Source: an uncultured bacterium
Lineage (GTDB): Bacteria; Eisenbacteria; RBG-16-71-46; CAIMUX01
DNA length: 64,000 nucleotides
Assembly: GCA_964636385.1 (NCBI GenBank)
Contig: CAZWSC010000078.1
Location: 42,874-106,873, forward strand
Reading direction: 5' to 3'
Part shown: positions 1 through 64,000 of the stretch, piece after piece
How the letters are laid out: every line of letters begins with the position of its first letter
How positions within the stretch are numbered: the first letter of the stretch is position 1
Position numbers and translations under genes: made by a program
The notes under the pieces: generated by a model
The model's input: the letters and a program-made list of their open reading frames with translations, nothing else
Databases searched by the model: none
Told to the model about the DNA's origin: nothing

Positions 1-17
1 GGTTTAACGCAAGGGGT

Positions 18-1016
18 GTGACAGCACCCGGCTTCTCACCGGGCCAGTACAGGCAGATTCTGCTCGAAGGGCCATTGCGCAGTGTCAACTGGATCATCCG
101 CAATCACGGACGGGCCGAGGACGCCTGGAGGGTCCCGCCCGATGCAGGCCCCCTTTTCCCGGCATCAATCGCCGATCAGGAGATGCAGGAAAGCGCGTTG
201 AGCCCGGTGCGGTCAAGGCACTTCATCAACTCCGACTTCCGCCCGGTGGGCTATGTACACACTGTCGCGTTCTGGAGCCACTTCACGGCAGCAGGCCGGA
301 CGGCCGCGTTCAGATGGATACTCAGGGTCGAGCCCTGGTGGATGGTCCCGGTGCTGGTGATCCTGCTTCTCGGGGCCGTGATCCTCAGGCGTCCGGCAGC
401 CGTGCGTTCGGGAGCAGGGATCGGGAGGTATCCGCTTCTGGCCGCGGTCTTCACAACCGGTCTCTCCACGATGACGCTTCAGATAGCGCTCCTGTTCGCC
501 TTCCAGGCTGTATACGGCTTTGTGTACGAGATGATCGGGGCGATCGTCGGAGGCTTCATGGCGGGTCTGGCGGCTGGCACCCTGGCGACCCTGCGCTTCG
601 TGCGCCTGAAGTCGGACACGCGGATTCTAATGCTTGTTCAACTCGCGATCGCACTCTGCGCCGGGTTGATTGCACTGGCCCTGCCCCTGTCGGGCGGCAT
701 AGCGTCACCGTCTCTTCAGCTGGCGCTGTTCCTGGGTGTCACCTTCATTGCGGGCTTCCTGAACGGTGTTGACTTCCCGCTTGCCGCGGCCTGTTTCCAT
801 GCGCTCGATGGAAAGGCCGAGCGTGCGACAGGGACCGTGTACGGGGTCGAGCTCTTTGGCGCGTGCTGCGGCGCCCTGCTCGCCGGGGTCATGGTCGCGC
901 CGGTTCTGGGGGTTGGCGCGTGCTGCTGGCTTGCCGCCATTGGGAATGGTGCGGCGTTTCTGGTACTGTTGATCTCCGGAGGCGCGCATGGAGCACCCAA
1001 AGGACAGGCTGCATGA
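18..1016 (+). CDS. Polytopic membrane protein, probably 5'-truncated by the window edge (the frame is open upstream of the GTG at 18)
   Basis: No in-frame stop between position 1 and 18. Residues ~110-330 are hydrophobic and look like multiple TM helices. No recognisable catalytic motif. Confidence 0.4.
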   Translation: MTAPGFSPGQYRQILLEGPLRSVNWIIRNHGRAEDAWRVPPDAGPLFPASIADQEMQESALSPVRSRHFINSDFRPVGYVHTVAFWSHFTAAGRTAAFRWILRVEPWWMVPVLVILLLGAVILRRPAAVRSGAGIGRYPLLAAVFTTGLSTMTLQIALLFAFQAVYGFVYEMIGAIVGGFMAGLAAGTLATLRFVRLKSDTRILMLVQLAIALCAGLIALALPLSGGIASPSLQLALFLGVTFIAGFLNGVDFPLAAACFHALDGKAERATGTVYGVELFGACCGALLAGVMVAPVLGVGACCWLAAIGNGAAFLVLLISGGAHGAPKGQAA

Positions 1017-2178
1017 AGATGACGCCGGAAGTGCGTCCGGCCGGGAGGATCGGGCCCGGAGGGAATTCCTGAAGTCAGGGCTGGCCGGCCTGGGCGCGCT
1101 GTGCCTGAGCGCTGCACCAAGTCCCCCGCACAAGACTGCCGCGCAGTCCACGAAGCGCGGGTTTGTGGGCCGCCGGGAGTCGCCCTGGTTCCGCCCGCTG
1201 GAACGCGATCACGTCGAGTGCACTCTCTGCCCGAGAGGCTGCCGTATTGCCCCGGGCAGGCGCGGTCACTGCAGGGTGCGTGAGAACCGGGGTGGAACCG
1301 GGGAGACCCTGGTCTACGGCACACCCAGTCTCGTTCAACTCGACCCGGTGGAGCGGAAGCCGTTCTTCCATGTCCAGCCCGGAACCAGGGCGCTGTCCGT
1401 CTCGACTTCGGGTTGCCCGCTCGAATGCGCATTCTGCGAGGTCTGGGACCTGGCACTCGTCTCGCCGGAGGATGTCTACGCGTATGACCTGCCTCCGGAG
1501 AGGGTCGTCGAGCACGCCATCGAGGCGGGCGCCAGGTCCGTAAGCTATGCGTTCGGGGAACCGGTCGCCTTCTTCGAGTACGCATACGACACGGCCGTCC
1601 TCGCCAGGCGCGCCGGCCTGCTGAACCTGGTTCACACTAGCGCCTACATGAACCCCGGGCCGCTCGGGCAAATGGCGGATGCGATCGACGCGGTGAACGT
1701 GGATCTCAAGGGGTTCGATCCCCGGTTCTACCGGGAGCACTGCGGGGCGGAGCTCGAGCCTGTGCTCCACAATCTGCGGCTGCTCAGAAAGGCCGGCGTG
1801 CATATCGAGATCACGAACCTGCTGATCCCGTCGCTAAACGACGACATCCAGGTTCTGCGCAGCATGATCCGGTGGATCCGCGACGAGCTCGGGCCGCACA
1901 CTCCCCTGCACTTCGCCCGTTTCTACCCGCTGTACAAGCTTGCAAATCTGCCTCCCACTCCCGTCTCCACGCTGGACCGGGCGCGCGATGCCGCACTCGA
2001 AGAGGGGATGGAGTTCGTCTATGTCGCGCGTGTGACCGGACACGAGGGGGAGAAGACCTACTGCCCGTCCTGCGGGCAGACCGTGATCGACCGCCTTGGC
2101 TTCGTCGTGGAGGAAGTGCGCCTGAACGATGGATGCTGCGCGTACTGCGGCAGGGAGATAGCCGGCCTCTGGGGATGA
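988..2178 (+). CDS. Radical SAM enzyme, AmmeMemoRadiSam (AmrS) / PFL-activase-like, with an N-terminal twin-arginine (Tat) signal
   Basis: Tat motif RREFLKSGLAGLGALCLSAAP. AmrS-type N-terminal Cys motif CTLCPRGCRIAPGRRGHCRVR. Radical SAM CX3CX2C in GCPLECAFCEVW. GGAGG sits 5 nt before the ATG. Confidence 0.8.
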   Translation: MEHPKDRLHEDDAGSASGREDRARREFLKSGLAGLGALCLSAAPSPPHKTAAQSTKRGFVGRRESPWFRPLERDHVECTLCPRGCRIAPGRRGHCRVRENRGGTGETLVYGTPSLVQLDPVERKPFFHVQPGTRALSVSTSGCPLECAFCEVWDLALVSPEDVYAYDLPPERVVEHAIEAGARSVSYAFGEPVAFFEYAYDTAVLARRAGLLNLVHTSAYMNPGPLGQMADAIDAVNVDLKGFDPRFYREHCGAELEPVLHNLRLLRKAGVHIEITNLLIPSLNDDIQVLRSMIRWIRDELGPHTPLHFARFYPLYKLANLPPTPVSTLDRARDAALEEGMEFVYVARVTGHEGEKTYCPSCGQTVIDRLGFVVEEVRLNDGCCAYCGREIAGLWG

Positions 2179-2207
2179 CGCGCGCTATGTGAATGGACGG
2201 GGATTTG

Positions 2208-3260
2208 TCAGCCGCGGCGGCGGAAGATGCCGTACTGCGACAGGGAGCGCTGATCCAGGTTGGTGAGTCCGGCGTCGATCGCCCAGTTCATGGCCTCCAC
2301 GAACTCCCTCGGAGTTATGGCGCGTGCAATCGCCTCGTGCTCGAAGGCGCGGTGCTCCACCCGGTACTGCGACATTATGTTCACGTACGTGGACGCGGGC
2401 AGGTTCTCCGCAACCCACTCGACGAATTGCCGCGTTCCGGCCACGTGGTTGGGCATCACGAGGTGGCGGATCATGAGACCGCGCTCGGCGATGCCCTGGG
2501 CGTCCGTGGCCAGCACACCCACCTGGCGGTGCATTTCCAGGACTGCCGCCTGTGCCGCCCCAGGGTAGTCCTCGGCGCTTCCGAGATACCTGCGGGCATT
2601 GGCGCCATCCATCATCTTGAGGTCCGGCAGGTATATGTCCACGATGCCGTCGAGAAGGCGGAGGATCTCCACGCGCTCATACCCGCCCGTGTTGTAGCAG
2701 ATCGGGAGGCGCAAGCCCTGCTGCATGGCCATCCTCGTTGCGCGGAGGATGTGAGGCATTACATGAGTGGGAGTCACGACGTTGATGTTCAGGCATCCGA
2801 TCCTCTGCAGGGAGAGCATCATCCCGGCGAGCTCCTGGTCGTCGATCTGCCTTCCCCTGCCCTCGTGGGCGATCGGCCAGTTCTGGCAGAAGACGCATCG
2901 GAGGTTGCAGTTGGATAAGAAGATCGTGCCCGATCCGCCTCCTCCCACCAGCGGGAGCTCCTCGCCGAAATGGGGCTGGGCCGAGTTCACAACCACACGC
3001 TGAGGGGCCCTGCAGATGCCGACCTCGCCGCGCAGCCTGTTCACGCCGCAGCGGCGCGGGCAGAGGTCGCATTGCTCGAGGTGGGTGAAGGCTTCCTCCA
3101 CGCGTGAGGCGAAGAGGCCCTGTTCCTCAAGGTCGAGATACGCCGGGTGTTTGTGGGTGTGGGGCGCCGACCGGGATTCCGGAAGGCCGGAGCCGTTGAG
3201 CAGCAGTGAGCCCCCCAGGAGCGCCGTGCTCTTCATGAACAGACGTCGTGACAGATTCAT
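2208..3260 (-). CDS. Second radical SAM enzyme, a paralog of 988-2178 (AmrS/PflA-like), also with a Tat signal
   Basis: Tat motif SRRLFMKSTALLGGSLLL. CDLCPRRCGVNRLRGEVGICR. CX3CX2C in NCNLRCVFCQNW. I chose the ATG at 3260 (MNLSRR) with GGAAGGA upstream. The ORF track's GTG at 3287 is the alternative. Confidence 0.8.
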   Translation of the reverse strand: MNLSRRLFMKSTALLGGSLLLNGSGLPESRSAPHTHKHPAYLDLEEQGLFASRVEEAFTHLEQCDLCPRRCGVNRLRGEVGICRAPQRVVVNSAQPHFGEELPLVGGGGSGTIFLSNCNLRCVFCQNWPIAHEGRGRQIDDQELAGMMLSLQRIGCLNINVVTPTHVMPHILRATRMAMQQGLRLPICYNTGGYERVEILRLLDGIVDIYLPDLKMMDGANARRYLGSAEDYPGAAQAAVLEMHRQVGVLATDAQGIAERGLMIRHLVMPNHVAGTRQFVEWVAENLPASTYVNIMSQYRVEHRAFEHEAIARAITPREFVEAMNWAIDAGLTNLDQRSLSQYGIFRRRG

Positions 3261-3302
3261 GGCATGCGATTCCTTCCACGGCCCCACACACCGGGCAGTG
3301 TA

Positions 3303-3899
3303 CTACATCCCCGGCGACAGCCCGAGCTCTTCCGGGATCGACTGCATCGCATCCGCCACAAGCATGACGTGTTCGTCGAAACTGACTCCCAGTTCCTCCA
3401 TGCCCTGCGCCACTTCATCCCGGTTTACGCTGCGGGCAAATGCCCTGTCCTTCAGCTTCTTGCGCACAGAGCCCGGCTTCAGCCCCGCCAGCGTCTGTCC
3501 CGGGCGTACCAGGGCTACGGCCATGAGGAATCCGCACAGCTCGTCGACTGCGAACAGCGTCTTCTCGACAAGCCGGTTGCGGGGGACGCCCGTGTACGAG
3601 GCGTGTGAAAGGATCGCCCTGCGGAAGTCCTCGGGGTAGCCGCGTTCGGCAAGGATCTTCCCGCCCATGGTGGGGTGTTCAGGCGCCTGAGGGTGAATTT
3701 CGTAGTCGAAGTCGTGCAGCAGCCCGACGAGCCCCCAGTAGTGCTCGTCCACCTCGGGGTCGCCCGGGTTGTCGGCAGCATACCTGCGGGCGTACGCCCG
3801 CATGGCGGCCTCGACTGCATAGGCATGCCGCCTGAGGCTCTCTGAACTTGTGAACTCGTGCAGAAGCGCCAGGGCTTCGCTCCGGTCGGGTAACGGCAT
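3303..3899 (-). CDS. HD/HDIG-domain metal-dependent phosphohydrolase
   Basis: LHDFDY and H...HD motif spacing typical of the HD superfamily. Start is MPLPDRSE, with GAGGAGG 5 nt upstream. Confidence 0.7.
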   Translation of the reverse strand: MPLPDRSEALALLHEFTSSESLRRHAYAVEAAMRAYARRYAADNPGDPEVDEHYWGLVGLLHDFDYEIHPQAPEHPTMGGKILAERGYPEDFRRAILSHASYTGVPRNRLVEKTLFAVDELCGFLMAVALVRPGQTLAGLKPGSVRKKLKDRAFARSVNRDEVAQGMEELGVSFDEHVMLVADAMQSIPEELGLSPGM

Positions 3900-4010
3900 T
3901 GGAACCTCCTCGTTCCGGACCAACACTCTGAATACTGCCCGGTACGGAGCCTGCACCGCAAGGGCGTGAAGCGGGAACAGGCCGGAGCGAAGGGGAGATG
4001 CAGTCTACGC

Positions 4011-4328
4011 TCAGGTGCAGAGACGCCAGATGCCGTATGCGATCAGGCCAAGTATCGCAAGCGGCAGCAGGACAACCGCAATCCCGATGGCGATGGCAGG
4101 CAGGGCGGCAACCATTATGCCCGCCGTCACAAGACCGAGAACCGGGCCCACCACCAGCCCAAGGACGGCAAGAGCGATCGCTCCGACTGCCACTCCGAGG
4201 ATTGCCCCGAGTATGTGGAACGGAAGCAGGACGATGTGGAGCACGAAACGAAGCAGCACGAGCAGGCCGAGTACCGGCAGGATGAGCAGTGCCGCCACAA
4301 GCAGAAATAGGAGTGAAAACTCGATCAT
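4011..4328 (-). CDS. Small hydrophobic membrane protein (~105 aa, 3-4 TM)
   Basis: The internal ATG (MIEFSLLFLLVAALLIL...) is followed by continuous hydrophobic helices. The upstream part of the long ORF is non-hydrophobic and lacks an RBS. Confidence 0.45.
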   Translation of the reverse strand: MIEFSLLFLLVAALLILPVLGLLVLLRFVLHIVLLPFHILGAILGVAVGAIALAVLGLVVGPVLGLVTAGIMVAALPAIAIGIAVVLLPLAILGLIAYGIWRLCT

Positions 4329-4353
4329 CTCATGGCTCCCGGTTCGATCTTCT

Positions 4354-4382
4354 GATCGGGTGTTCGTCAGATGTGCCCGATC
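4354..4382. repeat. 7-bp inverted repeat (GATCGGG...CCCGATC) with a 15-nt spacer in the 278-bp intergenic region between the small membrane protein gene and the LKR gene
   Basis: Read directly from the sequence. Coordinates approximate to +/-1. Confidence 0.25.
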
Positions 4383-4606
4383 AGATGACCCAGGCGATCC
4401 GATCTGGTACGCGATCCCTGACCGACCACGTACGAGTATACAGACAGCCGGGTTTCCTATTCTACTGCCTGGGCGGGTTTTCATCCCGTCCTGTCTGTCA
4501 CGTCGTCGGCTTTTCACTGAGCTTGACTCCCGACAATCGTGGCTCATAACATAAGGCCTTATTCTCGAACAGGATGCTGGGCAAGTAGCGGGAGGGGGGC
4601 AGTGGA

Positions 4607-5920
4607 ATGGGGAACATCCTCGGGATCCGCAGGGAGGACAAGAACCAGTGGGAACGGCGTGTCCCCCTGATCCCTGCCGATCTGGATATCCTCCAGAGAT
4701 ATAGCGGGTTGCAGTTCCTGGTGCAGAGCTCCCCCATCAGGGTATTCACGGATGGGGACTATCGCGGGAAGGGCCTGGAGGTCGTCGAGGATCTGTCCGC
4801 AGCTTCCATCGTATTGGCTGTCAAGGAGATACCGATAGGGCTGCTGGCCCCGGGCCGCGTCTATGTCTACTTCAGCCACGTCATCAAGGGCCAGAAGTAC
4901 AACATGCCGATGCTGCGGCATCTATTGCAGACAGGCTCCACCCTCATCGATTACGAGCGGATTACCGACGACAACCAGCGCCGCCTCATCTTCTTCAGCC
5001 TGCAGGCCGGCCAGGCCGGGATGATCGAGACACTCTGGGCTGTCGGACAGAGGCTCAGGTCCCGGGGGATGCAGACCCCCCTCTCGGCAGTGCGGCATGC
5101 CTACGAGTACGACGGTCTGTCGACGGCAAAGGAACACCTCGCCGAGATCGGCAGGGAGATCGAGGCGGAGGGCATGGGTGCAGGGCCGCGACCCCTGGTG
5201 ATCGGCATCGCCGGATACGGTAATGTGGCCGCGGGCTGCAGGGAGATTCTGGACTGCCTTCCCGTGCCCGAGGTGGCGGTGGCAGACCTCCCGGGAGCAG
5301 CGGCGGGTGGCCCGGGCGCCCCCCCGATGATCAGGGTCACATTCCGCGAAGAGCACATGGCCGAGCCGCTCGCACCAGGCGCCAGTTTCGAGCTGCAGGA
5401 TTACTACCGGCATCCGGAGAAGTACCGGGGGAGCTTCGAGACACACCTCCCGCATCTGGATGTCCTGATGAGCACGATCTACTGGGATGAGCGGTATCCG
5501 CGCCTGATTACGCGGGAGTGGACGAAGAGACACTACGGACAGGGTGCGGAGGCGCGACTGCAGGTGATCGGGGACATCAGCTGCGACATCGAGGGCGGAG
5601 TGGAACTGACGCTGAAGACTACGATGCCGGATGAGCCATGCTATGTATACGATCCCCGCAAGGACTCCGTGCGCACGGGTGTGGAGGGCACCGGCATTGT
5701 GATCATGGCGGTGGACAACCTGCCATGCGAGCTGCCGAGGGAGGCGTCCACCCACTTCAGCGGGGTTCTGCGCGACATGGTGGCCGATCTCGCGGCTGCC
5801 GACTGGGCGGCCGATTTCGACGCACTCGAACTGCCGGGGCACCTGAAGCGGGCTGTCATCGTGCACAGGGGGCAGCTGACGCCGGATTACGCCTACTTGA
5901 GCAGACATCTGGAGGGTTGA
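4607..5920 (+). CDS. Lysine-ketoglutarate reductase (saccharopine dehydrogenase, L-lysine-forming), AlaDH/PNT-fold
   Basis: N-terminus GIRREDKNQWERRVPLIP matches the LKR domain of eukaryotic AASS (RREDxNxWERRAPL). GGGAGG RBS upstream. Confidence 0.8.
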   Translation: MGNILGIRREDKNQWERRVPLIPADLDILQRYSGLQFLVQSSPIRVFTDGDYRGKGLEVVEDLSAASIVLAVKEIPIGLLAPGRVYVYFSHVIKGQKYNMPMLRHLLQTGSTLIDYERITDDNQRRLIFFSLQAGQAGMIETLWAVGQRLRSRGMQTPLSAVRHAYEYDGLSTAKEHLAEIGREIEAEGMGAGPRPLVIGIAGYGNVAAGCREILDCLPVPEVAVADLPGAAAGGPGAPPMIRVTFREEHMAEPLAPGASFELQDYYRHPEKYRGSFETHLPHLDVLMSTIYWDERYPRLITREWTKRHYGQGAEARLQVIGDISCDIEGGVELTLKTTMPDEPCYVYDPRKDSVRTGVEGTGIVIMAVDNLPCELPREASTHFSGVLRDMVADLAAADWAADFDALELPGHLKRAVIVHRGQLTPDYAYLSRHLEG

Positions 5921-5997
5921 TTCGCAAGCGGACGGCTTTACGGCCCGTACCGCGCACTTGAAGGCCGGGAACGGCAGCGTCTCTACGGGAGGATCGC

Positions 5998-7323
5998 ATG
6001 AAGAAGGTTCTGATTCTCGGGGCTGGACTGGTCGCACGTCCGCTGGTTCGCTATCTGCTGGACAAGGGTTACCACCTCACCCTGGCCACGCGCACGGTGT
6101 CCAAGGCCGAGAAGATGCTGGAGGGCCACCCGAACGGAGTTGCCTATCCCCTGAATCTTCAGGACGAGACGAAGCTGGAGGAGTACATCCGCGGCTGCGA
6201 TCTGGCCATCAGCCTTGTTCCCCCGGCGCTTCATCCGGTGGTGGCGCGCATCTGCATCCGGAACAGGAAGCACATGGTCACGACCAGCTACGTATCTGAT
6301 GAGATGCAGAAGCTGGATGGCCCGGCCCGGGAGGCCGGTGTCACGGTCGTCAACGAGATCGGTGTCGACCCGGGGATCGACCACATGTCGGCCATGCGGA
6401 TCATCGATGCGGTAAAGGCCAGGGGCGGGACGATTGAGTCGTTCAAGTCCTACTGCGGAGGGCTGCCGGCTCCGCAGCACAATGACAATCCGTTCGGGTA
6501 CAAGTTCTCGTGGGCGCCCCGCGGCGTGCTTCTGGCCAGCCGGAACGGCGCGCAGTACATACAGGACGGACGAAGGGTTGCGGTTCAGCCGGAGCGGCTC
6601 TTCCGTGACATGCACGTTCTGCAGGTCGAAGGCTTCGGCGACTTCGAGGCCTATCCGAACCGCGACTCCATCTCCTACGTCGATGTGTACGGTCTGAAGG
6701 GGATCCAGACCATCTTCCGTGGAACGCTGCGGAACATGGGCTGGTGCGACACGCTGTACAACTTCCGCAAACTCGGCTTCCTCGAACTCGAGGAGATGGA
6801 CGTCAAGGGGATGACCTATGCGGACCTCACCGCCAGGATCCTTGGCGCCTCTGCAGGTGGGAATCTGCGGGAAGCTGCGGCCCGGAAGGCCGGCATTCCT
6901 GTCGACGCGCTTCCCTGCTGGAATCTCGACTGGCTGGGGATGTTCTCGGACCGGAAGCTCTCCGTGGACAGGATCAGCCCCCTCGATGCGATGGGCGAGC
7001 TGATGTTCGAGAAGCTGGCGTACAAACCGGGCGAGCTGGATCTCATCGTCCTCTACCACGACTTCCGCGCTGCCTATCCGGATGGCAGGAAGGAGCGGAT
7101 CGTCTCGAAGATGATCGACTTTGGAATCGAGGGGGGCGACTCCTCGATGGCCCGGACTGTATCCCTGCCTGCGGCCATTGCGACGCACATGATACTGAAG
7201 GGCGAGATAACCGGGCACGGCGTGCTGCGTCCCGTAATGGGCAATGTGTACAACCCGGTCCTGGATGAGCTGGCGAGGATGAACATCACCTGCGAGGAGC
7301 ACACGGAGGAGTTCCGGCCGTAA
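5998..7323 (+). CDS. Saccharopine dehydrogenase (L-glutamate-forming), SDH domain
   Basis: N-terminal Rossmann VLILGAGLVARPLVRYL. Sacchrp_dh-like C-terminal region. GGGAGG sits 5 nt before the ATG. Directly downstream of the LKR gene. Confidence 0.8.
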   Translation: MKKVLILGAGLVARPLVRYLLDKGYHLTLATRTVSKAEKMLEGHPNGVAYPLNLQDETKLEEYIRGCDLAISLVPPALHPVVARICIRNRKHMVTTSYVSDEMQKLDGPAREAGVTVVNEIGVDPGIDHMSAMRIIDAVKARGGTIESFKSYCGGLPAPQHNDNPFGYKFSWAPRGVLLASRNGAQYIQDGRRVAVQPERLFRDMHVLQVEGFGDFEAYPNRDSISYVDVYGLKGIQTIFRGTLRNMGWCDTLYNFRKLGFLELEEMDVKGMTYADLTARILGASAGGNLREAAARKAGIPVDALPCWNLDWLGMFSDRKLSVDRISPLDAMGELMFEKLAYKPGELDLIVLYHDFRAAYPDGRKERIVSKMIDFGIEGGDSSMARTVSLPAAIATHMILKGEITGHGVLRPVMGNVYNPVLDELARMNITCEEHTEEFRP

Positions 7324-7461
7324 CCCGGCTTGAGTCGGTGGGCCAGCCCCGATTGCGCGCGAAAGCCGTGACGGGACGCCGGATCCGGCATGTGTCCGCG
7401 GGCCGGCCCGCATGCGACGGGATTCCAGCGGGCCGGGACCAGCAGACAGCAGGGAGGCCGG

Positions 7462-8604
7462 ATGGCTCAGGAGCGCTTCTACGCCACCATAGGAGTCGGC
7501 GTCGAGCAGATCGTCAGCCGTGAGCTGGAGGCGCTTGGGATCGGGGTGGCGCGAATCGAGCCCGGCCGCGTGCGTTTCGAGGGCGGACTGGAGGACCTGT
7601 ACCGCTCTGTCATACACCTCCGATCGGCTTCCAGGGTGATCCGAGAGCTCGAGTTCCGTGAGATCGGCGCAGAGACCGACATCTACGACACTGTCCGGGA
7701 GATCGACTGGTCGCCCTGGTTGAACCCGGACATGACCTTCAAGGTCACATTCAACGTCCACTCGTCGCTTCTCCAGAGCACGCGGTTCGGGATGTACAGG
7801 ATCAAGGATGCGATCTGCGACCAGTTCGTGGAACGCACGGGGCGAAGGCCGTCCGTTGACGTGGAGTCGGCGGATCTCTGCGTGAACTGCTACCTTGAGA
7901 ACCGGCGCTTCTCCGTGGGACTGGACGGTGCGGGAGCGCCCCTTCACATGCGTGGCTACCGTGTCGAACTCCACGAGAGCAGCCTCAGGGAGCACCTCGC
8001 AGCCGCGATGGTACTGCAGTCCGGCTGGGATCCGGCCGGCCCGCTGCACGATCCCTTCTGCGGATCAGGAACCATCCTCATAGAAGCCGCAATGATCGCC
8101 ACGCGGACGCCTCCGACGATAAGGCGCAGGCGCTTCGGCTGCATGTCATGGCCCGACTTCGATCGGGCGAGGTTCCGCGAACTCCGCTCCGAGGCCGCGG
8201 CGGCGATTCTTCCGGCAGAAGGCCTGCGGATCACCGGCGCAGACCGTTCCGCGAAGTGGGTTGATGCAGCCGCTGCGAACGCAAGAGCAGCCGGGTTTGG
8301 CGATGTCATACGCCTGACGGTCCGGGATGTCGGCGAGATGCGCCTCGAGCCCGGATCGTGGGTTGTGACGAACCCTCCGTATGGCAGGCGAATCGGCGAC
8401 GAGGCGATGCATACCCCGGCATGGAACGCATTCCGCGAGCGCCTGCTGGAGAGCCCTGGCGTGCACGCCGCCGTTCTGGCCGCCGAGGAGGGGTTCGAGA
8501 AGGCTTTCCGCCTGAAGCCGTTCAAGCGGAACCGGATGAACAACGGGCCGATTCAGTGCACCCTCGCCCAGTACAGGATCCGCGAGCGGGAGCAGGGCGT
8601 GTAG
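7462..8604 (+). CDS. THUMP-domain class I SAM-dependent RNA methyltransferase (RlmL/Trm14-like)
   Basis: THUMP-like N-terminal region and methyltransferase motifs (DPFCGSGTILIEAA; VTNPPYGRR = N/DPPY motif IV). AGGGAGG RBS before MAQERF. Confidence 0.75.
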   Translation: MAQERFYATIGVGVEQIVSRELEALGIGVARIEPGRVRFEGGLEDLYRSVIHLRSASRVIRELEFREIGAETDIYDTVREIDWSPWLNPDMTFKVTFNVHSSLLQSTRFGMYRIKDAICDQFVERTGRRPSVDVESADLCVNCYLENRRFSVGLDGAGAPLHMRGYRVELHESSLREHLAAAMVLQSGWDPAGPLHDPFCGSGTILIEAAMIATRTPPTIRRRRFGCMSWPDFDRARFRELRSEAAAAILPAEGLRITGADRSAKWVDAAAANARAAGFGDVIRLTVRDVGEMRLEPGSWVVTNPPYGRRIGDEAMHTPAWNAFRERLLESPGVHAAVLAAEEGFEKAFRLKPFKRNRMNNGPIQCTLAQYRIREREQGV

Positions 8605-8678
8605 TCCCGTCAGGCGGAACATGTGGCGCTGCCCGCGCAGGATGGAACACGGCGGTTGTCGGAGAGAACGACGGCGAC

Positions 8679-9746
8679 TCAGGCTGGCTTCGCCTCCCGG
8701 TCCTCCTCCTGCTCGATCATGAAGCGAAGCGCTGCGAACACCAGCAGGTTCAGCCCGAGTCCCAGCAGCCCAAGCCACTCGATCTGGTAGAAGACGAAGA
8801 CCTGGGTCAGAAGAAGGGACACGAGGACCGACTGCTGGAAGCGTCTCAGCCCGAGCAGCCGGTTCCCGAAGATCGACAGCGCGCCAAGGGCGATGAACAC
8901 CCAGGACAGGATGCCCGAGCCGAACTGCAGCCACTGCACGGCTGTATAAGAAGCCGTGTCCGGCGGCAGCGTGCTGACCAGCGGCACCGTGAGCCACCGC
9001 TCGCCGCCCACCGGCAGCAGGCGCACAAGGACCGCGAGCCTCCCGAGGTCGAGCAGGAACCGGAGCATGAAGAAGCCGACGATGCCCCGCACGAACCAGC
9101 GACCCTCCGCCAGCCTCCTGTATGACGACACCGCAGCCTGCAGAATCCTGGTGATCAGCCCTGCGCGTGGTTCCGGGGCAATCTCTGCCTGCATGAGGAT
9201 CTCCCGCAGGCTCCTTGTGATATGCCCCTCCTGGTCCGCACCTTCGAGGTGCCGAAGTGCACGCGCCTGCTCGTGGCCGTCCAGATCCCCGCGGATGACC
9301 TCGGTGACCTCCTGCAGCGCGTTAGCGAGGTGCTCCTCGCCGCTTGCCGCCGGCTGCCTGCGGTGTATCGACCGGGCGGCCAGGTAGATGAGCACGAGGG
9401 ACGCGTAGATCAGCGCCACGGCCGGCTGGTAGAAGTAGTCGTTGTCGTGGGTGACGAACTTGCCTATCTCGTCGATGAACGTTCCGAAGCCGAGGCCTCC
9501 CAGAAACGCCCCCCACTGCTTCGGGGTCCTTCCGATGAAGGAGAGCAGGATCACGATGCCGCCAAGCATCAGCAGCCCCCCCCAGAACATGTGGGCGATA
9601 TGCAGGGAATCGCCCCCCAGCTTTGGATACCCCGCCACGGCCAGGAAGAATCGGATCGACAGGATGGCAGCCACTGCGGCCACGAGCATCAGATCGAGGC
9701 GTCTGCCCGCCTCGAAGTCGCGCAGCCAGGGAGCGTGGGAGGTCAT
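8679..9746 (-). CDS. Hypothetical polytopic membrane protein
   Basis: Several hydrophobic segments with a central soluble region. No known motif. Start is MTSHAPW, with GGAAGG upstream. Confidence 0.5.
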   Translation of the reverse strand: MTSHAPWLRDFEAGRRLDLMLVAAVAAILSIRFFLAVAGYPKLGGDSLHIAHMFWGGLLMLGGIVILLSFIGRTPKQWGAFLGGLGFGTFIDEIGKFVTHDNDYFYQPAVALIYASLVLIYLAARSIHRRQPAASGEEHLANALQEVTEVIRGDLDGHEQARALRHLEGADQEGHITRSLREILMQAEIAPEPRAGLITRILQAAVSSYRRLAEGRWFVRGIVGFFMLRFLLDLGRLAVLVRLLPVGGERWLTVPLVSTLPPDTASYTAVQWLQFGSGILSWVFIALGALSIFGNRLLGLRRFQQSVLVSLLLTQVFVFYQIEWLGLLGLGLNLLVFAALRFMIEQEEDREAKPA

Positions 9747-9845
9747 GATTGCCGTACCTTCCTGCTCCTCAGTGGGAGCCTGCCTTCCCGGCACAACGGC
9801 CGCCTGCTGACGAGGCCACGCATCCGAATGGCGGCCAGGTGTCGC

Positions 9846-10496
9846 CTACCTCACCCGGAACCTCTCCACGCCCAGTTCGACCGCGAGCTTCCTCGAGGCT
9901 TCGATCTCCTCCTGTGTAAGCGCAAACCCCACAACCGACGCCTGGACGTCGCGGAACACATGCGGAGCTCTTCGCAGAAAGTCGAGCATCGCTTCCCAGA
10001 ACATCACGGGCGGCGGGGGTTCCGCGGCCGCCACTTCCGGAACGGGCGACATCCGCAACGCCTGTGGGAACGGCCGGCTCACCTCCATGTAGCGCCCCGG
10101 GTCCGGCGCGTTCAGCGAAACCGACACGGCATCCACCGCGGCGGAGAGCTCCGGCAGGATGTCACGGCCGTGTATCAGGCAGGCATGTCCGTTCGTGTTC
10201 AGGCGGATCCGGGCACCTTCCGACCGCAGTTGCGCGGCAGCTTCGCTGATCAGGTCGAGACGGAAGGTCGGCTCCCCGAACCCGCACCAGATGAACTCCC
10301 CGAAGGCCGTGACTCCTCCGATTGCGCTGATGGCCTCGAGGAGGTCCGCCAGCGTCGGCTCCGGCCCTCCCCACAGCACCGCATCGCCGAGGCCCGGCCC
10401 TCGCTGCCTGATGCAGAAGGAACAATGGTTGGTGCAGCGGTTGGTGGGATTGAGGTAGAGACGGCCCGGATCGCCATAGCTGTACACGTAGTCCAT
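9846..10496 (-). CDS. Small radical SAM protein (TatD-associated radical SAM, TIGR04038-like)
   Basis: MDYVYSYGDPGRLYLNPTNRCTNHCSFCIR has a CX3CX2C with the aromatic residue typical of this small (~215 aa) family. AGGGA RBS. Confidence 0.65.
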   Translation of the reverse strand: MDYVYSYGDPGRLYLNPTNRCTNHCSFCIRQRGPGLGDAVLWGGPEPTLADLLEAISAIGGVTAFGEFIWCGFGEPTFRLDLISEAAAQLRSEGARIRLNTNGHACLIHGRDILPELSAAVDAVSVSLNAPDPGRYMEVSRPFPQALRMSPVPEVAAAEPPPPVMFWEAMLDFLRRAPHVFRDVQASVVGFALTQEEIEASRKLAVELGVERFRVR

Positions 10497-10695
10497 CGCG
10501 GAATCCCTTTCTTGAAGATCCGGCAAAGGCCGGAACCATGCAGGCAGCTTATGCGGATGCCCGTTGGCAATCAACCGCCCCGGATCGGGCATGCGCGTCA
10601 TCCCGGCATGCGGGTGGGCAGCTTGCCCGGACCACGGCTCCGGTCTATCCTCCAGGGGAGTCTGCACGCAGCACAAAGTCAACCGCGGAGGCGTC

Positions 10696-13119
10696 ATGAG
10701 CACAGCAGCACCTTCGATCAGGCCTTTCCCGTTCTCACCGCGACGCGCCCGCTTCATCGACGTAACCGCCGCCGAGCCAGGCGGGATGCCGCGTGGGGGC
10801 AGGGCTCCTGCGGAGTCACTGACCCTGTTCGACCTGGTCTACCGTACCCTCTGCGCAATCCTATACAACTACGTGCCCACATCCGGTCATCCGGGAGGGA
10901 GCATATCCTCGGGCCGGATCGTGGCGTCGTTGCTCTTCGATGCGATGGACTACGACTTCTCCCAGCCCGACAGGCCCGGGGCCGACCTGATCTCGTACGC
11001 AGCGGGGCACAAGGCGATGGGCCTGTATGCGATGTGGGCCCTGCGCAACGAGGTTGTCCGCGTGGGCGCGCCCGATCTGCTCCCCGCGGAGAAGATGCAG
11101 CTGAGGCTCGAGGATCTGCTCGGCTTCCGTCGGAATCCGGTCACATCCACGCCGCTCTTCACGAAACTCCACTCCCGTCCACTCGACGGACACCCCGCGC
11201 CCCTGGTCCCCTTCGTGAGGCTGGCTACGGGCGCCTCAGGTGTGGGTGTGCCGGCATCCCTCGGGCTGGCCCTGGCGGCGATGGATCTGTATGGCCTCGG
11301 ATCGGCTCGCGATCCCGGCGGACGCGGTTCCGTCCCGAAGGTGCACATCATCGAGGGAGAGGGCGGGATGACAGCAGGCCGGGTGTCCGAGGCGATGGCG
11401 ATGGCCGCCACCGCCTGCCTGGGCAACGCGGTCATGCATCTCGACTGGAACCAGGCCTCGATCGACTCCGACCGCGTGTGCGCGTACGCCGGCCGGCCAG
11501 GCGATTACGTGCAGTGGAACCCGGCGGAGTTCGCGTATCTCCACGACTGGAATGTGATCCGCGTACAGGACGGCAGCGACTTCTCCCAGGTTCTGGTTGC
11601 ACAGAGGCTGGCAGCGGAGGTGATGAACGATCAGCCCACCTGCATCGTGTACAGAACGGTGAAGGGATGGCGCTACGGGATCGAGGGGTGCAGATCTCAC
11701 GGCGCCGGCCACGCGTTCTGCTCCGAAGAGTTCTACGCAAGTCTCAGACCCTTCGAAGATGAATTCGGCGTCACATGCCCGCGATTTTACGGAGGGGAGA
11801 GTCCGGAACGCCTGGAGCAGGCCTTCTGGGACACCCTCATGGTTGTGAGGCAGGCTGTGGAGTCGCGCAGGGACTGGGCGACAGGCCTGGCTGCCAGGCT
11901 GGAGGAGTCGCGCCGCCGCCTGGAATCGCACAACAGGATGATCACCGCCGACATGCCGGACTCCTCGCTTCTGTACAACGACTCGATCAGGCCCGACGAG
12001 ACGCCGGATGAACTAAGGCTGGAGCCGGGCTCAGCGACCACCCTGCGCGCGGTGCTGGGAGACGCGCTGAACCACCTCAACAGGCACTGCCGTGGCGCCA
12101 TCCTGGCAACTGCGGCGGACCTGTGCGGATCGACCAGCATCGCCAATGTCAACAAGGGATACCCGAGCGGCTTCTACAACGCAGTCGACAACCCGGGATC
12201 GCGCCTCATTGCATGTGGCGGTATCTGCGAGGACGCGATGGGGGCGCTCATGACGGGTGTGTCCGCTTACGGGCGACACGCGGGCGTGTCATCTTCATAC
12301 GGCGCGTTCATCGCCCCGCTGCAGCATGTGGCGGCCAGGCTGCACGCCATCGGGCAACAGAATCGCAGGGAGCTGACCGGGGAGGCGTACAACCCCTTTA
12401 TCATGGTCTGTGCCCACGCAGGGCTCAAGACCGGGGAAGACGGACCCACACATGCCGATCCGCAGCCCCTGCAGCTACTGCAGGAGAACTTCCCGTCCGG
12501 GGCGGCGATCACCCTCACTCCGTGGGAACCACGGGAGGTGTGGCCTCTGCTGGTCGCTGCGCTTAAGATGCGGCCTGCTGTCATAGCACCGTTCGTGACG
12601 AGGCCGGAGGAGAGGGTGCCGGATCGCAGGGCACTCGGAATCCCTCCGGCCTCCGAGACTGTACAAGGCATCTGCGCATGGAGGCGGGCTGACGCCGGAA
12701 AGCGCCCATATCACGGGACGATTGTCCTGCAGGGAAGCGGCGTCGCGTATGAGTTCGCGGAGTGCGTCCTGCCCGAGATCGGCAGGCAAGGTCTCAACAT
12801 GAACGTCTTCTACATTTCCAGCACGGAGTTGTTCCTGATGCTGCCGCAGGAGAGGAGGGAAGAGATCTTCCCGGCCGCCCTGGCCGGCGAGGCGATGGGA
12901 ATCACCGACTTCACGCTGCCGACGCTCTTCCGCTGGGTCGCCTCGGAACAGGGGCGGGAGCGGAGCCTGCATCCCTTCAGATCAGGGCGGTACCCCGGCA
13001 GCGGCCCGGCCCACGCGGTCATGCGGGAAGCCGGACTGGATGGACGCAGTCAGCTGGATTCAGTGCTTGCCTATGCCGAGGCTTGTGAAAGGCGCGGAGG
13101 TCCTGACAATGATGCATGA
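10696..13119 (+). CDS. Transketolase-family thiamine-diphosphate enzyme (long form, ~807 aa)
   Basis: SGHPGGSISSGRIVASLLF and GHKAMGLYAMWAL (TPP-binding N-domain). EGEGGMTAGRVSEAMAMA (GDGxxxEG motif). GGAGG RBS before MSTAAPS. Confidence 0.7.
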   Translation: MSTAAPSIRPFPFSPRRARFIDVTAAEPGGMPRGGRAPAESLTLFDLVYRTLCAILYNYVPTSGHPGGSISSGRIVASLLFDAMDYDFSQPDRPGADLISYAAGHKAMGLYAMWALRNEVVRVGAPDLLPAEKMQLRLEDLLGFRRNPVTSTPLFTKLHSRPLDGHPAPLVPFVRLATGASGVGVPASLGLALAAMDLYGLGSARDPGGRGSVPKVHIIEGEGGMTAGRVSEAMAMAATACLGNAVMHLDWNQASIDSDRVCAYAGRPGDYVQWNPAEFAYLHDWNVIRVQDGSDFSQVLVAQRLAAEVMNDQPTCIVYRTVKGWRYGIEGCRSHGAGHAFCSEEFYASLRPFEDEFGVTCPRFYGGESPERLEQAFWDTLMVVRQAVESRRDWATGLAARLEESRRRLESHNRMITADMPDSSLLYNDSIRPDETPDELRLEPGSATTLRAVLGDALNHLNRHCRGAILATAADLCGSTSIANVNKGYPSGFYNAVDNPGSRLIACGGICEDAMGALMTGVSAYGRHAGVSSSYGAFIAPLQHVAARLHAIGQQNRRELTGEAYNPFIMVCAHAGLKTGEDGPTHADPQPLQLLQENFPSGAAITLTPWEPREVWPLLVAALKMRPAVIAPFVTRPEERVPDRRALGIPPASETVQGICAWRRADAGKRPYHGTIVLQGSGVAYEFAECVLPEIGRQGLNMNVFYISSTELFLMLPQERREEIFPAALAGEAMGITDFTLPTLFRWVASEQGRERSLHPFRSGRYPGSGPAHAVMREAGLDGRSQLDSVLAYAEACERRGGPDNDA

Positions 13120-13151
13120 CGCGGCGGACAGGCGATGATCGGGGCCGGGAA

Positions 13152-13793
13152 ATGAGCAACGAAGACATCCTGAGTTCACTCAGCGCCGGTCCCGGGGTCG
13201 AAGTGGTTGTGAAGGGGTCCCGCTTCCTCGGCCAGGCCTTTCCCGCTGATTCGGAGGAGGAGGCACTTGAGGTCCTGGGCGGAGTCAGACGCCGCCATCA
13301 CGATGCCACCCACCACTGCTGGGCCTTCCGTCTCTGCGAGTTCGAAGATCCGCACGAGCGGCACAGCGACGACGGCGAGCCGTCCGGTTCGGCGGGAGCG
13401 CCGATCCTCGGAAGCCTGCGCCGGGCCTCTGTTGTCCGCGCGCTCGTTGTCGTAACCCGCTACTTCGGGGGTGTGAAGCTCGGCACCGGCGGGCTGACGC
13501 GCGCCTACGGAGAGGCTGCCCGCTGCGCTGTTGATGCGTCTCCCGAACGTGTTCTGCTGCGCGTCACCGACCTGGAGATCCGTGCCGAGTATGCCCAGCT
13601 GGGAGTGGTCGAGACGATCCTGGCCCGCTCAGGCGGCGCAATCCGGGAGGTGCAGCGGGTCTTTGAGCCGAACCCGCTCTTCCGGGTGGCGGTTCTGCGC
13701 GGATCAACCAGGGCGTTACGGGAGGAGCTTGTCCATGCTTCCGCCGGGAGACTCCACCTGAGTGCTCTCGGGGACAGGATCGCTGAGAAGTGA
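13152..13793 (+). CDS. yigZ: YigZ/IMPACT-family protein (UPF0029)
   Basis: KGSRFLGQA...HHCWAF...DDGEPSGSAGAPIL...RYFGGVKLGTGGL are signature YigZ motifs. The alternative start 13116 overlaps the upstream stop as ATGA. Confidence 0.75.
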   Translation: MSNEDILSSLSAGPGVEVVVKGSRFLGQAFPADSEEEALEVLGGVRRRHHDATHHCWAFRLCEFEDPHERHSDDGEPSGSAGAPILGSLRRASVVRALVVVTRYFGGVKLGTGGLTRAYGEAARCAVDASPERVLLRVTDLEIRAEYAQLGVVETILARSGGAIREVQRVFEPNPLFRVAVLRGSTRALREELVHASAGRLHLSALGDRIAEK

Positions 13794-13879
13794 GGAGTAC
13801 TTCCGCCATCAGACGCGAGGACGGAGTCGTATCATTTCGGTCTGGATGCGGCGCGTGCATCCTGTGGTAAAGTCCTCCC

Positions 13880-15925
13880 ATGGTCGCAATGCCGCCGATT
13901 CGGCATCCCTGGAGGAATCCCGCTGTCGCGCAGATCGTGATCTGCCTCATCGCCGCATTTTCCTCGCCCCCCGGCGCCCATGCGGGGCCCCCGGTCCCGG
14001 ATCCGGTGCACAGGGCTGAGATTCTGGAGACGACACACCATGTGCCCCGCCCTCGTGACGCAGGGACTGCGACTCCTCATGATCGGATGACATCCGCTGT
14101 TCATGACCCCCGGGACGACTATGACGTCCGCTACATCGAACTCGACCTGGACCTCACGGACCTGGATCGTGAGTACATGACGGGAAGGGTCATGATCGAC
14201 CTGGACTGCCTTGCAGACGGCCTCGACCTGATAGCCCTGGACTTCGACGGAGAGTTCGAGATCGGCGCCATCCTGGTTGACGGGGTGGAGTCGGCTTGCT
14301 CATGGGATCAGGGCAGCTTGCAGATCGAAATGCCCGAACCGGCGGTACTCGGCGGGTCGCATCGCGTGGAAGTGGAGTACGAAGGACTTCCCGCGGGCCC
14401 GCGGTTCAGGTACGACACGTATGCGGATGAGGCCTGGATATGGACCCTCTCCCAGCCGGAGTGGGCCCGCACATGGTGGCCGTGCAAGGACAGGCCCGAC
14501 GATAAGGCCGACAGCGCCCGCGTCCGCATAACCGTGCCCGACTGGATGACCGCTACATCGGTGGGAACCCTGGAGTCGCTGGACTACCCGGTCCCGGGCG
14601 CCGCTGCGTTCACATGGTTCGAGCGCTATCCGATCGCGCCTTACCTGATCTCCGTGACGGCCGGCAACTTCGTCCTGCTTGATGAGATGTACGAGGATCC
14701 CGCCGGCTGGTCGCTGCCGCTGCACCACTACGTATTCGATGACCTGGTGGACAAGGCCAGGGAGGACTTCAACATCGCGCCCGGGGCCATGCGGATCTTC
14801 TCCGAGGCGTTCGGTCCGTATCCCTTCCTGGGGCAGAAGTATGGGGTTACTCTGTTCGGTTGGCCCGGGGCCATGGAGCACCAGTGCAACACGTCATACG
14901 GTTACAGGCTGGTTGACGGCCGGCACACCTATGACTGGATCTATGTTCACGAACTGGCGCACATGTGGTGGGGCAACGCTGTCACCTGCGCCACCTGGGC
15001 AGACATCTGGCTGAACGAGGGGCTTGCCTCATGGAGCGAGGCATACTGGTGGGAGCAGGTGTACGGACCGGAAGCCTACCGGGAGTATATGACAGGGACC
15101 CAGGTCGTCCGGGACCCCAGCGGTCCTCTGTACAATCACGAGCGATGGTTTGACGTCAACACCATCTATAACAGGGGGGCATGGGTAGTGCACATGCTGC
15201 GGGGCGCCCTCGGGGACAGTCTTTTCTTCCGTGCCCTTGCGGATTACAGGGAGTTGTACGAGGGATCCTCGGTCACGACAGCACAGTTCCAGGCATCCCT
15301 TGAGGCTTCGACCGGGATGAGTCTGGACTGGTTTTTCGAGTCGTGGGTTCATGGAGTGGACAGGCCGCACTACGAGTTCTCCCACACCTACGAACCGGAT
15401 GCCGGTCCCGGGTCGGCCGGGCGCCTGAGAATGCGGCTGGACCAGGTTCAGACATCAGCCGGGCACTTCACCATGCCTGTCACCATTCGCGTGATCGGCC
15501 CCGGGGGCGGCGACTTCAGGTTCTGGAACGACCCAGACAGCAGGGACTTCGTGATCGACCTTCCCGGCCCGCCGGAGGCTGTGATCCTCGACCCTGATGA
15601 CTGGATCCTGAAGAACGTGAGGACCTCCGGGTATGGTCTGCCGGTCTTGCGCACCCAGCCGAGTCCGTTCGTGCGGTCGGCGCGTATCACACGTTCAGGC
15701 AGGGGAACCGGGCCGACTGAGTGGAGGATTGTCAGTGTGCATGGAAGAGAGGTCGCGCACGGAGTGACACCAGCCCCTCCGCCGGGAAGCCTTCGAAGCT
15801 GGGTCTGGGATGGAAAAGGTCCGGACGGCAGGCGCCTGCCGTCCGGAGTGTACTTCATCCACACCAGCCTGCCCGTGGATCCTGCAGCTCCGCCCGTCTC
15901 AGGCCGGCTGGTCCTGCTGAACTGA
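13880..15925 (+). CDS. Secreted M1-family zinc aminopeptidase with a T9SS (Por) C-terminal sorting domain
   Basis: Signal peptide. GAMEH (GAMEN-like) and HELAHMWWG...E (HEXXH-X18-E). C-terminus ...SWVWDGKGPDGRRLPSGVYFIHTSL...GRLVLLN resembles a T9SS CTD. Confidence 0.85.
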   Translation: MVAMPPIRHPWRNPAVAQIVICLIAAFSSPPGAHAGPPVPDPVHRAEILETTHHVPRPRDAGTATPHDRMTSAVHDPRDDYDVRYIELDLDLTDLDREYMTGRVMIDLDCLADGLDLIALDFDGEFEIGAILVDGVESACSWDQGSLQIEMPEPAVLGGSHRVEVEYEGLPAGPRFRYDTYADEAWIWTLSQPEWARTWWPCKDRPDDKADSARVRITVPDWMTATSVGTLESLDYPVPGAAAFTWFERYPIAPYLISVTAGNFVLLDEMYEDPAGWSLPLHHYVFDDLVDKAREDFNIAPGAMRIFSEAFGPYPFLGQKYGVTLFGWPGAMEHQCNTSYGYRLVDGRHTYDWIYVHELAHMWWGNAVTCATWADIWLNEGLASWSEAYWWEQVYGPEAYREYMTGTQVVRDPSGPLYNHERWFDVNTIYNRGAWVVHMLRGALGDSLFFRALADYRELYEGSSVTTAQFQASLEASTGMSLDWFFESWVHGVDRPHYEFSHTYEPDAGPGSAGRLRMRLDQVQTSAGHFTMPVTIRVIGPGGGDFRFWNDPDSRDFVIDLPGPPEAVILDPDDWILKNVRTSGYGLPVLRTQPSPFVRSARITRSGRGTGPTEWRIVSVHGREVAHGVTPAPPPGSLRSWVWDGKGPDGRRLPSGVYFIHTSLPVDPAAPPVSGRLVLLN

Positions 15926-15985
15926 TCCCGCCTGGTCCACCGCGTCCCCGATTCTCCTGCGGAACGCGGACCGCCGGGGCGCAGA

Positions 15986-16561
15986 TCAGGAGATCTCGCT
16001 CAGAAGGCTGTTCAGCTTCTCACCGGATGAGTCCAGCAGTTCCTTGTGCAGGCTGCGGCCATGGGAGTCCATGGTGACCACGGCGGGGTAGTCCTCCACC
16101 TCGAACTCCCAGATCGCCTCGGGGCTGCCGAACTTCTCGAGGAGATGCACGCCGCGAACGGCGGTGACCCGCTCTGCCAGGACCTGTGCGGCGCCTCCGA
16201 CGGTGTGCAGGTAGACGCACCCGAACTCCTGGCAGGCCTGGAGCGTCTTCGCGCCCATACCTCCCTTGCCGATCACGCCGCGGATCCCGTGGTCACGGAT
16301 CACATCGTACTCGTAGGGTTCTTCACGGCCCGAAGTGGTGGGTCCCGCCGCCTTCACGACCCAGACCCCCTTCTCCTTAACCACCACCGGCCCGCAGTGG
16401 TAGATCATGCCGTTGCTCATGTCGACGGGCGAGGGATTGCCGTCGAAGAGGTACTTGTGTACTGCATCGCGGCCTGTGAAGATGAGCCCAGTGATCTCGA
16501 CGAGGTCACCCACCCTCAGACTGCGGATTGCTTCTTCGGTAAAAGGCGCTTCCAGACGCAT
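15986..16561 (-). CDS. Fe-S hydro-lyase beta subunit (class I fumarate hydratase / L(+)-tartrate dehydratase beta)
   Basis: Matches the C-terminal domain of class I fumarase (GKGGMGAKTLQACQEFGCVYL). ATG at 16561 has AGGAG 8 nt upstream. The track's start at 16612 is TTG. Confidence 0.8.
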   Translation of the reverse strand: MRLEAPFTEEAIRSLRVGDLVEITGLIFTGRDAVHKYLFDGNPSPVDMSNGMIYHCGPVVVKEKGVWVVKAAGPTTSGREEPYEYDVIRDHGIRGVIGKGGMGAKTLQACQEFGCVYLHTVGGAAQVLAERVTAVRGVHLLEKFGSPEAIWEFEVEDYPAVVTMDSHGRSLHKELLDSSGEKLNSLLSEIS

Positions 16562-16621
16562 GATCGCAACTCCTGTCCTGCCGGCCGCATGTGCCGCCGG
16601 CATGTTCGTCAACAGCCCGGG

Positions 16622-17812
16622 CTAGTACAGCCAGCTCTTGATGGTTCCGTCGGCCCGGAGCTCCGCGCCCTGGCGCCTGAAGGCCCAGCACATGTATGAC
16701 ACACTGACGAAGAACGAGGCCGGCAGCCTGTTGAGCGCGCCGATCTTGCAGCCCAGCAGAGTGGAAGCGCCGCCGAACCCCATCGGACCGATGCCCAGGG
16801 CATTCGCCTTGGTGAAGACCCTCTTCTCCAGCGCCGCCAGCTCCGGATTCGGGTTTGTGTCATCCAGCGACCTGAGCAGCTGCTCCTTGGATTCCGCATA
16901 TCCCGTGGCCCTGTCGCCTCCGACGCAGACCCCGAGGATCCCGGGTCCGCATCCCTTGCCCTGCGCCTGATAGACGGCGTCAAGTATGCACTTCTCCACA
17001 CCGGCCAGGTCACGGCCGGCGCCGAGTCGCCCGTAGGGTAAGGAGTACTGGATGCCGCAGTTCTCGCAACCGCCGCCCTTTAGGATCAGGCGGATCTCCA
17101 GGCCCGAACGGTTCCACTGCCGGATGTGGTAGACAGGAGAGCCGGGACCGAGATTGTTGCCCGAGTTCTTTCCTGTGAGGGAATCCACCGAGTTCTGCCT
17201 CAGGTAGCCCACCTCTGTTGCCTTTATCACGGCCTGCTCGGCGGAGCGGCGAAGCATCCCTTCGTCGAATCCGCGGGGCGCCTTGATGTAGAAGAGGATC
17301 GACCCCGTGTCCTGGCACAGGGGAAGGCTGTTCGCCCTGGCCAGGTCGATGTTTTCGTCGATGATCTTCATCGCCCAGATGGCGTTTGAGTCGGGAGCTT
17401 CGGAGTCCCGCGCCCTGTTCATCGCGCGCGCAACGTCATCGGGCAGATCTGCGGACGTCTTGCGCACGATCTCCAGAAACGCCGCGCGAAGGGCGGCGGG
17501 TGTCATACCCACAGCAGCGGCCTTTGAGGCTTTCTTCGCGGGTTTGACAGCCATGGCCCGTGCAGCTGCCTTCCTCGCGGGCGCCTTGGCGGAGGCTTTA
17601 ACAGCTGGCCTGGTCTTCTTCACGGGTGTCTTCGCCGCGGGCCTGGCCTTGCCGACAGGCGCCTTCTTCGCGGCTGACGGTCTGGCTGAAGCCTTGACTG
17701 CGGCCTTCCTGCCCCCGCTTCGCGCAGCGGAGGGCCTGGCGGTCTTTTTGCGTGTGGTGGTCTTCTTCGGGGCGGCGCGTCGCCCTGCACTCGACCCAGA
17801 GGCTTTTTGCAT
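16622..17812 (-). CDS. Fe-S hydro-lyase alpha subunit (class I fumarase/tartrate dehydratase alpha) with a ~100-aa N-terminal Lys/Ala/Pro-rich histone H1-like extension
   Basis: The catalytic part (CQDTGSILFYIKA...GGGCENCG...) is a typical alpha subunit. Upstream in-frame KAAVKASARPSAAKKAPVGKARPAAKTPVKKTRPAVKASAKAPARKAAARA. GGGGAG sits 9 nt before the ATG at 17812 and a TATAAC -10-like box lies upstream, supporting translation of the tail. A shorter start at 17506 lacks an RBS. Confidence 0.7.
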   Translation of the reverse strand: MQKASGSSAGRRAAPKKTTTRKKTARPSAARSGGRKAAVKASARPSAAKKAPVGKARPAAKTPVKKTRPAVKASAKAPARKAAARAMAVKPAKKASKAAAVGMTPAALRAAFLEIVRKTSADLPDDVARAMNRARDSEAPDSNAIWAMKIIDENIDLARANSLPLCQDTGSILFYIKAPRGFDEGMLRRSAEQAVIKATEVGYLRQNSVDSLTGKNSGNNLGPGSPVYHIRQWNRSGLEIRLILKGGGCENCGIQYSLPYGRLGAGRDLAGVEKCILDAVYQAQGKGCGPGILGVCVGGDRATGYAESKEQLLRSLDDTNPNPELAALEKRVFTKANALGIGPMGFGGASTLLGCKIGALNRLPASFFVSVSYMCWAFRRQGAELRADGTIKSWLY

Positions 17813-17970
17813 GCCTGTCATCTCCCCTCGCGTTATACCGACACTTCGTGGACTGCTGGATCATTGCGGCTGCCGGGCGTAGTGTCAAGCCAGCCTTGTC
17901 CGGAGCACCGTGAACCGGCAGGGGTTCGGACAGGCTTGTTATCCCGGAAAGATTGCGGGGCTCTCTGGAG

Positions 17971-18618
17971 TCAGGCTACGCGGATGCTTCCGTCTTCCTG
18001 CGGTGGATCCATGGCTGCGGCTTCACGGACCGGGGATCTCACCTCGAGAAGTGTCGGTCCGCCCGCAGACATGGGGAGGTCCAGCCACTGCAGCGTGAGC
18101 ACGTCTCCAGGGTTGAAGAGCCGGCTGACCGTCCCCGCCGTGGCTTCATCCAGCCTGAAGAAGATCTCTGCAGATGTCTCCGGGAGGCTGGAGGCCGTCA
18201 GCGGCCAGGAGTGGCCGGGATCATCCCCGTCGGTCACACTCAGATGCAGACCCCACTGATGCGGCTCGTCCTGGATCAGGCGGCATGGACCCTGGCTGAT
18301 CATCACGGGGCGGAGTCCGGCCCGGTGTCCCATAACTGACCATGCTCTGGCCAGATACGCGGACATGACCATGATCCCCATGACGCAGTTGAAGCCCCCG
18401 ATGATTACCATCAGGGTCCGGAAGCTGGGAGTGTCGAGAGGCAGAAACGGCACTGTCTCAAGCCAGCCCGGAAATGACGCCGTGATCGCGAAGTACCCCA
18501 TTGCCCCGAAGGCGACGGCCAGCACAAGCCCTGTTGTGGCGATAACCAGGGGGAGGAGCATTCCGGGCGGCTGCAGGGTGATCGAGTCTGTCCTGTGGAT
18601 GTAGACGGGCGTCCTCAT
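17971..18618 (-). CDS. Hypothetical membrane protein
   Basis: Three or four hydrophobic helices (LLPLVIATTGLVLAVAFGAMGYFAI; LMVIIGGFNCVMGIMVM). No known motif. Confidence 0.4.
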   Translation of the reverse strand: MRTPVYIHRTDSITLQPPGMLLPLVIATTGLVLAVAFGAMGYFAITASFPGWLETVPFLPLDTPSFRTLMVIIGGFNCVMGIMVMSAYLARAWSVMGHRAGLRPVMISQGPCRLIQDEPHQWGLHLSVTDGDDPGHSWPLTASSLPETSAEIFFRLDEATAGTVSRLFNPGDVLTLQWLDLPMSAGGPTLLEVRSPVREAAAMDPPQEDGSIRVA

Positions 18619-18819
18619 GGTACTGGGATCGGCAGGGATCCCGGGGGGCTTGATGCAAAACACCGGCTGGTGTGAAGGCGGCTGCCCGGTTCACAAGGAA
18701 GCTCTGGTGGCCGCGCATGAAGACAGAGGACCGCGTGTCAGGATGTCCGGGTGTCCGTGGCCGGGGAAGTGCGCGGATTGTCGAGAACGGACGCCGGGAG
18801 CTGCTGTCGATCACCGGGC

Positions 18820-19896
18820 CTATCTGTAGATCGTCTTCAGCCTGCTCCATGATGTTTCGACCTGGCTGAACTCGCAGGGCGACGGTATGCAGGAGACTCC
18901 CTCTCCCATGAAGACTCCCCCGGCGTCCAGGCACTCGCCCCACTTCAGCAGTCGGCAATCCAGACCGAGGCAGCAGGCTCCTTCTCCGGGGACGCACGGA
19001 TTCGGCCAGCAGACAGTGTTGTCCCCATGGTAGACGTAACCGAATGCCTCGCAAGTGGCCCTGGTCTGGATGATGCATCGTCCCTGGGGTGTACAGCAGG
19101 CACCGGTGATGGTGTGCCCCCCGCAGGGATTGTAACCGTCGCGGCCGAAGCCGAGTTTGCCAAGACCTTCGACACGATCGACGACCACCGGGATGGAGTC
19201 ATCACCAAAAACCGGCCAGCCCTGGCTTGGATGCTCTGCTATCTCCACGGTATTGCCGGAGTACACATAGCTGGCGAACCACAAAACCTCGTTGATCTGC
19301 GAAGTGAGAGGATCGTCGACCCATACGATGCCTACGCCGGTGCCGTCTCGCGGCCAGCCGTTGCTCTCGAGGACGAACGGAGCATTCGTTCCCCATGCAA
19401 AGGGTTCGACAAGTGGGCTGGAGTACCTCATTCCGAAGGTCACTGCCATAACCGTGGGCCAGGAGAATCCGTCGAACACGGCAAGCACGTAGTAGACGAT
19501 TTCGTCCACCTCCCCTGGCGTACCATCGATGCGGGTTATGGCGTGTTCACAGTCGTAGAGCTCGGCATAACTGCTGTAATCGATTCCGCTGGTGTAGATG
19601 AGAGACGGGTTGGCGTGAAGGATGAGCATTCCGCCTTCGTTGACCCCGCCGGAGGCATGAGGACTCCACGCGCAAAGAGCGATGAGCAGTGAAATGGATA
19701 GATCCCGAATCCGTTTGAACCGACAGCAGTCGGATGGCCTTCGTTCGGATGGGGTGGTTGTAACGGTTTCCGGCGGGCAGGGCTGCGGTTGGGGGGTACC
19801 TGCCCGGTGTCGGGCAGAGAGGCACGGGCCCGCCGGGTGTCGATACGGTATGACAGAACTGCCGCCCAAGGATGTGGAGTGGTGTTGACTGCGCAA
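18820..19896 (-). CDS. Cys-rich secreted or membrane-anchored protein with two tandem ~40-aa six-Cys repeats. Start codon uncertain
   Basis: Hydrophobic signal-like segment RIRDLSISLLIALCAWSPHASGG at residues ~65-88, with no in-frame ATG/GTG/TTG just before it. C-terminal repeats NPCGGHTITGACCTPQGRC...CWPNPC and NPCVPGEGACCLGLDC...CIPSPC. Confidence 0.5.
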   Translation of the reverse strand: MRSQHHSTSLGGSSVIPYRHPAGPCLSARHRAGTPQPQPCPPETVTTTPSERRPSDCCRFKRIRDLSISLLIALCAWSPHASGGVNEGGMLILHANPSLIYTSGIDYSSYAELYDCEHAITRIDGTPGEVDEIVYYVLAVFDGFSWPTVMAVTFGMRYSSPLVEPFAWGTNAPFVLESNGWPRDGTGVGIVWVDDPLTSQINEVLWFASYVYSGNTVEIAEHPSQGWPVFGDDSIPVVVDRVEGLGKLGFGRDGYNPCGGHTITGACCTPQGRCIIQTRATCEAFGYVYHGDNTVCWPNPCVPGEGACCLGLDCRLLKWGECLDAGGVFMGEGVSCIPSPCEFSQVETSWSRLKTIYR

Positions 19897-20000
19897 GGTC
19901 TCTCCGATCAGGAAGCGCCCCGGCGATTCCCCGGGCCAAGCATATCATCCCGTCCGTGACGGAGTACACCCGCGGGGGCCGGCGGTTCAGGGGAGATTCA

Positions 20001-20981
20001 CTACAGCAGTCCGAGAACCTTCCTGACCTCCGCCATGGTCTCCCGGGCGATGGCCCGGGCACGCCTTCCGCCCTCCTCCAGAATCTCCTCGACCATGCCG
20101 GGGGAGCTTTCGAGGTCGGCGGCCTTCGCCTGGATCGGCTCAAGGGTGGCCATCAGGTTCCTGTGCAGCATCTTCTTGCAGTCCACACACCCGATCCCCG
20201 CGATGCGGCACTCCCTGTCAACCGTGGCGATCGTCTCCTCGTCGGAGAAGTTCCGGTGCAGGGTGAAGATATTGCAGATGCCGGGGTCTCCTGGATCGGT
20301 CCGGCGCTTCCGGTTCTCATCTGTCATCGCCGGGGCCAGCTTCTTCCAGACAGAGTCGGAGCCCTCCAGAACCCCGATGTAGTTGTTGAGGGACTTGCTC
20401 ATCTTGCTTCTGCCGTCCATTCCCATGATCCGCCCCCCCTCCCTCGGGACAAGCTGTGCGGGCTCGGGGAACACCCCGGCGAAGCGGGCGTTGAACTTCC
20501 GGGCAATCTCCCTGGTCAGTTCAATGTGCTGAACCTGATCCTCACCGACAGGGACCGCCACGGCCTTGTACAGGAGAATGTCGGCTGCCTGAAGCACCGG
20601 ATAGGTGAAGAGGCCGGCGTTGATATTGTCCTCGTGCTGGCGGCTCTTCTCCTTGAACTGTGTCATCCTGGAAAGGTCGCCCATGGGGGTGACGGTGTTG
20701 AGGATCCAGGCAAGCTCTGTGTGCTCCGGTACGTGTGACTGAACGAACAGGGTGCATAGCGCGGGGTCCAGGCCGCAGGCAATGTTCACCCTTGCAGCAT
20801 CCAGGATCCTCTGCTTCATGGACTGAACATCGTACTGGATTGTAACGGCATGGTAGTCGACGACGCAGAATATGCACTCATACCGATCGAGGAGTTTAAC
20901 CCAGTTGCGGATTGCCCCGCAGTAGTTCCCTATGTGAATGTCGCCACTGGGCTGAATGCCGCTGAAGAGAAAGGGCTTCAC
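20001..20981 (-). CDS. trpS: Tryptophan--tRNA ligase
   Basis: HIGH-type motif (SGIQPSGDIHIGNY) and KMSKS. Length and overall fit to class I TrpRS. Confidence 0.9.
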   Translation of the reverse strand: MKPFLFSGIQPSGDIHIGNYCGAIRNWVKLLDRYECIFCVVDYHAVTIQYDVQSMKQRILDAARVNIACGLDPALCTLFVQSHVPEHTELAWILNTVTPMGDLSRMTQFKEKSRQHEDNINAGLFTYPVLQAADILLYKAVAVPVGEDQVQHIELTREIARKFNARFAGVFPEPAQLVPREGGRIMGMDGRSKMSKSLNNYIGVLEGSDSVWKKLAPAMTDENRKRRTDPGDPGICNIFTLHRNFSDEETIATVDRECRIAGIGCVDCKKMLHRNLMATLEPIQAKAADLESSPGMVEEILEEGGRRARAIARETMAEVRKVLGLL

Positions 20982-21093
20982 CTGAACCTCCCGATGCGCC
21001 CCCGGCAGCCGTGCATGGCAGGACCGGTGAGCCGGGGCAGAAAGACGGGGAACGGAAAAGCCCGCCCCCCGTCACATGTGTCATTCGATTTGG

Positions 21094-21603
21094 CTAGCGG
21101 ACGGCAAGTTCGACGAGCTTCGCGATCTTCTCGTACCGGCGGAGGCTGATGTTCGGGTTGTACTTCAGAAGGAGTTCCCGAAGATCGGCACAGAATGTCG
21201 AGTGGCTTGCCTGGCGAACCACCCTCTTGCTCCGCTTGCGGGCAACCTTGCGGGGCCTGGACAACCTTGCGACCGGCGCGGCCGCAGCGACCGGCTTGCG
21301 AACCGCCTTGCGCGCGACCTTCCTCACGGCCTTCTTCGCCTTGCGGGCCACCTTGCGTACGGCCTTCTTCCGGGCCGGACCGGCAACCACGATCCTCGCA
21401 CCCTTGCGCCGGCCACGGCTGATACCGGCCTTCCTCGCCTTGTTGTTTACTGTGGGGAGCGAGACGCCGTGCTTGTGGGCGATCTCGCGATAGCTGAGCT
21501 TGCCTGCCCTGATGTCGGCTATGATCGCCTTTTCCCGCTTCAGCAGGTCGATCTTTCCGGTACTTCTGGTCCGAGTGGTCCTTCTCGCCTTTGATGCCTT
21601 CAT
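21094..21603 (-). CDS. Small DNA-binding protein: N-terminal helix-turn-helix followed by histone H1-like KKAVRKVARKA repeats
   Basis: LSYREIAHKHGVSLPTVNNKARKAG looks like an HTH. Then ARKKAVRKVARKAKKAVRKVARKAVRKPVAAAAP. GGAAGGAG sits 8 nt before the ATG at 21603. Confidence 0.55.
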   Translation of the reverse strand: MKASKARRTTRTRSTGKIDLLKREKAIIADIRAGKLSYREIAHKHGVSLPTVNNKARKAGISRGRRKGARIVVAGPARKKAVRKVARKAKKAVRKVARKAVRKPVAAAAPVARLSRPRKVARKRSKRVVRQASHSTFCADLRELLLKYNPNISLRRYEKIAKLVELAVR

Positions 21604-22102
21604 GGCTGTCACTCCTTCCGGTTCCTTGCACGACCGCGCAACCAAGTCAACTTCTGCATCCTCCAGGGGACTCGGTGTCTCTCCGTCAACCAGGTGTCAG
21701 CCGGGCTGACAGGCGCGCCGTGCCGGTGCCTTCCGAGGCATGGAGGATGCACACGACATTGGATGCAGTATGGAAAGACTCCGCATGTGTGTCAACCTGC
21801 TTATAACAGATTTCGAGCAATAACCGGCATGGATCGTGTGCATTGGCGTTGGAAATTGATAATCGAACGTAGTGGTGATGGTGAGCCGGATGTCCCGCAT
21901 ATCGGCCTTGTACTTCACACATGATTCCTGCCCATTCGACCGGTACAGGTGTGTGTTGCCTTCGCAGTGTTCGGCAGGTGCGTGGAAGGGTCTGAACCTG
22001 CGTTCCGCTCTGCGCATGGAAATGCGATGACACGGAGGTGCCGTCTGAGTACTCTTCCTGGAATGCCCGGTTGGTCCCGGTGCGGACAGGAGGTGTAGCC
22101 TT

Positions 22103-23899
22103 ATGATCTCCGGGGGGAGTCACCCGCAGCAAGAGGAGAGGGCCGTTCAACTGGAGGTTGATTTCACTGCCGAAGTGAAGAGTCCGGAAGCCATGGCTGC
22201 TGCCGCGCGCGCCGGTGCGGCCAGAAGGAAGGAGCAGAAACGCGCGCCTTCCGGCAAAGCCACCCCGGATCCAACATCGACCAGAGGCGACTCCGCCACT
22301 GTCCGCGGCAGGGGAAGGCGTCGTGCCCGGGATTCAAAACCGTTGTCGGCCAAGGAGATGGCTTCCAGGCAGCGGGATATCTCGGTATCGGAGTTTTTTT
22401 CCAAAAACCGCCATCTCCTGGGCTTTGACAACCCCTCCAAGGCGCTCCTCACAACAGTGAAGGAAGCTGTGGACAACTCCCTGGACGCCTGCGAGGAAGC
22501 AGGTATTCTTCCGGACCTGCAGGTGGAGATCAGGCGCGTGGCAGAGGATCGTTACGCTGTTGCTGTACAGGACAACGGCCCGGGAATAGTGCGCAGCCAG
22601 GTGCCCAGGATATTCGGGAGGTTGCTGTACGGTTCGAAGTTCCACAGCCTGAAACAGAGCCGGGGGCAGCAGGGGATCGGCATCTCCGCCGCAGGCATGT
22701 ACGGTCTGATGACAACCGGCAAGCCGATACGCGTGATCTCGAGAACCGCCGCGAAAAGCCCTGCACACCTTTTCGAGCTGGTCATCGACACGGTCAGGAA
22801 CGAGCCGGAGCTGCTGGTGGATACGGAGGTGGAGTGGGATCAGGATCACGGCACGCGCGTCGAGATCACCCTCCAGGGGACGTACAAGAGGGGCCGCCAT
22901 TCGGTGGATGGCTATCTCAAGCAGATCGCCATTGCCAATCCGCACGCCCGGATCATCTACCATCCGCCGGAGCCGGAGGAGGGGCCGGTTCTGCTGGACA
23001 GGGTTTCCTCAGAGCTGCCGCCGGAACCGATCGAGATCAAACCGCATCCCCACGGTGTTGAGCTCGGACTGCTCCTGAAGATGCTGAAGGAGACCCGGGA
23101 GAGGCATCTCGCGCAGTTCCTCAACAGGGAGTTTTCCAGAGTGAGCCCCAGGGCGGCGGGGGAGATGCTCGAAGCGTCCGCCCTGTCCGCCAGGACGCGG
23201 CCGTCAAGGCTGTCAAACGGGGATGCGGAGCGTCTGCACGGGGCGATGACGCAGGCGAAGATCATGGCCCCGCCGGCGGACTGCGTCTCCCCGATCGGAG
23301 AGGAGCTTCTCTTCAGGGCCCTGAAGCAGGATGTGGAGACGGACTTCTACACATCCGTGACTCGTCCTCCCTCCGTGTACAGGGGCAATCCATTCCAGAT
23401 TGAGGTCGGCATGGCCTACGGTGGGCGCCTGCCGCAGGATGAAACCATAACGCTGTACCGATATGCAAACCGGGTTCCACTGCAGTATCAGCAGTCGGCC
23501 TGTGCGATTACAAAGGCAGTTCTGAGCATCGACTGGAAGAAGTACCACCTGTCCCAGGCCAGGGGAGCCCTCCCCGCAGGGCCGCTCATCCTGGTTGTGC
23601 ACATCGCATCCGTATGGGTGCCGTTCACATCCGAATCGAAGGAGGCGGTGGCGCACTATCCCGAGATCATACGCGAGATCAGGCTCGCTCTGCAGGAGGC
23701 CGGAAGGCGCGTCGGGGCGCACATAGGCAGGGTCAGGCGGGCGAAGGAAGAGGGCAAGAAGCGGTCGTACATACAGAAGTACATTCCCCACATCGGTTAT
23801 GCGCTGCAGGAGATCCTGGGGCTCAAGGATCCCGAGAGGGACAGCACGATCGAGATCCTGACCGACGTGTTGGAGAAGAGCCGGACTCAGCCGGGGTAA
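22103..23899 (+). CDS. top6B: DNA topoisomerase VI subunit B (GHKL/Bergerat ATPase) with a ~85-aa basic N-terminal extension
   Basis: SVSEFFSKNRHLLGFDNPSKALLTTVKEAVDNSLDA, KPHPHGVE and YRGNPFQIEVGMAYGG...LYRYANRVPLQY align with archaeal Top6B. AGGAGG sits 9 nt before the ATG at 22103. The internal ATG at 22358 has no spacer after its SD. Confidence 0.85.
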   Translation: MISGGSHPQQEERAVQLEVDFTAEVKSPEAMAAAARAGAARRKEQKRAPSGKATPDPTSTRGDSATVRGRGRRRARDSKPLSAKEMASRQRDISVSEFFSKNRHLLGFDNPSKALLTTVKEAVDNSLDACEEAGILPDLQVEIRRVAEDRYAVAVQDNGPGIVRSQVPRIFGRLLYGSKFHSLKQSRGQQGIGISAAGMYGLMTTGKPIRVISRTAAKSPAHLFELVIDTVRNEPELLVDTEVEWDQDHGTRVEITLQGTYKRGRHSVDGYLKQIAIANPHARIIYHPPEPEEGPVLLDRVSSELPPEPIEIKPHPHGVELGLLLKMLKETRERHLAQFLNREFSRVSPRAAGEMLEASALSARTRPSRLSNGDAERLHGAMTQAKIMAPPADCVSPIGEELLFRALKQDVETDFYTSVTRPPSVYRGNPFQIEVGMAYGGRLPQDETITLYRYANRVPLQYQQSACAITKAVLSIDWKKYHLSQARGALPAGPLILVVHIASVWVPFTSESKEAVAHYPEIIREIRLALQEAGRRVGAHIGRVRRAKEEGKKRSYIQKYIPHIGYALQEILGLKDPERDSTIEILTDVLEKSRTQPG

Positions 23900-23968
23900 T
23901 AGCACGGCCGTCGGGGAACGCCCCTGGTTCCCTGGCGGAATCCGGGCAGGGACGACAGGAGCATCGGG

Positions 23969-25114
23969 ATGGCAGCTGGACGCAGGAATCGCAAGGACAT
24001 CAGGCAGAAGAACGAGGAGAAGGACAGGCAGACTCTGTCCCTAATCTCCGGGACCGCGGGGGAGATACACACCCGCGTGCTCAAGAGGCGCAAGCCGGAC
24101 CTGCGGTTCCCGGTTCGTGCGTTGTCGAATGTGAGCTACTCGGAGAAGAACGGATACCTGGAGATAGGGAAGGCGAAGAAGGTACGGACACTCACCGTGA
24201 ACACCGTGAAAGCGTTTGCCCAGACGCTGAGAATGATGTCCCTCTCGAAGAGTCTGATCGAGACCAACGACTTCGCGACCAAGAGGGACGCGTACTACCA
24301 GTCGAAGAACTGGGGCGAGGCGATGTTCCAGGATCAGCCCGAGTCGGATACCGTCATGGACGACATCGAGGCCCTCTTCTCTGTTCACAACGTCAGCCGC
24401 GAGCAGCTTCGCTTCATACCGGACGAGCACGGCGGAGCCGTTGCGGGCGAGCTGGTGGTCCTGGATCCCGATCTGGAATCCGGACGCGTCGAACGCATCG
24501 ACTGCACACGATTCGGCTCGGGCGCCTATTCCATCCCGGGTTCCGTGGAACAACTATCCTTCGAGACGGATGCCGGGTTCATCCTGGCCATTGAGACGGG
24601 CGGTATGTTCCAGAGGCTGCAGAATCACAAGTTCTGGGCGAAAGCCAACTGCATCCTGGTGTCGATGGGGGGCGTTCCCACCCGCGCCACCAGGCGGTTC
24701 ATCCGCAAGCTTTCGGACGAGAGGAAGATCCCGGTCTACGCGTTCGTTGACTGCGATCCCTACGGGATCTCCAACATCTACCGCACGCTCAAGGTGGGCA
24801 GCGGCAATGCCGCCCACATCAACCGCTTCTTCTGTGTTCCACAGGCCAGGTTCCTCGGGGTCACGCCGCGCGACATCGTGGAGTACAAGCTCCCGACCCA
24901 TCCCCTGAAGGAGGTGGACGTGAAGCGTGCGAAGGATGCGATAAGAAACGATCCGTTCTTCAGGCACCACAAGCCGTGGGTGAAGGCGATGAGCGAACTC
25001 CTGAAGATGGGTGTTCGCGCCGAACAGCAGGCCCTTGCGAAGTGGGGACTGAACTACGTGATCGAGGAGTACCTGCCGGCGAAGCTGGCAAATCCCAGGC
25101 TGTTCCTGCCCTAG
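23969..25114 (+). CDS. top6A: DNA topoisomerase VI subunit A (Spo11-like, Toprim)
   Basis: Toprim acidic motif YAFVDCDPYGISNIY. Spo11/Top6A-like winged-helix region. AGGAG RBS. Immediately downstream of top6B. Confidence 0.85.
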   Translation: MAAGRRNRKDIRQKNEEKDRQTLSLISGTAGEIHTRVLKRRKPDLRFPVRALSNVSYSEKNGYLEIGKAKKVRTLTVNTVKAFAQTLRMMSLSKSLIETNDFATKRDAYYQSKNWGEAMFQDQPESDTVMDDIEALFSVHNVSREQLRFIPDEHGGAVAGELVVLDPDLESGRVERIDCTRFGSGAYSIPGSVEQLSFETDAGFILAIETGGMFQRLQNHKFWAKANCILVSMGGVPTRATRRFIRKLSDERKIPVYAFVDCDPYGISNIYRTLKVGSGNAAHINRFFCVPQARFLGVTPRDIVEYKLPTHPLKEVDVKRAKDAIRNDPFFRHHKPWVKAMSELLKMGVRAEQQALAKWGLNYVIEEYLPAKLANPRLFLP

Positions 25115-25200
25115 CCGGTCTGGTCCGTCCGGGCCGGCCCTCACCTCCGGGCGGCTATGAGGATTGCGCCTGTCGCCCGGCACAAGCCGAAGGAGGGGCC

Positions 25201-26247
25201 ATGCCGTCGCGCTCTCTTACACTGCTGATGCTGTCCGCGATCGTACTCGCGGTACTGGCCCTGTCGGTCTGGCAGAGGGCTGCCGAGGATGCAGGCGCAC
25301 CGGTGCAGCGGACCATCACCCCGATCATAATGGGAACAACGTGCCGGCTTACAGTTGTCGGACGCCCCGATCTCGTCGATTCGGCCCTGGAGAAGGCCTT
25401 TGCCGAGTTGGCGGAGGTCAACCGCCTGGCTTCGACCTATGACCCTCAAAGTCCCCTGAGCCTGTTCAACGCGGCACCGGCGGATGCCGGGTTCCTGCTG
25501 GATCCTCCGCTTCTCGATGTCATGCGCGTATCGCTGGAATTCTCGGTGAGGACGGGAGGGGCCTTCGACATCACGATGAGGCCCCTCGGATTGCTCTGGA
25601 GGGAATCCGGAAAGGCGGGACTGCTGCCATCCGATGCCTCGATCGACTCCGCGCTTGCCCTGGTTGGACACGAAAGCCTGGTGCTGGGCGACTCCACGGC
25701 GACCAGGACCATTGAGGGGATGCAGGTGTCGCTGGACGCCATCATCAAGGGATATGCCGTGGATCAGGCGTTGAAGGCGATGCAGGATGCGGGAATGTCG
25801 GCCGGGCTGGTGGAGGTCGGCGGCGACCTCGCCTGTTTCGGAGCCCCGCCCGGTGCGCAGGGGTGGAGGATCGGCGTGCAGGACCCATGGGCGGAGAGGA
25901 ACATCGGGGTGCTGCAGGTTCCTCCGGAGGGGATCCCCTCCATCGGCATCTGCACCTCCGGCAACTACCGCAGATTCGTGGAGATCGAAGGCGTCCGCTA
26001 CAGCCACATCGTGGATCCCCGCACAGGTCGGCCTGCTGATGCCATACCGGGCGTAACGGTTATCGCACCCGACGCAATGACGGCCGATGCGTGGGCCACC
26101 GCTCTATCGGTTCTGTCAGTCGGGGAAGGGCGCCTGCTTGTGGAAGCCGAGCCGGGAGTGGAGGCGCTCTGGATCGGAGGGAGCGAGTCGGATCCCCGGA
26201 TGGAGGAGAGCCGGGGGTTTTCCGGGTATTGGGCGAACAGCCGGTAG
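25201..26247 (+). CDS. apbE: FAD:protein FMN transferase (ApbE family), exported
   Basis: Signal/TM MPSRSLTLLMLSAIVLAVLALS. ApbE-like regions (GAFDITMRPLGL; IIKGYAVDQAL; ICTSGNYRRF). Confidence 0.75.
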   Translation: MPSRSLTLLMLSAIVLAVLALSVWQRAAEDAGAPVQRTITPIIMGTTCRLTVVGRPDLVDSALEKAFAELAEVNRLASTYDPQSPLSLFNAAPADAGFLLDPPLLDVMRVSLEFSVRTGGAFDITMRPLGLLWRESGKAGLLPSDASIDSALALVGHESLVLGDSTATRTIEGMQVSLDAIIKGYAVDQALKAMQDAGMSAGLVEVGGDLACFGAPPGAQGWRIGVQDPWAERNIGVLQVPPEGIPSIGICTSGNYRRFVEIEGVRYSHIVDPRTGRPADAIPGVTVIAPDAMTADAWATALSVLSVGEGRLLVEAEPGVEALWIGGSESDPRMEESRGFSGYWANSR

Positions 26248-26347
26248 GTGGGAGCGATGGATCTCGCGTGCGGATACTGCGGTCTCGGGCAGTACCATCC
26301 GGGAGTCCCCGGCTGCGGCACCGGGGATGCGCGCAGATCATGCGGAC

Positions 26348-28012
26348 TCAGCCGGCCCCGCTGCTGCCCCCGCCTCCGGCACCGCCGGCGCCTCCCGCTG
26401 CCGCACTGCCTCCGGCAGTAACCGTTGATGTGACCACGGCTAGGGTGGCGGCCGTGTCCCACGATCCGTCTTCCAGGCGGGGCAGCCACACCGGAGCCTG
26501 AATGCCCCAACGGTTGGCGGCCCGGGTCCATTTCTTCGCGCAGCCAAAGGTCACGGCGTAGGGGAGCCAGGCAACATACCGGTCCTCGTCAAGGGGAGTC
26601 TTCCCGCCGGCAGCCTGCTTCAGGTACTCGCCGAACCCCTTCCACTGGCGGGCGCGGTCCCGTCCTACGGCTGTCCAGAGCGGGAAGGCCTGGGAGGCGA
26701 TCCCGAAGGCCGCCGCCGGCAGCAGGAGTGCTGCGGGAATGGCGAACCCCGCAGCCCCTGCCCATCCGATGAGCAGGATGTTCAGCAGCACCAGGACGAG
26801 GCCGGCAAGGAGCAGTATCACTCCGCAAGTGGCCAGCAGGCGTCGGGCTTCCCGTCCCGCCGGGTCCAGGTCCCCCCTCCGTTCCAGCTCTCCCAGCAGC
26901 GCCTTTCGGCAGACCGGCTGCGACTTGAGCAGGCGTTTCTGCGCTTTGGACCACTTGATCGACTCGCCGGCCCCGGCCTGCCCGAAGATCGAATCCAGGA
27001 GGACCGACTCCCATTCCTCCGCAGGCGGAACGCCGAGCCTCACGAGGTCCGGGGGCTTTCCCTTCTTCTTCGGGCCCTTGCTTTCCTTTGCGAAGCGGAC
27101 GGATCCCGCACGTCCAAGGTCAAAAAGAATCGCCACGATCTGGCTTGTCCACGCATTCCCGTGAACCAGGGATCCTGACAGGGCTGCCGGAAGCTTCTCC
27201 GGCGGCTGCGGGATGATGGGAGGCTTTCCCCCGAGGGATGCTGATGCGCCCGGGCTGAGCCGCGCTTTCATCCGGCGCCACATCTGTACAAGCATGGCAA
27301 GCCCGCCCAGGAAGATCGCGCCCGCAACAGCCAGGATGTAGGGCGTCCTGGCGCCCCTTGCCTTCTCGGCCAGCTGCCACGATGCCGTGGAAGCGGCAGG
27401 CAGAAGATCCGCCCAGTCTGCCCGTACGCGCAGGGTCGTCTCGGGCGGCAACCGCCGGGGGCCGATCAGGAAACCCTCGTCCACGGGCTGGATGGGGGCT
27501 GCAGAAGGCTCTGTGGCGATCTCGACCGGTGCGGGAACACGCGGACCGCGCATCAGCAGGGCATCCGCGTGATCTATGCGGTACGGCCTGTCATAGGGGA
27601 AGAGATTCCAGCGCAGTACCGAGCGTCCGTCCCTGATTTCTGCGGCTCCCAGCGCCTGGTATTCCAGAACGAAGGTGCGCGTTGTGTCGCGGATCGGTTC
27701 GAAGCGCCACATAACCTCGAGGAGACGGCGGCGCTGCTTGAGCTGGGGTGATTCCGATGCGCTGATGAACTCGATCCCGTCCGTGCGATCGGTCGGTATG
27801 CCGCGAAAGAAGTAGGTGAACTCTCCGCCCTCGAAGCGGATCCTGACGGTTTCGCGAACGTGCAGGTCGCCGCTGCCGGCGATTGTGATCTCGGTCCTGT
27901 AGTGCTCGGCGAAGTAGGTCTTGTCAGCCCCATCGGTCGGGGCCGTGCAGAGGCAGAGGGCCAGGAGGAGCAGCGCCGTGGAAAACCGGCGGATGAGGAT
28001 GCGCGTTATCAT
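26348..28012 (-). CDS. DUF2207-family membrane protein with a Gly/Ser/Ala-rich C-terminal tail
   Basis: N-terminal signal, large extracytoplasmic domain, TM helices, YVAWLPYAVTFG motif, GGSAAAGGAGGAGGGGSSGAG tail. Confidence 0.6.
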   Translation of the reverse strand: MITRILIRRFSTALLLLALCLCTAPTDGADKTYFAEHYRTEITIAGSGDLHVRETVRIRFEGGEFTYFFRGIPTDRTDGIEFISASESPQLKQRRRLLEVMWRFEPIRDTTRTFVLEYQALGAAEIRDGRSVLRWNLFPYDRPYRIDHADALLMRGPRVPAPVEIATEPSAAPIQPVDEGFLIGPRRLPPETTLRVRADWADLLPAASTASWQLAEKARGARTPYILAVAGAIFLGGLAMLVQMWRRMKARLSPGASASLGGKPPIIPQPPEKLPAALSGSLVHGNAWTSQIVAILFDLGRAGSVRFAKESKGPKKKGKPPDLVRLGVPPAEEWESVLLDSIFGQAGAGESIKWSKAQKRLLKSQPVCRKALLGELERRGDLDPAGREARRLLATCGVILLLAGLVLVLLNILLIGWAGAAGFAIPAALLLPAAAFGIASQAFPLWTAVGRDRARQWKGFGEYLKQAAGGKTPLDEDRYVAWLPYAVTFGCAKKWTRAANRWGIQAPVWLPRLEDGSWDTAATLAVVTSTVTAGGSAAAGGAGGAGGGGSSGAG

Positions 28013-29019
28013 GATCCGCAGGCCGGCCATAGCCAGGCGGCTCCACGCACGCCGCTGGAGTCGCCATGCCTTGCCCTGACGAGCCTCGTGTCCACCCGGT
28101 CGGAGAAGACCCATGTCGACCACAGCCTGGGCACATGCTCGCATATGCTGTTCAGGTTGGACATCCCTCCGGCGAGGACTATGACATCAGGATCGAGCGT
28201 GTTGATGACCGATGCCAGCGCCCTGGCGAGCCTGTCGGCGTAGCGTCTGAGCGCTCCCTGGGCTGTCGGGTCTCCGGCCTGGGCCGCCCGGTCGATGGCG
28301 ACCGGATCCACATCTTCGCTGTCCATCTCGTACCTGCTGTGCAGCCTGCTGTCGGATGAGGAGAGGGACTCCAGGTAGTCGCGGACGAGACCCGGCCCGG
28401 AGAGGAATGTCTCTATGCAACCCGTACGGCCGCAATAGCAGGAGCAGCCCGGCAACTCGTCCATGGAAGGCCAGGGGAGGGGGTTGTGACCCCATTCCCC
28501 CGCGATCGCGTTCGGGCCCTTGAGCACCCTTCCGTCCACGACAATGCCCCCGCCGGTGCCTGTGCCGAGGATCACGCCAAAGACAACTCCTGCGCCCTCT
28601 GCGGCGCCGTCGACCGCCTCGGAGAGGGTCATGCAGTTCGCGTCGTTCGCGAAGCGGAGCGGACGGCCCAGCAGCGCCTCGAGATCCCGCGCCATCGGCC
28701 GGCCGTTCAGCCAGGTTGAGTTGGCGTTCTTGACGAGTCCCGTAGCCGGCGAGATAGCCCCGGGCGTGCCTATGCCGACTGTGGCGGTTGAGGCGGGCTC
28801 CACGGGAAAGGATGCGGCATCCATCGCGAAGGAGTTGCCTGTGGGTGCGTACTTCGCGCTGCCGGTCTCGGCTTCGCCCACAAGCGCGGCAATCGCCTTC
28901 AGGGTTCCCTCGTAATCCCCGCGTGGGGTGGGAACCCTCTTGCGGAAGAGGACGCTGCCGTCATCCGCAAGGGCTATGCACTCGATCTTGGTGCCGCCTA
29001 AGTCAATTCCGATTCGCAT
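28009..29019 (-). CDS. ROK-family sugar kinase (fructokinase / N-acetylglucosamine kinase-like)
   Basis: MRIGIDLGGTK. ROK zinc motif CYCGRTGCIET. Glycine-rich ATPase motifs. Confidence 0.75.
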   Translation of the reverse strand: MRIGIDLGGTKIECIALADDGSVLFRKRVPTPRGDYEGTLKAIAALVGEAETGSAKYAPTGNSFAMDAASFPVEPASTATVGIGTPGAISPATGLVKNANSTWLNGRPMARDLEALLGRPLRFANDANCMTLSEAVDGAAEGAGVVFGVILGTGTGGGIVVDGRVLKGPNAIAGEWGHNPLPWPSMDELPGCSCYCGRTGCIETFLSGPGLVRDYLESLSSSDSRLHSRYEMDSEDVDPVAIDRAAQAGDPTAQGALRRYADRLARALASVINTLDPDVIVLAGGMSNLNSICEHVPRLWSTWVFSDRVDTRLVRARHGDSSGVRGAAWLWPACGS

Positions 29020-29082
29020 CGCATCAAGTAGAAGCTCAGGAGGGCTGCGGGTCAAGGAAATGACGGTCCCGTGCCCGCAGGA

Positions 29083-30033
29083 TCATCCAGTGGCACCCGG
29101 TCGCGGGGATCTGCCGAAGGCCCTGCGAAGGCCTCTCCCCATGACCGCTGCCAGTCCTCGTTTCGCCTTCATCCTTCGCATCAGTTCCGGGAGGGCGGCT
29201 CGCATTGCATCCTCTCCCGCCTGCACCAGATCATCCACAGCCCAGAAGTTGGCCCAGTGGAAGTCCCCCACGTCGGGTGTCACGACCAGGTCGGCATCCC
29301 TCAGCACCAGCCTGTTCAGACGATCCCGCGCTATCTGGTCTGCGCGCATCAGGATCTCGATGCCGGTCCGGTAGTCGTCCCTGGTGTGGGTTCGTGAGGG
29401 GAGGTCCAGGGCCAGCACGAAATCGGCTCCCAGCTCACGGCAGACGCTCACCGGCACCCGATACGGCCCGCCGCCGTCCACGAGAAGAGCCTCATTCGTG
29501 GCCAGTGGAGGGAAGACGCCGGGGATGGCGCTGCTCGCATACACGGCATCCACCAGCTCTCCGCTCCGGAAGATGCATGGTTCGCCCGTTATCAGATCCA
29601 CCGCTACGCACGCGAACGGGAGACGGAGGTCCTCAACCCGGTCGGTGTCGAAGAACCTTCGCAGTGGGGCGCGAAGCACGGCTGCGTCCTGCAGCGCCGG
29701 AGAGGTGAAGGTGCGGAACTTGAGAACCCGCCGCTGGATCGCATGGCCAAGCTCCAGGATGAGGTTGCGGTCCTTCTCCCCGGGATCATCCTCCTGAAAT
29801 GGCTTCAAGCTCGCTTTCAGTTTCGGGTCTTCGATGTATTCGCGGATCTTTCGGTCAACGGACTCGGCACTGAGCGAATCTGCGTACAGCGCCCCGATTA
29901 TTGCACCCATACTTGTTCCGGCCACGCATGCCGGGCGGACTCCGGCTTCTTCCAGAACGGCGAGCGCGCCGATGTGCGCAAGTCCGCGCGCTCCTCCGCT
30001 GCCCAGCGCCAGCCCCAGGCGAATCACCAGCAC
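29083..30033 (-). CDS. Patatin-like phospholipase
   Basis: GSGGARG oxyanion hole. GTSMG (GXSXG). Catalytic Asp in the DGG motif (LVDGGG). Confidence 0.75.
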   Translation of the reverse strand: MLVIRLGLALGSGGARGLAHIGALAVLEEAGVRPACVAGTSMGAIIGALYADSLSAESVDRKIREYIEDPKLKASLKPFQEDDPGEKDRNLILELGHAIQRRVLKFRTFTSPALQDAAVLRAPLRRFFDTDRVEDLRLPFACVAVDLITGEPCIFRSGELVDAVYASSAIPGVFPPLATNEALLVDGGGPYRVPVSVCRELGADFVLALDLPSRTHTRDDYRTGIEILMRADQIARDRLNRLVLRDADLVVTPDVGDFHWANFWAVDDLVQAGEDAMRAALPELMRRMKAKRGLAAVMGRGLRRAFGRSPRPGATG

Positions 30034-30064
30034 CCCTCCCGGTTATGGACCGTGTGTCCGCTGT

Positions 30065-30850
30065 TCAGCGCCCCTTCGCTTCTCCGGTCATCGGCACGAA
30101 CCGGACGGGAACTGCGCGCCTTTCCATCACTGATCCGTCCTGTGCCTTCTCCACCAGTATCAGATGCTGAAACTGGTCACCCACGGGGATGACCATCCTT
30201 CCCCCTGGAGCCAGCTGATCCACCAGGGGTTGTGGCACATGATCCGGCGCGGCAGCGACGATGATGCAGTCGAATGGCGCATGCTCCGGCCAGCCGCGGT
30301 ATCCGTCGCCCTGCCGCACCTCCACATTCTCGTAGCCGAGCCGCTTCAGCCTTTCGGCCCCCTCCACTGCGAGTTCAGGCAGGATCTCGATGCCGTAGAC
30401 CTGATTGGTCAGTTCGGCCAGGATGGCGGCCTGGTAGCCCGAACCTGTTCCTATGTCCAGCGCGCGGTCTCCCGGCTCGGGCCTTACGAGCTCAGTCATC
30501 AGGGCGACGATGTACGGCTGTGAGATCGTCTGTCCGTGCCCTATCGCCAGCGGACGATCGTCGTATGCCTGATCACTGAGGGCATCCGGTACGAACTTCT
30601 GCCGGGGGACCCTGCCCATCACCTCAAGGACCCGCGGATCCTCGATACCCCTGGCCTGAATGTGGTGTGTCACCATCAGTGCGCGACGGAGGTCATGAAT
30701 GGCCTCCTCCGATACGCCTTCATCCTCCGCACCGGCAGTCGGAACAGCATCGGTGTCCGATTCGGCATGCGGGTATGCCTGCGGGGAAATCGCGGGGAAG
30801 AAGGCGGCAATCGACACGGGAATCCAGTGCAGGAGCTGCGATTGTGCCAC
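30065..30850 (-). CDS. pcm: Protein-L-isoaspartate O-methyltransferase, possibly exported (signal-like N-terminus)
   Basis: PCMT motifs (ALDIGTGSGYQAAILAEL; VIPVG). GTG start preceded by GGGAGGG-TAAC. Hydrophobic N-terminus LLHWIPVSIAAFFPAISPQAYP. Confidence 0.75.
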   Translation of the reverse strand: MAQSQLLHWIPVSIAAFFPAISPQAYPHAESDTDAVPTAGAEDEGVSEEAIHDLRRALMVTHHIQARGIEDPRVLEVMGRVPRQKFVPDALSDQAYDDRPLAIGHGQTISQPYIVALMTELVRPEPGDRALDIGTGSGYQAAILAELTNQVYGIEILPELAVEGAERLKRLGYENVEVRQGDGYRGWPEHAPFDCIIVAAAPDHVPQPLVDQLAPGGRMVIPVGDQFQHLILVEKAQDGSVMERRAVPVRFVPMTGEAKGR

Positions 30851-31041
30851 GTTACCCTCCCGGTTACGGGGCCGGATCTGCTGAACGTGCTTCCCGCAGT
30901 ATCTGGGGGAGGCCGGGCTTAAGCAAGGGGTCCGGGCAGTGGGGCTGTCCGGACCGGCTGTTGCGACCCGGTGCCCGCAGACCGTCATGCAGTAGTAGAG
31001 GCGCGGGCAGGATCGGGCTATCTTCCGAAGAGGTGCGCCGC

Positions 31042-31578
31042 ATGATCCCTGCCCTGCGAAAGGAAGAGCTGATGCTGGACGCAGAAGAGATTGTACGAAA
31101 GCTGGATCTGAAACTGCACCCGGTCGAGGGCGGGTACTTCTCCGAGACCTACAGGTCGGAGGAGACGCTGCGCACGGGCCGGTCGGGTCAGCGACACCGG
31201 GACAGCAGATCACTGGCAACCGCCATCTACTACCTTCTCAAGCCTGGAACAGTCTCTTCCCTGCACAGGCTTGCCGGAGATGAGCTGTTCCACTTCTACC
31301 TGGGCGATCCCGTGGAGATGCTTCAGCTCCATCCGGGAGGCAGGTCGCGTCTGCTGGTTCTCGGGACGGATCTGGAAGCCGGGATGCGGCCGCAGGTCCT
31401 CGTGCCCCGGGGTGTGTGGCAGGGATCGCGCCTGGTTCCGGGCGGAAGGCTGGCGCTCCTGGGCACAACCATGGCACCGGGCTTCGATCCCGACGACTAC
31501 GAGCAGGGGGAGTTCGGGGTGCTGTCCGCAGCCTGGCCGCAACACCGGGATCTGATCCGGACCCTGCTGCCGGGCTGA
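31042..31578 (+). CDS. Cupin-domain protein (DUF985/cupin_5-like)
   Basis: Size and beta-rich composition. GYFSETYRS...GDELFHFYLGDPVEM pattern of the DUF985 cupin. Confidence 0.5.
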   Translation: MIPALRKEELMLDAEEIVRKLDLKLHPVEGGYFSETYRSEETLRTGRSGQRHRDSRSLATAIYYLLKPGTVSSLHRLAGDELFHFYLGDPVEMLQLHPGGRSRLLVLGTDLEAGMRPQVLVPRGVWQGSRLVPGGRLALLGTTMAPGFDPDDYEQGEFGVLSAAWPQHRDLIRTLLPG

Positions 31579-31626
31579 TCCTCCCGGCGGATGCGCCCTG
31601 TCACGTGCAGTGTGCGGGGCCGTCGT

Positions 31627-32526
31627 TCACTCGTCCGAGCTCTGGATGGGGCCGAACCCCTCGCCAAGAACCTCCTTGGCCGGGGCGATCGTAACGAAGG
31701 AGTGCGGGTCGATCTCGGCCAGAATCCGCTTCAGTCGGATTACCTCGTTCGATGCCAGGACAACCAGCAGCACCGGACGGGAAACGCGGCTGAATCCGCC
31801 CCGCGCCTCCAGAAAGGTCACGCCGCGGTTGAGGCGCTCGAAGACCGCCTTGCACACCTCTTCCTGCCTCCCGGTGATTATGAGTGCGGCGCGGGTGTGT
31901 GCGAATCCCTCCTGTACAAGATCCAGAACGCGCGCGGAGACGAATGCGAGGGCCAGTGCAACCATCACAGCCTCCATGCCGAACTGGAACGCAGCCGCCC
32001 CGAAGATGATCGCGTTCATCAACAGCAGGGACTGGCCGATCGGAAAGCCCAGAAACCGCCTTGCCAGCCGGGCCAGCACATCAGTCCCGCCGGTGGTTCC
32101 CCTGCCCCGGAAGACGAGCCCCAGCCCGACGCCGTCCACCAGCCCCCCGTAACAGATGATGAGAAGGCGGTCGCTGGTCGGGGAGGTCAGGTACGGGGCG
32201 GTGAGATCGATCCCGAATGACAGGACCGCCACCGCCACCGCTGTCCGTATGAAGAAGCGCAGCCCTCCCGCGTGGCGCCATCCCAGGTAGAGCAGCGGTA
32301 CGTTCATCACGAGAACGGCCATGCCGACCGGAACGTTGATCAGCGAGTGCAGCAGAATCGCCACGCCCGTGACTCCGCCGGCTACCACGTCGTTCGGCAC
32401 GAAGAACAGGTTGGTTCCAACGGCCACGAGCATCGAACCGATGATGATCTGGGCATAGTCGAAGACCACCTCGTGGAGCCTGGGCTTCCTGAAGACGGTG
32501 GAGGACGTCACGGCCTGCATCTTCAA
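31627..32526 (-). CDS. YitT-family membrane protein (DUF161 + DUF2179)
   Basis: N-terminal TM domain with GGTTGGTD. C-terminal DUF2179-like soluble domain. Confidence 0.65.
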   Translation of the reverse strand: MKMQAVTSSTVFRKPRLHEVVFDYAQIIIGSMLVAVGTNLFFVPNDVVAGGVTGVAILLHSLINVPVGMAVLVMNVPLLYLGWRHAGGLRFFIRTAVAVAVLSFGIDLTAPYLTSPTSDRLLIICYGGLVDGVGLGLVFRGRGTTGGTDVLARLARRFLGFPIGQSLLLMNAIIFGAAAFQFGMEAVMVALALAFVSARVLDLVQEGFAHTRAALIITGRQEEVCKAVFERLNRGVTFLEARGGFSRVSRPVLLVVLASNEVIRLKRILAEIDPHSFVTIAPAKEVLGEGFGPIQSSDE

Positions 32527-32536
32527 GGGAGGTACC

Positions 32537-33226
32537 TCATCTGCGGCCTGTGACCTCTTCAGCGATCACCCTGGCCTTGTAGGCGAGATTGGAGGCGCCT
32601 GTGACATCGCCACGGGCGAGTGCCTCCCGGGCCTGCTGTACAAGGCCGAGGGATGTCTCGAGCTTGTCGCGCTGAGCCTGGGGAAGCGCGCGCAGGGCGG
32701 AACGACGGGCCAGCGAGTCGGCCAGCGCGATGTCGCGCAGGGCCGTCCGCTCCATCCGCAGGCGCGACGATGGAGGCAGGTCGACGGCTATCTCCGGAGG
32801 CGCCGGCTGCGGAAGGGTGACAGCGGGTGCACCTAGCGAATCGCTCGGACCGGGAGATAGGGAGTCGAGGATGGCACGATATGCTGCTGCCGCCGCGGAG
32901 TCGGCCGTTGCGAGGTAGGCGGCGACGGCGGCCGAATCTGCGGTTGCCGGTGGGCGAGGCGAAACGACCGGTTCTGCAGGCCGGGGCAGTGGTGTCGCCT
33001 CAACCGGGCCGAAGACCATGGGCCATGGGCGCACCACAGGTTCGCGCCGGAGGGTGTCCGACGGAGTTGCCGCGGTGGCGTCCTCATGCAGCAAAGCAGG
33101 CTTCTCCGGGGGAGGCGGCCCCACTGTGGGAGAGGGTCCCGGATTCGGCAGGGGCAGACATCCGCCTGCCGCAGTCGCCAGCAGGAGCCACCGGGCGATC
33201 CCCCGAGTTCCCTGCCGCTTCCTCAT
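32537..33226 (-). CDS. Pro/Ala-rich lipoprotein, hypothetical
   Basis: Signal with lipobox LLLATAAGGC. Low-complexity Pro-rich linker. Confidence 0.5.
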   Translation of the reverse strand: MRKRQGTRGIARWLLLATAAGGCLPLPNPGPSPTVGPPPPEKPALLHEDATAATPSDTLRREPVVRPWPMVFGPVEATPLPRPAEPVVSPRPPATADSAAVAAYLATADSAAAAAYRAILDSLSPGPSDSLGAPAVTLPQPAPPEIAVDLPPSSRLRMERTALRDIALADSLARRSALRALPQAQRDKLETSLGLVQQAREALARGDVTGASNLAYKARVIAEEVTGRR

Positions 33227-35046
33227 GATTGCTCCCTGAAGTTCTCTGCGGCAGGTATACGGACAACGACGGTGGTCCCGGATCCCGGACGCGACCGGAT
33301 TTCCACCTCGCCGTTGTGCATCTCCACTGCCTGCCGCACAAGTGCCAGGCCGACTCCGGTTCCGCCATCCTTCGTTGTGAAGTAGAGGTCGAAGACCTTG
33401 TCCATGTTCTCTTCCGGGATGCCGGGTCCCGTGTCTTCGATCTCAAGGCAGAGTTCGCCGTTCTCGGGACGGCCGCGTACCATCACGTTTCCCTCCCTGG
33501 ACGGTGTGGCCTGGATCGCGTTGCGTATCACGTTCTGGATCGCCTGTCGCAGGACTTCCCGGTCCGCCATGATCTGTGGCAATGGAGACTCCACCTGAAG
33601 TTCCAGATCGAGCCCCGCAAGGTTCGCCTCAGCCTCCTGGGTGCGGCGTATCTCGTTCAGCAGGTCGTCCGGCCGAACAGGATTCGGGTTCATGCGCTGC
33701 AGCCTGGCCACCTTGAGGAATCCGCTCACGGCCCGCTGCAGGCGTTGAATCTCCTCGCTCGCGACGGCCACGTGTTCTGTTATCTCCTGTGGGGGCATGT
33801 CCGGGTCGCTCCGAAGAATCCCGAGTTCGAAGTTGATCGACTGAAGGGGATTCCTGATCTCATGCGCCACGCCCGCAGCCATCTGGGCCAGGCGCGAGAG
33901 CACACGGGACTGGTCCACTACCGTGTGCAGGCGCCTGAGGGCGCCCATCTCCTTGATCTCGACAACAACGCCGTCAGCCCCTTCCGGGTCGGTTGTCCTG
34001 GTCCCGACCGCCACGTGGCCGAGTCCCGGTCCGTCACCGGGAAGGGCGACTGTGAGGCTTGGGATATCCTCGCGGAGCAGTGCCTCGGCGAGAAGTCTTA
34101 CCGGGTGGTCTGCACCAAGCGCGCTGTCCAGCGGCCTGCCCACAGCGGAACTGTCCAGGCCCAGGACTCTCTCAGCCGGGCCGTTGATCAGGATGATCAC
34201 ACAGTTCGAGTCGAGGGTCAGTACCCCATCGCCCAGCATCTCCATCGTGGTCCGGATCGTTCCATCCCTGTTCGATCTTTCCCGGGAGATCTGCTCGCTG
34301 AGCAGGTTCAGGTCGCGGGCAAGCCGGCTGAACTCATCCACTCCCGACTCCGGTATCCGGTCCTGGAGCCGGCCTTCGCGCAGCGCGGCGATCCCCGCCT
34401 CAAGGCGCCTGAACCTGCCCCGGATCGCAGCGGCCATTACGAGACCGACGAGTATCGCGAGGGAGATCTGGACAGTGGCCACCTTCAGGCTTCTTCTGAA
34501 GACCTCGTCAACGCGTTCATTGAGGAGCGTGCCCGCGATCCCGACCCTGATCGAGCCGAACGGGATTCCACCCAGAAGGAGCGGGACCTTGTCCTCGTAG
34601 AATCTGGGTGACCGGCGCAGGCTTGTCAGAAGCGACGCCGCCTCCCGGATGCTTCGCGCCCTGGGCATTTCGGGAGTCGGCCCGAGCCTCCTTCCGACCT
34701 GGTCCGGAGTCGTGTGAGCCAGGGCGGTACCTTCCGTGTTACACAGGGCTATGTACACGACGGACGGCGCCTTGGCCAGGGCGGCCTGCAGGAAGAGGTT
34801 CAGCCTCTCGTCTCCCCGCAGGGCCTCGGCCGGATCCCTGCCGGGTGTCCTGACGAGGTGGCCGATCTGGAGGAGGAGCGTCTGCGCGATCACGTCGCTC
34901 TCCGTCGACGCCCCTTCCGCCGCAAGGCGCACCACGCTTGCCATCTCCAGGAATCCGGACACCAGGATCACGACTGTAACGAGGACCAGAAGGACGATGA
35001 TCTGCCGTGGTCCCCAACCCATCCTCATTGCCCATCCTCCCGCCAC
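33223..35046 (-). CDS. Sensor histidine kinase (TM, HAMP, PAS-like, HisKA, HATPase_c)
   Basis: H-box HEIRNPLQSINFELGIL. N, G1, G2 boxes (RNAIQAT; IEDTGPGI; GGTGVGLALV). Two TM segments. Overlaps the upstream RR stop by 22 nt. Confidence 0.85.
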   Translation of the reverse strand: MAGGWAMRMGWGPRQIIVLLVLVTVVILVSGFLEMASVVRLAAEGASTESDVIAQTLLLQIGHLVRTPGRDPAEALRGDERLNLFLQAALAKAPSVVYIALCNTEGTALAHTTPDQVGRRLGPTPEMPRARSIREAASLLTSLRRSPRFYEDKVPLLLGGIPFGSIRVGIAGTLLNERVDEVFRRSLKVATVQISLAILVGLVMAAAIRGRFRRLEAGIAALREGRLQDRIPESGVDEFSRLARDLNLLSEQISRERSNRDGTIRTTMEMLGDGVLTLDSNCVIILINGPAERVLGLDSSAVGRPLDSALGADHPVRLLAEALLREDIPSLTVALPGDGPGLGHVAVGTRTTDPEGADGVVVEIKEMGALRRLHTVVDQSRVLSRLAQMAAGVAHEIRNPLQSINFELGILRSDPDMPPQEITEHVAVASEEIQRLQRAVSGFLKVARLQRMNPNPVRPDDLLNEIRRTQEAEANLAGLDLELQVESPLPQIMADREVLRQAIQNVIRNAIQATPSREGNVMVRGRPENGELCLEIEDTGPGIPEENMDKVFDLYFTTKDGGTGVGLALVRQAVEMHNGEVEIRSRPGSGTTVVVRIPAAENFREQS

Positions 35047-36476
35047 CGTCCGGCCCTGCGGTTACGCAATGCCTCACGGACTCCGTAACGGTTGAGCTTC
35101 GAATGGAGTGTCTTGGCGCTGATGCCGAGCATGGCGGCGGTCCGGGTCTTGTTGTCAGCGCAGTGTGCAAGAGTCTCCAGTATGACCTGTCTCTCGACAG
35201 CCTCCAGCGGCGCTCCGATCGGGATTCTGAGGCTGCTGTTGCCGGCTCCGCCCGGGACCGGGCTGACGTGTGCCTTGCGCGGGTCCTGGCTCTGAAGGAC
35301 TGCCGGAGGGAGGTACTCGGGCCGGATCTCATCCCCCTTGCACAGGATCACGGCACGCTGTACGGCGTTGCGGAGTTCACGCACATTGCCGGGCCAGTCA
35401 TAGCTCCGCATCGCTTCCATTGCGTCGATCGAGAAGCCGGCCACGGATCGGTTGTTCTCGTGCGCATACTCGCTTAGAAAGGCCTGTGCAAGAAGCGGGA
35501 TGTCCTCCATGCGCTCCCTGAGCGACGGCATCTGAAGCGTGAATACATTCAGCCGGAAGTAGAGATCCTCGCGCAGGGTTCCGTTGGACAGTCGTTCGTT
35601 GACGGAGACATTGGTTGCGGACAGAACGCGGACATCGACCGGGATCTCCCTGGATCCGCCGATCCGGCGGACCCGGTTGTCTTCCAGAACCCGCAGCAGC
35701 TTGCTCTGCAGGGAGACCGGCATCTCGGCGATCTCGTCCAGGAACAGGGTCCCCTGGTGGGCCAGCTCGAACACACCGGGACGGGTTGCATTGGCGGAGG
35801 TGAACGCCCCTCTTTCATGTCCGAGGATCTCGCTCTCGAGCAGGGTTTCGGGAATCGCGGCGCAACTGATTGCAACGAATCGATTGGAGGCGCGCGGACT
35901 CATACTGTGCAGTGTTCGCGCCACGACCTCCTTGCCGGTGCCGCTATCCCCTGTGATCAGAACCGGCGCCGATGAAGGTGCGATCTGGTCGATCATCCTG
36001 TAGATGGAGATCATGGCCGGTGAGCGCCCGATGAGTCTCTGGTACCTTCCGCTGCGCTCCATCTCCCGCCGGAGGAACCGCACCTCCTGGCGCATGGCCG
36101 AGCGCTCGAGACCCTTGCGGATGACGGTCTCCAGGCGTTCGGGCTCAACGGGCTTGGTGAGATAGTCGTACACACCACGGCGGGTGGCCTCCACCGCGCT
36201 GTCGATCGTGCCGTGCGCCGTCAGGACGACCGTGGTTGACTCTATGCCGTGATCGTTCAGATCAGCGATGAGGTCGATGCCGGAACGTCCAGGAAGCTGC
36301 AGGTCGGTGATCACGAGATCGGGTGTCCGCTCCAGCGCGATCTGCAGTGCCGTTTCGGCATCCGCTGCGAGGTCAACCGTGTGACCGAGGCCGCTGACGA
36401 TCCGTGCCAGGCCCTTACGGATCGGCTCTTCGTCATCAACGACCAGGATGCGTCTGGGTGTGTCGAGTGTTTCCAT
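35025..36476 (-). CDS. Sigma-54-dependent response regulator (NtrC family: REC, AAA+ sigma54-activation, Fis-type HTH)
   Basis: ILVVDDEEPIR...DLVITDLQLP. Walker A GDSGTGKE. GAFTSA (GAFTGA variant). ESELFGHE-like. C-terminal HTH. Confidence 0.9.
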   Translation of the reverse strand: METLDTPRRILVVDDEEPIRKGLARIVSGLGHTVDLAADAETALQIALERTPDLVITDLQLPGRSGIDLIADLNDHGIESTTVVLTAHGTIDSAVEATRRGVYDYLTKPVEPERLETVIRKGLERSAMRQEVRFLRREMERSGRYQRLIGRSPAMISIYRMIDQIAPSSAPVLITGDSGTGKEVVARTLHSMSPRASNRFVAISCAAIPETLLESEILGHERGAFTSANATRPGVFELAHQGTLFLDEIAEMPVSLQSKLLRVLEDNRVRRIGGSREIPVDVRVLSATNVSVNERLSNGTLREDLYFRLNVFTLQMPSLRERMEDIPLLAQAFLSEYAHENNRSVAGFSIDAMEAMRSYDWPGNVRELRNAVQRAVILCKGDEIRPEYLPPAVLQSQDPRKAHVSPVPGGAGNSSLRIPIGAPLEAVERQVILETLAHCADNKTRTAAMLGISAKTLHSKLNRYGVREALRNRRAGRWREDGQ

Positions 36477-36727
36477 TTCCGCAGTTTCCCGGCAGGGTCC
36501 GTGCGCTCCAGTCCTGATATGTCACTGCATCGAGATGCGGCACAGGGTTGAAGCAGCCAGAAGATAGCACGTGGCGCTATCAATGCGAGGGGAAATTCCG
36601 TAACAGTGTGAAGTTTCTACAGAGTCAGAATAGGAGTATCCTTGCAGATCCAGGGGCCACCACGGAGTTGTCAGCTTATATCTTCCTGTGGTTCAACATG
36701 TTGCAGAATGCTCTGGTGTCCGGGGTA

Positions 36728-36745
36728 TTGGCACGCCGCTTGACA
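36728..36745 (+). promoter_or_regulatory. Sigma-54-like -24/-12 motif (TGGCAC-N5-TTGAC) inside the 718-bp non-coding region upstream of the NtrC-type regulator operon
   Basis: TTGGCACGCCGCTTGACA read from the sequence. The -12 element is imperfect (GA instead of GC) and no + strand gene lies immediately downstream. Confidence 0.15.
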
Positions 36746-37194
36746 CACGGTATGCCGAAGTGTACCCATGACGGGTTTGTCTCGGGTGGAAGTATCGAAA
36801 CACACCGGGGATCGCGGCAACAAGAAATGACCTGTGGTGGTTGGCCCTGCCGGCGCCACGCGATCCCGGATCTTCTCCCGATCGAGTCCGTCGCGCTGTT
36901 TGCCCTTCATGGCTGAATCGTCCAAAGCTGTCAGCGGCGCCGTCCGCCTGGGCGAAGCAGACGAGGCCTTGGAGACGGGTGTGGCGGTGTACGAATCGCC
37001 CTGGTAGACCGGACCTGGCGTGCTTGCATCGGGCGCGTGGTACGGGCTGCACCCCTCCCCATCGCCTCCCTGCCATCCCCGGGTGGACGGCGCCGCTTTT
37101 CCATGCGTGCTTGCGGCCTGGCAATCCGCCCCCGACGAGGGCGATTTGCGAGGCCGCACCCGCGAAGCGAACCCGAGACGCGCGCGCCCGGCCT

Positions 37195-39723
37195 CTACAG
37201 CCCGATCCCCAGGAGCGATCCCGCCTGGTAGACAACGGCCGAGATCAGGAACGCCAGCAGGGTAAGGCCGAAGAACTGCATCATGGGCCACTTCCAGGAT
37301 CCACTCTCCTGCCTGGTGACCGCAAACGTGGCCATGCAGGGTGTGCCGATGAGGGTGAAGAGCAGAATGGACAGGCCCGCCAGAGGCGGATACGTGGCGC
37401 GCAGCCTCTCCCGCAGCATCTCCTTGTCCTCGGTGTCGTCCGAACCCACGGAGTGGACGATGCTCAGCTGGGCGACGAAGACCTCCTTTGCCGCAAACGA
37501 GCCGAGAAGCGCGGTCCCGATCTTCCAGTCGAATCCCATCGGGCGGAGAGCCGGCTCCATGAAGCGTCCGATCCTCCCCGCCGTGGAGTGGGCCAGCTCT
37601 TCCGCACCCTTGGACGCCGCAAGCTCCCTCATCGCGTCTTCATGCGGCCCGCGCATCTCATCCAGGTAGCGTACGGCCGCCTCGAAGGTGCCCGGGTCCT
37701 CGAAACGAAGGGCATCCAGCCCTGACTGAAGCGACAGGAGCCTCATGGCTTCGCCACGCGATCCGATCCCCGAATCGCCCAGGAATCCGACGAGTTCATC
37801 GCGCGTGCTCCCGACCAGGCTTGCGGCCGAGAGGAAGGCTGTGAGCCTCTGCCCGCCGGGAAGGCTCTGCAGTGAGTCCAGCGTCGCTTCGAAGCGGGCC
37901 CCGGCGGAGGCGAATCCACCCTCGTGTGGATGGTACAGGGCCTGGGTGCGCTCCATATCCAGCTTGGCGCGGACGGCGGACCGGAGAAGGTCGGAATCCT
38001 CAGGAAGGTTCATGAGATGATTCAGGCTCCCGGCTTTCTCCACCAGTGCGAGCTCGGCTGCGGCCGCTTCCGCATCGTAATCACGCCCGTACTCGGAGAT
38101 GCGCGGGAAGGCGGAGAGCACCCACAGGATCACGGAAATCGCGAGGATGATGGTTCCCGCTTTGCGGAGGTAAAGCCATGCCCGTTCCCACATGTGGATC
38201 AGCATCCCCTTCACGGTGGGCAGGCGATAGGGCGGGACCTCCATCACGAAGGGTGTCGACGGGCCCCTGAATATGGTCGCCCGAAGCAGCTTCGCCAGCA
38301 CGATGGCGAGCACGATCCCGATTATGTATATGAGCCACAGGACCGGGCCCTGCATGTGGGGTGGGAAGAAGGCCGGGATTATCAGTGCGTATATGGTCAA
38401 ACGCGCTCCGCAGCTCATCAGCGGGACAACCATGAGGGTGGTCAGGCGGTCTCTCCGGCTTTCCAGGGTGCGCGTGGCCATCACGGCAGGAACCGTGCAC
38501 CCGAAGCCGATGACCATCGGGATGAAGCTCTTCCCGTGCAGCCCGATCCTGTGCATCAGCCCGTCCAGGATGAAAGCGGCGCGCGCCATGTATCCCGAAT
38601 CCTCCAGCAGCGCGATTGCCAGGAAGAGGATCACTATGTTGGGCAGGAAGACTATCACGCCTCCCACTCCGCCGATGATCCCATCCACGAGTAGCGAGAG
38701 CAGCAGGCTGTCGCTACCCCGGGGCCACAGACTGGTCAGGAATGAGGCCAGGTAGGAGAAACCATGGTCGATTCCGTTCATCAGTGGCTCGCCCAGGGCG
38801 AAGGTGGCATGAAAGACCAGGTACATCATCGCGAGGAAGATGGGTATGCCCAGCGCGCGGTTTGTGAGAACCAGGTCCACGGTGTCCGAAAGGGTGTGCC
38901 TGGTTTCCACCGTGGAACGGACGGCCTCCTGGCAGGCCCCGGATATGAAGCCGTAGCGCCGTTCGGCAATGATCACCTCGGGGTTGTCCCCGAAGACCCT
39001 GCGGATCCTGGCAGCGCCCTTGTCGACGGCATCACGGATTCGGGGGGAGTTCAGCACCTCCCGCACCTGGGGGTCGTTCTCGAGCAGCTTCACGGCCGAC
39101 CACCGCGGGGAAATGCCTGCCGGGGCCGGATGACCCTCGAGTATCTCCACGAGTTTCCCGATCTCCTGCTCGATCTCCCGCCCGTAGTCGACCGTCGGCC
39201 CGTCACCGCCTGTTCCGACCTTCGCGAGGTCGGCGGTGGCCAGGACCGAATCGAGCAAGTCCTCGATCCCCTCGCCCTTCGATCCCACCGTGGGAACAAG
39301 CGGCACTCCGAGGAGGCGTGAAAGGGCATCAAGGTCGAACTCCAGCCCTTCAGCCCTGGCCAGGTCGCTCTTGTTGAGGGCCAGGACCAGGGGGAGGCCG
39401 AGCTCCATCAGTTGTACAGCCAGATAGAGGTTCCGCTCGATATTGGAGGAGTCAACGACATGGACGACCACATCCGGTGGATGGTCGATGAGGAAGTCGC
39501 GGGCCGCGGTCTCTTCCGGGGAGTAGGCGGTCAGGCTGTAGGTGCCGGGGAGATCGACGATGCGGATATCGCGATCCCGGTGCCGCCGCGTCCCCTCGGT
39601 GATCTCCACGGTCACACCGGGGTAGTTGGCAACATGCTGGTGCTTCCCGGTGAGCCGATTGAAGAGGGTGCTTTTCCCGGAGTTCGGGTTTCCGGCCAGC
39701 GCGATCGTTGTGCCTGTGCTCAT
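37195..39723 (-). CDS. feoB: Ferrous iron transporter FeoB (long form, 842 aa)
   Basis: G-protein motifs (ALAGNPNSGKSTLFN; DLPG). Polytopic gate domains. Immediately downstream of feoA. Confidence 0.9.
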   Translation of the reverse strand: MSTGTTIALAGNPNSGKSTLFNRLTGKHQHVANYPGVTVEITEGTRRHRDRDIRIVDLPGTYSLTAYSPEETAARDFLIDHPPDVVVHVVDSSNIERNLYLAVQLMELGLPLVLALNKSDLARAEGLEFDLDALSRLLGVPLVPTVGSKGEGIEDLLDSVLATADLAKVGTGGDGPTVDYGREIEQEIGKLVEILEGHPAPAGISPRWSAVKLLENDPQVREVLNSPRIRDAVDKGAARIRRVFGDNPEVIIAERRYGFISGACQEAVRSTVETRHTLSDTVDLVLTNRALGIPIFLAMMYLVFHATFALGEPLMNGIDHGFSYLASFLTSLWPRGSDSLLLSLLVDGIIGGVGGVIVFLPNIVILFLAIALLEDSGYMARAAFILDGLMHRIGLHGKSFIPMVIGFGCTVPAVMATRTLESRRDRLTTLMVVPLMSCGARLTIYALIIPAFFPPHMQGPVLWLIYIIGIVLAIVLAKLLRATIFRGPSTPFVMEVPPYRLPTVKGMLIHMWERAWLYLRKAGTIILAISVILWVLSAFPRISEYGRDYDAEAAAAELALVEKAGSLNHLMNLPEDSDLLRSAVRAKLDMERTQALYHPHEGGFASAGARFEATLDSLQSLPGGQRLTAFLSAASLVGSTRDELVGFLGDSGIGSRGEAMRLLSLQSGLDALRFEDPGTFEAAVRYLDEMRGPHEDAMRELAASKGAEELAHSTAGRIGRFMEPALRPMGFDWKIGTALLGSFAAKEVFVAQLSIVHSVGSDDTEDKEMLRERLRATYPPLAGLSILLFTLIGTPCMATFAVTRQESGSWKWPMMQFFGLTLLAFLISAVVYQAGSLLGIGL

Positions 39724-39729
39724 CTGCGG

Positions 39730-40131
39730 CTAGCCCACCATGACTCTCTGGGCCACACCGCGGCCCAGGACCACCCTGCTTCCCTTGACAGACACCATGA
39801 ACGGGCCGCGTGATGCATTACGCAGGACCTCGATCTCAGCGCCCGGAACGAGCCCCATTGCGGCAAGACGTGCCGCGCACTCGCGTCCCGTATGGAGGGC
39901 GAGGAGTTTCACCTTTCGTCCGGCGCCGACCATGGCCAGAGGTACTCCCGAAACCCCCGGCCTGGCAGACCGGGCCTCGCCGGGGGGGGGAACGGGGCAT
40001 GGGTTGGGGCCGGATCCGCCTCCATCTCCCTCTGCCGCGCAGGCACGCCAGGAGCAGCCATCGTGCAGCATGCAGTCCCCGGGGACGATCGCGGCGTCTT
40101 CCGCCTCGAAGCGATCATGTTCGCCCGGCAT
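39730..40131 (-). CDS. feoA: FeoA-domain protein with an N-terminal Cys-containing extension
   Basis: C-terminal KVKLLALHTGRECAARLAAMGLVPGAEIEVL...RVVLGRG is a FeoA/SH3-like domain. GGAAGGAGG sits 5 nt before the ATG at 40131, so it would overlap the dtxR stop by 17 nt. N-terminus carries DCMLHDGCSWRAC. Alternative start at 39933. Confidence 0.6.
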   Translation of the reverse strand: MPGEHDRFEAEDAAIVPGDCMLHDGCSWRACAAEGDGGGSGPNPCPVPPPGEARSARPGVSGVPLAMVGAGRKVKLLALHTGRECAARLAAMGLVPGAEIEVLRNASRGPFMVSVKGSRVVLGRGVAQRVMVG

Positions 40132-40630
40132 GCCTGCCTCCTTCCCCGACCTGCTCCGCACAGGCATCGAGGCACGCTTCGCAACGCTCGTCGGGATGGA
40201 AGCCCTCCGATTCCCCTTTCGTCCAGGATGCGTGTGCAATCGGGCACGCTTCGAAGAACTCAGCCAGGTCTACCAGCCTTTCGAGCAGGGAACGCGTCAT
40301 CGCATGTTCCATACGGCATGCAGCTTCGTCAGCCTCATCCTCCTCGATCCGGAGCACACGGACGAAGAAATCCCGGAGGATCTCATGGCGGCGAACGACC
40401 TCGGCACCCAGGGCACGGCCCCTCTCCGTAAGTGTGACCAGGTCATAAGGCGCGTAGTGGATCATTCCCCGGTCAGCCAGGACCCGCAGGGCCCCCGTCA
40501 CTGATGACTGGTTGACCTTGAGCCGGTCGGCTATGTCCTTGGGCCTTGCCGCCTGCTTCCGGGAGACTATGTGGAAGATCGCCTCCAGGTAGTCTTCCTG
40601 GCTGTCGCTCAGCCTTGCTGTCTGTGTCAT
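40115..40630 (-). CDS. DtxR/IdeR-family iron-dependent transcriptional repressor with a Cys-rich C-terminal tail
   Basis: N-terminal wHTH (SDSQEDYLEAIF...VTGALRVLADRGMI). Metal-site residues C-x2-E-H (ACRMEH) as in Fe-responsive DtxR/IdeR. The C-terminal C-x21-C-x2-C-x3-C replaces the SH3-like domain. Confidence 0.8.
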   Translation of the reverse strand: MTQTARLSDSQEDYLEAIFHIVSRKQAARPKDIADRLKVNQSSVTGALRVLADRGMIHYAPYDLVTLTERGRALGAEVVRRHEILRDFFVRVLRIEEDEADEAACRMEHAMTRSLLERLVDLAEFFEACPIAHASWTKGESEGFHPDERCEACLDACAEQVGEGGRHAGRT

Positions 40631-40805
40631 GGGTTACCTCCAGATTCTTCGGCAACCCCAAAACATATGGGACCGCCTAACTCGTCGTCAACCTGTGATG
40701 CAGGGAGAATCGTTCCTGTACGGCCACGCATCCGGTCCGCTTGACGTGGGGGTCCCACAACCCATAGCATGACGTGGGTTTCTGAACCACAACCCTGAGG
40801 AGTCC

Positions 40806-42053
40806 ATGGGCGACACATATCCCCGGACGGGTGAGCCGGCTCCCGACACAGTACTGAAGCCGGCAGACCTCTTCGACAAGTGCTTACGATTCAGGCGAGT
40901 GAGGGATGCCCAGGAAGCGGGCCTGTATCCTTACTTCGTGCCGATATCGGGATCCGAGGGTACGGAGGTCTGGATCGATGGCAGGCGCAAGATCATGCTC
41001 GGCTCGAACAACTACCTGGGCCTGACCCACGATCCCCGGGTGATCGAGGCGGGGGAGAAGGCCGCCCGTCAGTACGGGGCGGGCTGTACCGGAAGCCGCT
41101 TTCTCAACGGCACCCTGGACATCCACGAGAAGCTGGAGGAGGAGCTGGCGGGCTTCATGCACAAGCCTGCCGCAATAGTCTTCTCCACGGGATTCCAGAC
41201 GAATCTCGGGATCATCTCCGCCCTGGTCGGGCGCGACGATTCGGTCATCATCGACAAGCTGGATCACGCCTGCATCGTGGACGGCGCGGTGCTCTCGCAG
41301 GGTGCCACGTACCGGTACAGCCACAACGACATGAACCACCTCGAGCGGATGCTGCAGAAGGCGCGGAGGGAGAACCCCAAGGGCGGGATCCTGGTGGTGG
41401 TGGACGGGATCTTCAGCATGGAGGGTGACCTGGCCGATCTCCCCCCGATCGTAGATCTCTGCAGACAGCAGGGTGCGCGCCTGCTGGTTGACGAGGCTCA
41501 CTCGCTTGGGGTCATGGGCCCGACGGGGGCCGGCCTGGCCGAGCACTTCGGCCTGTCGGAGCAGGCCGATCTCCTGATGGGAACATTCAGCAAGTCGTTT
41601 GCATCCATCGGCGGGGTTGCAGCCGGGGATGCCGAGGTCATCAGCTACATCAAACACATGGCCAGGACCATGATCTTCAGCGCATCGATGCCTCCGTTCG
41701 CGGTTGCATCCGTGCGGGAGTGTCTTCGGATCCTGCGCGAGGAGCCGGAACGACGGGAGCATCTGTGGCGTAACACCTCCCGCTGGAAGGAAGGTCTTCT
41801 GTCCCTCGGGTTTAACATCGGCGGCACCAACTCACCGGTCATCCCGATCATCGTGGGTGAGACTGAGAACACCTTCGTCTTCTGGAAGGTGCTCTTTGAG
41901 ATGGGGATATTCTCGAATCCGGTCATCCCCCCTGCAGTTCCGGAGCGGACCTCGAGGATCAGGACCAGCCTTATGGCCACTCACACGGACGAGCTGCTGG
42001 ACGAGGCCCTGGAGATTTTCAAGCAGGCCGGCAGGCGTGTCGGCCTGATATAG
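40806..42053 (+). CDS. spt: Alpha-oxoamine synthase, serine palmitoyltransferase-like (PLP-dependent)
   Basis: AOS family with the PLP-Lys motif GTFSKSFASIGG (TFSKS is Spt-like; BioF has LSKA, Kbl has LGKA). Gene context with bCerS/CerR-like genes. Confidence 0.7.
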   Translation: MGDTYPRTGEPAPDTVLKPADLFDKCLRFRRVRDAQEAGLYPYFVPISGSEGTEVWIDGRRKIMLGSNNYLGLTHDPRVIEAGEKAARQYGAGCTGSRFLNGTLDIHEKLEEELAGFMHKPAAIVFSTGFQTNLGIISALVGRDDSVIIDKLDHACIVDGAVLSQGATYRYSHNDMNHLERMLQKARRENPKGGILVVVDGIFSMEGDLADLPPIVDLCRQQGARLLVDEAHSLGVMGPTGAGLAEHFGLSEQADLLMGTFSKSFASIGGVAAGDAEVISYIKHMARTMIFSASMPPFAVASVRECLRILREEPERREHLWRNTSRWKEGLLSLGFNIGGTNSPVIPIIVGETENTFVFWKVLFEMGIFSNPVIPPAVPERTSRIRTSLMATHTDELLDEALEIFKQAGRRVGLI

Positions 42054-42161
42054 TCCGGGCTGGCCCGGCACGGCATCCGGATCATGTACTCCGGGTGTCG
42101 CGTACGAGAACTCATCGATCGCCCGGGTCGGGGACCGATTCTTCAGCACAGGCGGACACGG

Positions 42162-43307
42162 ATGCCCATTCCGGAGATAGAGATGGTCCCGGTCGAATCC
42201 GGTTCGGATCTCAGGCGCTTCGTGAAGTTCCCATGGAGCGTCTACCGGGACGACCCCAACTGGGTCCCTCCACTGATCGCGGATACCTGCAGGATGCTTA
42301 CGCCCGGCAAACACCCCTTCCACGAGCATGCGGATGTCCAGTGCTTCCTTGCCGTGCGGACCGGTTCGGCGCGGCCCGGACGTGAGGTGATCGGCAGGAT
42401 TGCCGCCATTGTCAACCACCTGCACAATGAGGTTCACGGGGAGAAGACCGGCTTCTTCGGGTTCTTCGAGACCCTGCCCGATCCGACTGTGCCGCCTTTC
42501 CTGTTCGAGGCTGCTGGAGCCTGGCTTCGCGGGAAGGGCATGGAAACCATGCGCGGCCCCGCCTCGTTCTCAGGCAACGAGGAGTGGGGGCTCCTGATCG
42601 ACGGATTCGACCGTCCGCCCATGGTCAAAATGAGCTACAACCCGCCCGGTTACGCCGCCCATGTCGAGTCGTATGGTTTCCGAAAGGCCAGGGATCTTGT
42701 GGCCTACTATCTGGACAACGTGGAGCCTCCGGCCCGTATCGTGCGCGCCGCCGACCGGATGGCCAGGCAGGCGAAGATCACGGTCCGCACAATGGACATG
42801 AAGCACTTTCGCAGGGAGGTGGAACTGGTCCGCGAAATCTACAACGGCGCATGGGAGAAGAACTGGGGTTTCGTCCCGATGACCGAGGCCGAGATCGACC
42901 ATATGGCCAAGGAACTCAAGCCGGTGGTAGACCCGAACCTCGTGGTGTTTGCGGAGGCCGAAGGTAAGCCTGTAGGCTTCGCATTCGCACTGAAGGATGT
43001 GAACCAGGCCTTGAGAAGGGCGAACGGCAGGCTCTTCCCCTTCGGTCTCATCAGGATGCTCATCGCCTCCCGGAAGATACGGGAGGTTCGCGTTCTGACC
43101 CTGGGTGTGCTTCCGGAGTACCGGAACCGGGGTGTGGATTCCCTCATGTCCCTTGCCCTCTTCCGCAAAGGCAGGGAAGGCGGTTATGCAGCCGGGGAGT
43201 TCTCATGGATTCTGGAAGACAACAGGGCAATGCGCAGGGTACTGGAACATATGGGGGCGAGGGTGTACAAGACCTACAGGCTCTATGACATTCCTCTGAA
43301 GCCATGA
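42162..43307 (+). CDS. GNAT-fold N-acyltransferase, bacterial ceramide synthase (bCerS)-like
   Basis: C-terminal acyl-CoA N-acyltransferase motif LGVLPEYRNRGVDSLM. ~380 aa. Located between the Spt-like and CerR-like genes. Start uncertain (42084, 42162 or 42183). Confidence 0.5.
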   Translation: MPIPEIEMVPVESGSDLRRFVKFPWSVYRDDPNWVPPLIADTCRMLTPGKHPFHEHADVQCFLAVRTGSARPGREVIGRIAAIVNHLHNEVHGEKTGFFGFFETLPDPTVPPFLFEAAGAWLRGKGMETMRGPASFSGNEEWGLLIDGFDRPPMVKMSYNPPGYAAHVESYGFRKARDLVAYYLDNVEPPARIVRAADRMARQAKITVRTMDMKHFRREVELVREIYNGAWEKNWGFVPMTEAEIDHMAKELKPVVDPNLVVFAEAEGKPVGFAFALKDVNQALRRANGRLFPFGLIRMLIASRKIREVRVLTLGVLPEYRNRGVDSLMSLALFRKGREGGYAAGEFSWILEDNRAMRRVLEHMGARVYKTYRLYDIPLKP

Positions 43308-44407
43308 AGACTGCCTCTCCAGGGGTGGAGCGCCCGCGGCGCCGGGAACATGCGGCCCGGGACGGGATGCACGGCGAATCCGGTGAGCAGAGTCTCTTCG
43401 CCAGGTCCCACAGGGTTCTGGTCACGGGCGGCACCGGGTTCGTCGGATCGCACCTCGTGGAGAGACTGGTCGCGAGGGGATACAGGGTTCGACTGCTGGT
43501 CCGCAGGACGAGCAGCCTTCACTGGCTTGAAGGAATCCCGGTTGAGCTGGCCTATGGAGATGTCAGGGACAAGGCCTCCCTCTGCGGAGCCTGTGTCGGC
43601 GTCCGCAGCGTGTTCCACTTCGGCGGCCTGACCACGGCATGGCGCTCAAGGGACTTCTTCGATGTGAACGAGGATGGCACCAGGAACCTGGCCGAAGCGC
43701 TGGCCGAGAGAGGTGACCCCGGAGGCTTCTTCGTATACTGCAGCAGCCTTGCGGCAGCCGGTCCGTCGGTTCCGCTGGAGAGGGATCCGGAACCGATCCG
43801 CACCGAGGCGGATCCCGTCACCCCTGTCAGTGCATACGGCCAGAGCAAGCTGGCCGGCGAGGAGGCTCTGCGGGACCTTGCCGATGCGCACAGTACCTTC
43901 CGGCACCTGATCCTGAGGCCGCCAGCGGTCTACGGCCCCCGGGACGGTACAGTTCTCAACCTCTTCCGGCTGGTGAAGCACGGCATTCTGCCGGTGCCCG
44001 ATGTCCCGGTCAGCAGGCTCAGTCTTGTCTACGTGGGCGATCTCGTAGACGCGGCAGTGAGGGGAGCCGATGCCGGTGCGCGCGGAACCTACTACATTAC
44101 CGACGGCGGGCTGTATACCTGGCTGGGCGTTGGCAGGCGGCTGGCGGAGTTCATGGATGTTCAGGTTCGCGTCATCCGGGTCCGCAGGTTCCCGGCCGGG
44201 GTTGCGGCTGCGGGGTCTGAACTCTGGGGCCTGATCACGCGGAATCGTGGCGTCTTCGACCGCGCCAAGGTGGACGATATATGGCAGCCACACTGGACGT
44301 GTTCGCCGGAGAAGGCGCGTAGAGACTGGGGGTATGAAGCCCGCTTCACTCTCGACCTGGGACTCGAAGAAACGCTCAGCTGGTACAGGGAAAACCAATG
44401 GCTCTGA
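43304..44407 (+). CDS. NAD(P)-dependent epimerase/dehydratase-family SDR, ceramide reductase (CerR)-like
   Basis: VLVTGGTGFVGSHL Rossmann motif. YGQSK catalytic YxxxK. ATGA overlap with the upstream gene. An alternative start at 43367 is possible. Confidence 0.6.
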   Translation: MKTASPGVERPRRREHAARDGMHGESGEQSLFARSHRVLVTGGTGFVGSHLVERLVARGYRVRLLVRRTSSLHWLEGIPVELAYGDVRDKASLCGACVGVRSVFHFGGLTTAWRSRDFFDVNEDGTRNLAEALAERGDPGGFFVYCSSLAAAGPSVPLERDPEPIRTEADPVTPVSAYGQSKLAGEEALRDLADAHSTFRHLILRPPAVYGPRDGTVLNLFRLVKHGILPVPDVPVSRLSLVYVGDLVDAAVRGADAGARGTYYITDGGLYTWLGVGRRLAEFMDVQVRVIRVRRFPAGVAAAGSELWGLITRNRGVFDRAKVDDIWQPHWTCSPEKARRDWGYEARFTLDLGLEETLSWYRENQWL

Positions 44408-45405
44408 TGAGGAGGACCGGTACTGTGGTCCTGCCGGAGACGATCGGCTTTTCGGTCGGCAGAACGCGGGGGTACAACCCGACCGATATCCTCGCCATGG
44501 TCTATCTGGCGGGTGTCAGCATCCTGATCCTGGTGGCGGGACGGGAGGCTGCCGGTTGGGGCGTGCGCCTGGCGGTGTATGCCGCCCTGCTGGGTGTGGT
44601 GGCGCTGCTGCGTTTCGTTCCCAGGCGGCTACCGCGCGTGCTCCAGTTCCTGCGCGAGTCCTACACTCTCGCCGCCCTCCCGGTGGCTTACGGTGACCTG
44701 GACTGGCTGAACCGGCTCATCAGCACCGGCTATCACGACGAGCTTGTGATGCGATGGGACCTCGCGCTGTTCGGATCGCATCCTCATCTGTACCTGAGCA
44801 GGATCCTCCCGTATCCGTTCCTCAGCGATCTGCTTCACGCCTGCTATCTTCTCTACATCGCGCTCGTGCCGGTTCTTGGGATAACGCTCTACCTCCAGAA
44901 CAGGGAGCACGCGTTCAGGGTGCTTGCCACCACGGTCACGCTGACCATGTACTCGTGCTACGCGTTCTTCATCGCCCTTCCGGTGCAGGGGCCCTACGAG
45001 TTCCATGGTCGGCCGGAGGGTGTTCCGGGGCTGGTTCCGGACCTGGTGTATGCGATGCTCGACAAGGGATCATCGGTCGGAACGGCCTTTCCCTCTTCGC
45101 ACGTGGCGGGTGCGATCGCGGTTGCGGTCATGTCCACGTGGTTCTCGAGAAGGCTATCTTATGTGATGGTGGTCCTGGCCCTGGGGATTGGAGTTGCAAC
45201 AGTCTACGGTGGATTCCACTACGCCATCGACGCCGTTGCCGGCTTCGCATACGGGCTGGCTCTATCGCTTGCCGGGCCCAGGATTCATGCCGCCTTTCTC
45301 AGGCAGGCCAGGATTCCCCATGTGCATTTCCGCTTTCCACACCTGCGGCTTCGTTGGAAGGAAGCCAGGGCACAGGCAGTGGACCGCCGGCGAAACATCA
45401 TGTGA
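44398..45405 (+). CDS. PAP2-superfamily integral membrane protein (possible sphingolipid head-group transferase or phosphatase)
   Basis: PAP2 motifs C2 PSSH (FPSSHVAGA) and C3 (GFHYAIDAVAG). Six TM helices. 10-nt overlap with the upstream gene. Confidence 0.7.
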   Translation: MALMRRTGTVVLPETIGFSVGRTRGYNPTDILAMVYLAGVSILILVAGREAAGWGVRLAVYAALLGVVALLRFVPRRLPRVLQFLRESYTLAALPVAYGDLDWLNRLISTGYHDELVMRWDLALFGSHPHLYLSRILPYPFLSDLLHACYLLYIALVPVLGITLYLQNREHAFRVLATTVTLTMYSCYAFFIALPVQGPYEFHGRPEGVPGLVPDLVYAMLDKGSSVGTAFPSSHVAGAIAVAVMSTWFSRRLSYVMVVLALGIGVATVYGGFHYAIDAVAGFAYGLALSLAGPRIHAAFLRQARIPHVHFRFPHLRLRWKEARAQAVDRRRNIM

Positions 45406-45607
45406 ATCTCCCCCCGCGCAGTGCTCCGCAGATTCTGATAGAATGCCCCCTCAGCCTTCTATCCGATGCGGGCTGATTCGTGTGGCGGAGGAGAAGGCGG
45501 CGGACACAATGCGATCGAGGCCGGTCCAGTGCAGGCAGAATCGCGGAACCGTGGTCAGGATGGCGGATCGTATCCGGCTCTCATGCCGGGGGAGTCGGGA
45601 GGTCTGA

Positions 45608-46759
45608 GTGAAGGTTCTTCACCTTGACATGGGTCAGGAGTGGAGAGGGGGACAACAGCAGGTTCTCTATCTCACGGAGGGGCTCGAGAAGCGGGGCGTT
45701 GTCTCGGTGGCGGCGCTGGTTCAGGGCAGTCCCCTCGCGAAGAGGCTTCGCGATGAGGATCTTCCGCTGATCGAGCTGCCGGGAGGATCGCCATTCTCAC
45801 CGCGCGTGGTCAGGGCGCTGCACAGGATCCTGGCCGACCGCAACTGGGACGTCATCCACACTCATACGGCCCATGCGCACACACTGGCGCACCTGGCCTT
45901 CCGTCTGCCGCCCGCGCGCCCGTATCACAAGCCTGCGCTCTTCGTCTCGCGACGCGTCGATTTCGTGCCGGCGCGGGATCCCCTGACCCGCCTGAAGTAC
46001 TCCGCTCCGGACCAGCACTTCATCTGCGTGTCCGATGCGATCCGCAGGGTTCTTCACTCCTACGGCGTGCCCGGGGCATTCCTCCACGTGGTGCACTCCG
46101 GCGTGCCGATTCCGGGGTGCCGGAGGGAAGACGATCCACTTCCATCCGAGATCGATCCGTCCTTGCGGATGACTGAGCGGTGCGATCTGCGTGCGGAGCT
46201 TGGCGTCCCGAAGGATGCGGTTCTCCTGGGGAACATTGCCCAGTTCGTGGAGCACAAGGGTCACAGGTTCCTGCTCTCGGCAATGGGTAAGGTCCATTGC
46301 GAGATTCCCTCGGTACATCTGGTGCTTCTCGGTTCCGGCAAGCTGGAGAGGGATCTTCGCAGGCAGGCGGCGGAGCTCGGGCTGGGCGACGCGCTTACCT
46401 TCGCCGGGTTCCGGCCCCAGGTCAGGAGGTACCTTCCGGCAATGGATCTGTTCGTGCTGTCCTCCGTGGAGGAAGGGCTCTGCACATCGCTCCTCGACGC
46501 CCAGGCGGTCGGGCTGCCCGTGGTTGGGACAGAGGCCGGGGGGATTCCGGAGGCGATCAGCGCGGGACACACCGGCCTCCTGGCCCGCACAAGGGATTCG
46601 GACAGTCTGGCCGACGCGATCCTGGAGCTGCTTCGCTCTCCCGACACGCTGCAGAGCATGTCGCGCTCCGGACCGGGCTGGGTGAGGGAGCGGTTCTCAG
46701 TGGACCAGATGGTGGACGGGACACTCGCCGTCTACAGGGAAGTGCTCGGGGCGGGCTGA
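45608..46759 (+). CDS. Glycosyltransferase family 4 (GT-B, retaining)
   Basis: EEGLCTSLLDAQAVGLPVVGTEAGGIPE (EX7E-type GT4 motif). GTG start with GGGAGG 5 nt upstream. Confidence 0.8.
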   Translation: MKVLHLDMGQEWRGGQQQVLYLTEGLEKRGVVSVAALVQGSPLAKRLRDEDLPLIELPGGSPFSPRVVRALHRILADRNWDVIHTHTAHAHTLAHLAFRLPPARPYHKPALFVSRRVDFVPARDPLTRLKYSAPDQHFICVSDAIRRVLHSYGVPGAFLHVVHSGVPIPGCRREDDPLPSEIDPSLRMTERCDLRAELGVPKDAVLLGNIAQFVEHKGHRFLLSAMGKVHCEIPSVHLVLLGSGKLERDLRRQAAELGLGDALTFAGFRPQVRRYLPAMDLFVLSSVEEGLCTSLLDAQAVGLPVVGTEAGGIPEAISAGHTGLLARTRDSDSLADAILELLRSPDTLQSMSRSGPGWVRERFSVDQMVDGTLAVYREVLGAG

Positions 46760-46848
46760 CTCACCGCTGCGGGGGGACGATCGGTGGCGGATGCCTGCCT
46801 CCCGCATGCCCTGGCGATCCGGTGCAGCGCAATCCGCGGTCCAGGGAA

Positions 46849-47367
46849 TCAGCCGCCCTTTTCCTTGCCGGACTCCAGGAGCTTCCTGTATGCATTAACC
46901 GCGAGCTGGTCGCAGCGCTCGTTCTCCTCGTGCCCTGCATGGCCGCGGATCCACTCGAACTGCATCCTGTGAATCCCGGAGAGGCGGCTCAGTTCCTCCC
47001 ACAACTCCCTGTTCTTGACGGGCTTCCTGTCTGCGGTTTTCCAGCCGTTGCGCCGCCAGGAATGGATCCAGCTCTTCATTCCGTCGACGACGTAGCGCGA
47101 GTCGGTAACGACGCGCACCCTGCAGGGCCTCTTCAGCCTGCGGAGCCCCTCGATGACCGCGATCATCTCCATCCGGTTGTTGGTCGTGTCGGGATCGGAC
47201 CCCGAGAGCTCCACCCTCCTGCCGGAATCGCGGCTGATCAGAATCGTGCCCCATCCGCCTGGCCCCGGGTTTCCCGTGCAGGCGCCGTCGGCGTACAGTG
47301 CCACCTCTGCAGCCTCAGCAGTTCCGCCGTCGGCGCCCTTCGGGCCGGCATTGTCTCTCGAGCGCAT
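46849..47367 (-). CDS. rnhA: Ribonuclease HI
   Basis: LYADGACTGNPGPGGWG, TNNRMEM and ...DSRYVVDGMKSWIHSWRRNGW...ENERCDQLA are canonical RNase H motifs (DEDD). Confidence 0.85.
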   Translation of the reverse strand: MRSRDNAGPKGADGGTAEAAEVALYADGACTGNPGPGGWGTILISRDSGRRVELSGSDPDTTNNRMEMIAVIEGLRRLKRPCRVRVVTDSRYVVDGMKSWIHSWRRNGWKTADRKPVKNRELWEELSRLSGIHRMQFEWIRGHAGHEENERCDQLAVNAYRKLLESGKEKGG

Positions 47368-47437
47368 TCTTCCGCCATCTCCCGTCGTCCGCACAGCCGC
47401 TGCCGTCAGTGTGCCGGCAGCGGATGGGCGGAGATCC

Positions 47438-48814
47438 CTACAGGGTGAAGCTGAAGTCCTTCACCAGTGCACCGGGCAGCCGCATGCTGTCGGTCGACCT
47501 GCCGAAGTAGGTGTCCGGTGCCAGGATCATCTCCCGCTCCCGCGTGAGACCCAGCAGATTCTCGCCGAGGACGCGGTAGGCAGTCTCGTCGAAGCGCATC
47601 ACGTTCAGAGGCGCCTTGATCACGCCGTTCTCCACCCAGAAGCAGGCGAAGCGGGTCATCCCGGTGATGCGGCATGCAGGGACGTCGGAGTAGTTCAGGT
47701 AGTGCAGGTTGTTCACGTAGAGGCCCGTACCCAGCTCCTCAAGAATCCCCGCCTGCTCCATCTCTCCGCCGGCCATGTCGATCGACTCCGGGATCTCCCA
47801 CTCCACAGCCCCGTTCGTTTCCACGCCGAACTCCTTTGCCGAGCGTGGGGAGACCAGGCAGTCCTTGTAGGCCCCCTTGTCGATCAGAACCACCTGGTCG
47901 GGTCGGAGGAACCCCTTGGACTGGAAGTTCGGCGCGACGCCTTCCTTCGTGTTCTCCAGGAGAGTCACCAGTGGATTCAGGGTGCGGCCGTCCTCAACCA
48001 TCTTGATCAGGGAGGTCTGCTTGGTACGGTGCGCCTTCAGCCCGAAGCCGCCCCAGCAGACAGTGCCTACGAAGTCGGCCAGGGCCGACGGGGCGAGGTA
48101 TACCCGGTACTTCCCCGGCTCGATCGTCGCGGCCGGCCCGGCAAGAATCGCCAGTTGTTCGCGGGCGGAAGCGAGCTTGGCGGCGAACTCCCGGGGATCC
48201 CAGCGGAAGCCGGCGTATCCGCACTTCACGGCCTTGTCGGCCTCGTGGTAGACGCTCCAGTCCAGGTTGAATGTATAACTGGAGAACCAGCTGCGCTGGC
48301 CCAGCGAGTTGGCGAAGCCGCGGTAGATCCCACCGGATGCCCAGAGGCCCACGACGTCGAGGTCCTTCGCCTGGTCCAGCACCGATGCCATCGTTTCCGG
48401 AGCATCGGGGAGCTCGTTGGTCCCGTGCTGTTCCGACGATCGGACCTCTGTGGCGTACAGCAGATGCGGATCCTCGGGCAGATGCGGGAGTTTCTCGCGG
48501 AGCGATGCGATAAGGGTGTCGATACGCCCCCTGTCGGCGGCAGGATCGCCCGAGAGGGTGATCCCGCCGGCTGCGTGCCGGGCACCGTCTATAAGGTCGA
48601 TCCCGATATCCTTCTGTATAACCGAGCCCGCCTGGCGCACGGAGGCCTTGTTGAAGCGCACGAAATCGGAGTCCTCCGCCTCGAACTGCGAGGTGAAGAC
48701 CTCGCTCCCCTTCAGCTGCCCGGTCATGTGGTCGGCGAGTTCGCAGAAGTACTCCTGCATGGAGGCGCCGGCCCGTGCGGCCGCCCTGTCGGTTCCTGTC
48801 GTGCCTGGATTCAT
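47438..48814 (-). CDS. pmbA: PmbA/TldE-family metalloprotease subunit
   Basis: TldD/PmbA-fold homology. Lacks the HExxxH of TldD. 3-nt gap to the upstream tldD. Confidence 0.8.
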   Translation of the reverse strand: MNPGTTGTDRAAARAGASMQEYFCELADHMTGQLKGSEVFTSQFEAEDSDFVRFNKASVRQAGSVIQKDIGIDLIDGARHAAGGITLSGDPAADRGRIDTLIASLREKLPHLPEDPHLLYATEVRSSEQHGTNELPDAPETMASVLDQAKDLDVVGLWASGGIYRGFANSLGQRSWFSSYTFNLDWSVYHEADKAVKCGYAGFRWDPREFAAKLASAREQLAILAGPAATIEPGKYRVYLAPSALADFVGTVCWGGFGLKAHRTKQTSLIKMVEDGRTLNPLVTLLENTKEGVAPNFQSKGFLRPDQVVLIDKGAYKDCLVSPRSAKEFGVETNGAVEWEIPESIDMAGGEMEQAGILEELGTGLYVNNLHYLNYSDVPACRITGMTRFACFWVENGVIKAPLNVMRFDETAYRVLGENLLGLTREREMILAPDTYFGRSTDSMRLPGALVKDFSFTL

Positions 48815-48817
48815 CGA

Positions 48818-50251
48818 TTACTCCCCTCCGAAGACGTCCACGTTGGTGAAGAGACAGGCGGGCGACGCATGCCCTACCCGTACCACCTGATTCGGCTCAC
48901 CCTTGCCGCAGTTCGGGGTGCCCATCAGCTCCCATGTGCTGCGGTTGCCGACCATCCTGAGGTTGCGCCAGAAGGTGGCAGAGATACCCCGGTAATTGGG
49001 CTTCTTGACGAGGTGGGTCAGCTTTCCGTTCTCGATCATGCGGCCCCATTCCGTTCCGAACTGGAACTTGTTCCGCGAGTCGTCGATCGACCACGAGCAG
49101 TTGGTCTTTACGTAGATCCCCTTCCCGACCGCCGCGATCATCTCGTCCAGTGTCGAGTCGCCGGGCTCCAGGTTCAGGTTCGCCATCCTGTCGATGGGCG
49201 GGCGGTTCCAGCTCTGTGCGCGGGAGTTCGCCACACCGGGGAGCCCGGCGCGGGTCTGCGAGATCACACTCCCCATCGGCCGCTCCAGGATCCCCTTGCG
49301 GATGATGTACTCCTTCGCGGCCGGCACGCCGTCATCGTCCACCGAGAAGCTGACGAACTGGCCGGGGTGCGTGGGATCGTAGGTGACGTTGAGGAGATCG
49401 GATCCGTACCTGTAGCTGCCGAACATGTCCATTGTCACGAAGCTCGTTCCGGCGTAGTTCCGCTCGTCCCCGAGTATGCGGTCCAACTCCAGCGGGTGAC
49501 CTATGGATTCGTGGATCTGCAGGATCATCTGGTCCGGGGCGATCAGGATGTCCATCTCCCCGCCCGGGCAGTTCGGCGCCGAAAGCAGCTCCAGCGCCTC
49601 CTGGGCGATGCGCGGGGCGTCGGTCCGGAACCCGATCTCGTCCAGCACCTCCAGGCCGCCCTGCCGGCAGTATCCGCGGGCGCCCAGCGAGCGTGTCTGT
49701 GTCTCCGAGCCCTCGTTGGCCGTCGCACGCATGGAAGGGATCAGGAACTCGAACCTCTGGTGAGCCTTTCCACCGTCGAGGGTCAGGTAAAGGGTTTCGC
49801 TGCCGACGTGCATGAGGGAGGCATCCCAGTCGACGATTCGGTCGTCGATCTTCAGCCGCTCGCTCTCCTGTCGAAGCATGCCGATCTTGTCCGAGAGCGA
49901 TACCGACTCCCACGGCTTCCCGACCTGGCTCGTCCACTCTGCCTGCGGTTTCGGCATGGCCACCTTCCCGAAATCCACGACGGAACGCCCGGCAGTGCGC
50001 TGCGCCCACTCGAGGGCGCTTCCGGCGGCGCGCTTCAGTCCGGTTTCGGAGAGGTCTGATGTCGCCGCGTATCCCAGACCACCGCCATGTATCACGGTTA
50101 TCATGGCCCCCTCATCCCCGGCGGTATGAACCGGCTGCAGGATGTTCTGGCGGACGCTGATCGCCTCGTATCGCTCGTTTACGTAACGCAGTGAGACGAA
50201 ATCCGCCTTGGGGGCTGTGCGGCGGAAGCGTTCCTCAATTCTGTCTGGCAT
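48818..50251 (-). CDS. tldD: TldD-family metalloprotease
   Basis: HESIGHPLELDRILGDE (HExxxH...E). GMSNT-like motifs. Adjacent to pmbA. Confidence 0.85.
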   Translation of the reverse strand: MPDRIEERFRRTAPKADFVSLRYVNERYEAISVRQNILQPVHTAGDEGAMITVIHGGGLGYAATSDLSETGLKRAAGSALEWAQRTAGRSVVDFGKVAMPKPQAEWTSQVGKPWESVSLSDKIGMLRQESERLKIDDRIVDWDASLMHVGSETLYLTLDGGKAHQRFEFLIPSMRATANEGSETQTRSLGARGYCRQGGLEVLDEIGFRTDAPRIAQEALELLSAPNCPGGEMDILIAPDQMILQIHESIGHPLELDRILGDERNYAGTSFVTMDMFGSYRYGSDLLNVTYDPTHPGQFVSFSVDDDGVPAAKEYIIRKGILERPMGSVISQTRAGLPGVANSRAQSWNRPPIDRMANLNLEPGDSTLDEMIAAVGKGIYVKTNCSWSIDDSRNKFQFGTEWGRMIENGKLTHLVKKPNYRGISATFWRNLRMVGNRSTWELMGTPNCGKGEPNQVVRVGHASPACLFTNVDVFGGE

Positions 50252-50491
50252 ATGGTTCTCCTGAGACCGGATCCGACGGTACACTCACCCGGGGTCCTCC
50301 GCCAGGCGGGTCGTAAGATGGCCCGGTGGAGGGGAATCCGGCAGGCTTGGTCCGGCGTTCCGGCTTGGGGTTTCGGTTGTCCGGTGCGGGCCCGGCCGGG
50401 ACTGCGGAACGGACCAGCGTCACATACTCCGGTCAGTTTCCATTTCCGGGCGGCAAAACGCAAGCCCGGTAGCGGCACTTGTGGGAGCGAG

Positions 50492-51874
50492 TCAGAGCAG
50501 GCCGCCGGCGCGCAGGCCCTGTATCCACAGGGCGACAAGGAGGCACAGGAAGGCTATCCTTCTCGCCATCCCGACGCGGCCGAGGAGCGCGACTCCGGCG
50601 AGTCCCCGTCCGGCAAGCACGGCAATGAACGGCAGGCTCAGCAGGCGAGCGTCGCCCATGCGGCCAGTGACGACCCCGACGGCCATGATGCTCACGATCA
50701 GAAGCGCCAGTGCGCGCTCAATCCCTCCTGCTCCGCGCTGCAGCACCAGCCAGGAAAGCGCGAGGGTGAGGACCGTGCCGTAGAACAGGGCCTGGAACAG
50801 CCTGAACCAGTGCAACCTGTACGGGAACGGATCAGTTGAGCCAGAGTCGCTCATTGGTGAGAAGGCGAAGAATCGGGTAATGCGACTGGACCATACGGAC
50901 GCCAGTCTGCCGGGATGTGTGGCAGCGTATCCGAGGAAATCCTGGAACGCGATCCTGTTCTCTGTGAGGACCATGTTGTCAGGAGCCCTGGCTTCTGCTC
51001 CCGGCAGGGAGTACCTGGCGACCGGCATGTCCGGGACGTTGGCAGCCCGCAGCCTGAGGCCCCATGTGCTCTCCACAAAGACTGGGTGGCCGTGCAGCCT
51101 TGAGGAACGAACGGTCCAGGGGGCGATTACGCAGAAGGCGGCGATAAGCAGGAAGCCGCGGCGCATCCACAGGTCCAGGCAGTTGCCGATCCGGAATGGT
51201 GCGTGACGGCCGATGCGGTGGATCCCGATGTGGGGTTCATCTGCATAGTCGTGAATCCCTCTGACGGCGATCAGGACCAGGACTGGGAAGATGAGGCCAG
51301 TACGCCCGAGGATCGAGCACCCGAGCAGTGCGCCGGCCATAAGGCTCTCCCCGATCCCCGGGATTCCTGGACGGCGGAACCAGGCCAGTACACCAATCGA
51401 CAGCATCAGGCCCAGAATGAGCACCGGCGTAAGGTGCCGGGTTTCGGCCACGGCCTGCGGGAAGAAGGCGATGATGAGGCCGGCCAGAAGGGCGTCACGT
51501 CGCTGAAGCCCGGCGATCCGGGCCAGGGCAACAACCGGCACCACGAGCAGCGATCCGATCAGGGCCTGGGACAGGAGAACGGTGTGGGGGGTATAGCCAT
51601 AGATCCTGTAGAGGATCCCGAGGAAGTACGGGTAGAGCGGGGGAATGCTGGACGAAGGACCAAAGCCGAGTCCGGATGCGATACGCAGGGCATAGCTGTC
51701 AATGACCTGGCCATCTCCGGGGAACGGTGGTGAGTGTTGCAGCACGGCCCACAGACGTACGGCAAGGGCCAGGATCACTAGAAGGAGCACATGGATATCC
51801 CGGGGTGCGCTGTAACCTGCTCCAGACCCGGCAGTGCTGTCTCCATCTCCGACGCTGTTCAACTCATCCCGCAT
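50492..51874 (-). CDS. GT-C fold glycosyltransferase, ArnT/PMT (GT39/GT83)-like membrane protein
   Basis: ~11 TM helices with an N-terminal periplasmic loop, characteristic of ArnT/PMT-like enzymes. ATG at 51874. Confidence 0.55.
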   Translation of the reverse strand: MRDELNSVGDGDSTAGSGAGYSAPRDIHVLLLVILALAVRLWAVLQHSPPFPGDGQVIDSYALRIASGLGFGPSSSIPPLYPYFLGILYRIYGYTPHTVLLSQALIGSLLVVPVVALARIAGLQRRDALLAGLIIAFFPQAVAETRHLTPVLILGLMLSIGVLAWFRRPGIPGIGESLMAGALLGCSILGRTGLIFPVLVLIAVRGIHDYADEPHIGIHRIGRHAPFRIGNCLDLWMRRGFLLIAAFCVIAPWTVRSSRLHGHPVFVESTWGLRLRAANVPDMPVARYSLPGAEARAPDNMVLTENRIAFQDFLGYAATHPGRLASVWSSRITRFFAFSPMSDSGSTDPFPYRLHWFRLFQALFYGTVLTLALSWLVLQRGAGGIERALALLIVSIMAVGVVTGRMGDARLLSLPFIAVLAGRGLAGVALLGRVGMARRIAFLCLLVALWIQGLRAGGLL

Positions 51875-52026
51875 CACGGCCGATTCTACCGGCCCCCCGG
51901 ACCCGGCGAAAGCGGGTAAGCCAGGGGGCAGGCCGGTCGTCCGATTAGGTAGATCCGTCGGGGATGCAGAAGGGGCGGCGATAGGACCGCCGCCCCTCTT
52001 GTCCTGGCTGGATGAAGCGTCAGGGG

Positions 52027-54642
52027 TTACCGCACCCTGAGCAGCCTCACACTCTCCGCCTTGTCCCCTGCCGTCAACCGCGCGAAGTAGACGCCGGTGG
52101 CGACAGAGTTGCCGGCGGCATCCCGTCCGTCCCATGACACCTGATGCGTACCGGCGGGCAGTTCGCCCTCGGAGAGGACGCGAATCTGCCGCCCTGTGGC
52201 GTCATACACCACAACCGAGGCGTCCCGGGCCTCCGGCAGCCCGAAGCGCAGGGTCGTGGATGTGGAGAAAGGATTCGGCTGAGCGGCTTCCAGGCTGACT
52301 ACGGCAGGAACTCCACCGCGGTCCGGCACGCTGCTGGACTCGAACACCGTCAGCCGGATCTGGAGGTGGTCATTCTGGCGCGGGTTGTAGGAGTTCTTCA
52401 GGGTGCCCCGGTAGTTGCCGTCCTCCAGGCCGTGCGAGGAGAAGGTCAGCTGGATGTCCATGCTCTCGCCTTCCGGGATGGAGCCGCTTGAGGGCTCGAA
52501 CGAGAACCAGGAGTCGCTCCCGAAGGTGATGAAGCTGAGGTCGAACTCGAGAACCGATCCGGGATCACCGACGTTGGTGATGGTCAGTGTATCGTGGTGA
52601 ACCGTCATCCCCGGAATGGTGATCTCGAAGACCTCCTCGTTGTACATGGCCGAAGGAACCAGGTCATAGTCGACCAGAATCGTGCTCAGGTAGGGAACTC
52701 TGTTGTAGGCGGTCACGACGAGGTCGATCTCCTCGCCCTCCTGCAGTTCGCCCGTGATCTCGATGACTGCATTGCCGCCGGCATCGGTGAAGCCGGAGCC
52801 GAGGTACATCCCGTTGTAGCTGAGTGCGCAGAGCGCGTCGGCGATGCCGGGTACCTGCAGCGAGTAGGTGGAGGCCTCCGGATCGACGAAGTCTTCGTAG
52901 ACGACCGTCATCGGCTCGGCCGGCTTGTTGCGGAAGCGCAGGGCCGGGTCGCCGAAAAGAGTCCATGCCCGGAACTCGCTTATGCCGGAGCTTCCGTAGA
53001 TATCCATCATCCAGGAGGAACCGTTGAAGCAGATGGAGCCGTAGGTGCGGGCGACATCATCGTAGATCAGCCGGTTGAACTCGATCTGGCCGGCCATCGG
53101 CGGATTCCAGGACATGTTGATGGTGGACGCGTACATGCCTGTCGCGCCCGTGGGCTGGCCGTTGTGGGAGGCGCGCAGCCAGGTCTCGGCGAAACAGGTT
53201 GAATTGGCGAAGTTGCCGTTAACGCAGGCCACGCTGCAGATAATCGGCAGCATGTGTGTGTTTTGAAGGGCGTTTACGTGCGAGTTCGAGAAGCCGGTGG
53301 TCGACCAGCTGGTCGTACTGCCGTGGCCGGTGTAGTTGATGATGGAACGACCGTCGTGCAGAGCGGCCGTTACCTGGCTGGCGGTCGCGCCATATCCGTA
53401 GAACTGATCGATGTGAGTGTATCCGTAGGCCAGCAGGTGGGAGCGGATGAGGTCGACGTGCTGGTGATCGTACAGGCCACCATGGCCCGGTCCCTCGGTC
53501 GAGGCGATCCCGGTGCCCTTCGGGTACCAGTCGTTGCCGGCCAGGAGCGGCTCCTTCTCGTAGTTGACGGTGCGCAGGACCTGGGTCTGCACGTGCGAGA
53601 CGTTCTCGGAACTGAAACGGCCGACGAAGATGTCGGGGTAGCTGTCGCTGCCGGCAAGCAGTGAATAGCTTGGATCCGAGGCAACCGAGCCGACATACAT
53701 CGGCGGGATCTGAGGGGCATCCCCGACCAGCAGCACAAACCCGAGGCGCGGGTCACTCGACTGATCATAGAGATTCTGGATGTAGGCCTTGATCTGATTG
53801 GAGGTGGAGCCGATCTGAGACTTGAGCACCAGTTCGGTGGGGATACCCATCTGGTTACGCCACTCCACCAGAGGCTGCATGGCGCTTTCGAAGCCGTCGA
53901 AGCAGACGATCAGCATCTTGCCGACCTCGGACACCAGCTGATAACGGAGGTTCGCGCCGTAGTTAAGAAAGCGCTCCCGGTAGATGTCGGCGAACTCGGG
54001 CATGACGCTCACGAGGTCGGAGGCGCGCTCGAGTGCGTTGATCCTGGCAGGTCCGCCGGCAACGAGCTCGACCAGCATGTGCGTGCAGACATCCAGGGTG
54101 CCGGTCGACGGCGTGTAGCGGATCGGGTTGAACACGACCGTCTGGCCCCGGAAGTCGCGCAGGATGTATGGATCGCGGGTGAAGGCTTCATCCGCGGGGA
54201 ATGTCCCGGACGAGTTGTAGAACTCGCCGAAAGCATAGGGCACGGTCTCGGGATCGACAGAGCGGAGCAGGTTCCCCTTCGAGGGCACAGGGATGATGCC
54301 GTCAAAGGTGGTGTACTCCGTCGATATGACCCGCAGCTCCATCTCCCGATCCTCAGGGATAATCACACTCCCCGCCGCCAGGGGCAGCTCGGGGAGTCCC
54401 TCCTCGAGGTGCAGGCCCTGGCCAGGCAGGCTGATCCGGGCATACGTGGCTCCATCGATGACAACGTCGGTCATCTCGAATCCGTCCACCCGCAACTCGA
54501 GCACTATCCGGTCAGGAGTAGATTCGACCAATGACACGACTGCCCCGTCCCGCCCTCCGAGGCTGACCCAGGTCGCGAGCGCCGGAGCGGCCGCGATGAG
54601 AATGCCGAGGACCAGGATGATCGAGGTCGAAAGCTTCTTCAT
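52027..54642 (-). CDS. Secreted peptidase C25 (gingipain-like) with a T9SS C-terminal sorting domain
   Basis: Signal MKKLSTSIILVLGILIAAAPALA. Gingipain propeptide-like N-domain. Catalytic YTGHGS (His) and ICSVACVNGNF (Cys). CTD PNPFSTSTTLRFGLPE...VSWDGRDAAGNSVATGVYFARL...LLRVR. Confidence 0.8.
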   Translation of the reverse strand: MKKLSTSIILVLGILIAAAPALATWVSLGGRDGAVVSLVESTPDRIVLELRVDGFEMTDVVIDGATYARISLPGQGLHLEEGLPELPLAAGSVIIPEDREMELRVISTEYTTFDGIIPVPSKGNLLRSVDPETVPYAFGEFYNSSGTFPADEAFTRDPYILRDFRGQTVVFNPIRYTPSTGTLDVCTHMLVELVAGGPARINALERASDLVSVMPEFADIYRERFLNYGANLRYQLVSEVGKMLIVCFDGFESAMQPLVEWRNQMGIPTELVLKSQIGSTSNQIKAYIQNLYDQSSDPRLGFVLLVGDAPQIPPMYVGSVASDPSYSLLAGSDSYPDIFVGRFSSENVSHVQTQVLRTVNYEKEPLLAGNDWYPKGTGIASTEGPGHGGLYDHQHVDLIRSHLLAYGYTHIDQFYGYGATASQVTAALHDGRSIINYTGHGSTTSWSTTGFSNSHVNALQNTHMLPIICSVACVNGNFANSTCFAETWLRASHNGQPTGATGMYASTINMSWNPPMAGQIEFNRLIYDDVARTYGSICFNGSSWMMDIYGSSGISEFRAWTLFGDPALRFRNKPAEPMTVVYEDFVDPEASTYSLQVPGIADALCALSYNGMYLGSGFTDAGGNAVIEITGELQEGEEIDLVVTAYNRVPYLSTILVDYDLVPSAMYNEEVFEITIPGMTVHHDTLTITNVGDPGSVLEFDLSFITFGSDSWFSFEPSSGSIPEGESMDIQLTFSSHGLEDGNYRGTLKNSYNPRQNDHLQIRLTVFESSSVPDRGGVPAVVSLEAAQPNPFSTSTTLRFGLPEARDASVVVYDATGRQIRVLSEGELPAGTHQVSWDGRDAAGNSVATGVYFARLTAGDKAESVRLLRVR

Positions 54643-54775
54643 AGATCCATCCCCCAGTTCTGTGAATCTGACCTTTATCAGTTCTGCCGCACATCATTGC
54701 GCGGGCAAAGCCGTGCAGATGGCAGACATCACCCCCTACCTTGCGAGTGATGCCCTGCGAAGACACAGGTAAGCC

Positions 54776-54795
54776 TCGTCTATTATATCATTATT
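54776..54795 (-). promoter_or_regulatory. Candidate -10 element (TGATATAAT, extended -10-like) upstream of the C25 peptidase gene
   Basis: AT-rich island (plus-strand tattatatcattatt) in otherwise GC-rich DNA, ~135 nt upstream of the start codon at 54642. Confidence 0.2.
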
Positions 54796-54881
54796 CCCTG
54801 CGGGTTGGAAGTTCTTAGAGTGTGCGGATTGGCCATCACCCAGGGCGGAAACGGGATTGGGCCGTGGGGGCAGTGTGGTCT

Positions 54882-55874
54882 TCAGAAGGGTCCGTCGGTC
54901 CCGGTTGGTTCGAGATCCTCATCACCTTCCGGGAAGTCCAGCATCAGGGCATCGGCATCGTCCTGTGATGCCGCATCATTATGACTCCCTTCGGGATCCC
55001 CATCCGAGCCGTTGCCATCGACAACGTCTCCGACGCTTGCGAGCACGATCCTGTCCTCTGGGGGAGACCCCGGGTCGGGCCGCCGGTTGGTCACAGCGGT
55101 AGAGTAGCTGGACAGGACATGGAGCTGGTGCTCTATCTCCTTGATTTGTAACTGTTTGCGCCGAATATTCTTCTTCGTTTCCAGGATCCGGTCACGGAGT
55201 GACTCCGAACGTTCGGCATCTGCCCTGTGCCGTTGCCGTTCCTGCTCGAGTTCGCTCAGCAATTCCCTGATCGACTGTTGGGTTTCCGCGGGGGCCATCG
55301 TTAGCTGGCTCTGCATGATCCTGAGTCTCTGTGCTTCCCGCCTGTTCCTGGCCATGCGTTCGGCGAGGTCCCTCCCGACGTTGCAGGACTCCTGGAACGC
55401 CCGCTGAATCTCTTCGTAGTCCGCGCATACCCCGACCTGAATCGCCCGCTTCTGTCGCTGGAGTCTCTGCTTCAGGTGGGCCGGATCGCTGGACTCGATG
55501 ACTTCCAGGAGCAGATGTCTCATCGACTCGGGGTTCACTGGCTTGGCAAGGAATCCTTCTGGCGGGATCGGCAGCCTTCTGGCTGCCCTGATCCGCGCTG
55601 GAGTCGGAGATGCCGTCATCATGACTGCGGGCACGCTACACCAACGAGGGTGTGCCTCGAGCTGTTCCAGAAGGCAGATTCCATCCATGGATGGGAGCAT
55701 CACGTCCAGGAGCATCACGTCCGGAAGAGCGATCGATTCGAGTCCCTCGATGAGATGCATCGGATCGTTCAGCAGGGATGGCTCGAACGGGCCTGCGCTC
55801 AGGATCTTCCTGTACAGCCGCCCCTGGACGGGATCATCTTCGAGAATCAGAACACGGTGCCTTCTGGGAGCCAT
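54882..55874 (-). CDS. Orphan response-regulator receiver protein with a coiled-coil and an acidic C-terminal tail
   Basis: REC motifs (VLILEDD; LLDVMLP; MMTA; LAKP). Heptad-rich Gln/Arg/Glu region. Asp/Glu-rich C-terminus. No DNA-binding output domain. Confidence 0.7.
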   Translation of the reverse strand: MAPRRHRVLILEDDPVQGRLYRKILSAGPFEPSLLNDPMHLIEGLESIALPDVMLLDVMLPSMDGICLLEQLEAHPRWCSVPAVMMTASPTPARIRAARRLPIPPEGFLAKPVNPESMRHLLLEVIESSDPAHLKQRLQRQKRAIQVGVCADYEEIQRAFQESCNVGRDLAERMARNRREAQRLRIMQSQLTMAPAETQQSIRELLSELEQERQRHRADAERSESLRDRILETKKNIRRKQLQIKEIEHQLHVLSSYSTAVTNRRPDPGSPPEDRIVLASVGDVVDGNGSDGDPEGSHNDAASQDDADALMLDFPEGDEDLEPTGTDGPF

Positions 55875-55940
55875 TGTCGCGAAACCTCTCGTTCAGATGT
55901 ACAGCAGTCTGATCGGATCTCTGGTTCTGCATCCTGAGGA

Positions 55941-64000: not shown

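Follow-up and report, generated by a model that had tools for sequence, protein, structure and literature searches.

Analysis of a 64 kb stretch of bacterial DNA (hereafter, the window) revealed a pair of genes encoding the two subunits of an archaeal-type DNA topoisomerase VI (Topo VI). The original prediction had placed an ORF pair at 22103-25114, and exactly these boundaries were recovered, with top6B at 22103..23899 (+) and top6A at 23969..25114 (+). The two genes are adjacent on the same strand, the top6B stop being separated from the top6A start by 69 nt. The features of the locus are as follows:

22088..22093, + strand: Shine-Dalgarno (SD) sequence AGGAGG, 9 nt before the top6B ATG (22103), read from the sequence
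22103..23899, + strand: top6B, DNA topoisomerase VI subunit B, 598 aa including the N-terminal extension (ORF, ATG start)
22103..22192, + strand: acidic N-terminal tip, residues 1-30, pI 4.4, carrying the motif (composition, conservation)
22148..22165, + strand: QLEVDF, residues 16-21, putative beta-clamp-binding short linear motif (conservation, enrichment)
22193..22348, + strand: basic linker, predicted to be disordered, residues 31-82, 15 K+R and 4 D+E, pI 12.0 (composition, pLDDT)
22349..22873, + strand: N-terminal strap and GHKL/Bergerat ATPase domain, residues 83-257 (Pfam HATPase_c, residue mapping)
23270..23758, + strand: transducer domain, residues 390-552 (Pfam PF09239, 1e-59)
23969..25114, + strand: top6A, DNA topoisomerase VI subunit A, 381 aa (ORF, ATG; three Pfam domains above cut-offs)
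24209..24388, + strand: winged-helix/5Y-CAP domain, residues 81-140 (Pfam TP6A_N PF04406, 1.9e-15)
24578..25087, + strand: Toprim domain, residues 204-373 (Pfam PF21180, 3.4e-59)

The bacterial setting is apparent from the remainder of the window, which encodes sigma-54 activators, two-component systems, FeoAB and T9SS-type sorting domains, and whose closest named relatives are Candidatus Eisenbacteria. Chromosomal housekeeping genes (trpS, fumarase and apbE) surround the topo VI pair, the gene context is syntenic across related genomes, and 63 of 80 related loci likewise have top6A after top6B; searches among phages and bacterial plasmids yielded no relatives of the pair. A divergent HTH + H1-like gene adjoins top6B and is conserved in the clade of the window, being syntenic in 5 of the 80 loci, all from the closest clade. 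Topo VI had been expected to be sporadic in bacteria; its bacterial occurrence is confirmed, but its abundance was understated, given that relatives are encoded in at least 592 stretches of the species-genome collection, the best 80 of which include 78 with a bacterial label. Annotation of the window, which covered all but a few stretches (about 3300-5980 and 55940-59370), brought up neither gyrase nor Topo IV genes, in line with the original prediction; this observation is uninformative, because gyrase has been found in every Topo VI-bearing bacterium surveyed, and a sample of 64 kb does not speak for the whole genome. The same annotation contains no dnaN.

Top6B scores well above the cut-offs of two equivalog models, NCBIfam NF003218 (692.2 bits versus 274) and TIGR01052 (550.7 bits versus 380.7), and its residues 83-578 align with the Methanosarcina mazei protein (PDB 2q2e_B; E 3e-159, 534 bits). 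The strap described at the Top6B N-terminus (PMC13040014) is followed by the ATPase domain, recognized by Pfam HATPase_c over residues 113-257 (1.8e-10), in which the N box of the Bergerat fold is represented by E121 and N125 (E44 and N48 of M. mazei in the 2q2e_B alignment), the G1 box by DNGPGI (157-162) and the G2 box by GQQGIG (188-193). The alignment runs unbroken through the H2TH region, and the transducer domain contains both a WKxY motif (W478-K-K-Y481) and the switch lysine, K513, within SESKEA, two elements described previously (PMC5922973, PMC7671362). A DNA-sensing loop of the KGRR type is also present: K262-R-G-R265 aligns with V185-K186-G-R188 of M. mazei and is one residue shorter, R189 being absent. 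The sequence blocks quoted in the original prediction were located in Top6B (KPHPHG, 313-318; GNPFQIEVG, 428-436) and in Top6A (FVDCDPYG, 259-266).

Top6A is most similar to its M. jannaschii counterpart (PDB 1d3y_A; E 5e-110, 371 bits). Its Tyr110 (codon 24296-24298) aligns with Y103, named as the catalytic tyrosine of the M. jannaschii 5Y-CAP domain (PMC7671362), whereas E209 and D261-x-D263 of the Toprim domain correspond to E197, D249 and D251, and the T2BI box (R/KxExxA/S) reads RAEQQA (350-355). Loss of the catalytic tyrosine or of the Toprim acidic residues, which would have spoken against the assignment, is thus not observed, and, as judged from these alignments, all catalytic and DNA-sensing residues are present in both subunits. 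None of the six NCBIfam PRK04342.1-x sub-models of Top6A was matched above its cut-off (best, NF003337, 452.9 bits versus 675); we read these sub-models as clade-specific and the bacterial Top6A as an apparently distinct sub-clade that still lies inside Top6A. The Pfam, NCBIfam and PDB matches, whose top entries are all Topo VI rather than MORC/GHKL proteins, and the bacterial setting together uphold the identification of an archaeal-type Top6B-Top6A pair in a bacterium. Judged by homology, the pair almost certainly constitutes a functional A2B2 type IIB topoisomerase, which most likely performs the decatenase job of Topo IV in this lineage.

The feature that sets this Top6B apart is its N-terminus. 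Homology to archaeal Top6B starts at residue 83 (residue 6 of M. mazei 2q2e_B), so that the extension is 82 residues long; the original prediction of a basic extension of about 85 residues was close in length and correct in character, with the Arg/Lys-rich stretch located within residues 40-79, but it missed the conserved motif at the tip. A good ribosome-binding site is found at the long start alone, as had been proposed: AGGAGG precedes the first ATG, whereas the internal Met31 lacks an SD and at Met86 an AAGGAG directly abuts the ATG, resulting in wrong spacing. Comparison with orthologs points to the same start. An 88%-identical ortholog (L086) retains the SD as GGAGG, the upstream frame is open and motif-bearing in dozens of lineages, and two homologs with seemingly ‘short’ gene calls proved to have mis-called starts that hid the tips QVSMDF and GPLF. 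Across codons 14-22 (AVQLEVDFT), L086 differs by six synonymous and no non-synonymous changes; on the strength of this synonymous-only pattern and of the SD at the long start, the extension is, at the sequence level, translated.

The extension as a whole is basic (pI 11.1; 17 K+R versus 10 D+E), and its two parts evolve differently: amino-acid identity to L086 amounts to 80% in the tip and 42% in the linker, compared with 93% in the core. By this comparison, the basic linker is fast-evolving and the tip motif is under purifying selection. Among homologs, the linker varies widely in sequence and length, with 24-138 residues separating the motif from the core, while its K/R content stays at 22%-24%. 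AlphaFold predicts the extension to be disordered (pLDDT 37-53 for residues 1-82, below 50 for residues 1-26 and 39-53 for the linker), and the single-chain model does not dock it on the Top6B core. The negative controls, comprising the archaeal PDB sequences as well as two archaeal loci, have neither extension nor motif.

In an alignment of 18 sequences, Q16 and F21 alone are invariant across the extension once its limits, M1 and A83, are set aside; in an alignment of 72, both are at least 90% conserved. Neither subunit encoded in the window contains a Q-x-x-hydrophobic-x-F match besides QLEVDF. The motif accordingly lies in a terminal segment of predicted disorder and is conserved amid drifting flanks; in most loci, it is found 1-17 residues from the start codon. 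Clamp motifs in general are short and degenerate. The motif class Q-x-x-hydrophobic-(x)-F, specified in advance, occurs in 58 of 115 bacterial Top6B extensions versus 0.29 in shuffled extensions (maximum 3 in 1000) and, when counted by genome loci, in 23 of 65 versus 0.38, numbers that overstate independence because the sequences are related by descent. If the motif is held to its strict form as published, Q-phi-x-[LM]-(x)-[FL] (PMC11139829), 12-13 of the 115 extensions (0.28 shuffled) and 8-12 of 63 loci (0.83 shuffled) qualify, with the same caveat of common descent. The variants QxSFxF and xLFD were defined post hoc. QLEVDF itself falls outside the strict definition, having Val at position 4, where Leu or Met is required; in the clade of the window, this position is occupied by V in 38 sequences and by L in 7. 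Orthologs nevertheless present strict matches at the position of QLEVDF, namely, QIRLDF, QIALDF, QLDMDF and the textbook clamp motifs QLDLF (L064), QLGLF (L036; the Pol II motif), QLVLGL (L029; the Pol IV motif) and QMDLF; QASLF and QPSLF, likewise textbook motifs, also occur there in relatives. The motif is spread across several phyla. In about 40% of the bacterial loci, a motif can be recognised on neither Top6B nor Top6A, and some of them have a basic tail and nothing else, or hardly any extension; the clamp-type module is therefore not obligatory.

In one clade of eight species, Top6B lacks the motif, and it is the Top6A N-terminus that carries QxELxF or QASLF together with a basic linker (8 of 44 versus 0.14 in shuffles). 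No locus was found in which both subunits bear the motif. The shift from B to A is confined to a single clade and hence counts as one event, which renders the associated statistic (Fisher p=0.04) weak.

Collectively, these observations suggest that the enzyme encoded in the window is a replisome-tethered decatenase docking on the beta-clamp (DnaN), a reading that, taken whole and with the partner included, we favour by a narrow margin over its negation. On its sequence, QLEVDF would work like a clamp motif and is a putative rather than an established clamp binder, and we infer DnaN as the partner, DNA binding by the linker and the decatenase role. Topo VI would relax supercoils and unlink replicated chromosomes by ATP-driven strand passage, while each B subunit would extend a disordered arm of 82 residues from its ATP-gate strap. 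The acidic distal tip would contact DnaN through QLEVDF, a putative motif of the hexapeptide class, and the proximal Arg/Lys-rich linker of 50 residues may bind DNA non-specifically and act as a flexible tether. The two arms of a heterotetramer could occupy both pockets of one clamp dimer, and the enzyme would thereby be concentrated on freshly replicated, clamp-marked DNA, the site of precatenanes. Acquisition of the arm would postdate the passage of the genes from archaea to bacteria. Extended to bacterial Topo VI at large, the proposal of a clamp-tethered decatenase whose arm was gained after transfer, mostly on Top6B and in one clade on Top6A, seems to us an even call. According to published surveys, most Topo VI-bearing bacteria are devoid of Topo IV. 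We found no report of a clamp motif on bacterial Topo VI in the literature, and no bacterial topoisomerase is listed among the published clamp partners in the clamp reviews consulted.

The arm could, in principle, serve other ends. It might be no more than a histone-H1-like DNA-binding tail that increases the affinity of the enzyme for DNA, the tip of which docks back on Topo VI itself (the partner ATPase or Top6A) and, like a lengthened strap, regulates closure of the ATP gate. Very basic, motif-free tails do exist in five relatives (L015, L019, L023, L055 and L065), the strap into which the extension runs is exchanged with the partner ATPase in archaeal structures, and such a tail might compensate for the archaeal C-terminal Ig-like domain, which, being present in M. 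mazei, is absent from bacterial Top6B. We consider this explanation unlikely: AlphaFold leaves the tip undocked on the B core, an element that docked on its own enzyme would hardly be predicted to turn up at the N-terminus of the other subunit with its sequence class unchanged, and the variants QLDLF, QLGLF and QLVLGL fit the clamp motif precisely rather than forming an arbitrary hydrophobic patch. Comparably unlikely, in our estimation, is recruitment of Topo VI by the tip to a different hub, such as SMC/ScpAB or a MukBEF-like condensin, in the way that MukB recruits Topo IV in E. coli, or else ParB, SSB or a nucleoid protein. It is indeed MukBEF that positions E. coli Topo IV, with an influence of SeqA and not of the clamp (PMC11253446). 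Also in favour are the divergent HTH + H1-like gene conserved beside top6B in the clade of the window and the fact that QLEVDF is not a strict clamp motif; yet that neighbour is syntenic in only 5 of the 80 loci, whereas the motif covers several phyla. Moreover, no bacterial hub apart from the clamp is known to us to recognise peptides of the Q-x-x-hydrophobic-(x)-F type.

Two further readings deny either the extension or the enzyme and are far less probable. A non-functional extension, with Met86 as the true start or with neutral low-complexity drift, could be argued from its ambiguous GC3 of 0.66, intermediate between 0.60 in intergenic DNA and 0.79 in the core, and from gene callers that begin some homologs at the core Met. 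It is highly improbable, however, and largely refuted by the evidence at hand, that is, the six synonymous and zero non-synonymous changes over the motif, the conserved SD at the long start and the open, motif-bearing upstream frame in dozens of lineages, the short calls being mis-calls. Least credible of all is the view that the pair represents a mobile-element Topo VIII, Mini-A or, in the manner of Wadjet JetD, Gabija or MORC, a Toprim nuclease and GHKL partner serving in defence. Top6A does match PADLOC JetD, but at 21-22 bits, as expected from the common Toprim fold, and Top6B has no match in PADLOC; with the top matches all being Topo VI, the defence nuclease/MORC assignment was rejected. 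Topo VIII and Mini-A were likewise rejected, since two separate full-length subunits pass the Topo VI equivalog models, as was a mobile-element origin, given the housekeeping, syntenic chromosomal context.

Should the plain reading alone hold, the locus adds one more correctly annotated bacterial Topo VI. The motif-tipped arm, however, suggests how a borrowed enzyme links to the bacterial replication machinery, and a clamp-type peptide on a flexible basic arm offers a concrete mechanism for where and when bacterial Topo VI acts. If clamp docking is true, this would be the first bacterial type II topoisomerase brought to replicated DNA directly via the beta-clamp, a topoisomerase would join the bacterial clamp interactome and the enzyme would exemplify the wiring of a foreign replication-associated protein into the replisome of a new host. 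In practical terms, gene callers cut the extension in some genomes, and annotation and expression of bacterial Topo VI should take the long start.

Comparison with archaeal Topo VI (M. mazei 2Q2E, M. jannaschii 1D3Y) shows the same two subunits and domain order and near end-to-end alignment. The window Top6B differs in having the 82-residue arm, absent from the archaeal proteins, in lacking the C-terminal Ig-like domain of M. mazei Top6B and in reading KRGR, one residue shorter, in place of the archaeal KGRR loop. Bacterial Topo VI itself is already known and routinely annotated by public pipelines; the new part is the 82-residue extension, with its acidic, motif-bearing tip and basic linker. 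The latest survey covers 17 families, attributes bacterial Topo VI to horizontal transfer from archaea and mentions neither an N-terminal extension nor a clamp motif; it terms the presence of the enzyme in bacteria ‘puzzling’ and proposes only replacement of Topo IV (Allen & Maxwell 2024, PMC11302465). One bacterial cluster in that work lies near Methanococcales, consistent with the window Top6A being closest to a Methanococcales structure. Our analysis goes further in characterising the extension and in finding the enzyme in many uncultured lineages, with at least 592 matching stretches in the species-genome collection.

Among other topoisomerases, Topo IV (ParC/ParE), a type II decatenase that works in the wake of replication forks, presumably fills the corresponding role, but it has an unrelated type IIA cleavage core and, in E. 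coli, is placed by MukBEF and SeqA without a clamp motif. In Topo VIII/Mini-A, the B and A modules are fused in one polypeptide, or A occurs alone, whereas in the window they are split over two genes, whose chromosomal context is conserved and for which phages and bacterial plasmids gave no relatives. Topo VIII/Mini-A is also of type IIB and has the Bergerat fold, 5Y-CAP and Toprim in common with Topo VI; Topo VIII combines these with H2TH, the transducer and a C-terminal region of its own and is encoded by plasmids and integrated elements (Takahashi et al., PMC7671362).

With respect to the motif, E. coli Hda and the alpha and epsilon subunits of Pol III likewise have a short peptide of the form Q-x-x-hydrophobic-x-[FL] embedded in disordered sequence; QLSLPL in the disordered N-terminus of Hda is a precedent for an N-terminal clamp motif (PMC11139829), and QVELEF of Pol III alpha and QTSMAF of epsilon share the hexapeptide form of QLEVDF, which differs in having Val at position 4 and in that its clamp binding is putative. 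A direct parallel is NucS/EndoMS, an enzyme of archaeal origin that moved to bacteria. The archaeal form binds PCNA via a PIP peptide, and, in a pull-down with P. abyssi NucS, the Topo VI subunits co-purified with PCNA and RFC. Whereas the NucS motif is C-terminal and its clamp binding was shown experimentally, that of Topo VI is N-terminal or on the other subunit and its binding is deduced; actinobacterial NucS, with the beta-clamp peptide [EK][LY][TR]LF, nonetheless is an earlier case of an enzyme being connected to the bacterial clamp after its transfer, and the parallel illustrates how horizontally acquired archaeal DNA enzymes may become integrated.

As proposed in the original prediction, whose observation and interpretation proved correct overall, the two adjacent open reading frames, separated by 69 nt, almost certainly encode subunits B (Top6B) and A (Top6A) of a DNA topoisomerase VI (Topo VI). 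In Top6B, Pfam identifies the Topo VI B transducer domain (1e-59) and HATPase_c; the protein passes both curated full-length equivalog models (NF003218, 692 bits vs a cut-off of 274; TIGR01052, 551 vs 381) and aligns over residues 83-578 with Top6B of Methanosarcina mazei (structure 2q2e_B, 3e-159). Top6A, predicted to be of the Spo11/Toprim type, is hit by each of the three Pfam domain models for Top6A/Spo11 and aligns with the structure of M. jannaschii Top6A, 1d3y (5e-110). It falls under the cut-off in all six narrow NCBIfam Top6A sub-models (best 453 vs 675), which we read as sub-clade divergence of a probable genuine member of the Top6A family. Alignment to the archaeal structures revealed complete sets of catalytic residues in both subunits, including the catalytic tyrosine and the Toprim acidic residues; the roles of the catalytic and DNA-sensing residues have been described previously (PMC5922973; PMC7671362; PMC13040014).

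Topo VI genes and diagnostic residues in the window
22103..23899, + strand: Top6B ORF, 598 aa
23969..25114, + strand: Top6A ORF, 381 aa
Top6B E121, N125: ATPase residues, equivalent to M. mazei E44, N48
Top6B DNGPGI (157-162) and GQQGIG: ATPase motifs
Top6B KRGR: counterpart of the KGRR loop
Top6B 478-481: WKKY
Top6B K513: switch lysine
Top6A Y110: catalytic tyrosine, equivalent to M. jannaschii Y103
Top6A E209, D261-x-D263: Toprim metal residues
Top6A RAEQQA: T2BI box

Given that Topo VI has already been surveyed in bacteria and publicly annotated, the enzyme itself is not new. The survey found Topo VI in 17 bacterial families, its bearers including Anaeromyxobacter, Nitrospira and Bdellovibrio, and traced the bacterial enzyme to archaea by way of two or more transfers; gyrase was found in every Topo VI-bearing bacterium and Topo IV was absent from most, leading the authors to propose that Topo VI is the decatenase (Allen and Maxwell, 2024; PMC11302465). 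Our scan of one genome per species yielded at least 592 stretches that encode a relative, the best 80 of which represent Eisenbacteria, Myxococcota, Acidobacteriota, Planctomycetota, Fibrobacterota, Gemmatimonadota, Krumholzibacteriia and Elusimicrobiota, along with two Nanoarchaeota MAGs; public sources already label these relatives Topo VI B. The Nanoarchaeota contigs (L068 and L081, DPANN-labelled but possibly mis-binned) encode Top6B 58% identical to the bacterial type, without the N-terminal extension, which fits the published bacterial cluster near DPANN archaea. In 12 acidobacterial and planctomycete loci (L010, L015, L022, L035, L050, L051, L053, L055, L065, L076, L080 and L083), no top6A was found within 2.9-4 kb downstream of top6B; thus, unlike in the window, the subunit genes are unlinked in some bacterial lineages.

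The window lies within a JGI metagenome contig of 134.6 kb (3300001533, MLSed_10000028), and the pair is neighboured by genes of ordinary bacterial housekeeping and regulation (trpS, fumarase, apbE, ROK kinase, sigma-54 activators, histidine kinases, FeoAB, TldD/PmbA and RNase H). Among named homologs, proteins from Candidatus Eisenbacteria MAGs come closest and form the basis for the affiliation of the organism, and in a rough tree the window adjoins an Eisenbacteria MAG. Two large secreted proteases, a subtilase S8 with CarboxypepD_reg (59372-62278, - strand) and a gingipain-like Peptidase_C25 (52027-54642, - strand), end in C-terminal domains of the FlgD_ig/CHU_C type, as is typical of cargo of type IX secretion; this fits an FCB-group bacterium. 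Another ORF (18820-19896, - strand; 18820-19629 in the JGI call) has no Pfam match and a Cys-rich C-terminal half with repeated CC/CxxxC. Neither gyrase, Topo IV nor dnaN was seen in the annotated parts of the window, as had been noted for gyrase and Topo IV, which in a 64 kb sample is uninformative for the genome. Scans across the whole window found no Rfam family and no tRNA, and a promoter and terminator scan of 21000-26400 gave nothing above shuffles.

Divergent to top6B lies a small-protein gene (21094-21645, - strand; 21094-21603 in the JGI call), the product of which combines a sigma-70-region-4-like HTH, AIIADIRAGKLSYREIAHKHGVSLPTVNNKARKAGI, matched in Pfam only by a sub-threshold Sigma70_r4_2, with histone-H1-like Lys/Arg/Ala repeats, KKAVRKVARKAKKAVRKVARKAVRK, and could be a nucleoid-associated protein or a local regulator. 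The order trpS, HTH/H1-like gene and divergent top6B-top6A is repeated in two related loci (L084, L085), and the gene adjoins top6B in L004-L007 and L026 and in none other of the best 80 of at least 592 loci. The intergenic region (21646-22102; 457 nt, G+C 0.57 vs about 0.63) is about 67% identical to that of an 88% ortholog and has no Rfam match; it holds a single promoter-like site, of the sigma-70 type (21795-21767, - strand), no more than shuffles yield.

Archaeal Top6B homology begins at residue 83, leaving 82 extra N-terminal residues, the arm, which bears out the predicted basic extension, with the basic part at residues 31-82. The prediction that a good ribosome-binding site exists only at the long start also held: a Shine-Dalgarno sequence, AGGAGG (22088-22093), is located 9 nt ahead of the long ATG, whereas the internal starts are poor, Met31 lacking such a sequence and that of Met86 abutting the ATG. 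As GC3 (extension 0.66, core 0.79, intergenic 0.60) is distorted by the Arg/Ala/Gly/Pro-rich composition of the extension and hence ambiguous, translation was assessed by synonymous/non-synonymous comparison with an 88%-identical ortholog (L086). Codons 14-22 (AVQLEVDFT) differ by six synonymous and no amino-acid changes, and the Shine-Dalgarno sequence is conserved, supporting the long start; identity amounts to 80% in the first 30 residues, 42% in the linker and 93% in the core. Among close homologs, 115 of 120 have at least 34 residues ahead of ISVSEFF, a conserved block at the core start, corresponding to an extension of about 25 or more. Both ‘short’ homologs that we checked had mis-called starts, with upstream in-frame ATGs each preceded by a Shine-Dalgarno sequence; the public gene calls of homologs P0067 and P0013 begin at the core Met, losing about 80 extension residues (L084 2261-2500; L085 2264-2500), and the tips recovered from mis-called homologs read ...QQVSMDF... 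and ...GAGPLF.... Start mis-annotation thus appears to be recurrent in bacterial Top6B. The extension is real and translated, and the arm is very probably a functional, selected module.

Modules of the Top6B arm
Residues 1-30: acidic tip, pI 4.4, holding QLEVDF at 16-21
Residues 31-82: basic linker, 15 K+R vs 4 D+E, pI 12.0

An AlphaFold model built on a 72-sequence alignment has a well-folded core (pLDDT about 90) and predicts that the arm is disordered (residues 1-82, pLDDT 37-53), with the tip undocked from the core. In archaeal structures, the extreme N-terminus of Top6B is a ‘strap’ swapped onto the ATPase of the partner (PMC13040014), so that the bacterial arm would project from the top of the ATP gate. 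In L019, L023, L055, L065 and L074, Top6B and some Top6A N-termini bear extensions that are extremely Lys-rich (38-50 K+R, AKKKxAKK-type repeats); the hydrophobic tip motif is absent from them, which suggests a tip-independent function of the basic tail, presumably DNA binding.

Within the extension, conservation is limited to Q16 and F21 of the tip peptide, EERAVQLEVDFTAEV (motif positions Q16, V19 and F21), which are invariant among 18 aligned homologs and at least 90% conserved among 72; the tip motif is under purifying selection. Tip versions read from upstream frames in the DNA of 80 genomes (the best 80 of at least 592) are clade-specific variations on one theme near the N-terminus, with the QxSFxF and xLFD classes recognised post hoc.

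Tip versions by lineage
QLEV[DSP]F, QIRLDF: Eisenbacteria-like lineages
Q[EG][ST]F[AGRV]F (e.g. QESFAF, QETFRF): Myxococcota
QMDLF, QASLF, QPSLF: Acidobacteriota
QLDLF, QMDLF, QLGFSF, [ST]LFD: Planctomycetota
QLGLF, QLVLGL: Myxococcales

[quoted passage not shown] Relative to composition-preserving shuffles, which overstate independence because the sequences share ancestry, pre-specified patterns were found in 58/115 metagenome extensions (shuffle mean 0.29, maximum 3 in 1000) and 23/65 genome loci (mean 0.38), and the strict published definition in 12-13/115 (mean 0.28) and 8-12/63 (mean 0.83), respectively. The distance between the motif and the nearest start codon is 1-17 residues in most loci, and a K/R-rich linker of 24-138 residues connects the motif to the core. 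The extension is absent from two archaeal loci and from the archaeal PDB proteins.

Eight loci (L032, L041, L044, L048, L049, L057, L060 and L063; labelled Fibrobacteraceae, Krumholzibacteriia, Gemmatimonadales or unclassified) have little or no Top6B extension, and their Top6A N-termini instead read QQELDF, QGELGF, QGELSF, QSELGF, QPELAF or QASLF ahead of a Lys/Ala/Pro-rich linker (8/44 vs 0.14 in shuffles). No locus carries the motif on both subunits (Fisher test, p=0.04); however, the eight form one clade in a neighbour-joining tree, so that they represent one relocation event rather than eight independent observations and the p-value is to be downgraded accordingly. The occurrence of one motif class with a basic tether on either subunit speaks for an external partner that recruits the holoenzyme, over an intramolecular role at the B-subunit ATPase. 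About 40% of loci have the motif on neither subunit, some retaining the basic tail alone, and no compensating motif was found at the C-termini of Top6B or Top6A in the motif-less lineages.

Several alternative readings were weighed. A PIP box (Qxx[ILM]xx[FY][FY]) was ruled out, as QLEVDFTA lacks aromatics at positions 7-8, and so was an SSB-tail-like peptide (DDDIPF), because SSB-type tails act at a free C-terminus and the window motif is N-terminal. The HTH/H1-like neighbour was considered as a candidate partner and set aside, its synteny being confined to the closest clade. A defence system was dismissed, PADLOC giving only JetD matches of about 22 bits, at the Toprim level, as was a plasmid or phage origin: Top6B relatives on plasmids were restricted to haloarchaeal megaplasmids, and no relative was found in phages or bacterial plasmids. 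We lean slightly towards DnaN as the arm's partner. Position 4 of QLEVDF is Val, where the published definition calls for Leu or Met, and Val is the majority residue in the clade of the window (38 V, 7 L); the peptide may be a deliberately weak clamp motif, like epsilon QTSMAF with its clamp KD of about 210 micromolar (PMC11139829), or no clamp binder.

We show that the Topo VI encoded in the window is complete and that its arm is translated, predicted to be disordered and built of two modules. [quoted passage not shown] Topo VI would thereby be concentrated on newly replicated DNA, clearing precatenanes in the role of Topo IV. What is new is the N-terminal arm and its docking peptide of the clamp type, which is widespread in bacterial Topo VI and missing in the archaeal relatives; no paper that we found mentions it. 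Two reviews of clamp partners include eukaryotic Topo I and Topo II-alpha for PCNA, and no bacterial topoisomerase for the beta-clamp. Two precedents support a clamp-tether mechanism: NucS, a protein of archaeal origin, carries a PIP peptide in archaea and a beta-clamp peptide in Actinobacteria (PMC8228993), and a pull-down with Pyrococcus NucS recovered the two Topo VI subunits together with PCNA and RFC.

Follow-up and report, generated by a model that had tools for sequence, protein, structure and literature searches.

A probable gene cluster for ceramide-type sphingolipid synthesis in an uncultured Eisenbacteria bacterium

The genome fragment analysed here (64 kb, hereafter referred to as the window), from an uncultured bacterium that most likely belongs to Candidatus Eisenbacteria in the FCB group, contains a cluster of genes which, judging from the homologies of the encoded enzymes, probably forms an operon for the de novo synthesis of a bacterial sphingolipid of the ceramide type. 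Its product probably carries a phosphate-linked head group, whereas it is uncertain whether the GT4 glycosyltransferase encoded at the 3' end belongs to the pathway. A previous, sequence-only reading of this DNA had predicted a glycosylated or phosphorylated product; the phospho-head group has gained support, but glycosylation is still a guess since only close relatives share the linkage of the GT4 gene to the cluster. The cluster is well preserved but comes as no surprise, given that the pathway, discovered in 2021-22, has since been predicted in dozens of bacterial phyla.

Organisation and conservation of the gene cluster

The five plus-strand open reading frames proposed by the sequence-only reading were all recovered (Table 1), each with Pfam domains of the enzyme class claimed for it and with a third-position GC content (0.76-0.81) that is typical of real genes here. 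An ATG further upstream, at position 42084, is a possible start of the GNAT gene; however, homologues and the JGI gene call favour the start listed. In the case of the PAP2 gene the JGI call begins at 44425 (326 aa), whereas homologues of 335 aa sharing 83-88% identity fit the start at 44398. The GTG start of the GT4 gene is preceded by GGGAGG, while JGI places the start at 45629.

Table 1. Features of the predicted sphingolipid cluster (positions refer to the window).
Feature	Position	Strand	Remarks
Candidate sigma-70-like promoter	40741-40770	+	TTGACG, 18 nt, TAGCAT; consensus scan only; weak
spt (alpha-oxoamine synthase, AOS)	40806-42053	+	415 aa; PLP lysine in GTFSKS
GNAT gene (bcerS-like N-acyltransferase, YghO/CC_1154 family)	42162-43307	+	381 aa; tandem GNAT fold
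cerR-like extended SDR (NAD(P)-dependent epimerase/dehydratase family)	43304-44407	+	367 aa
PAP2_3 (Aur1/Ipt1-like) integral membrane enzyme	44398-45405	+	335 aa; putative ceramide phospho-head-group transferase
GT4 glycosyltransferase	45608-46759	+	GT-B fold; Pfam Glycos_transf_1 and Glyco_transf_4

The overlapping starts and stops suggested earlier were found between the GNAT and SDR genes (ATGA, 4 nt) and, given the ATG at 44398, between the SDR and PAP2 genes (10 nt), but not between the AOS and GNAT genes (108 nt gap) nor between the PAP2 and GT4 genes (gap of about 200 nt). The two overlaps are in keeping with an operon. The promoter candidate is located in the 175-bp divergent region separating spt from a gene encoding a DtxR-family repressor; the consensus scan yielded two promoter-like sites in this region, compared with 1.0 expected by chance.

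The gene order was compared among 80 genomes from many phyla that carry the GNAT gene. An AOS gene adjoins it in 66 of them, being positioned directly upstream in 65. The SDR and PAP2 genes were detected near the GNAT gene in 54 and 34 genomes, respectively, and all four genes occur together in 32 of the 80.

Serine palmitoyltransferase

The protein sequence analysis supports the assignment of the AOS to the serine palmitoyltransferases (Spt) of the Bacteroidota/delta-proteobacterial type, which would use acyl-CoA, as predicted from the Spt type. The expected GTFSKS motif is present, and the scores against NCBIfam models and PDB entries both group the protein with Spt and away from BioF and Kbl. 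It shares 52% identity over 385 aa with the Spt of Sphingobacterium multivorum (8guh/3a2b; 430 bits) and 41% with that of E. coli BL21. The best NCBIfam model is SerpalmtaseCFB (NF047600) with 518.6 bits, which is below the equivalog cut-off of 640.

The models for bioF and Kbl also match the AOS (388.8 and 367.9 bits), as they would any alpha-oxoamine synthase, and might suggest a BioF or Kbl enzyme with unrelated neighbours in a biotin or threonine metabolism locus. However, Spt models and structures outscore them by 130-170 bits (among PDB entries 431 bits for the Sphingobacterium Spt versus 263 for Kbl and 222 for BioF), and the 64 kb contain no bioA, bioB, bioD or tdh and no other biotin or threonine-degradation genes, whose presence would have spoken against the sequence-only reading. 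Taking furthermore into account the AOS-GNAT adjacency in 65 of the 80 genomes and the existence of natural AOS-GNAT fusion proteins (P0140, P0249), this alternative is effectively refuted. The sole class-III aminotransferase gene in the window (62639-63856, minus strand) encodes an ornithine aminotransferase and not BioA.

The score below the equivalog cut-off leaves room for an amino acid substrate other than serine. The AOS might then condense alanine/glycine, lysine or cysteate with acyl-CoA, and the GNAT and SDR enzymes would complete a 1-deoxyceramide, a lysine-ceramide or a sulfonolipid of the N-acyl-capnine type. Cysteate-C-fatty acyltransferases are recognisable relatives of the AOS (236-257 bits), and a Black Sea study reported 1-deoxy- and lysine-ceramides and proposed Spt-like enzymes using other amino acids (PMC11334938). 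Such a substrate nevertheless appears quite improbable given the 52% identity to a solved and characterised Spt, whose 430 bits compare with 257 for the cysteate enzyme, and given that no cysteate synthase gene or similar was identified in the 64-kb window. Serine is the more probable substrate.

A tblastn search with the E. coli BL21 proteins detected no AcpR or AasR gene in the 64-kb window or in the 80 related loci, in agreement with the earlier statement that the cluster lacks genes for an ACP and an acyl-ACP synthetase. This absence fits the literature, in which AcpR and AasR co-occur only with Spt genes of alpha-, beta- and gamma-proteobacteria, and together with the NCBIfam scores it points to an Spt of the acyl-CoA-using Bacteroidota type.

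N-acyltransferase and reductase

Sequence comparison identified the GNAT protein as a full-length relative of YghO of E. coli BL21 (38% identity over 380 aa, E 9e-90) and, via YghO, of the Caulobacter bCerS CC_1154, as had been suggested. YghO and CC_1154 share 44% identity (E 1e-107, 98% coverage; PMC9386255 supplement), and CC_1154 is needed for dihydroceramide formation according to earlier work cited in PMC11324152 and PMC9386255. The AF2 model of the GNAT protein (pLDDT 88) has tandem GNATs as its best PDB folds. The family is large, comprising 2,974 representative clusters at E<=1e-30. The AOS-GNAT fusion proteins indicate a functional coupling of the two enzymes.

The SDR, with the motifs GGTGFVG (residue 42) and YGQSK (residue 178), proved to be related to the CerR counterparts of E. 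coli and Caulobacter, although this assignment leans more on synteny than on the pairwise score. It shares 28% identity over 336 aa (E 2e-28) with ECD_02852 of E. coli BL21, the counterpart of CC_1164/CerR; even among the accepted CerR counterparts, identities amount to no more than 31-40%. When ECD_02852 was used as a query against all open reading frames of the 80 loci, the syntenic SDRs scored 75-150 bits and the others at most 45. Sequence alone does not single out CerR, since in phmmer the SDR reaches 84.9 bits to the E. coli counterpart versus 90.7 to a PDB entry of unrelated name, the "putative oxidoreductase" 3wj7, and HpnA is the NCBIfam model that it matches best. A further point against the assignment is the lack of a signal peptide in the SDR, whereas the Caulobacter CerR has been reported to be periplasmic (PMC11087976).

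Head-group enzyme

The PAP2 protein (motifs FPSSH and GFHYAIDAVAG) is most likely an Aur1-like transferase of a phospho-alcohol head group onto ceramide, a putative function that agrees with its earlier interpretation as a head-group enzyme. Among solved structures that of the IPC synthase Aur1 is the nearest; the motifs of the two proteins align (AFPSSH/AFPSLH, HYAIDA/HYFVDL and FPVQGP/FPAAPP), and the PAP2 protein lacks the phosphatase motifs. The sequence-profile match to Aur1 is marginal (E 0.024), and the model of the Bacteroides PI-DHC synthase (BT_1522 equivalog) gave an E-value of 0.0034 and 16.8 bits at a cut-off of 480. BT_1522 is a bacterial Aur1 homologue and a proven phosphoinositol-dihydroceramide synthase (PMC9246714). 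Neither the 64-kb window nor the Gemmatimonadota loci showed inositol-synthesis genes near the PAP2 gene, which weighs against an inositol-type head group.

Alternatively, this member of the PAP2 superfamily could be a lipid phosphate phosphatase acting on ceramide-1-phosphate, a sphingoid-base phosphate, lipid A or undecaprenyl diphosphate, so that the cluster would end at ceramide or recycle phosphorylated intermediates. Its best single-sequence NCBIfam match is an undecaprenyl-diphosphate phosphatase (E 5.9e-7), the sequence-profile matches to PgpB (E 5e-4) and LpxE (4e-3) formally beat that to Aur1, and the catalytic His/His/Asp are common to phosphatases and transferases. In view of the structural relationship to Aur1 and the missing phosphatase motifs, a phosphatase seems unlikely compared with the Aur1-like transferase.

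Glycosyltransferase

According to the sequence-only reading all five genes constitute one pathway. The GT4 enzyme would in that case glycosylate ceramide or the phospho-head group, resulting in a glycosphingolipid or a glycosyl-phosphosphingolipid, e.g. a mannosyl-IPC-like lipid. The GT4 gene lies on the strand of the cluster without a terminator-like site behind the PAP2 gene, and it is kept 3' of PAP2 in a relative of about 83% identity from another sample (L086). The enzyme, which has an EX7D variant of the EX7E motif, belongs to the retaining family in which the known ceramide glycosyltransferases are placed (PMC9692976), and its best PDB relatives are BshA and the inositol-lipid enzymes PimB' and MshA. 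However, apart from the gap that separates it from PAP2, none of the 80 genome loci has the GT4 gene in the cluster; this also applies to other Eisenbacteria, in which a histidine kinase gene is located 3' of PAP2. Furthermore, GT4 is a very large family, with only one of the 22 GT4 enzymes of B. fragilis acting on ceramide, and the best NCBIfam matches are exopolysaccharide and bacillithiol enzymes. The five-gene pathway and its glycosylated product both appear doubtful.

Predicted pathway and comparison with known systems

Spt would condense L-serine with a long-chain acyl-CoA to 3-ketosphinganine, this type of Spt needing no dedicated ACP. The tandem-GNAT enzyme of the YghO/bCerS family would then N-acylate the long-chain base before the CerR-like SDR presumably reduces the 3-keto group to dihydroceramide using NAD(P)H. 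The gene order spt-bcerS-cerR and the Spt-GNAT fusions fit the order "acylate first, reduce second" proposed for Caulobacter. Most likely the Aur1-like PAP2_3 enzyme uses a glycerophospholipid, which could be PE, PG or PI, as the donor of a phospho-alcohol head group and attaches this group to the 1-OH of ceramide, releasing diacylglycerol and forming a phosphosphingolipid of the CPE, CPG or IPC type. The GT4 enzyme may decorate this lipid, but an envelope enzyme unrelated to the pathway is just as conceivable.

The same three enzyme families, with the same predicted chemistry from serine and an acyl thioester via 3-ketosphinganine, N-acylation and keto-reduction, are known from Caulobacter crescentus (Spt CC_1162, bCerS/CerS CC_1154, CerR CC_1164) and E. 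coli BL21(DE3) (spt, yghO, ECD_02852). In contrast to these systems, the cluster lacks AcpR/AasR, the window lacks LptF/G paralogues and CPG-type head-group genes, and the SDR is longer (367 versus 304 aa). Moreover, the three genes form an uninterrupted, partly overlapping series here, while the bcerS/yghO gene of Caulobacter and E. coli is located away from the others or in divergent orientation. The PAP2 enzyme has only about 15-16% sequence identity to yeast Aur1 (9ivc, 9vj4), and unlike for Aur1 no genes for a Kei1-like partner, an inositol-phosphate synthase or a PI synthase are present nearby.

With the Spt of S. multivorum and other Bacteroidota (3a2b, 8guh) the enzyme shares the GTFSKS PLP-lysine motif, and the window likewise lacks a gene for an ACP or acyl-ACP synthetase partner. 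In Bacteroidota, spt, bcerS and cerR are reported to be scattered (PMC11334938), whereas they are clustered here. The novelty claimed for this lineage was overstated, as the same study (Ding et al., ISME J 2024, PMC11334938) already predicted Spt(-like), bCerS and CerR clusters in about 40 phyla, the Black Sea MAGs concerned coming from 38. Eisenbacteria, Gemmatimonadota and Zixibacteria are not mentioned in the accessible portions of its main and supplementary text, nor is an associated PAP2/Aur1-like gene; the co-localised three-gene cassette described there for uncultured, mostly anaerobic or sediment bacteria is of the same kind as the one in the window.

Organisation of the predicted sphingolipid cluster

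The five cluster genes show third-position GC contents of 0.76-0.81, like other real genes of this sequence, which has a GC content of 63%. Translational coupling by start/stop overlaps had been proposed for the genes following spt. Such overlaps were found between the GNAT and SDR genes (ATGA) and also between the SDR stop and the PAP2 start at 44398 (10 nt), but not between the AOS and GNAT genes, which are 108 nt apart. A gap of approximately 200 nt separates PAP2 from GT4. A GNAT start at 42084 was considered and rejected. The cluster is followed on its 3' side by convergent genes encoding RNase H, PmbA/TldD and a PMT_2 glycosyltransferase, and the Rfam search returned no match anywhere in the window.

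Positions of the sphingolipid cluster genes and of further features in the window
Feature	Position	Strand	Size	Remark
Alpha-oxoamine synthase (AOS, spt)	40806-42053	+	415 aa	
GNAT-type protein (bcerS-like)	42162-43307	+	381 aa	
Extended SDR (cerR-like)	43304-44407	+	367 aa	
PAP2 membrane protein	44398-45405	+	326-335 aa	alternative start 44425
GT4 glycosyltransferase	45608-46759	+	376-383 aa	
Sigma-70-like site	40741-40770			weak
DtxR-family metal-dependent repressor	40115-40630	-		upstream of spt
FeoA	39730-40239	-		upstream of spt
FeoB	37195-39723	-		upstream of spt
Patatin-like phospholipase	29083-30033	-		11 kb upstream of the cluster
PMT_2 glycosyltransferase	50492-52135	-		4 kb downstream of the cluster
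Topoisomerase VI subunit B	22103-23899	+		Topo-VIb_trans, HATPase_c
Topoisomerase VI subunit A	23969-25114	+		TOP6A/Spo11 Toprim, TP6A_N
C25 gingipain-like peptidase and S8 subtilase	52027-54642 and 59372-62278	-		large, secreted-type; subtilase with CarboxypepD_reg
Two radical-SAM genes, alanine dehydrogenase/PNT-like and saccharopine dehydrogenase pair	988-2178, 2208-3287, 4607-7323	+, -, +		

The spt gene shares a 175-bp intergenic region with the divergent DtxR/Feo genes. Iron regulation has been linked to sphingolipids in Caulobacter (fur; PMC9393093). A corresponding tie between the iron genes and the cluster was rejected, since this neighbourhood is not kept in other Eisenbacteria; in one such genome (L087) spt is preceded by an asparagine synthase gene.

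The nearest named relatives of AOS, GNAT and PAP2 are proteins of Candidatus Eisenbacteria MAGs. Compared with the Eisenbacteria isolate MFD01476.bin.1.183, the AOS is 77% and the GNAT 67% identical. We therefore regard the host as an Eisenbacteria-like bacterium of the FCB group.

The alpha-oxoamine synthase is of the serine palmitoyltransferase type

The Pfam domain Aminotran_1_2 spans residues 61-403 of the AOS, corresponding to a full-length fold-type I domain. Among the NCBIfam models the highest score was obtained for SerpalmtaseCFB (518.6 bits), followed by SerpalmtaseBetaP (411.6), bioF (388.8), Kbl (367.9), SerpalmtaseAlphaP (330.1) and ALAS (244.7). A similar picture emerged from the PDB, where the Spt of Sphingobacterium multivorum (430.7 bits) scored far above a BioF/Kbl-type enzyme (272), Kbl (263), cysteate acyltransferase (257), BioF (222) and ALAS (187). 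In an alignment of 385 residues the AOS and this Spt are 52% identical, and the motif with the PLP-binding lysine, GTFSKS, coincides with GTFSKS in the S. multivorum enzyme.

An assignment as BioF or Kbl was rejected, given the higher Spt scores in both collections and the lack of any biotin or threonine-catabolism genes within the 64 kb window, in which the sole class-III aminotransferase is an ornithine aminotransferase. The AOS thus groups with Spt and not with BioF, Kbl or HemA, as had been proposed from its PLP motif, and is a putative serine palmitoyltransferase. It falls below the equivalog cut-offs of both Spt models (518.6 vs 640 bits for NF047600, SerpalmtaseCFB; 411.6 vs 500 bits for NF047599, SerpalmtaseBetaP) the most apt description being an Spt-like protein whose phylum is not among the seed taxa of these models.

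The GNAT-type protein belongs to the YghO/CC_1154 family

No NCBIfam model matched the GNAT, and Pfam yielded a weak Acetyltransf_1 match in its C-terminal half. The sequence search against the PDB returned noise and one tandem GNAT at E 0.01; the AF2 model (pLDDT 88) resembles most closely the tandem GNATs 2wpw, 3tt2 and 5kf1 as well as MshD and Eis. The family is large, comprising 2,974 representative clusters at E<=1e-30.

E. coli BL21(DE3) possesses the whole proteobacterial cluster, in which YghO (ECD_02850) and ECD_02852 correspond to Caulobacter CC_1154 (bCerS) and CC_1164 (CerR), respectively (Padilla-Gomez et al., PMC9386255). The GNAT shares 38% identity with YghO from end to end (380 of 381 aa, E 9e-90), and YghO in turn shares 44% with CC_1154 (E 1e-107, 98% coverage; PMC9386255 supplementary table), the comparison with CC_1154 being indirect, through YghO of the BL21 genome and the published identities. 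An identity of 38% is as near as can be expected between phyla. Because of this end-to-end identity we place the GNAT in the YghO/CC_1154 family and predict an N-acyltransferase activity, in agreement with the bCerS-like character that the sequence-only reading had assigned to it.

YghO itself belongs to no NCBIfam family, and no bCerS- or CerR-specific NCBIfam model matched the window proteins. Pfam likewise produced only generic GNAT and SDR-superfamily matches for proteins of both types. As the E. coli counterparts also have either no or a generic NCBIfam match, the missing match is uninformative for bCerS and CerR. YghO serves as a handy sequence anchor by which bCerS can be recognised.

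The BL21(DE3) region (NC_012971.2, 2989282-2997066) carries a full annotated sphingolipid-type cluster consisting of yghO, a fatty acyl-AMP ligase, an NAD-dependent epimerase-family protein, ACP, spt and lptF/lptG paralogues. It therefore constitutes an endogenous background in heterologous sphingolipid work in BL21.

In a Myxococcaceae MAG (L061) two paralogous YghO/bCerS-type genes (10001-11122 and 12257-13381) were detected on either side of an SDR gene. Their products are 48% and 42% identical to the window GNAT, and the pair suggests two N-acyltransferases with presumably different acyl specificities.

The reductase is CerR-like mainly by its genomic context

The SDR contains the Pfam Epimerase domain (E 8.5e-34), the NAD(P)-binding glycine motif GGTGFVG at residue 42 and the catalytic YxxxK motif (YGQSK) at residue 178. 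Its similarity to ECD_02852 is low (28% identity over 336 columns, E 2e-28 in BLASTP), ECD_02852 and CC_1164 sharing 34% (E 7e-38; PMC9386255 supplementary table). In phmmer the SDR scored 84.9 bits against ECD_02852 vs 90.7 bits against the "putative oxidoreductase" 3wj7 of the PDB, and HpnA was the top NCBIfam model for both the window SDR and ECD_02852.

A discriminating result was obtained by searching the E. coli CerR counterpart against all ORFs with a length of 150 aa or more from the 80 related loci. The top 53 matches (75-150 bits) were the SDRs adjoining the AOS/GNAT pair, and all remaining matches reached at most 45 bits. The proposed similarity to CerR is therefore backed by synteny, in that ECD_02852 selects exactly the syntenic SDRs, but not by the pairwise score, which is non-discriminating because 3wj7 ranks above ECD_02852 in phmmer and HpnA ranks first in NCBIfam. 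We regard the SDR as putatively CerR-like, mainly by context.

For the Caulobacter CerR a periplasmic, peripheral-membrane location has been reported, whereas in the window SDR no hydrophobic signal sequence could be discerned by inspection ahead of the Rossmann motif (residue 37). The ECD_02852 sequence likewise begins with its Rossmann motif. A periplasmic location may not be a defining feature of the CerR family.

Conservation of the gene module and proposed order of the reactions

A scan with the GNAT alignment, covering one genome for each species, confirmed at least 593 loci; the 80 best of them are considered here. They originate from Eisenbacteria, Gemmatimonadota (including Longimicrobiales and Palauibacter), Zixibacteria, Planctomycetota, Poribacteria, Ignavibacteria, Cytophagia, Myxococcaceae, Acidobacteriota and others. 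An AOS gene is adjacent to the GNAT gene in 66 of these 80 loci, in 65 directly upstream on the same strand, and six loci were untestable owing to a contig end. An SDR gene is located within 3 kb of the GNAT gene in 54 of the 80 (directly downstream in 38) and a PAP2 homologue is found nearby in 34, mostly in Eisenbacteria and Gemmatimonadota. All four genes occur together in 32 of the 80 loci.

Natural AOS-GNAT fusions were detected in the representative proteins P0140 (780 aa) and P0249 (648 aa), with the AOS domain at the N-terminus and a YghO/bCerS-type GNAT at the C-terminus; among the fusions inspected, none joined Spt to an SDR. Judging from these fusions and from the gene order, the GNAT would act directly on the product of Spt, and the reduction would follow. 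The same order, acylation and then reduction, has been argued for Caulobacter (PMC11087976), and the Spt-GNAT fusions may provide independent genomic support for this disputed order. A further protein, P0132 (784 aa), apparently consists of two GNAT units in tandem.

The absence of ACP and acyl-ACP synthetase genes, noted earlier for the cluster itself, extends to the window and all 80 loci, in which no AcpR or AasR homologue was identified. This matches the published rule that spt genes co-occur with AcpR and AasR only in alpha-, beta- and gamma-proteobacteria.

In Gemmatimonadota, the conserved genes downstream of PAP2 encode an ECF sigma factor, a PDZ protein and LuxC/LuxE-like proteins. 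The latter, exemplified by a LuxE-like acyl-protein synthetase (L035, 12424-13596) and a LuxC-like acyl-CoA reductase (L018, 16959-18545), are found repeatedly, in 6-7 Gemmatimonadota genomes, at a distance of approximately 6-7 kb downstream of the cassette and could be involved in fatty aldehyde or fatty alcohol metabolism.

It was in Caulobacter, in 2021-22, that the pathway genes were reportedly defined. For MAGs of 38 phyla from the Black Sea, clusters combining Spt-like, bCerS and CerR genes are described in PMC11334938, the main and supplementary text of which name neither Eisenbacteria nor Gemmatimonadota nor Zixibacteria. The locus therefore belongs to a known kind; it is marked out by its compactness, the operonic Aur1-like gene and its host lineage. 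The novelty of a predicted sphingolipid in a lineage where this is not established is accordingly overstated: our literature search found no relevant paper on sphingolipids in Eisenbacteria or Gemmatimonadota, but such clusters had already been predicted in 38 phyla. What the locus provides is a contiguous, well-resolved spt-bcerS-cerR-PAP2 cluster from a candidate phylum without cultured members, which supports a wide spread of bacterial sphingolipids beyond Bacteroidota and Proteobacteria. Such lipids could be a source of sedimentary sphingolipid biomarkers.

The PAP2 protein as a candidate phospho-head-group transferase

The PAP2 protein belongs to the PAP2_3 family (PF14378; 60.7 bits vs a cut-off of 27, residues 117-289). 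According to two independent alignments of 31-32 orthologues the motifs FPSSH, H..xD..G within GFHYAIDAxAG, and PVxGP are invariant. The invariant residues include H226 of FPSSH, H265 and D269, which we take to correspond to the catalytic residues of Aur1, the yeast inositol-phosphorylceramide synthase (His of C2; His and Asp of C3).

The main rival explanation is that the protein acts as a phosphatase. A PDB profile search gave short C-terminal matches to PgpB and LpxE; the match to Aur1 was marginal (E 0.024) but full-length, with three motifs of the orthologue consensus lining up with those of yeast Aur1 (FPVAGPRY with FPAAPPWY, AFPSSH with AFPSLH and HYAVDA with HYFVDL). Neither the phosphatase C1 motif KxxxxxxRP nor the SR of C3 is conserved in the 31-32 orthologues, and the full-length structural similarity is greater to Aur1 than to PAP2 phosphatases. 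One homologue furthermore bears the automated NCBI name "inositol phosphorylceramide synthase". Consistent with the head-group function proposed earlier, we read the protein as a putative ceramide phospho-head-group transferase with PE, PG or PI as candidate donor. The donor is left at these three because no inositol-pathway genes were found near PAP2 in the window or downstream of it in the Gemmatimonadota loci.

A bacterial Aur1 homologue, BT_1522 of Bacteroides thetaiotaomicron, is a proven phosphoinositol-dihydroceramide synthase (PMC9246714). The window protein is a distant relative of BT_1522 and not its orthologue, as it reaches 16.8 bits (E 0.0034) vs a cut-off of 480 with the model NF052609.

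In Eisenbacteria, Gemmatimonadota and some Acidobacteriota, spt-bcerS-cerR is immediately followed by an Aur1-like PAP2_3 gene. Since at least 34 genomes have such a gene together with those for ceramide, its product would represent a compact candidate phosphoceramide synthase of bacteria. While the locus as such would not surprise a specialist, the four-gene module appears to be an attractive candidate in this respect.

The glycosyltransferase

The GT4 protein is a typical member of its class with Glyco_transf_4 and Glycos_transf_1 domains, an EX7E-type motif at residue 282 (EGLCTSLLD, an EX7D variant) and BshA, PimB' and MshA as nearest solved relatives. The earlier assignment to the GT4 class was thus confirmed, and the gene keeps its place between PAP2 and RNase H in a relative with approximately 83% identity from another sample. 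Its proposed membership in the pathway fared less well, as no GT4 homologue was detected beside the cassette in any of the 80 loci; it accompanies the cassette only in the same organism and the ~83%-identical relative. The PAP2 gene of a more distant Eisenbacteria genome is followed by a gene for a hybrid histidine kinase instead of GT4. Known ceramide glycosyltransferases belong to GT4, yet only one of the 22 GT4 proteins of B. fragilis has this activity (PMC9692976). Taking both the absence from all 80 loci and this proportion into account, a role of the GT4 in the pathway is possible but unsupported.

It seems rather unlikely that the following hold jointly: that the Aur1-like PAP2_3 proteins form an undescribed clade of phosphosphingolipid synthases distinct from BT_1522, that the four genes constitute a "phosphoceramide operon", and that the GT4 glycosylates the head group to yield an MIPC/GIPC-like lipid. 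If true, these uncultured phyla would own a self-contained four-gene "phosphoceramide operon". To our knowledge, glycosyl-phosphosphingolipids of this fungal or plant type have not been reported in bacteria.

Other genes in the window

The PMT_2 gene downstream of the cluster encodes a membrane glycosyltransferase of the dolichyl-phosphate-mannose or ArnT-like type. The more distant Eisenbacteria locus L087 also has a PMT/PMT_2 gene (532-1035), approximately 3.4 kb upstream of its spt, so that this gene type may be a recurring neighbour of the cluster. No link of the patatin-like phospholipase gene to the cluster was shown. The paired alanine dehydrogenase/PNT-like and saccharopine dehydrogenase genes had no NCBIfam match at E<=1e-20.

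The window also encodes both subunits of topoisomerase VI in adjoining genes. This type IIB enzyme is characteristic of archaea and plants and rare among bacteria. The C25 and S8 peptidases both end in a C-terminal FlgD_ig domain, presumably a possible sorting signal of type IX secretion as is typical of FCB-group bacteria, and would fit that group.
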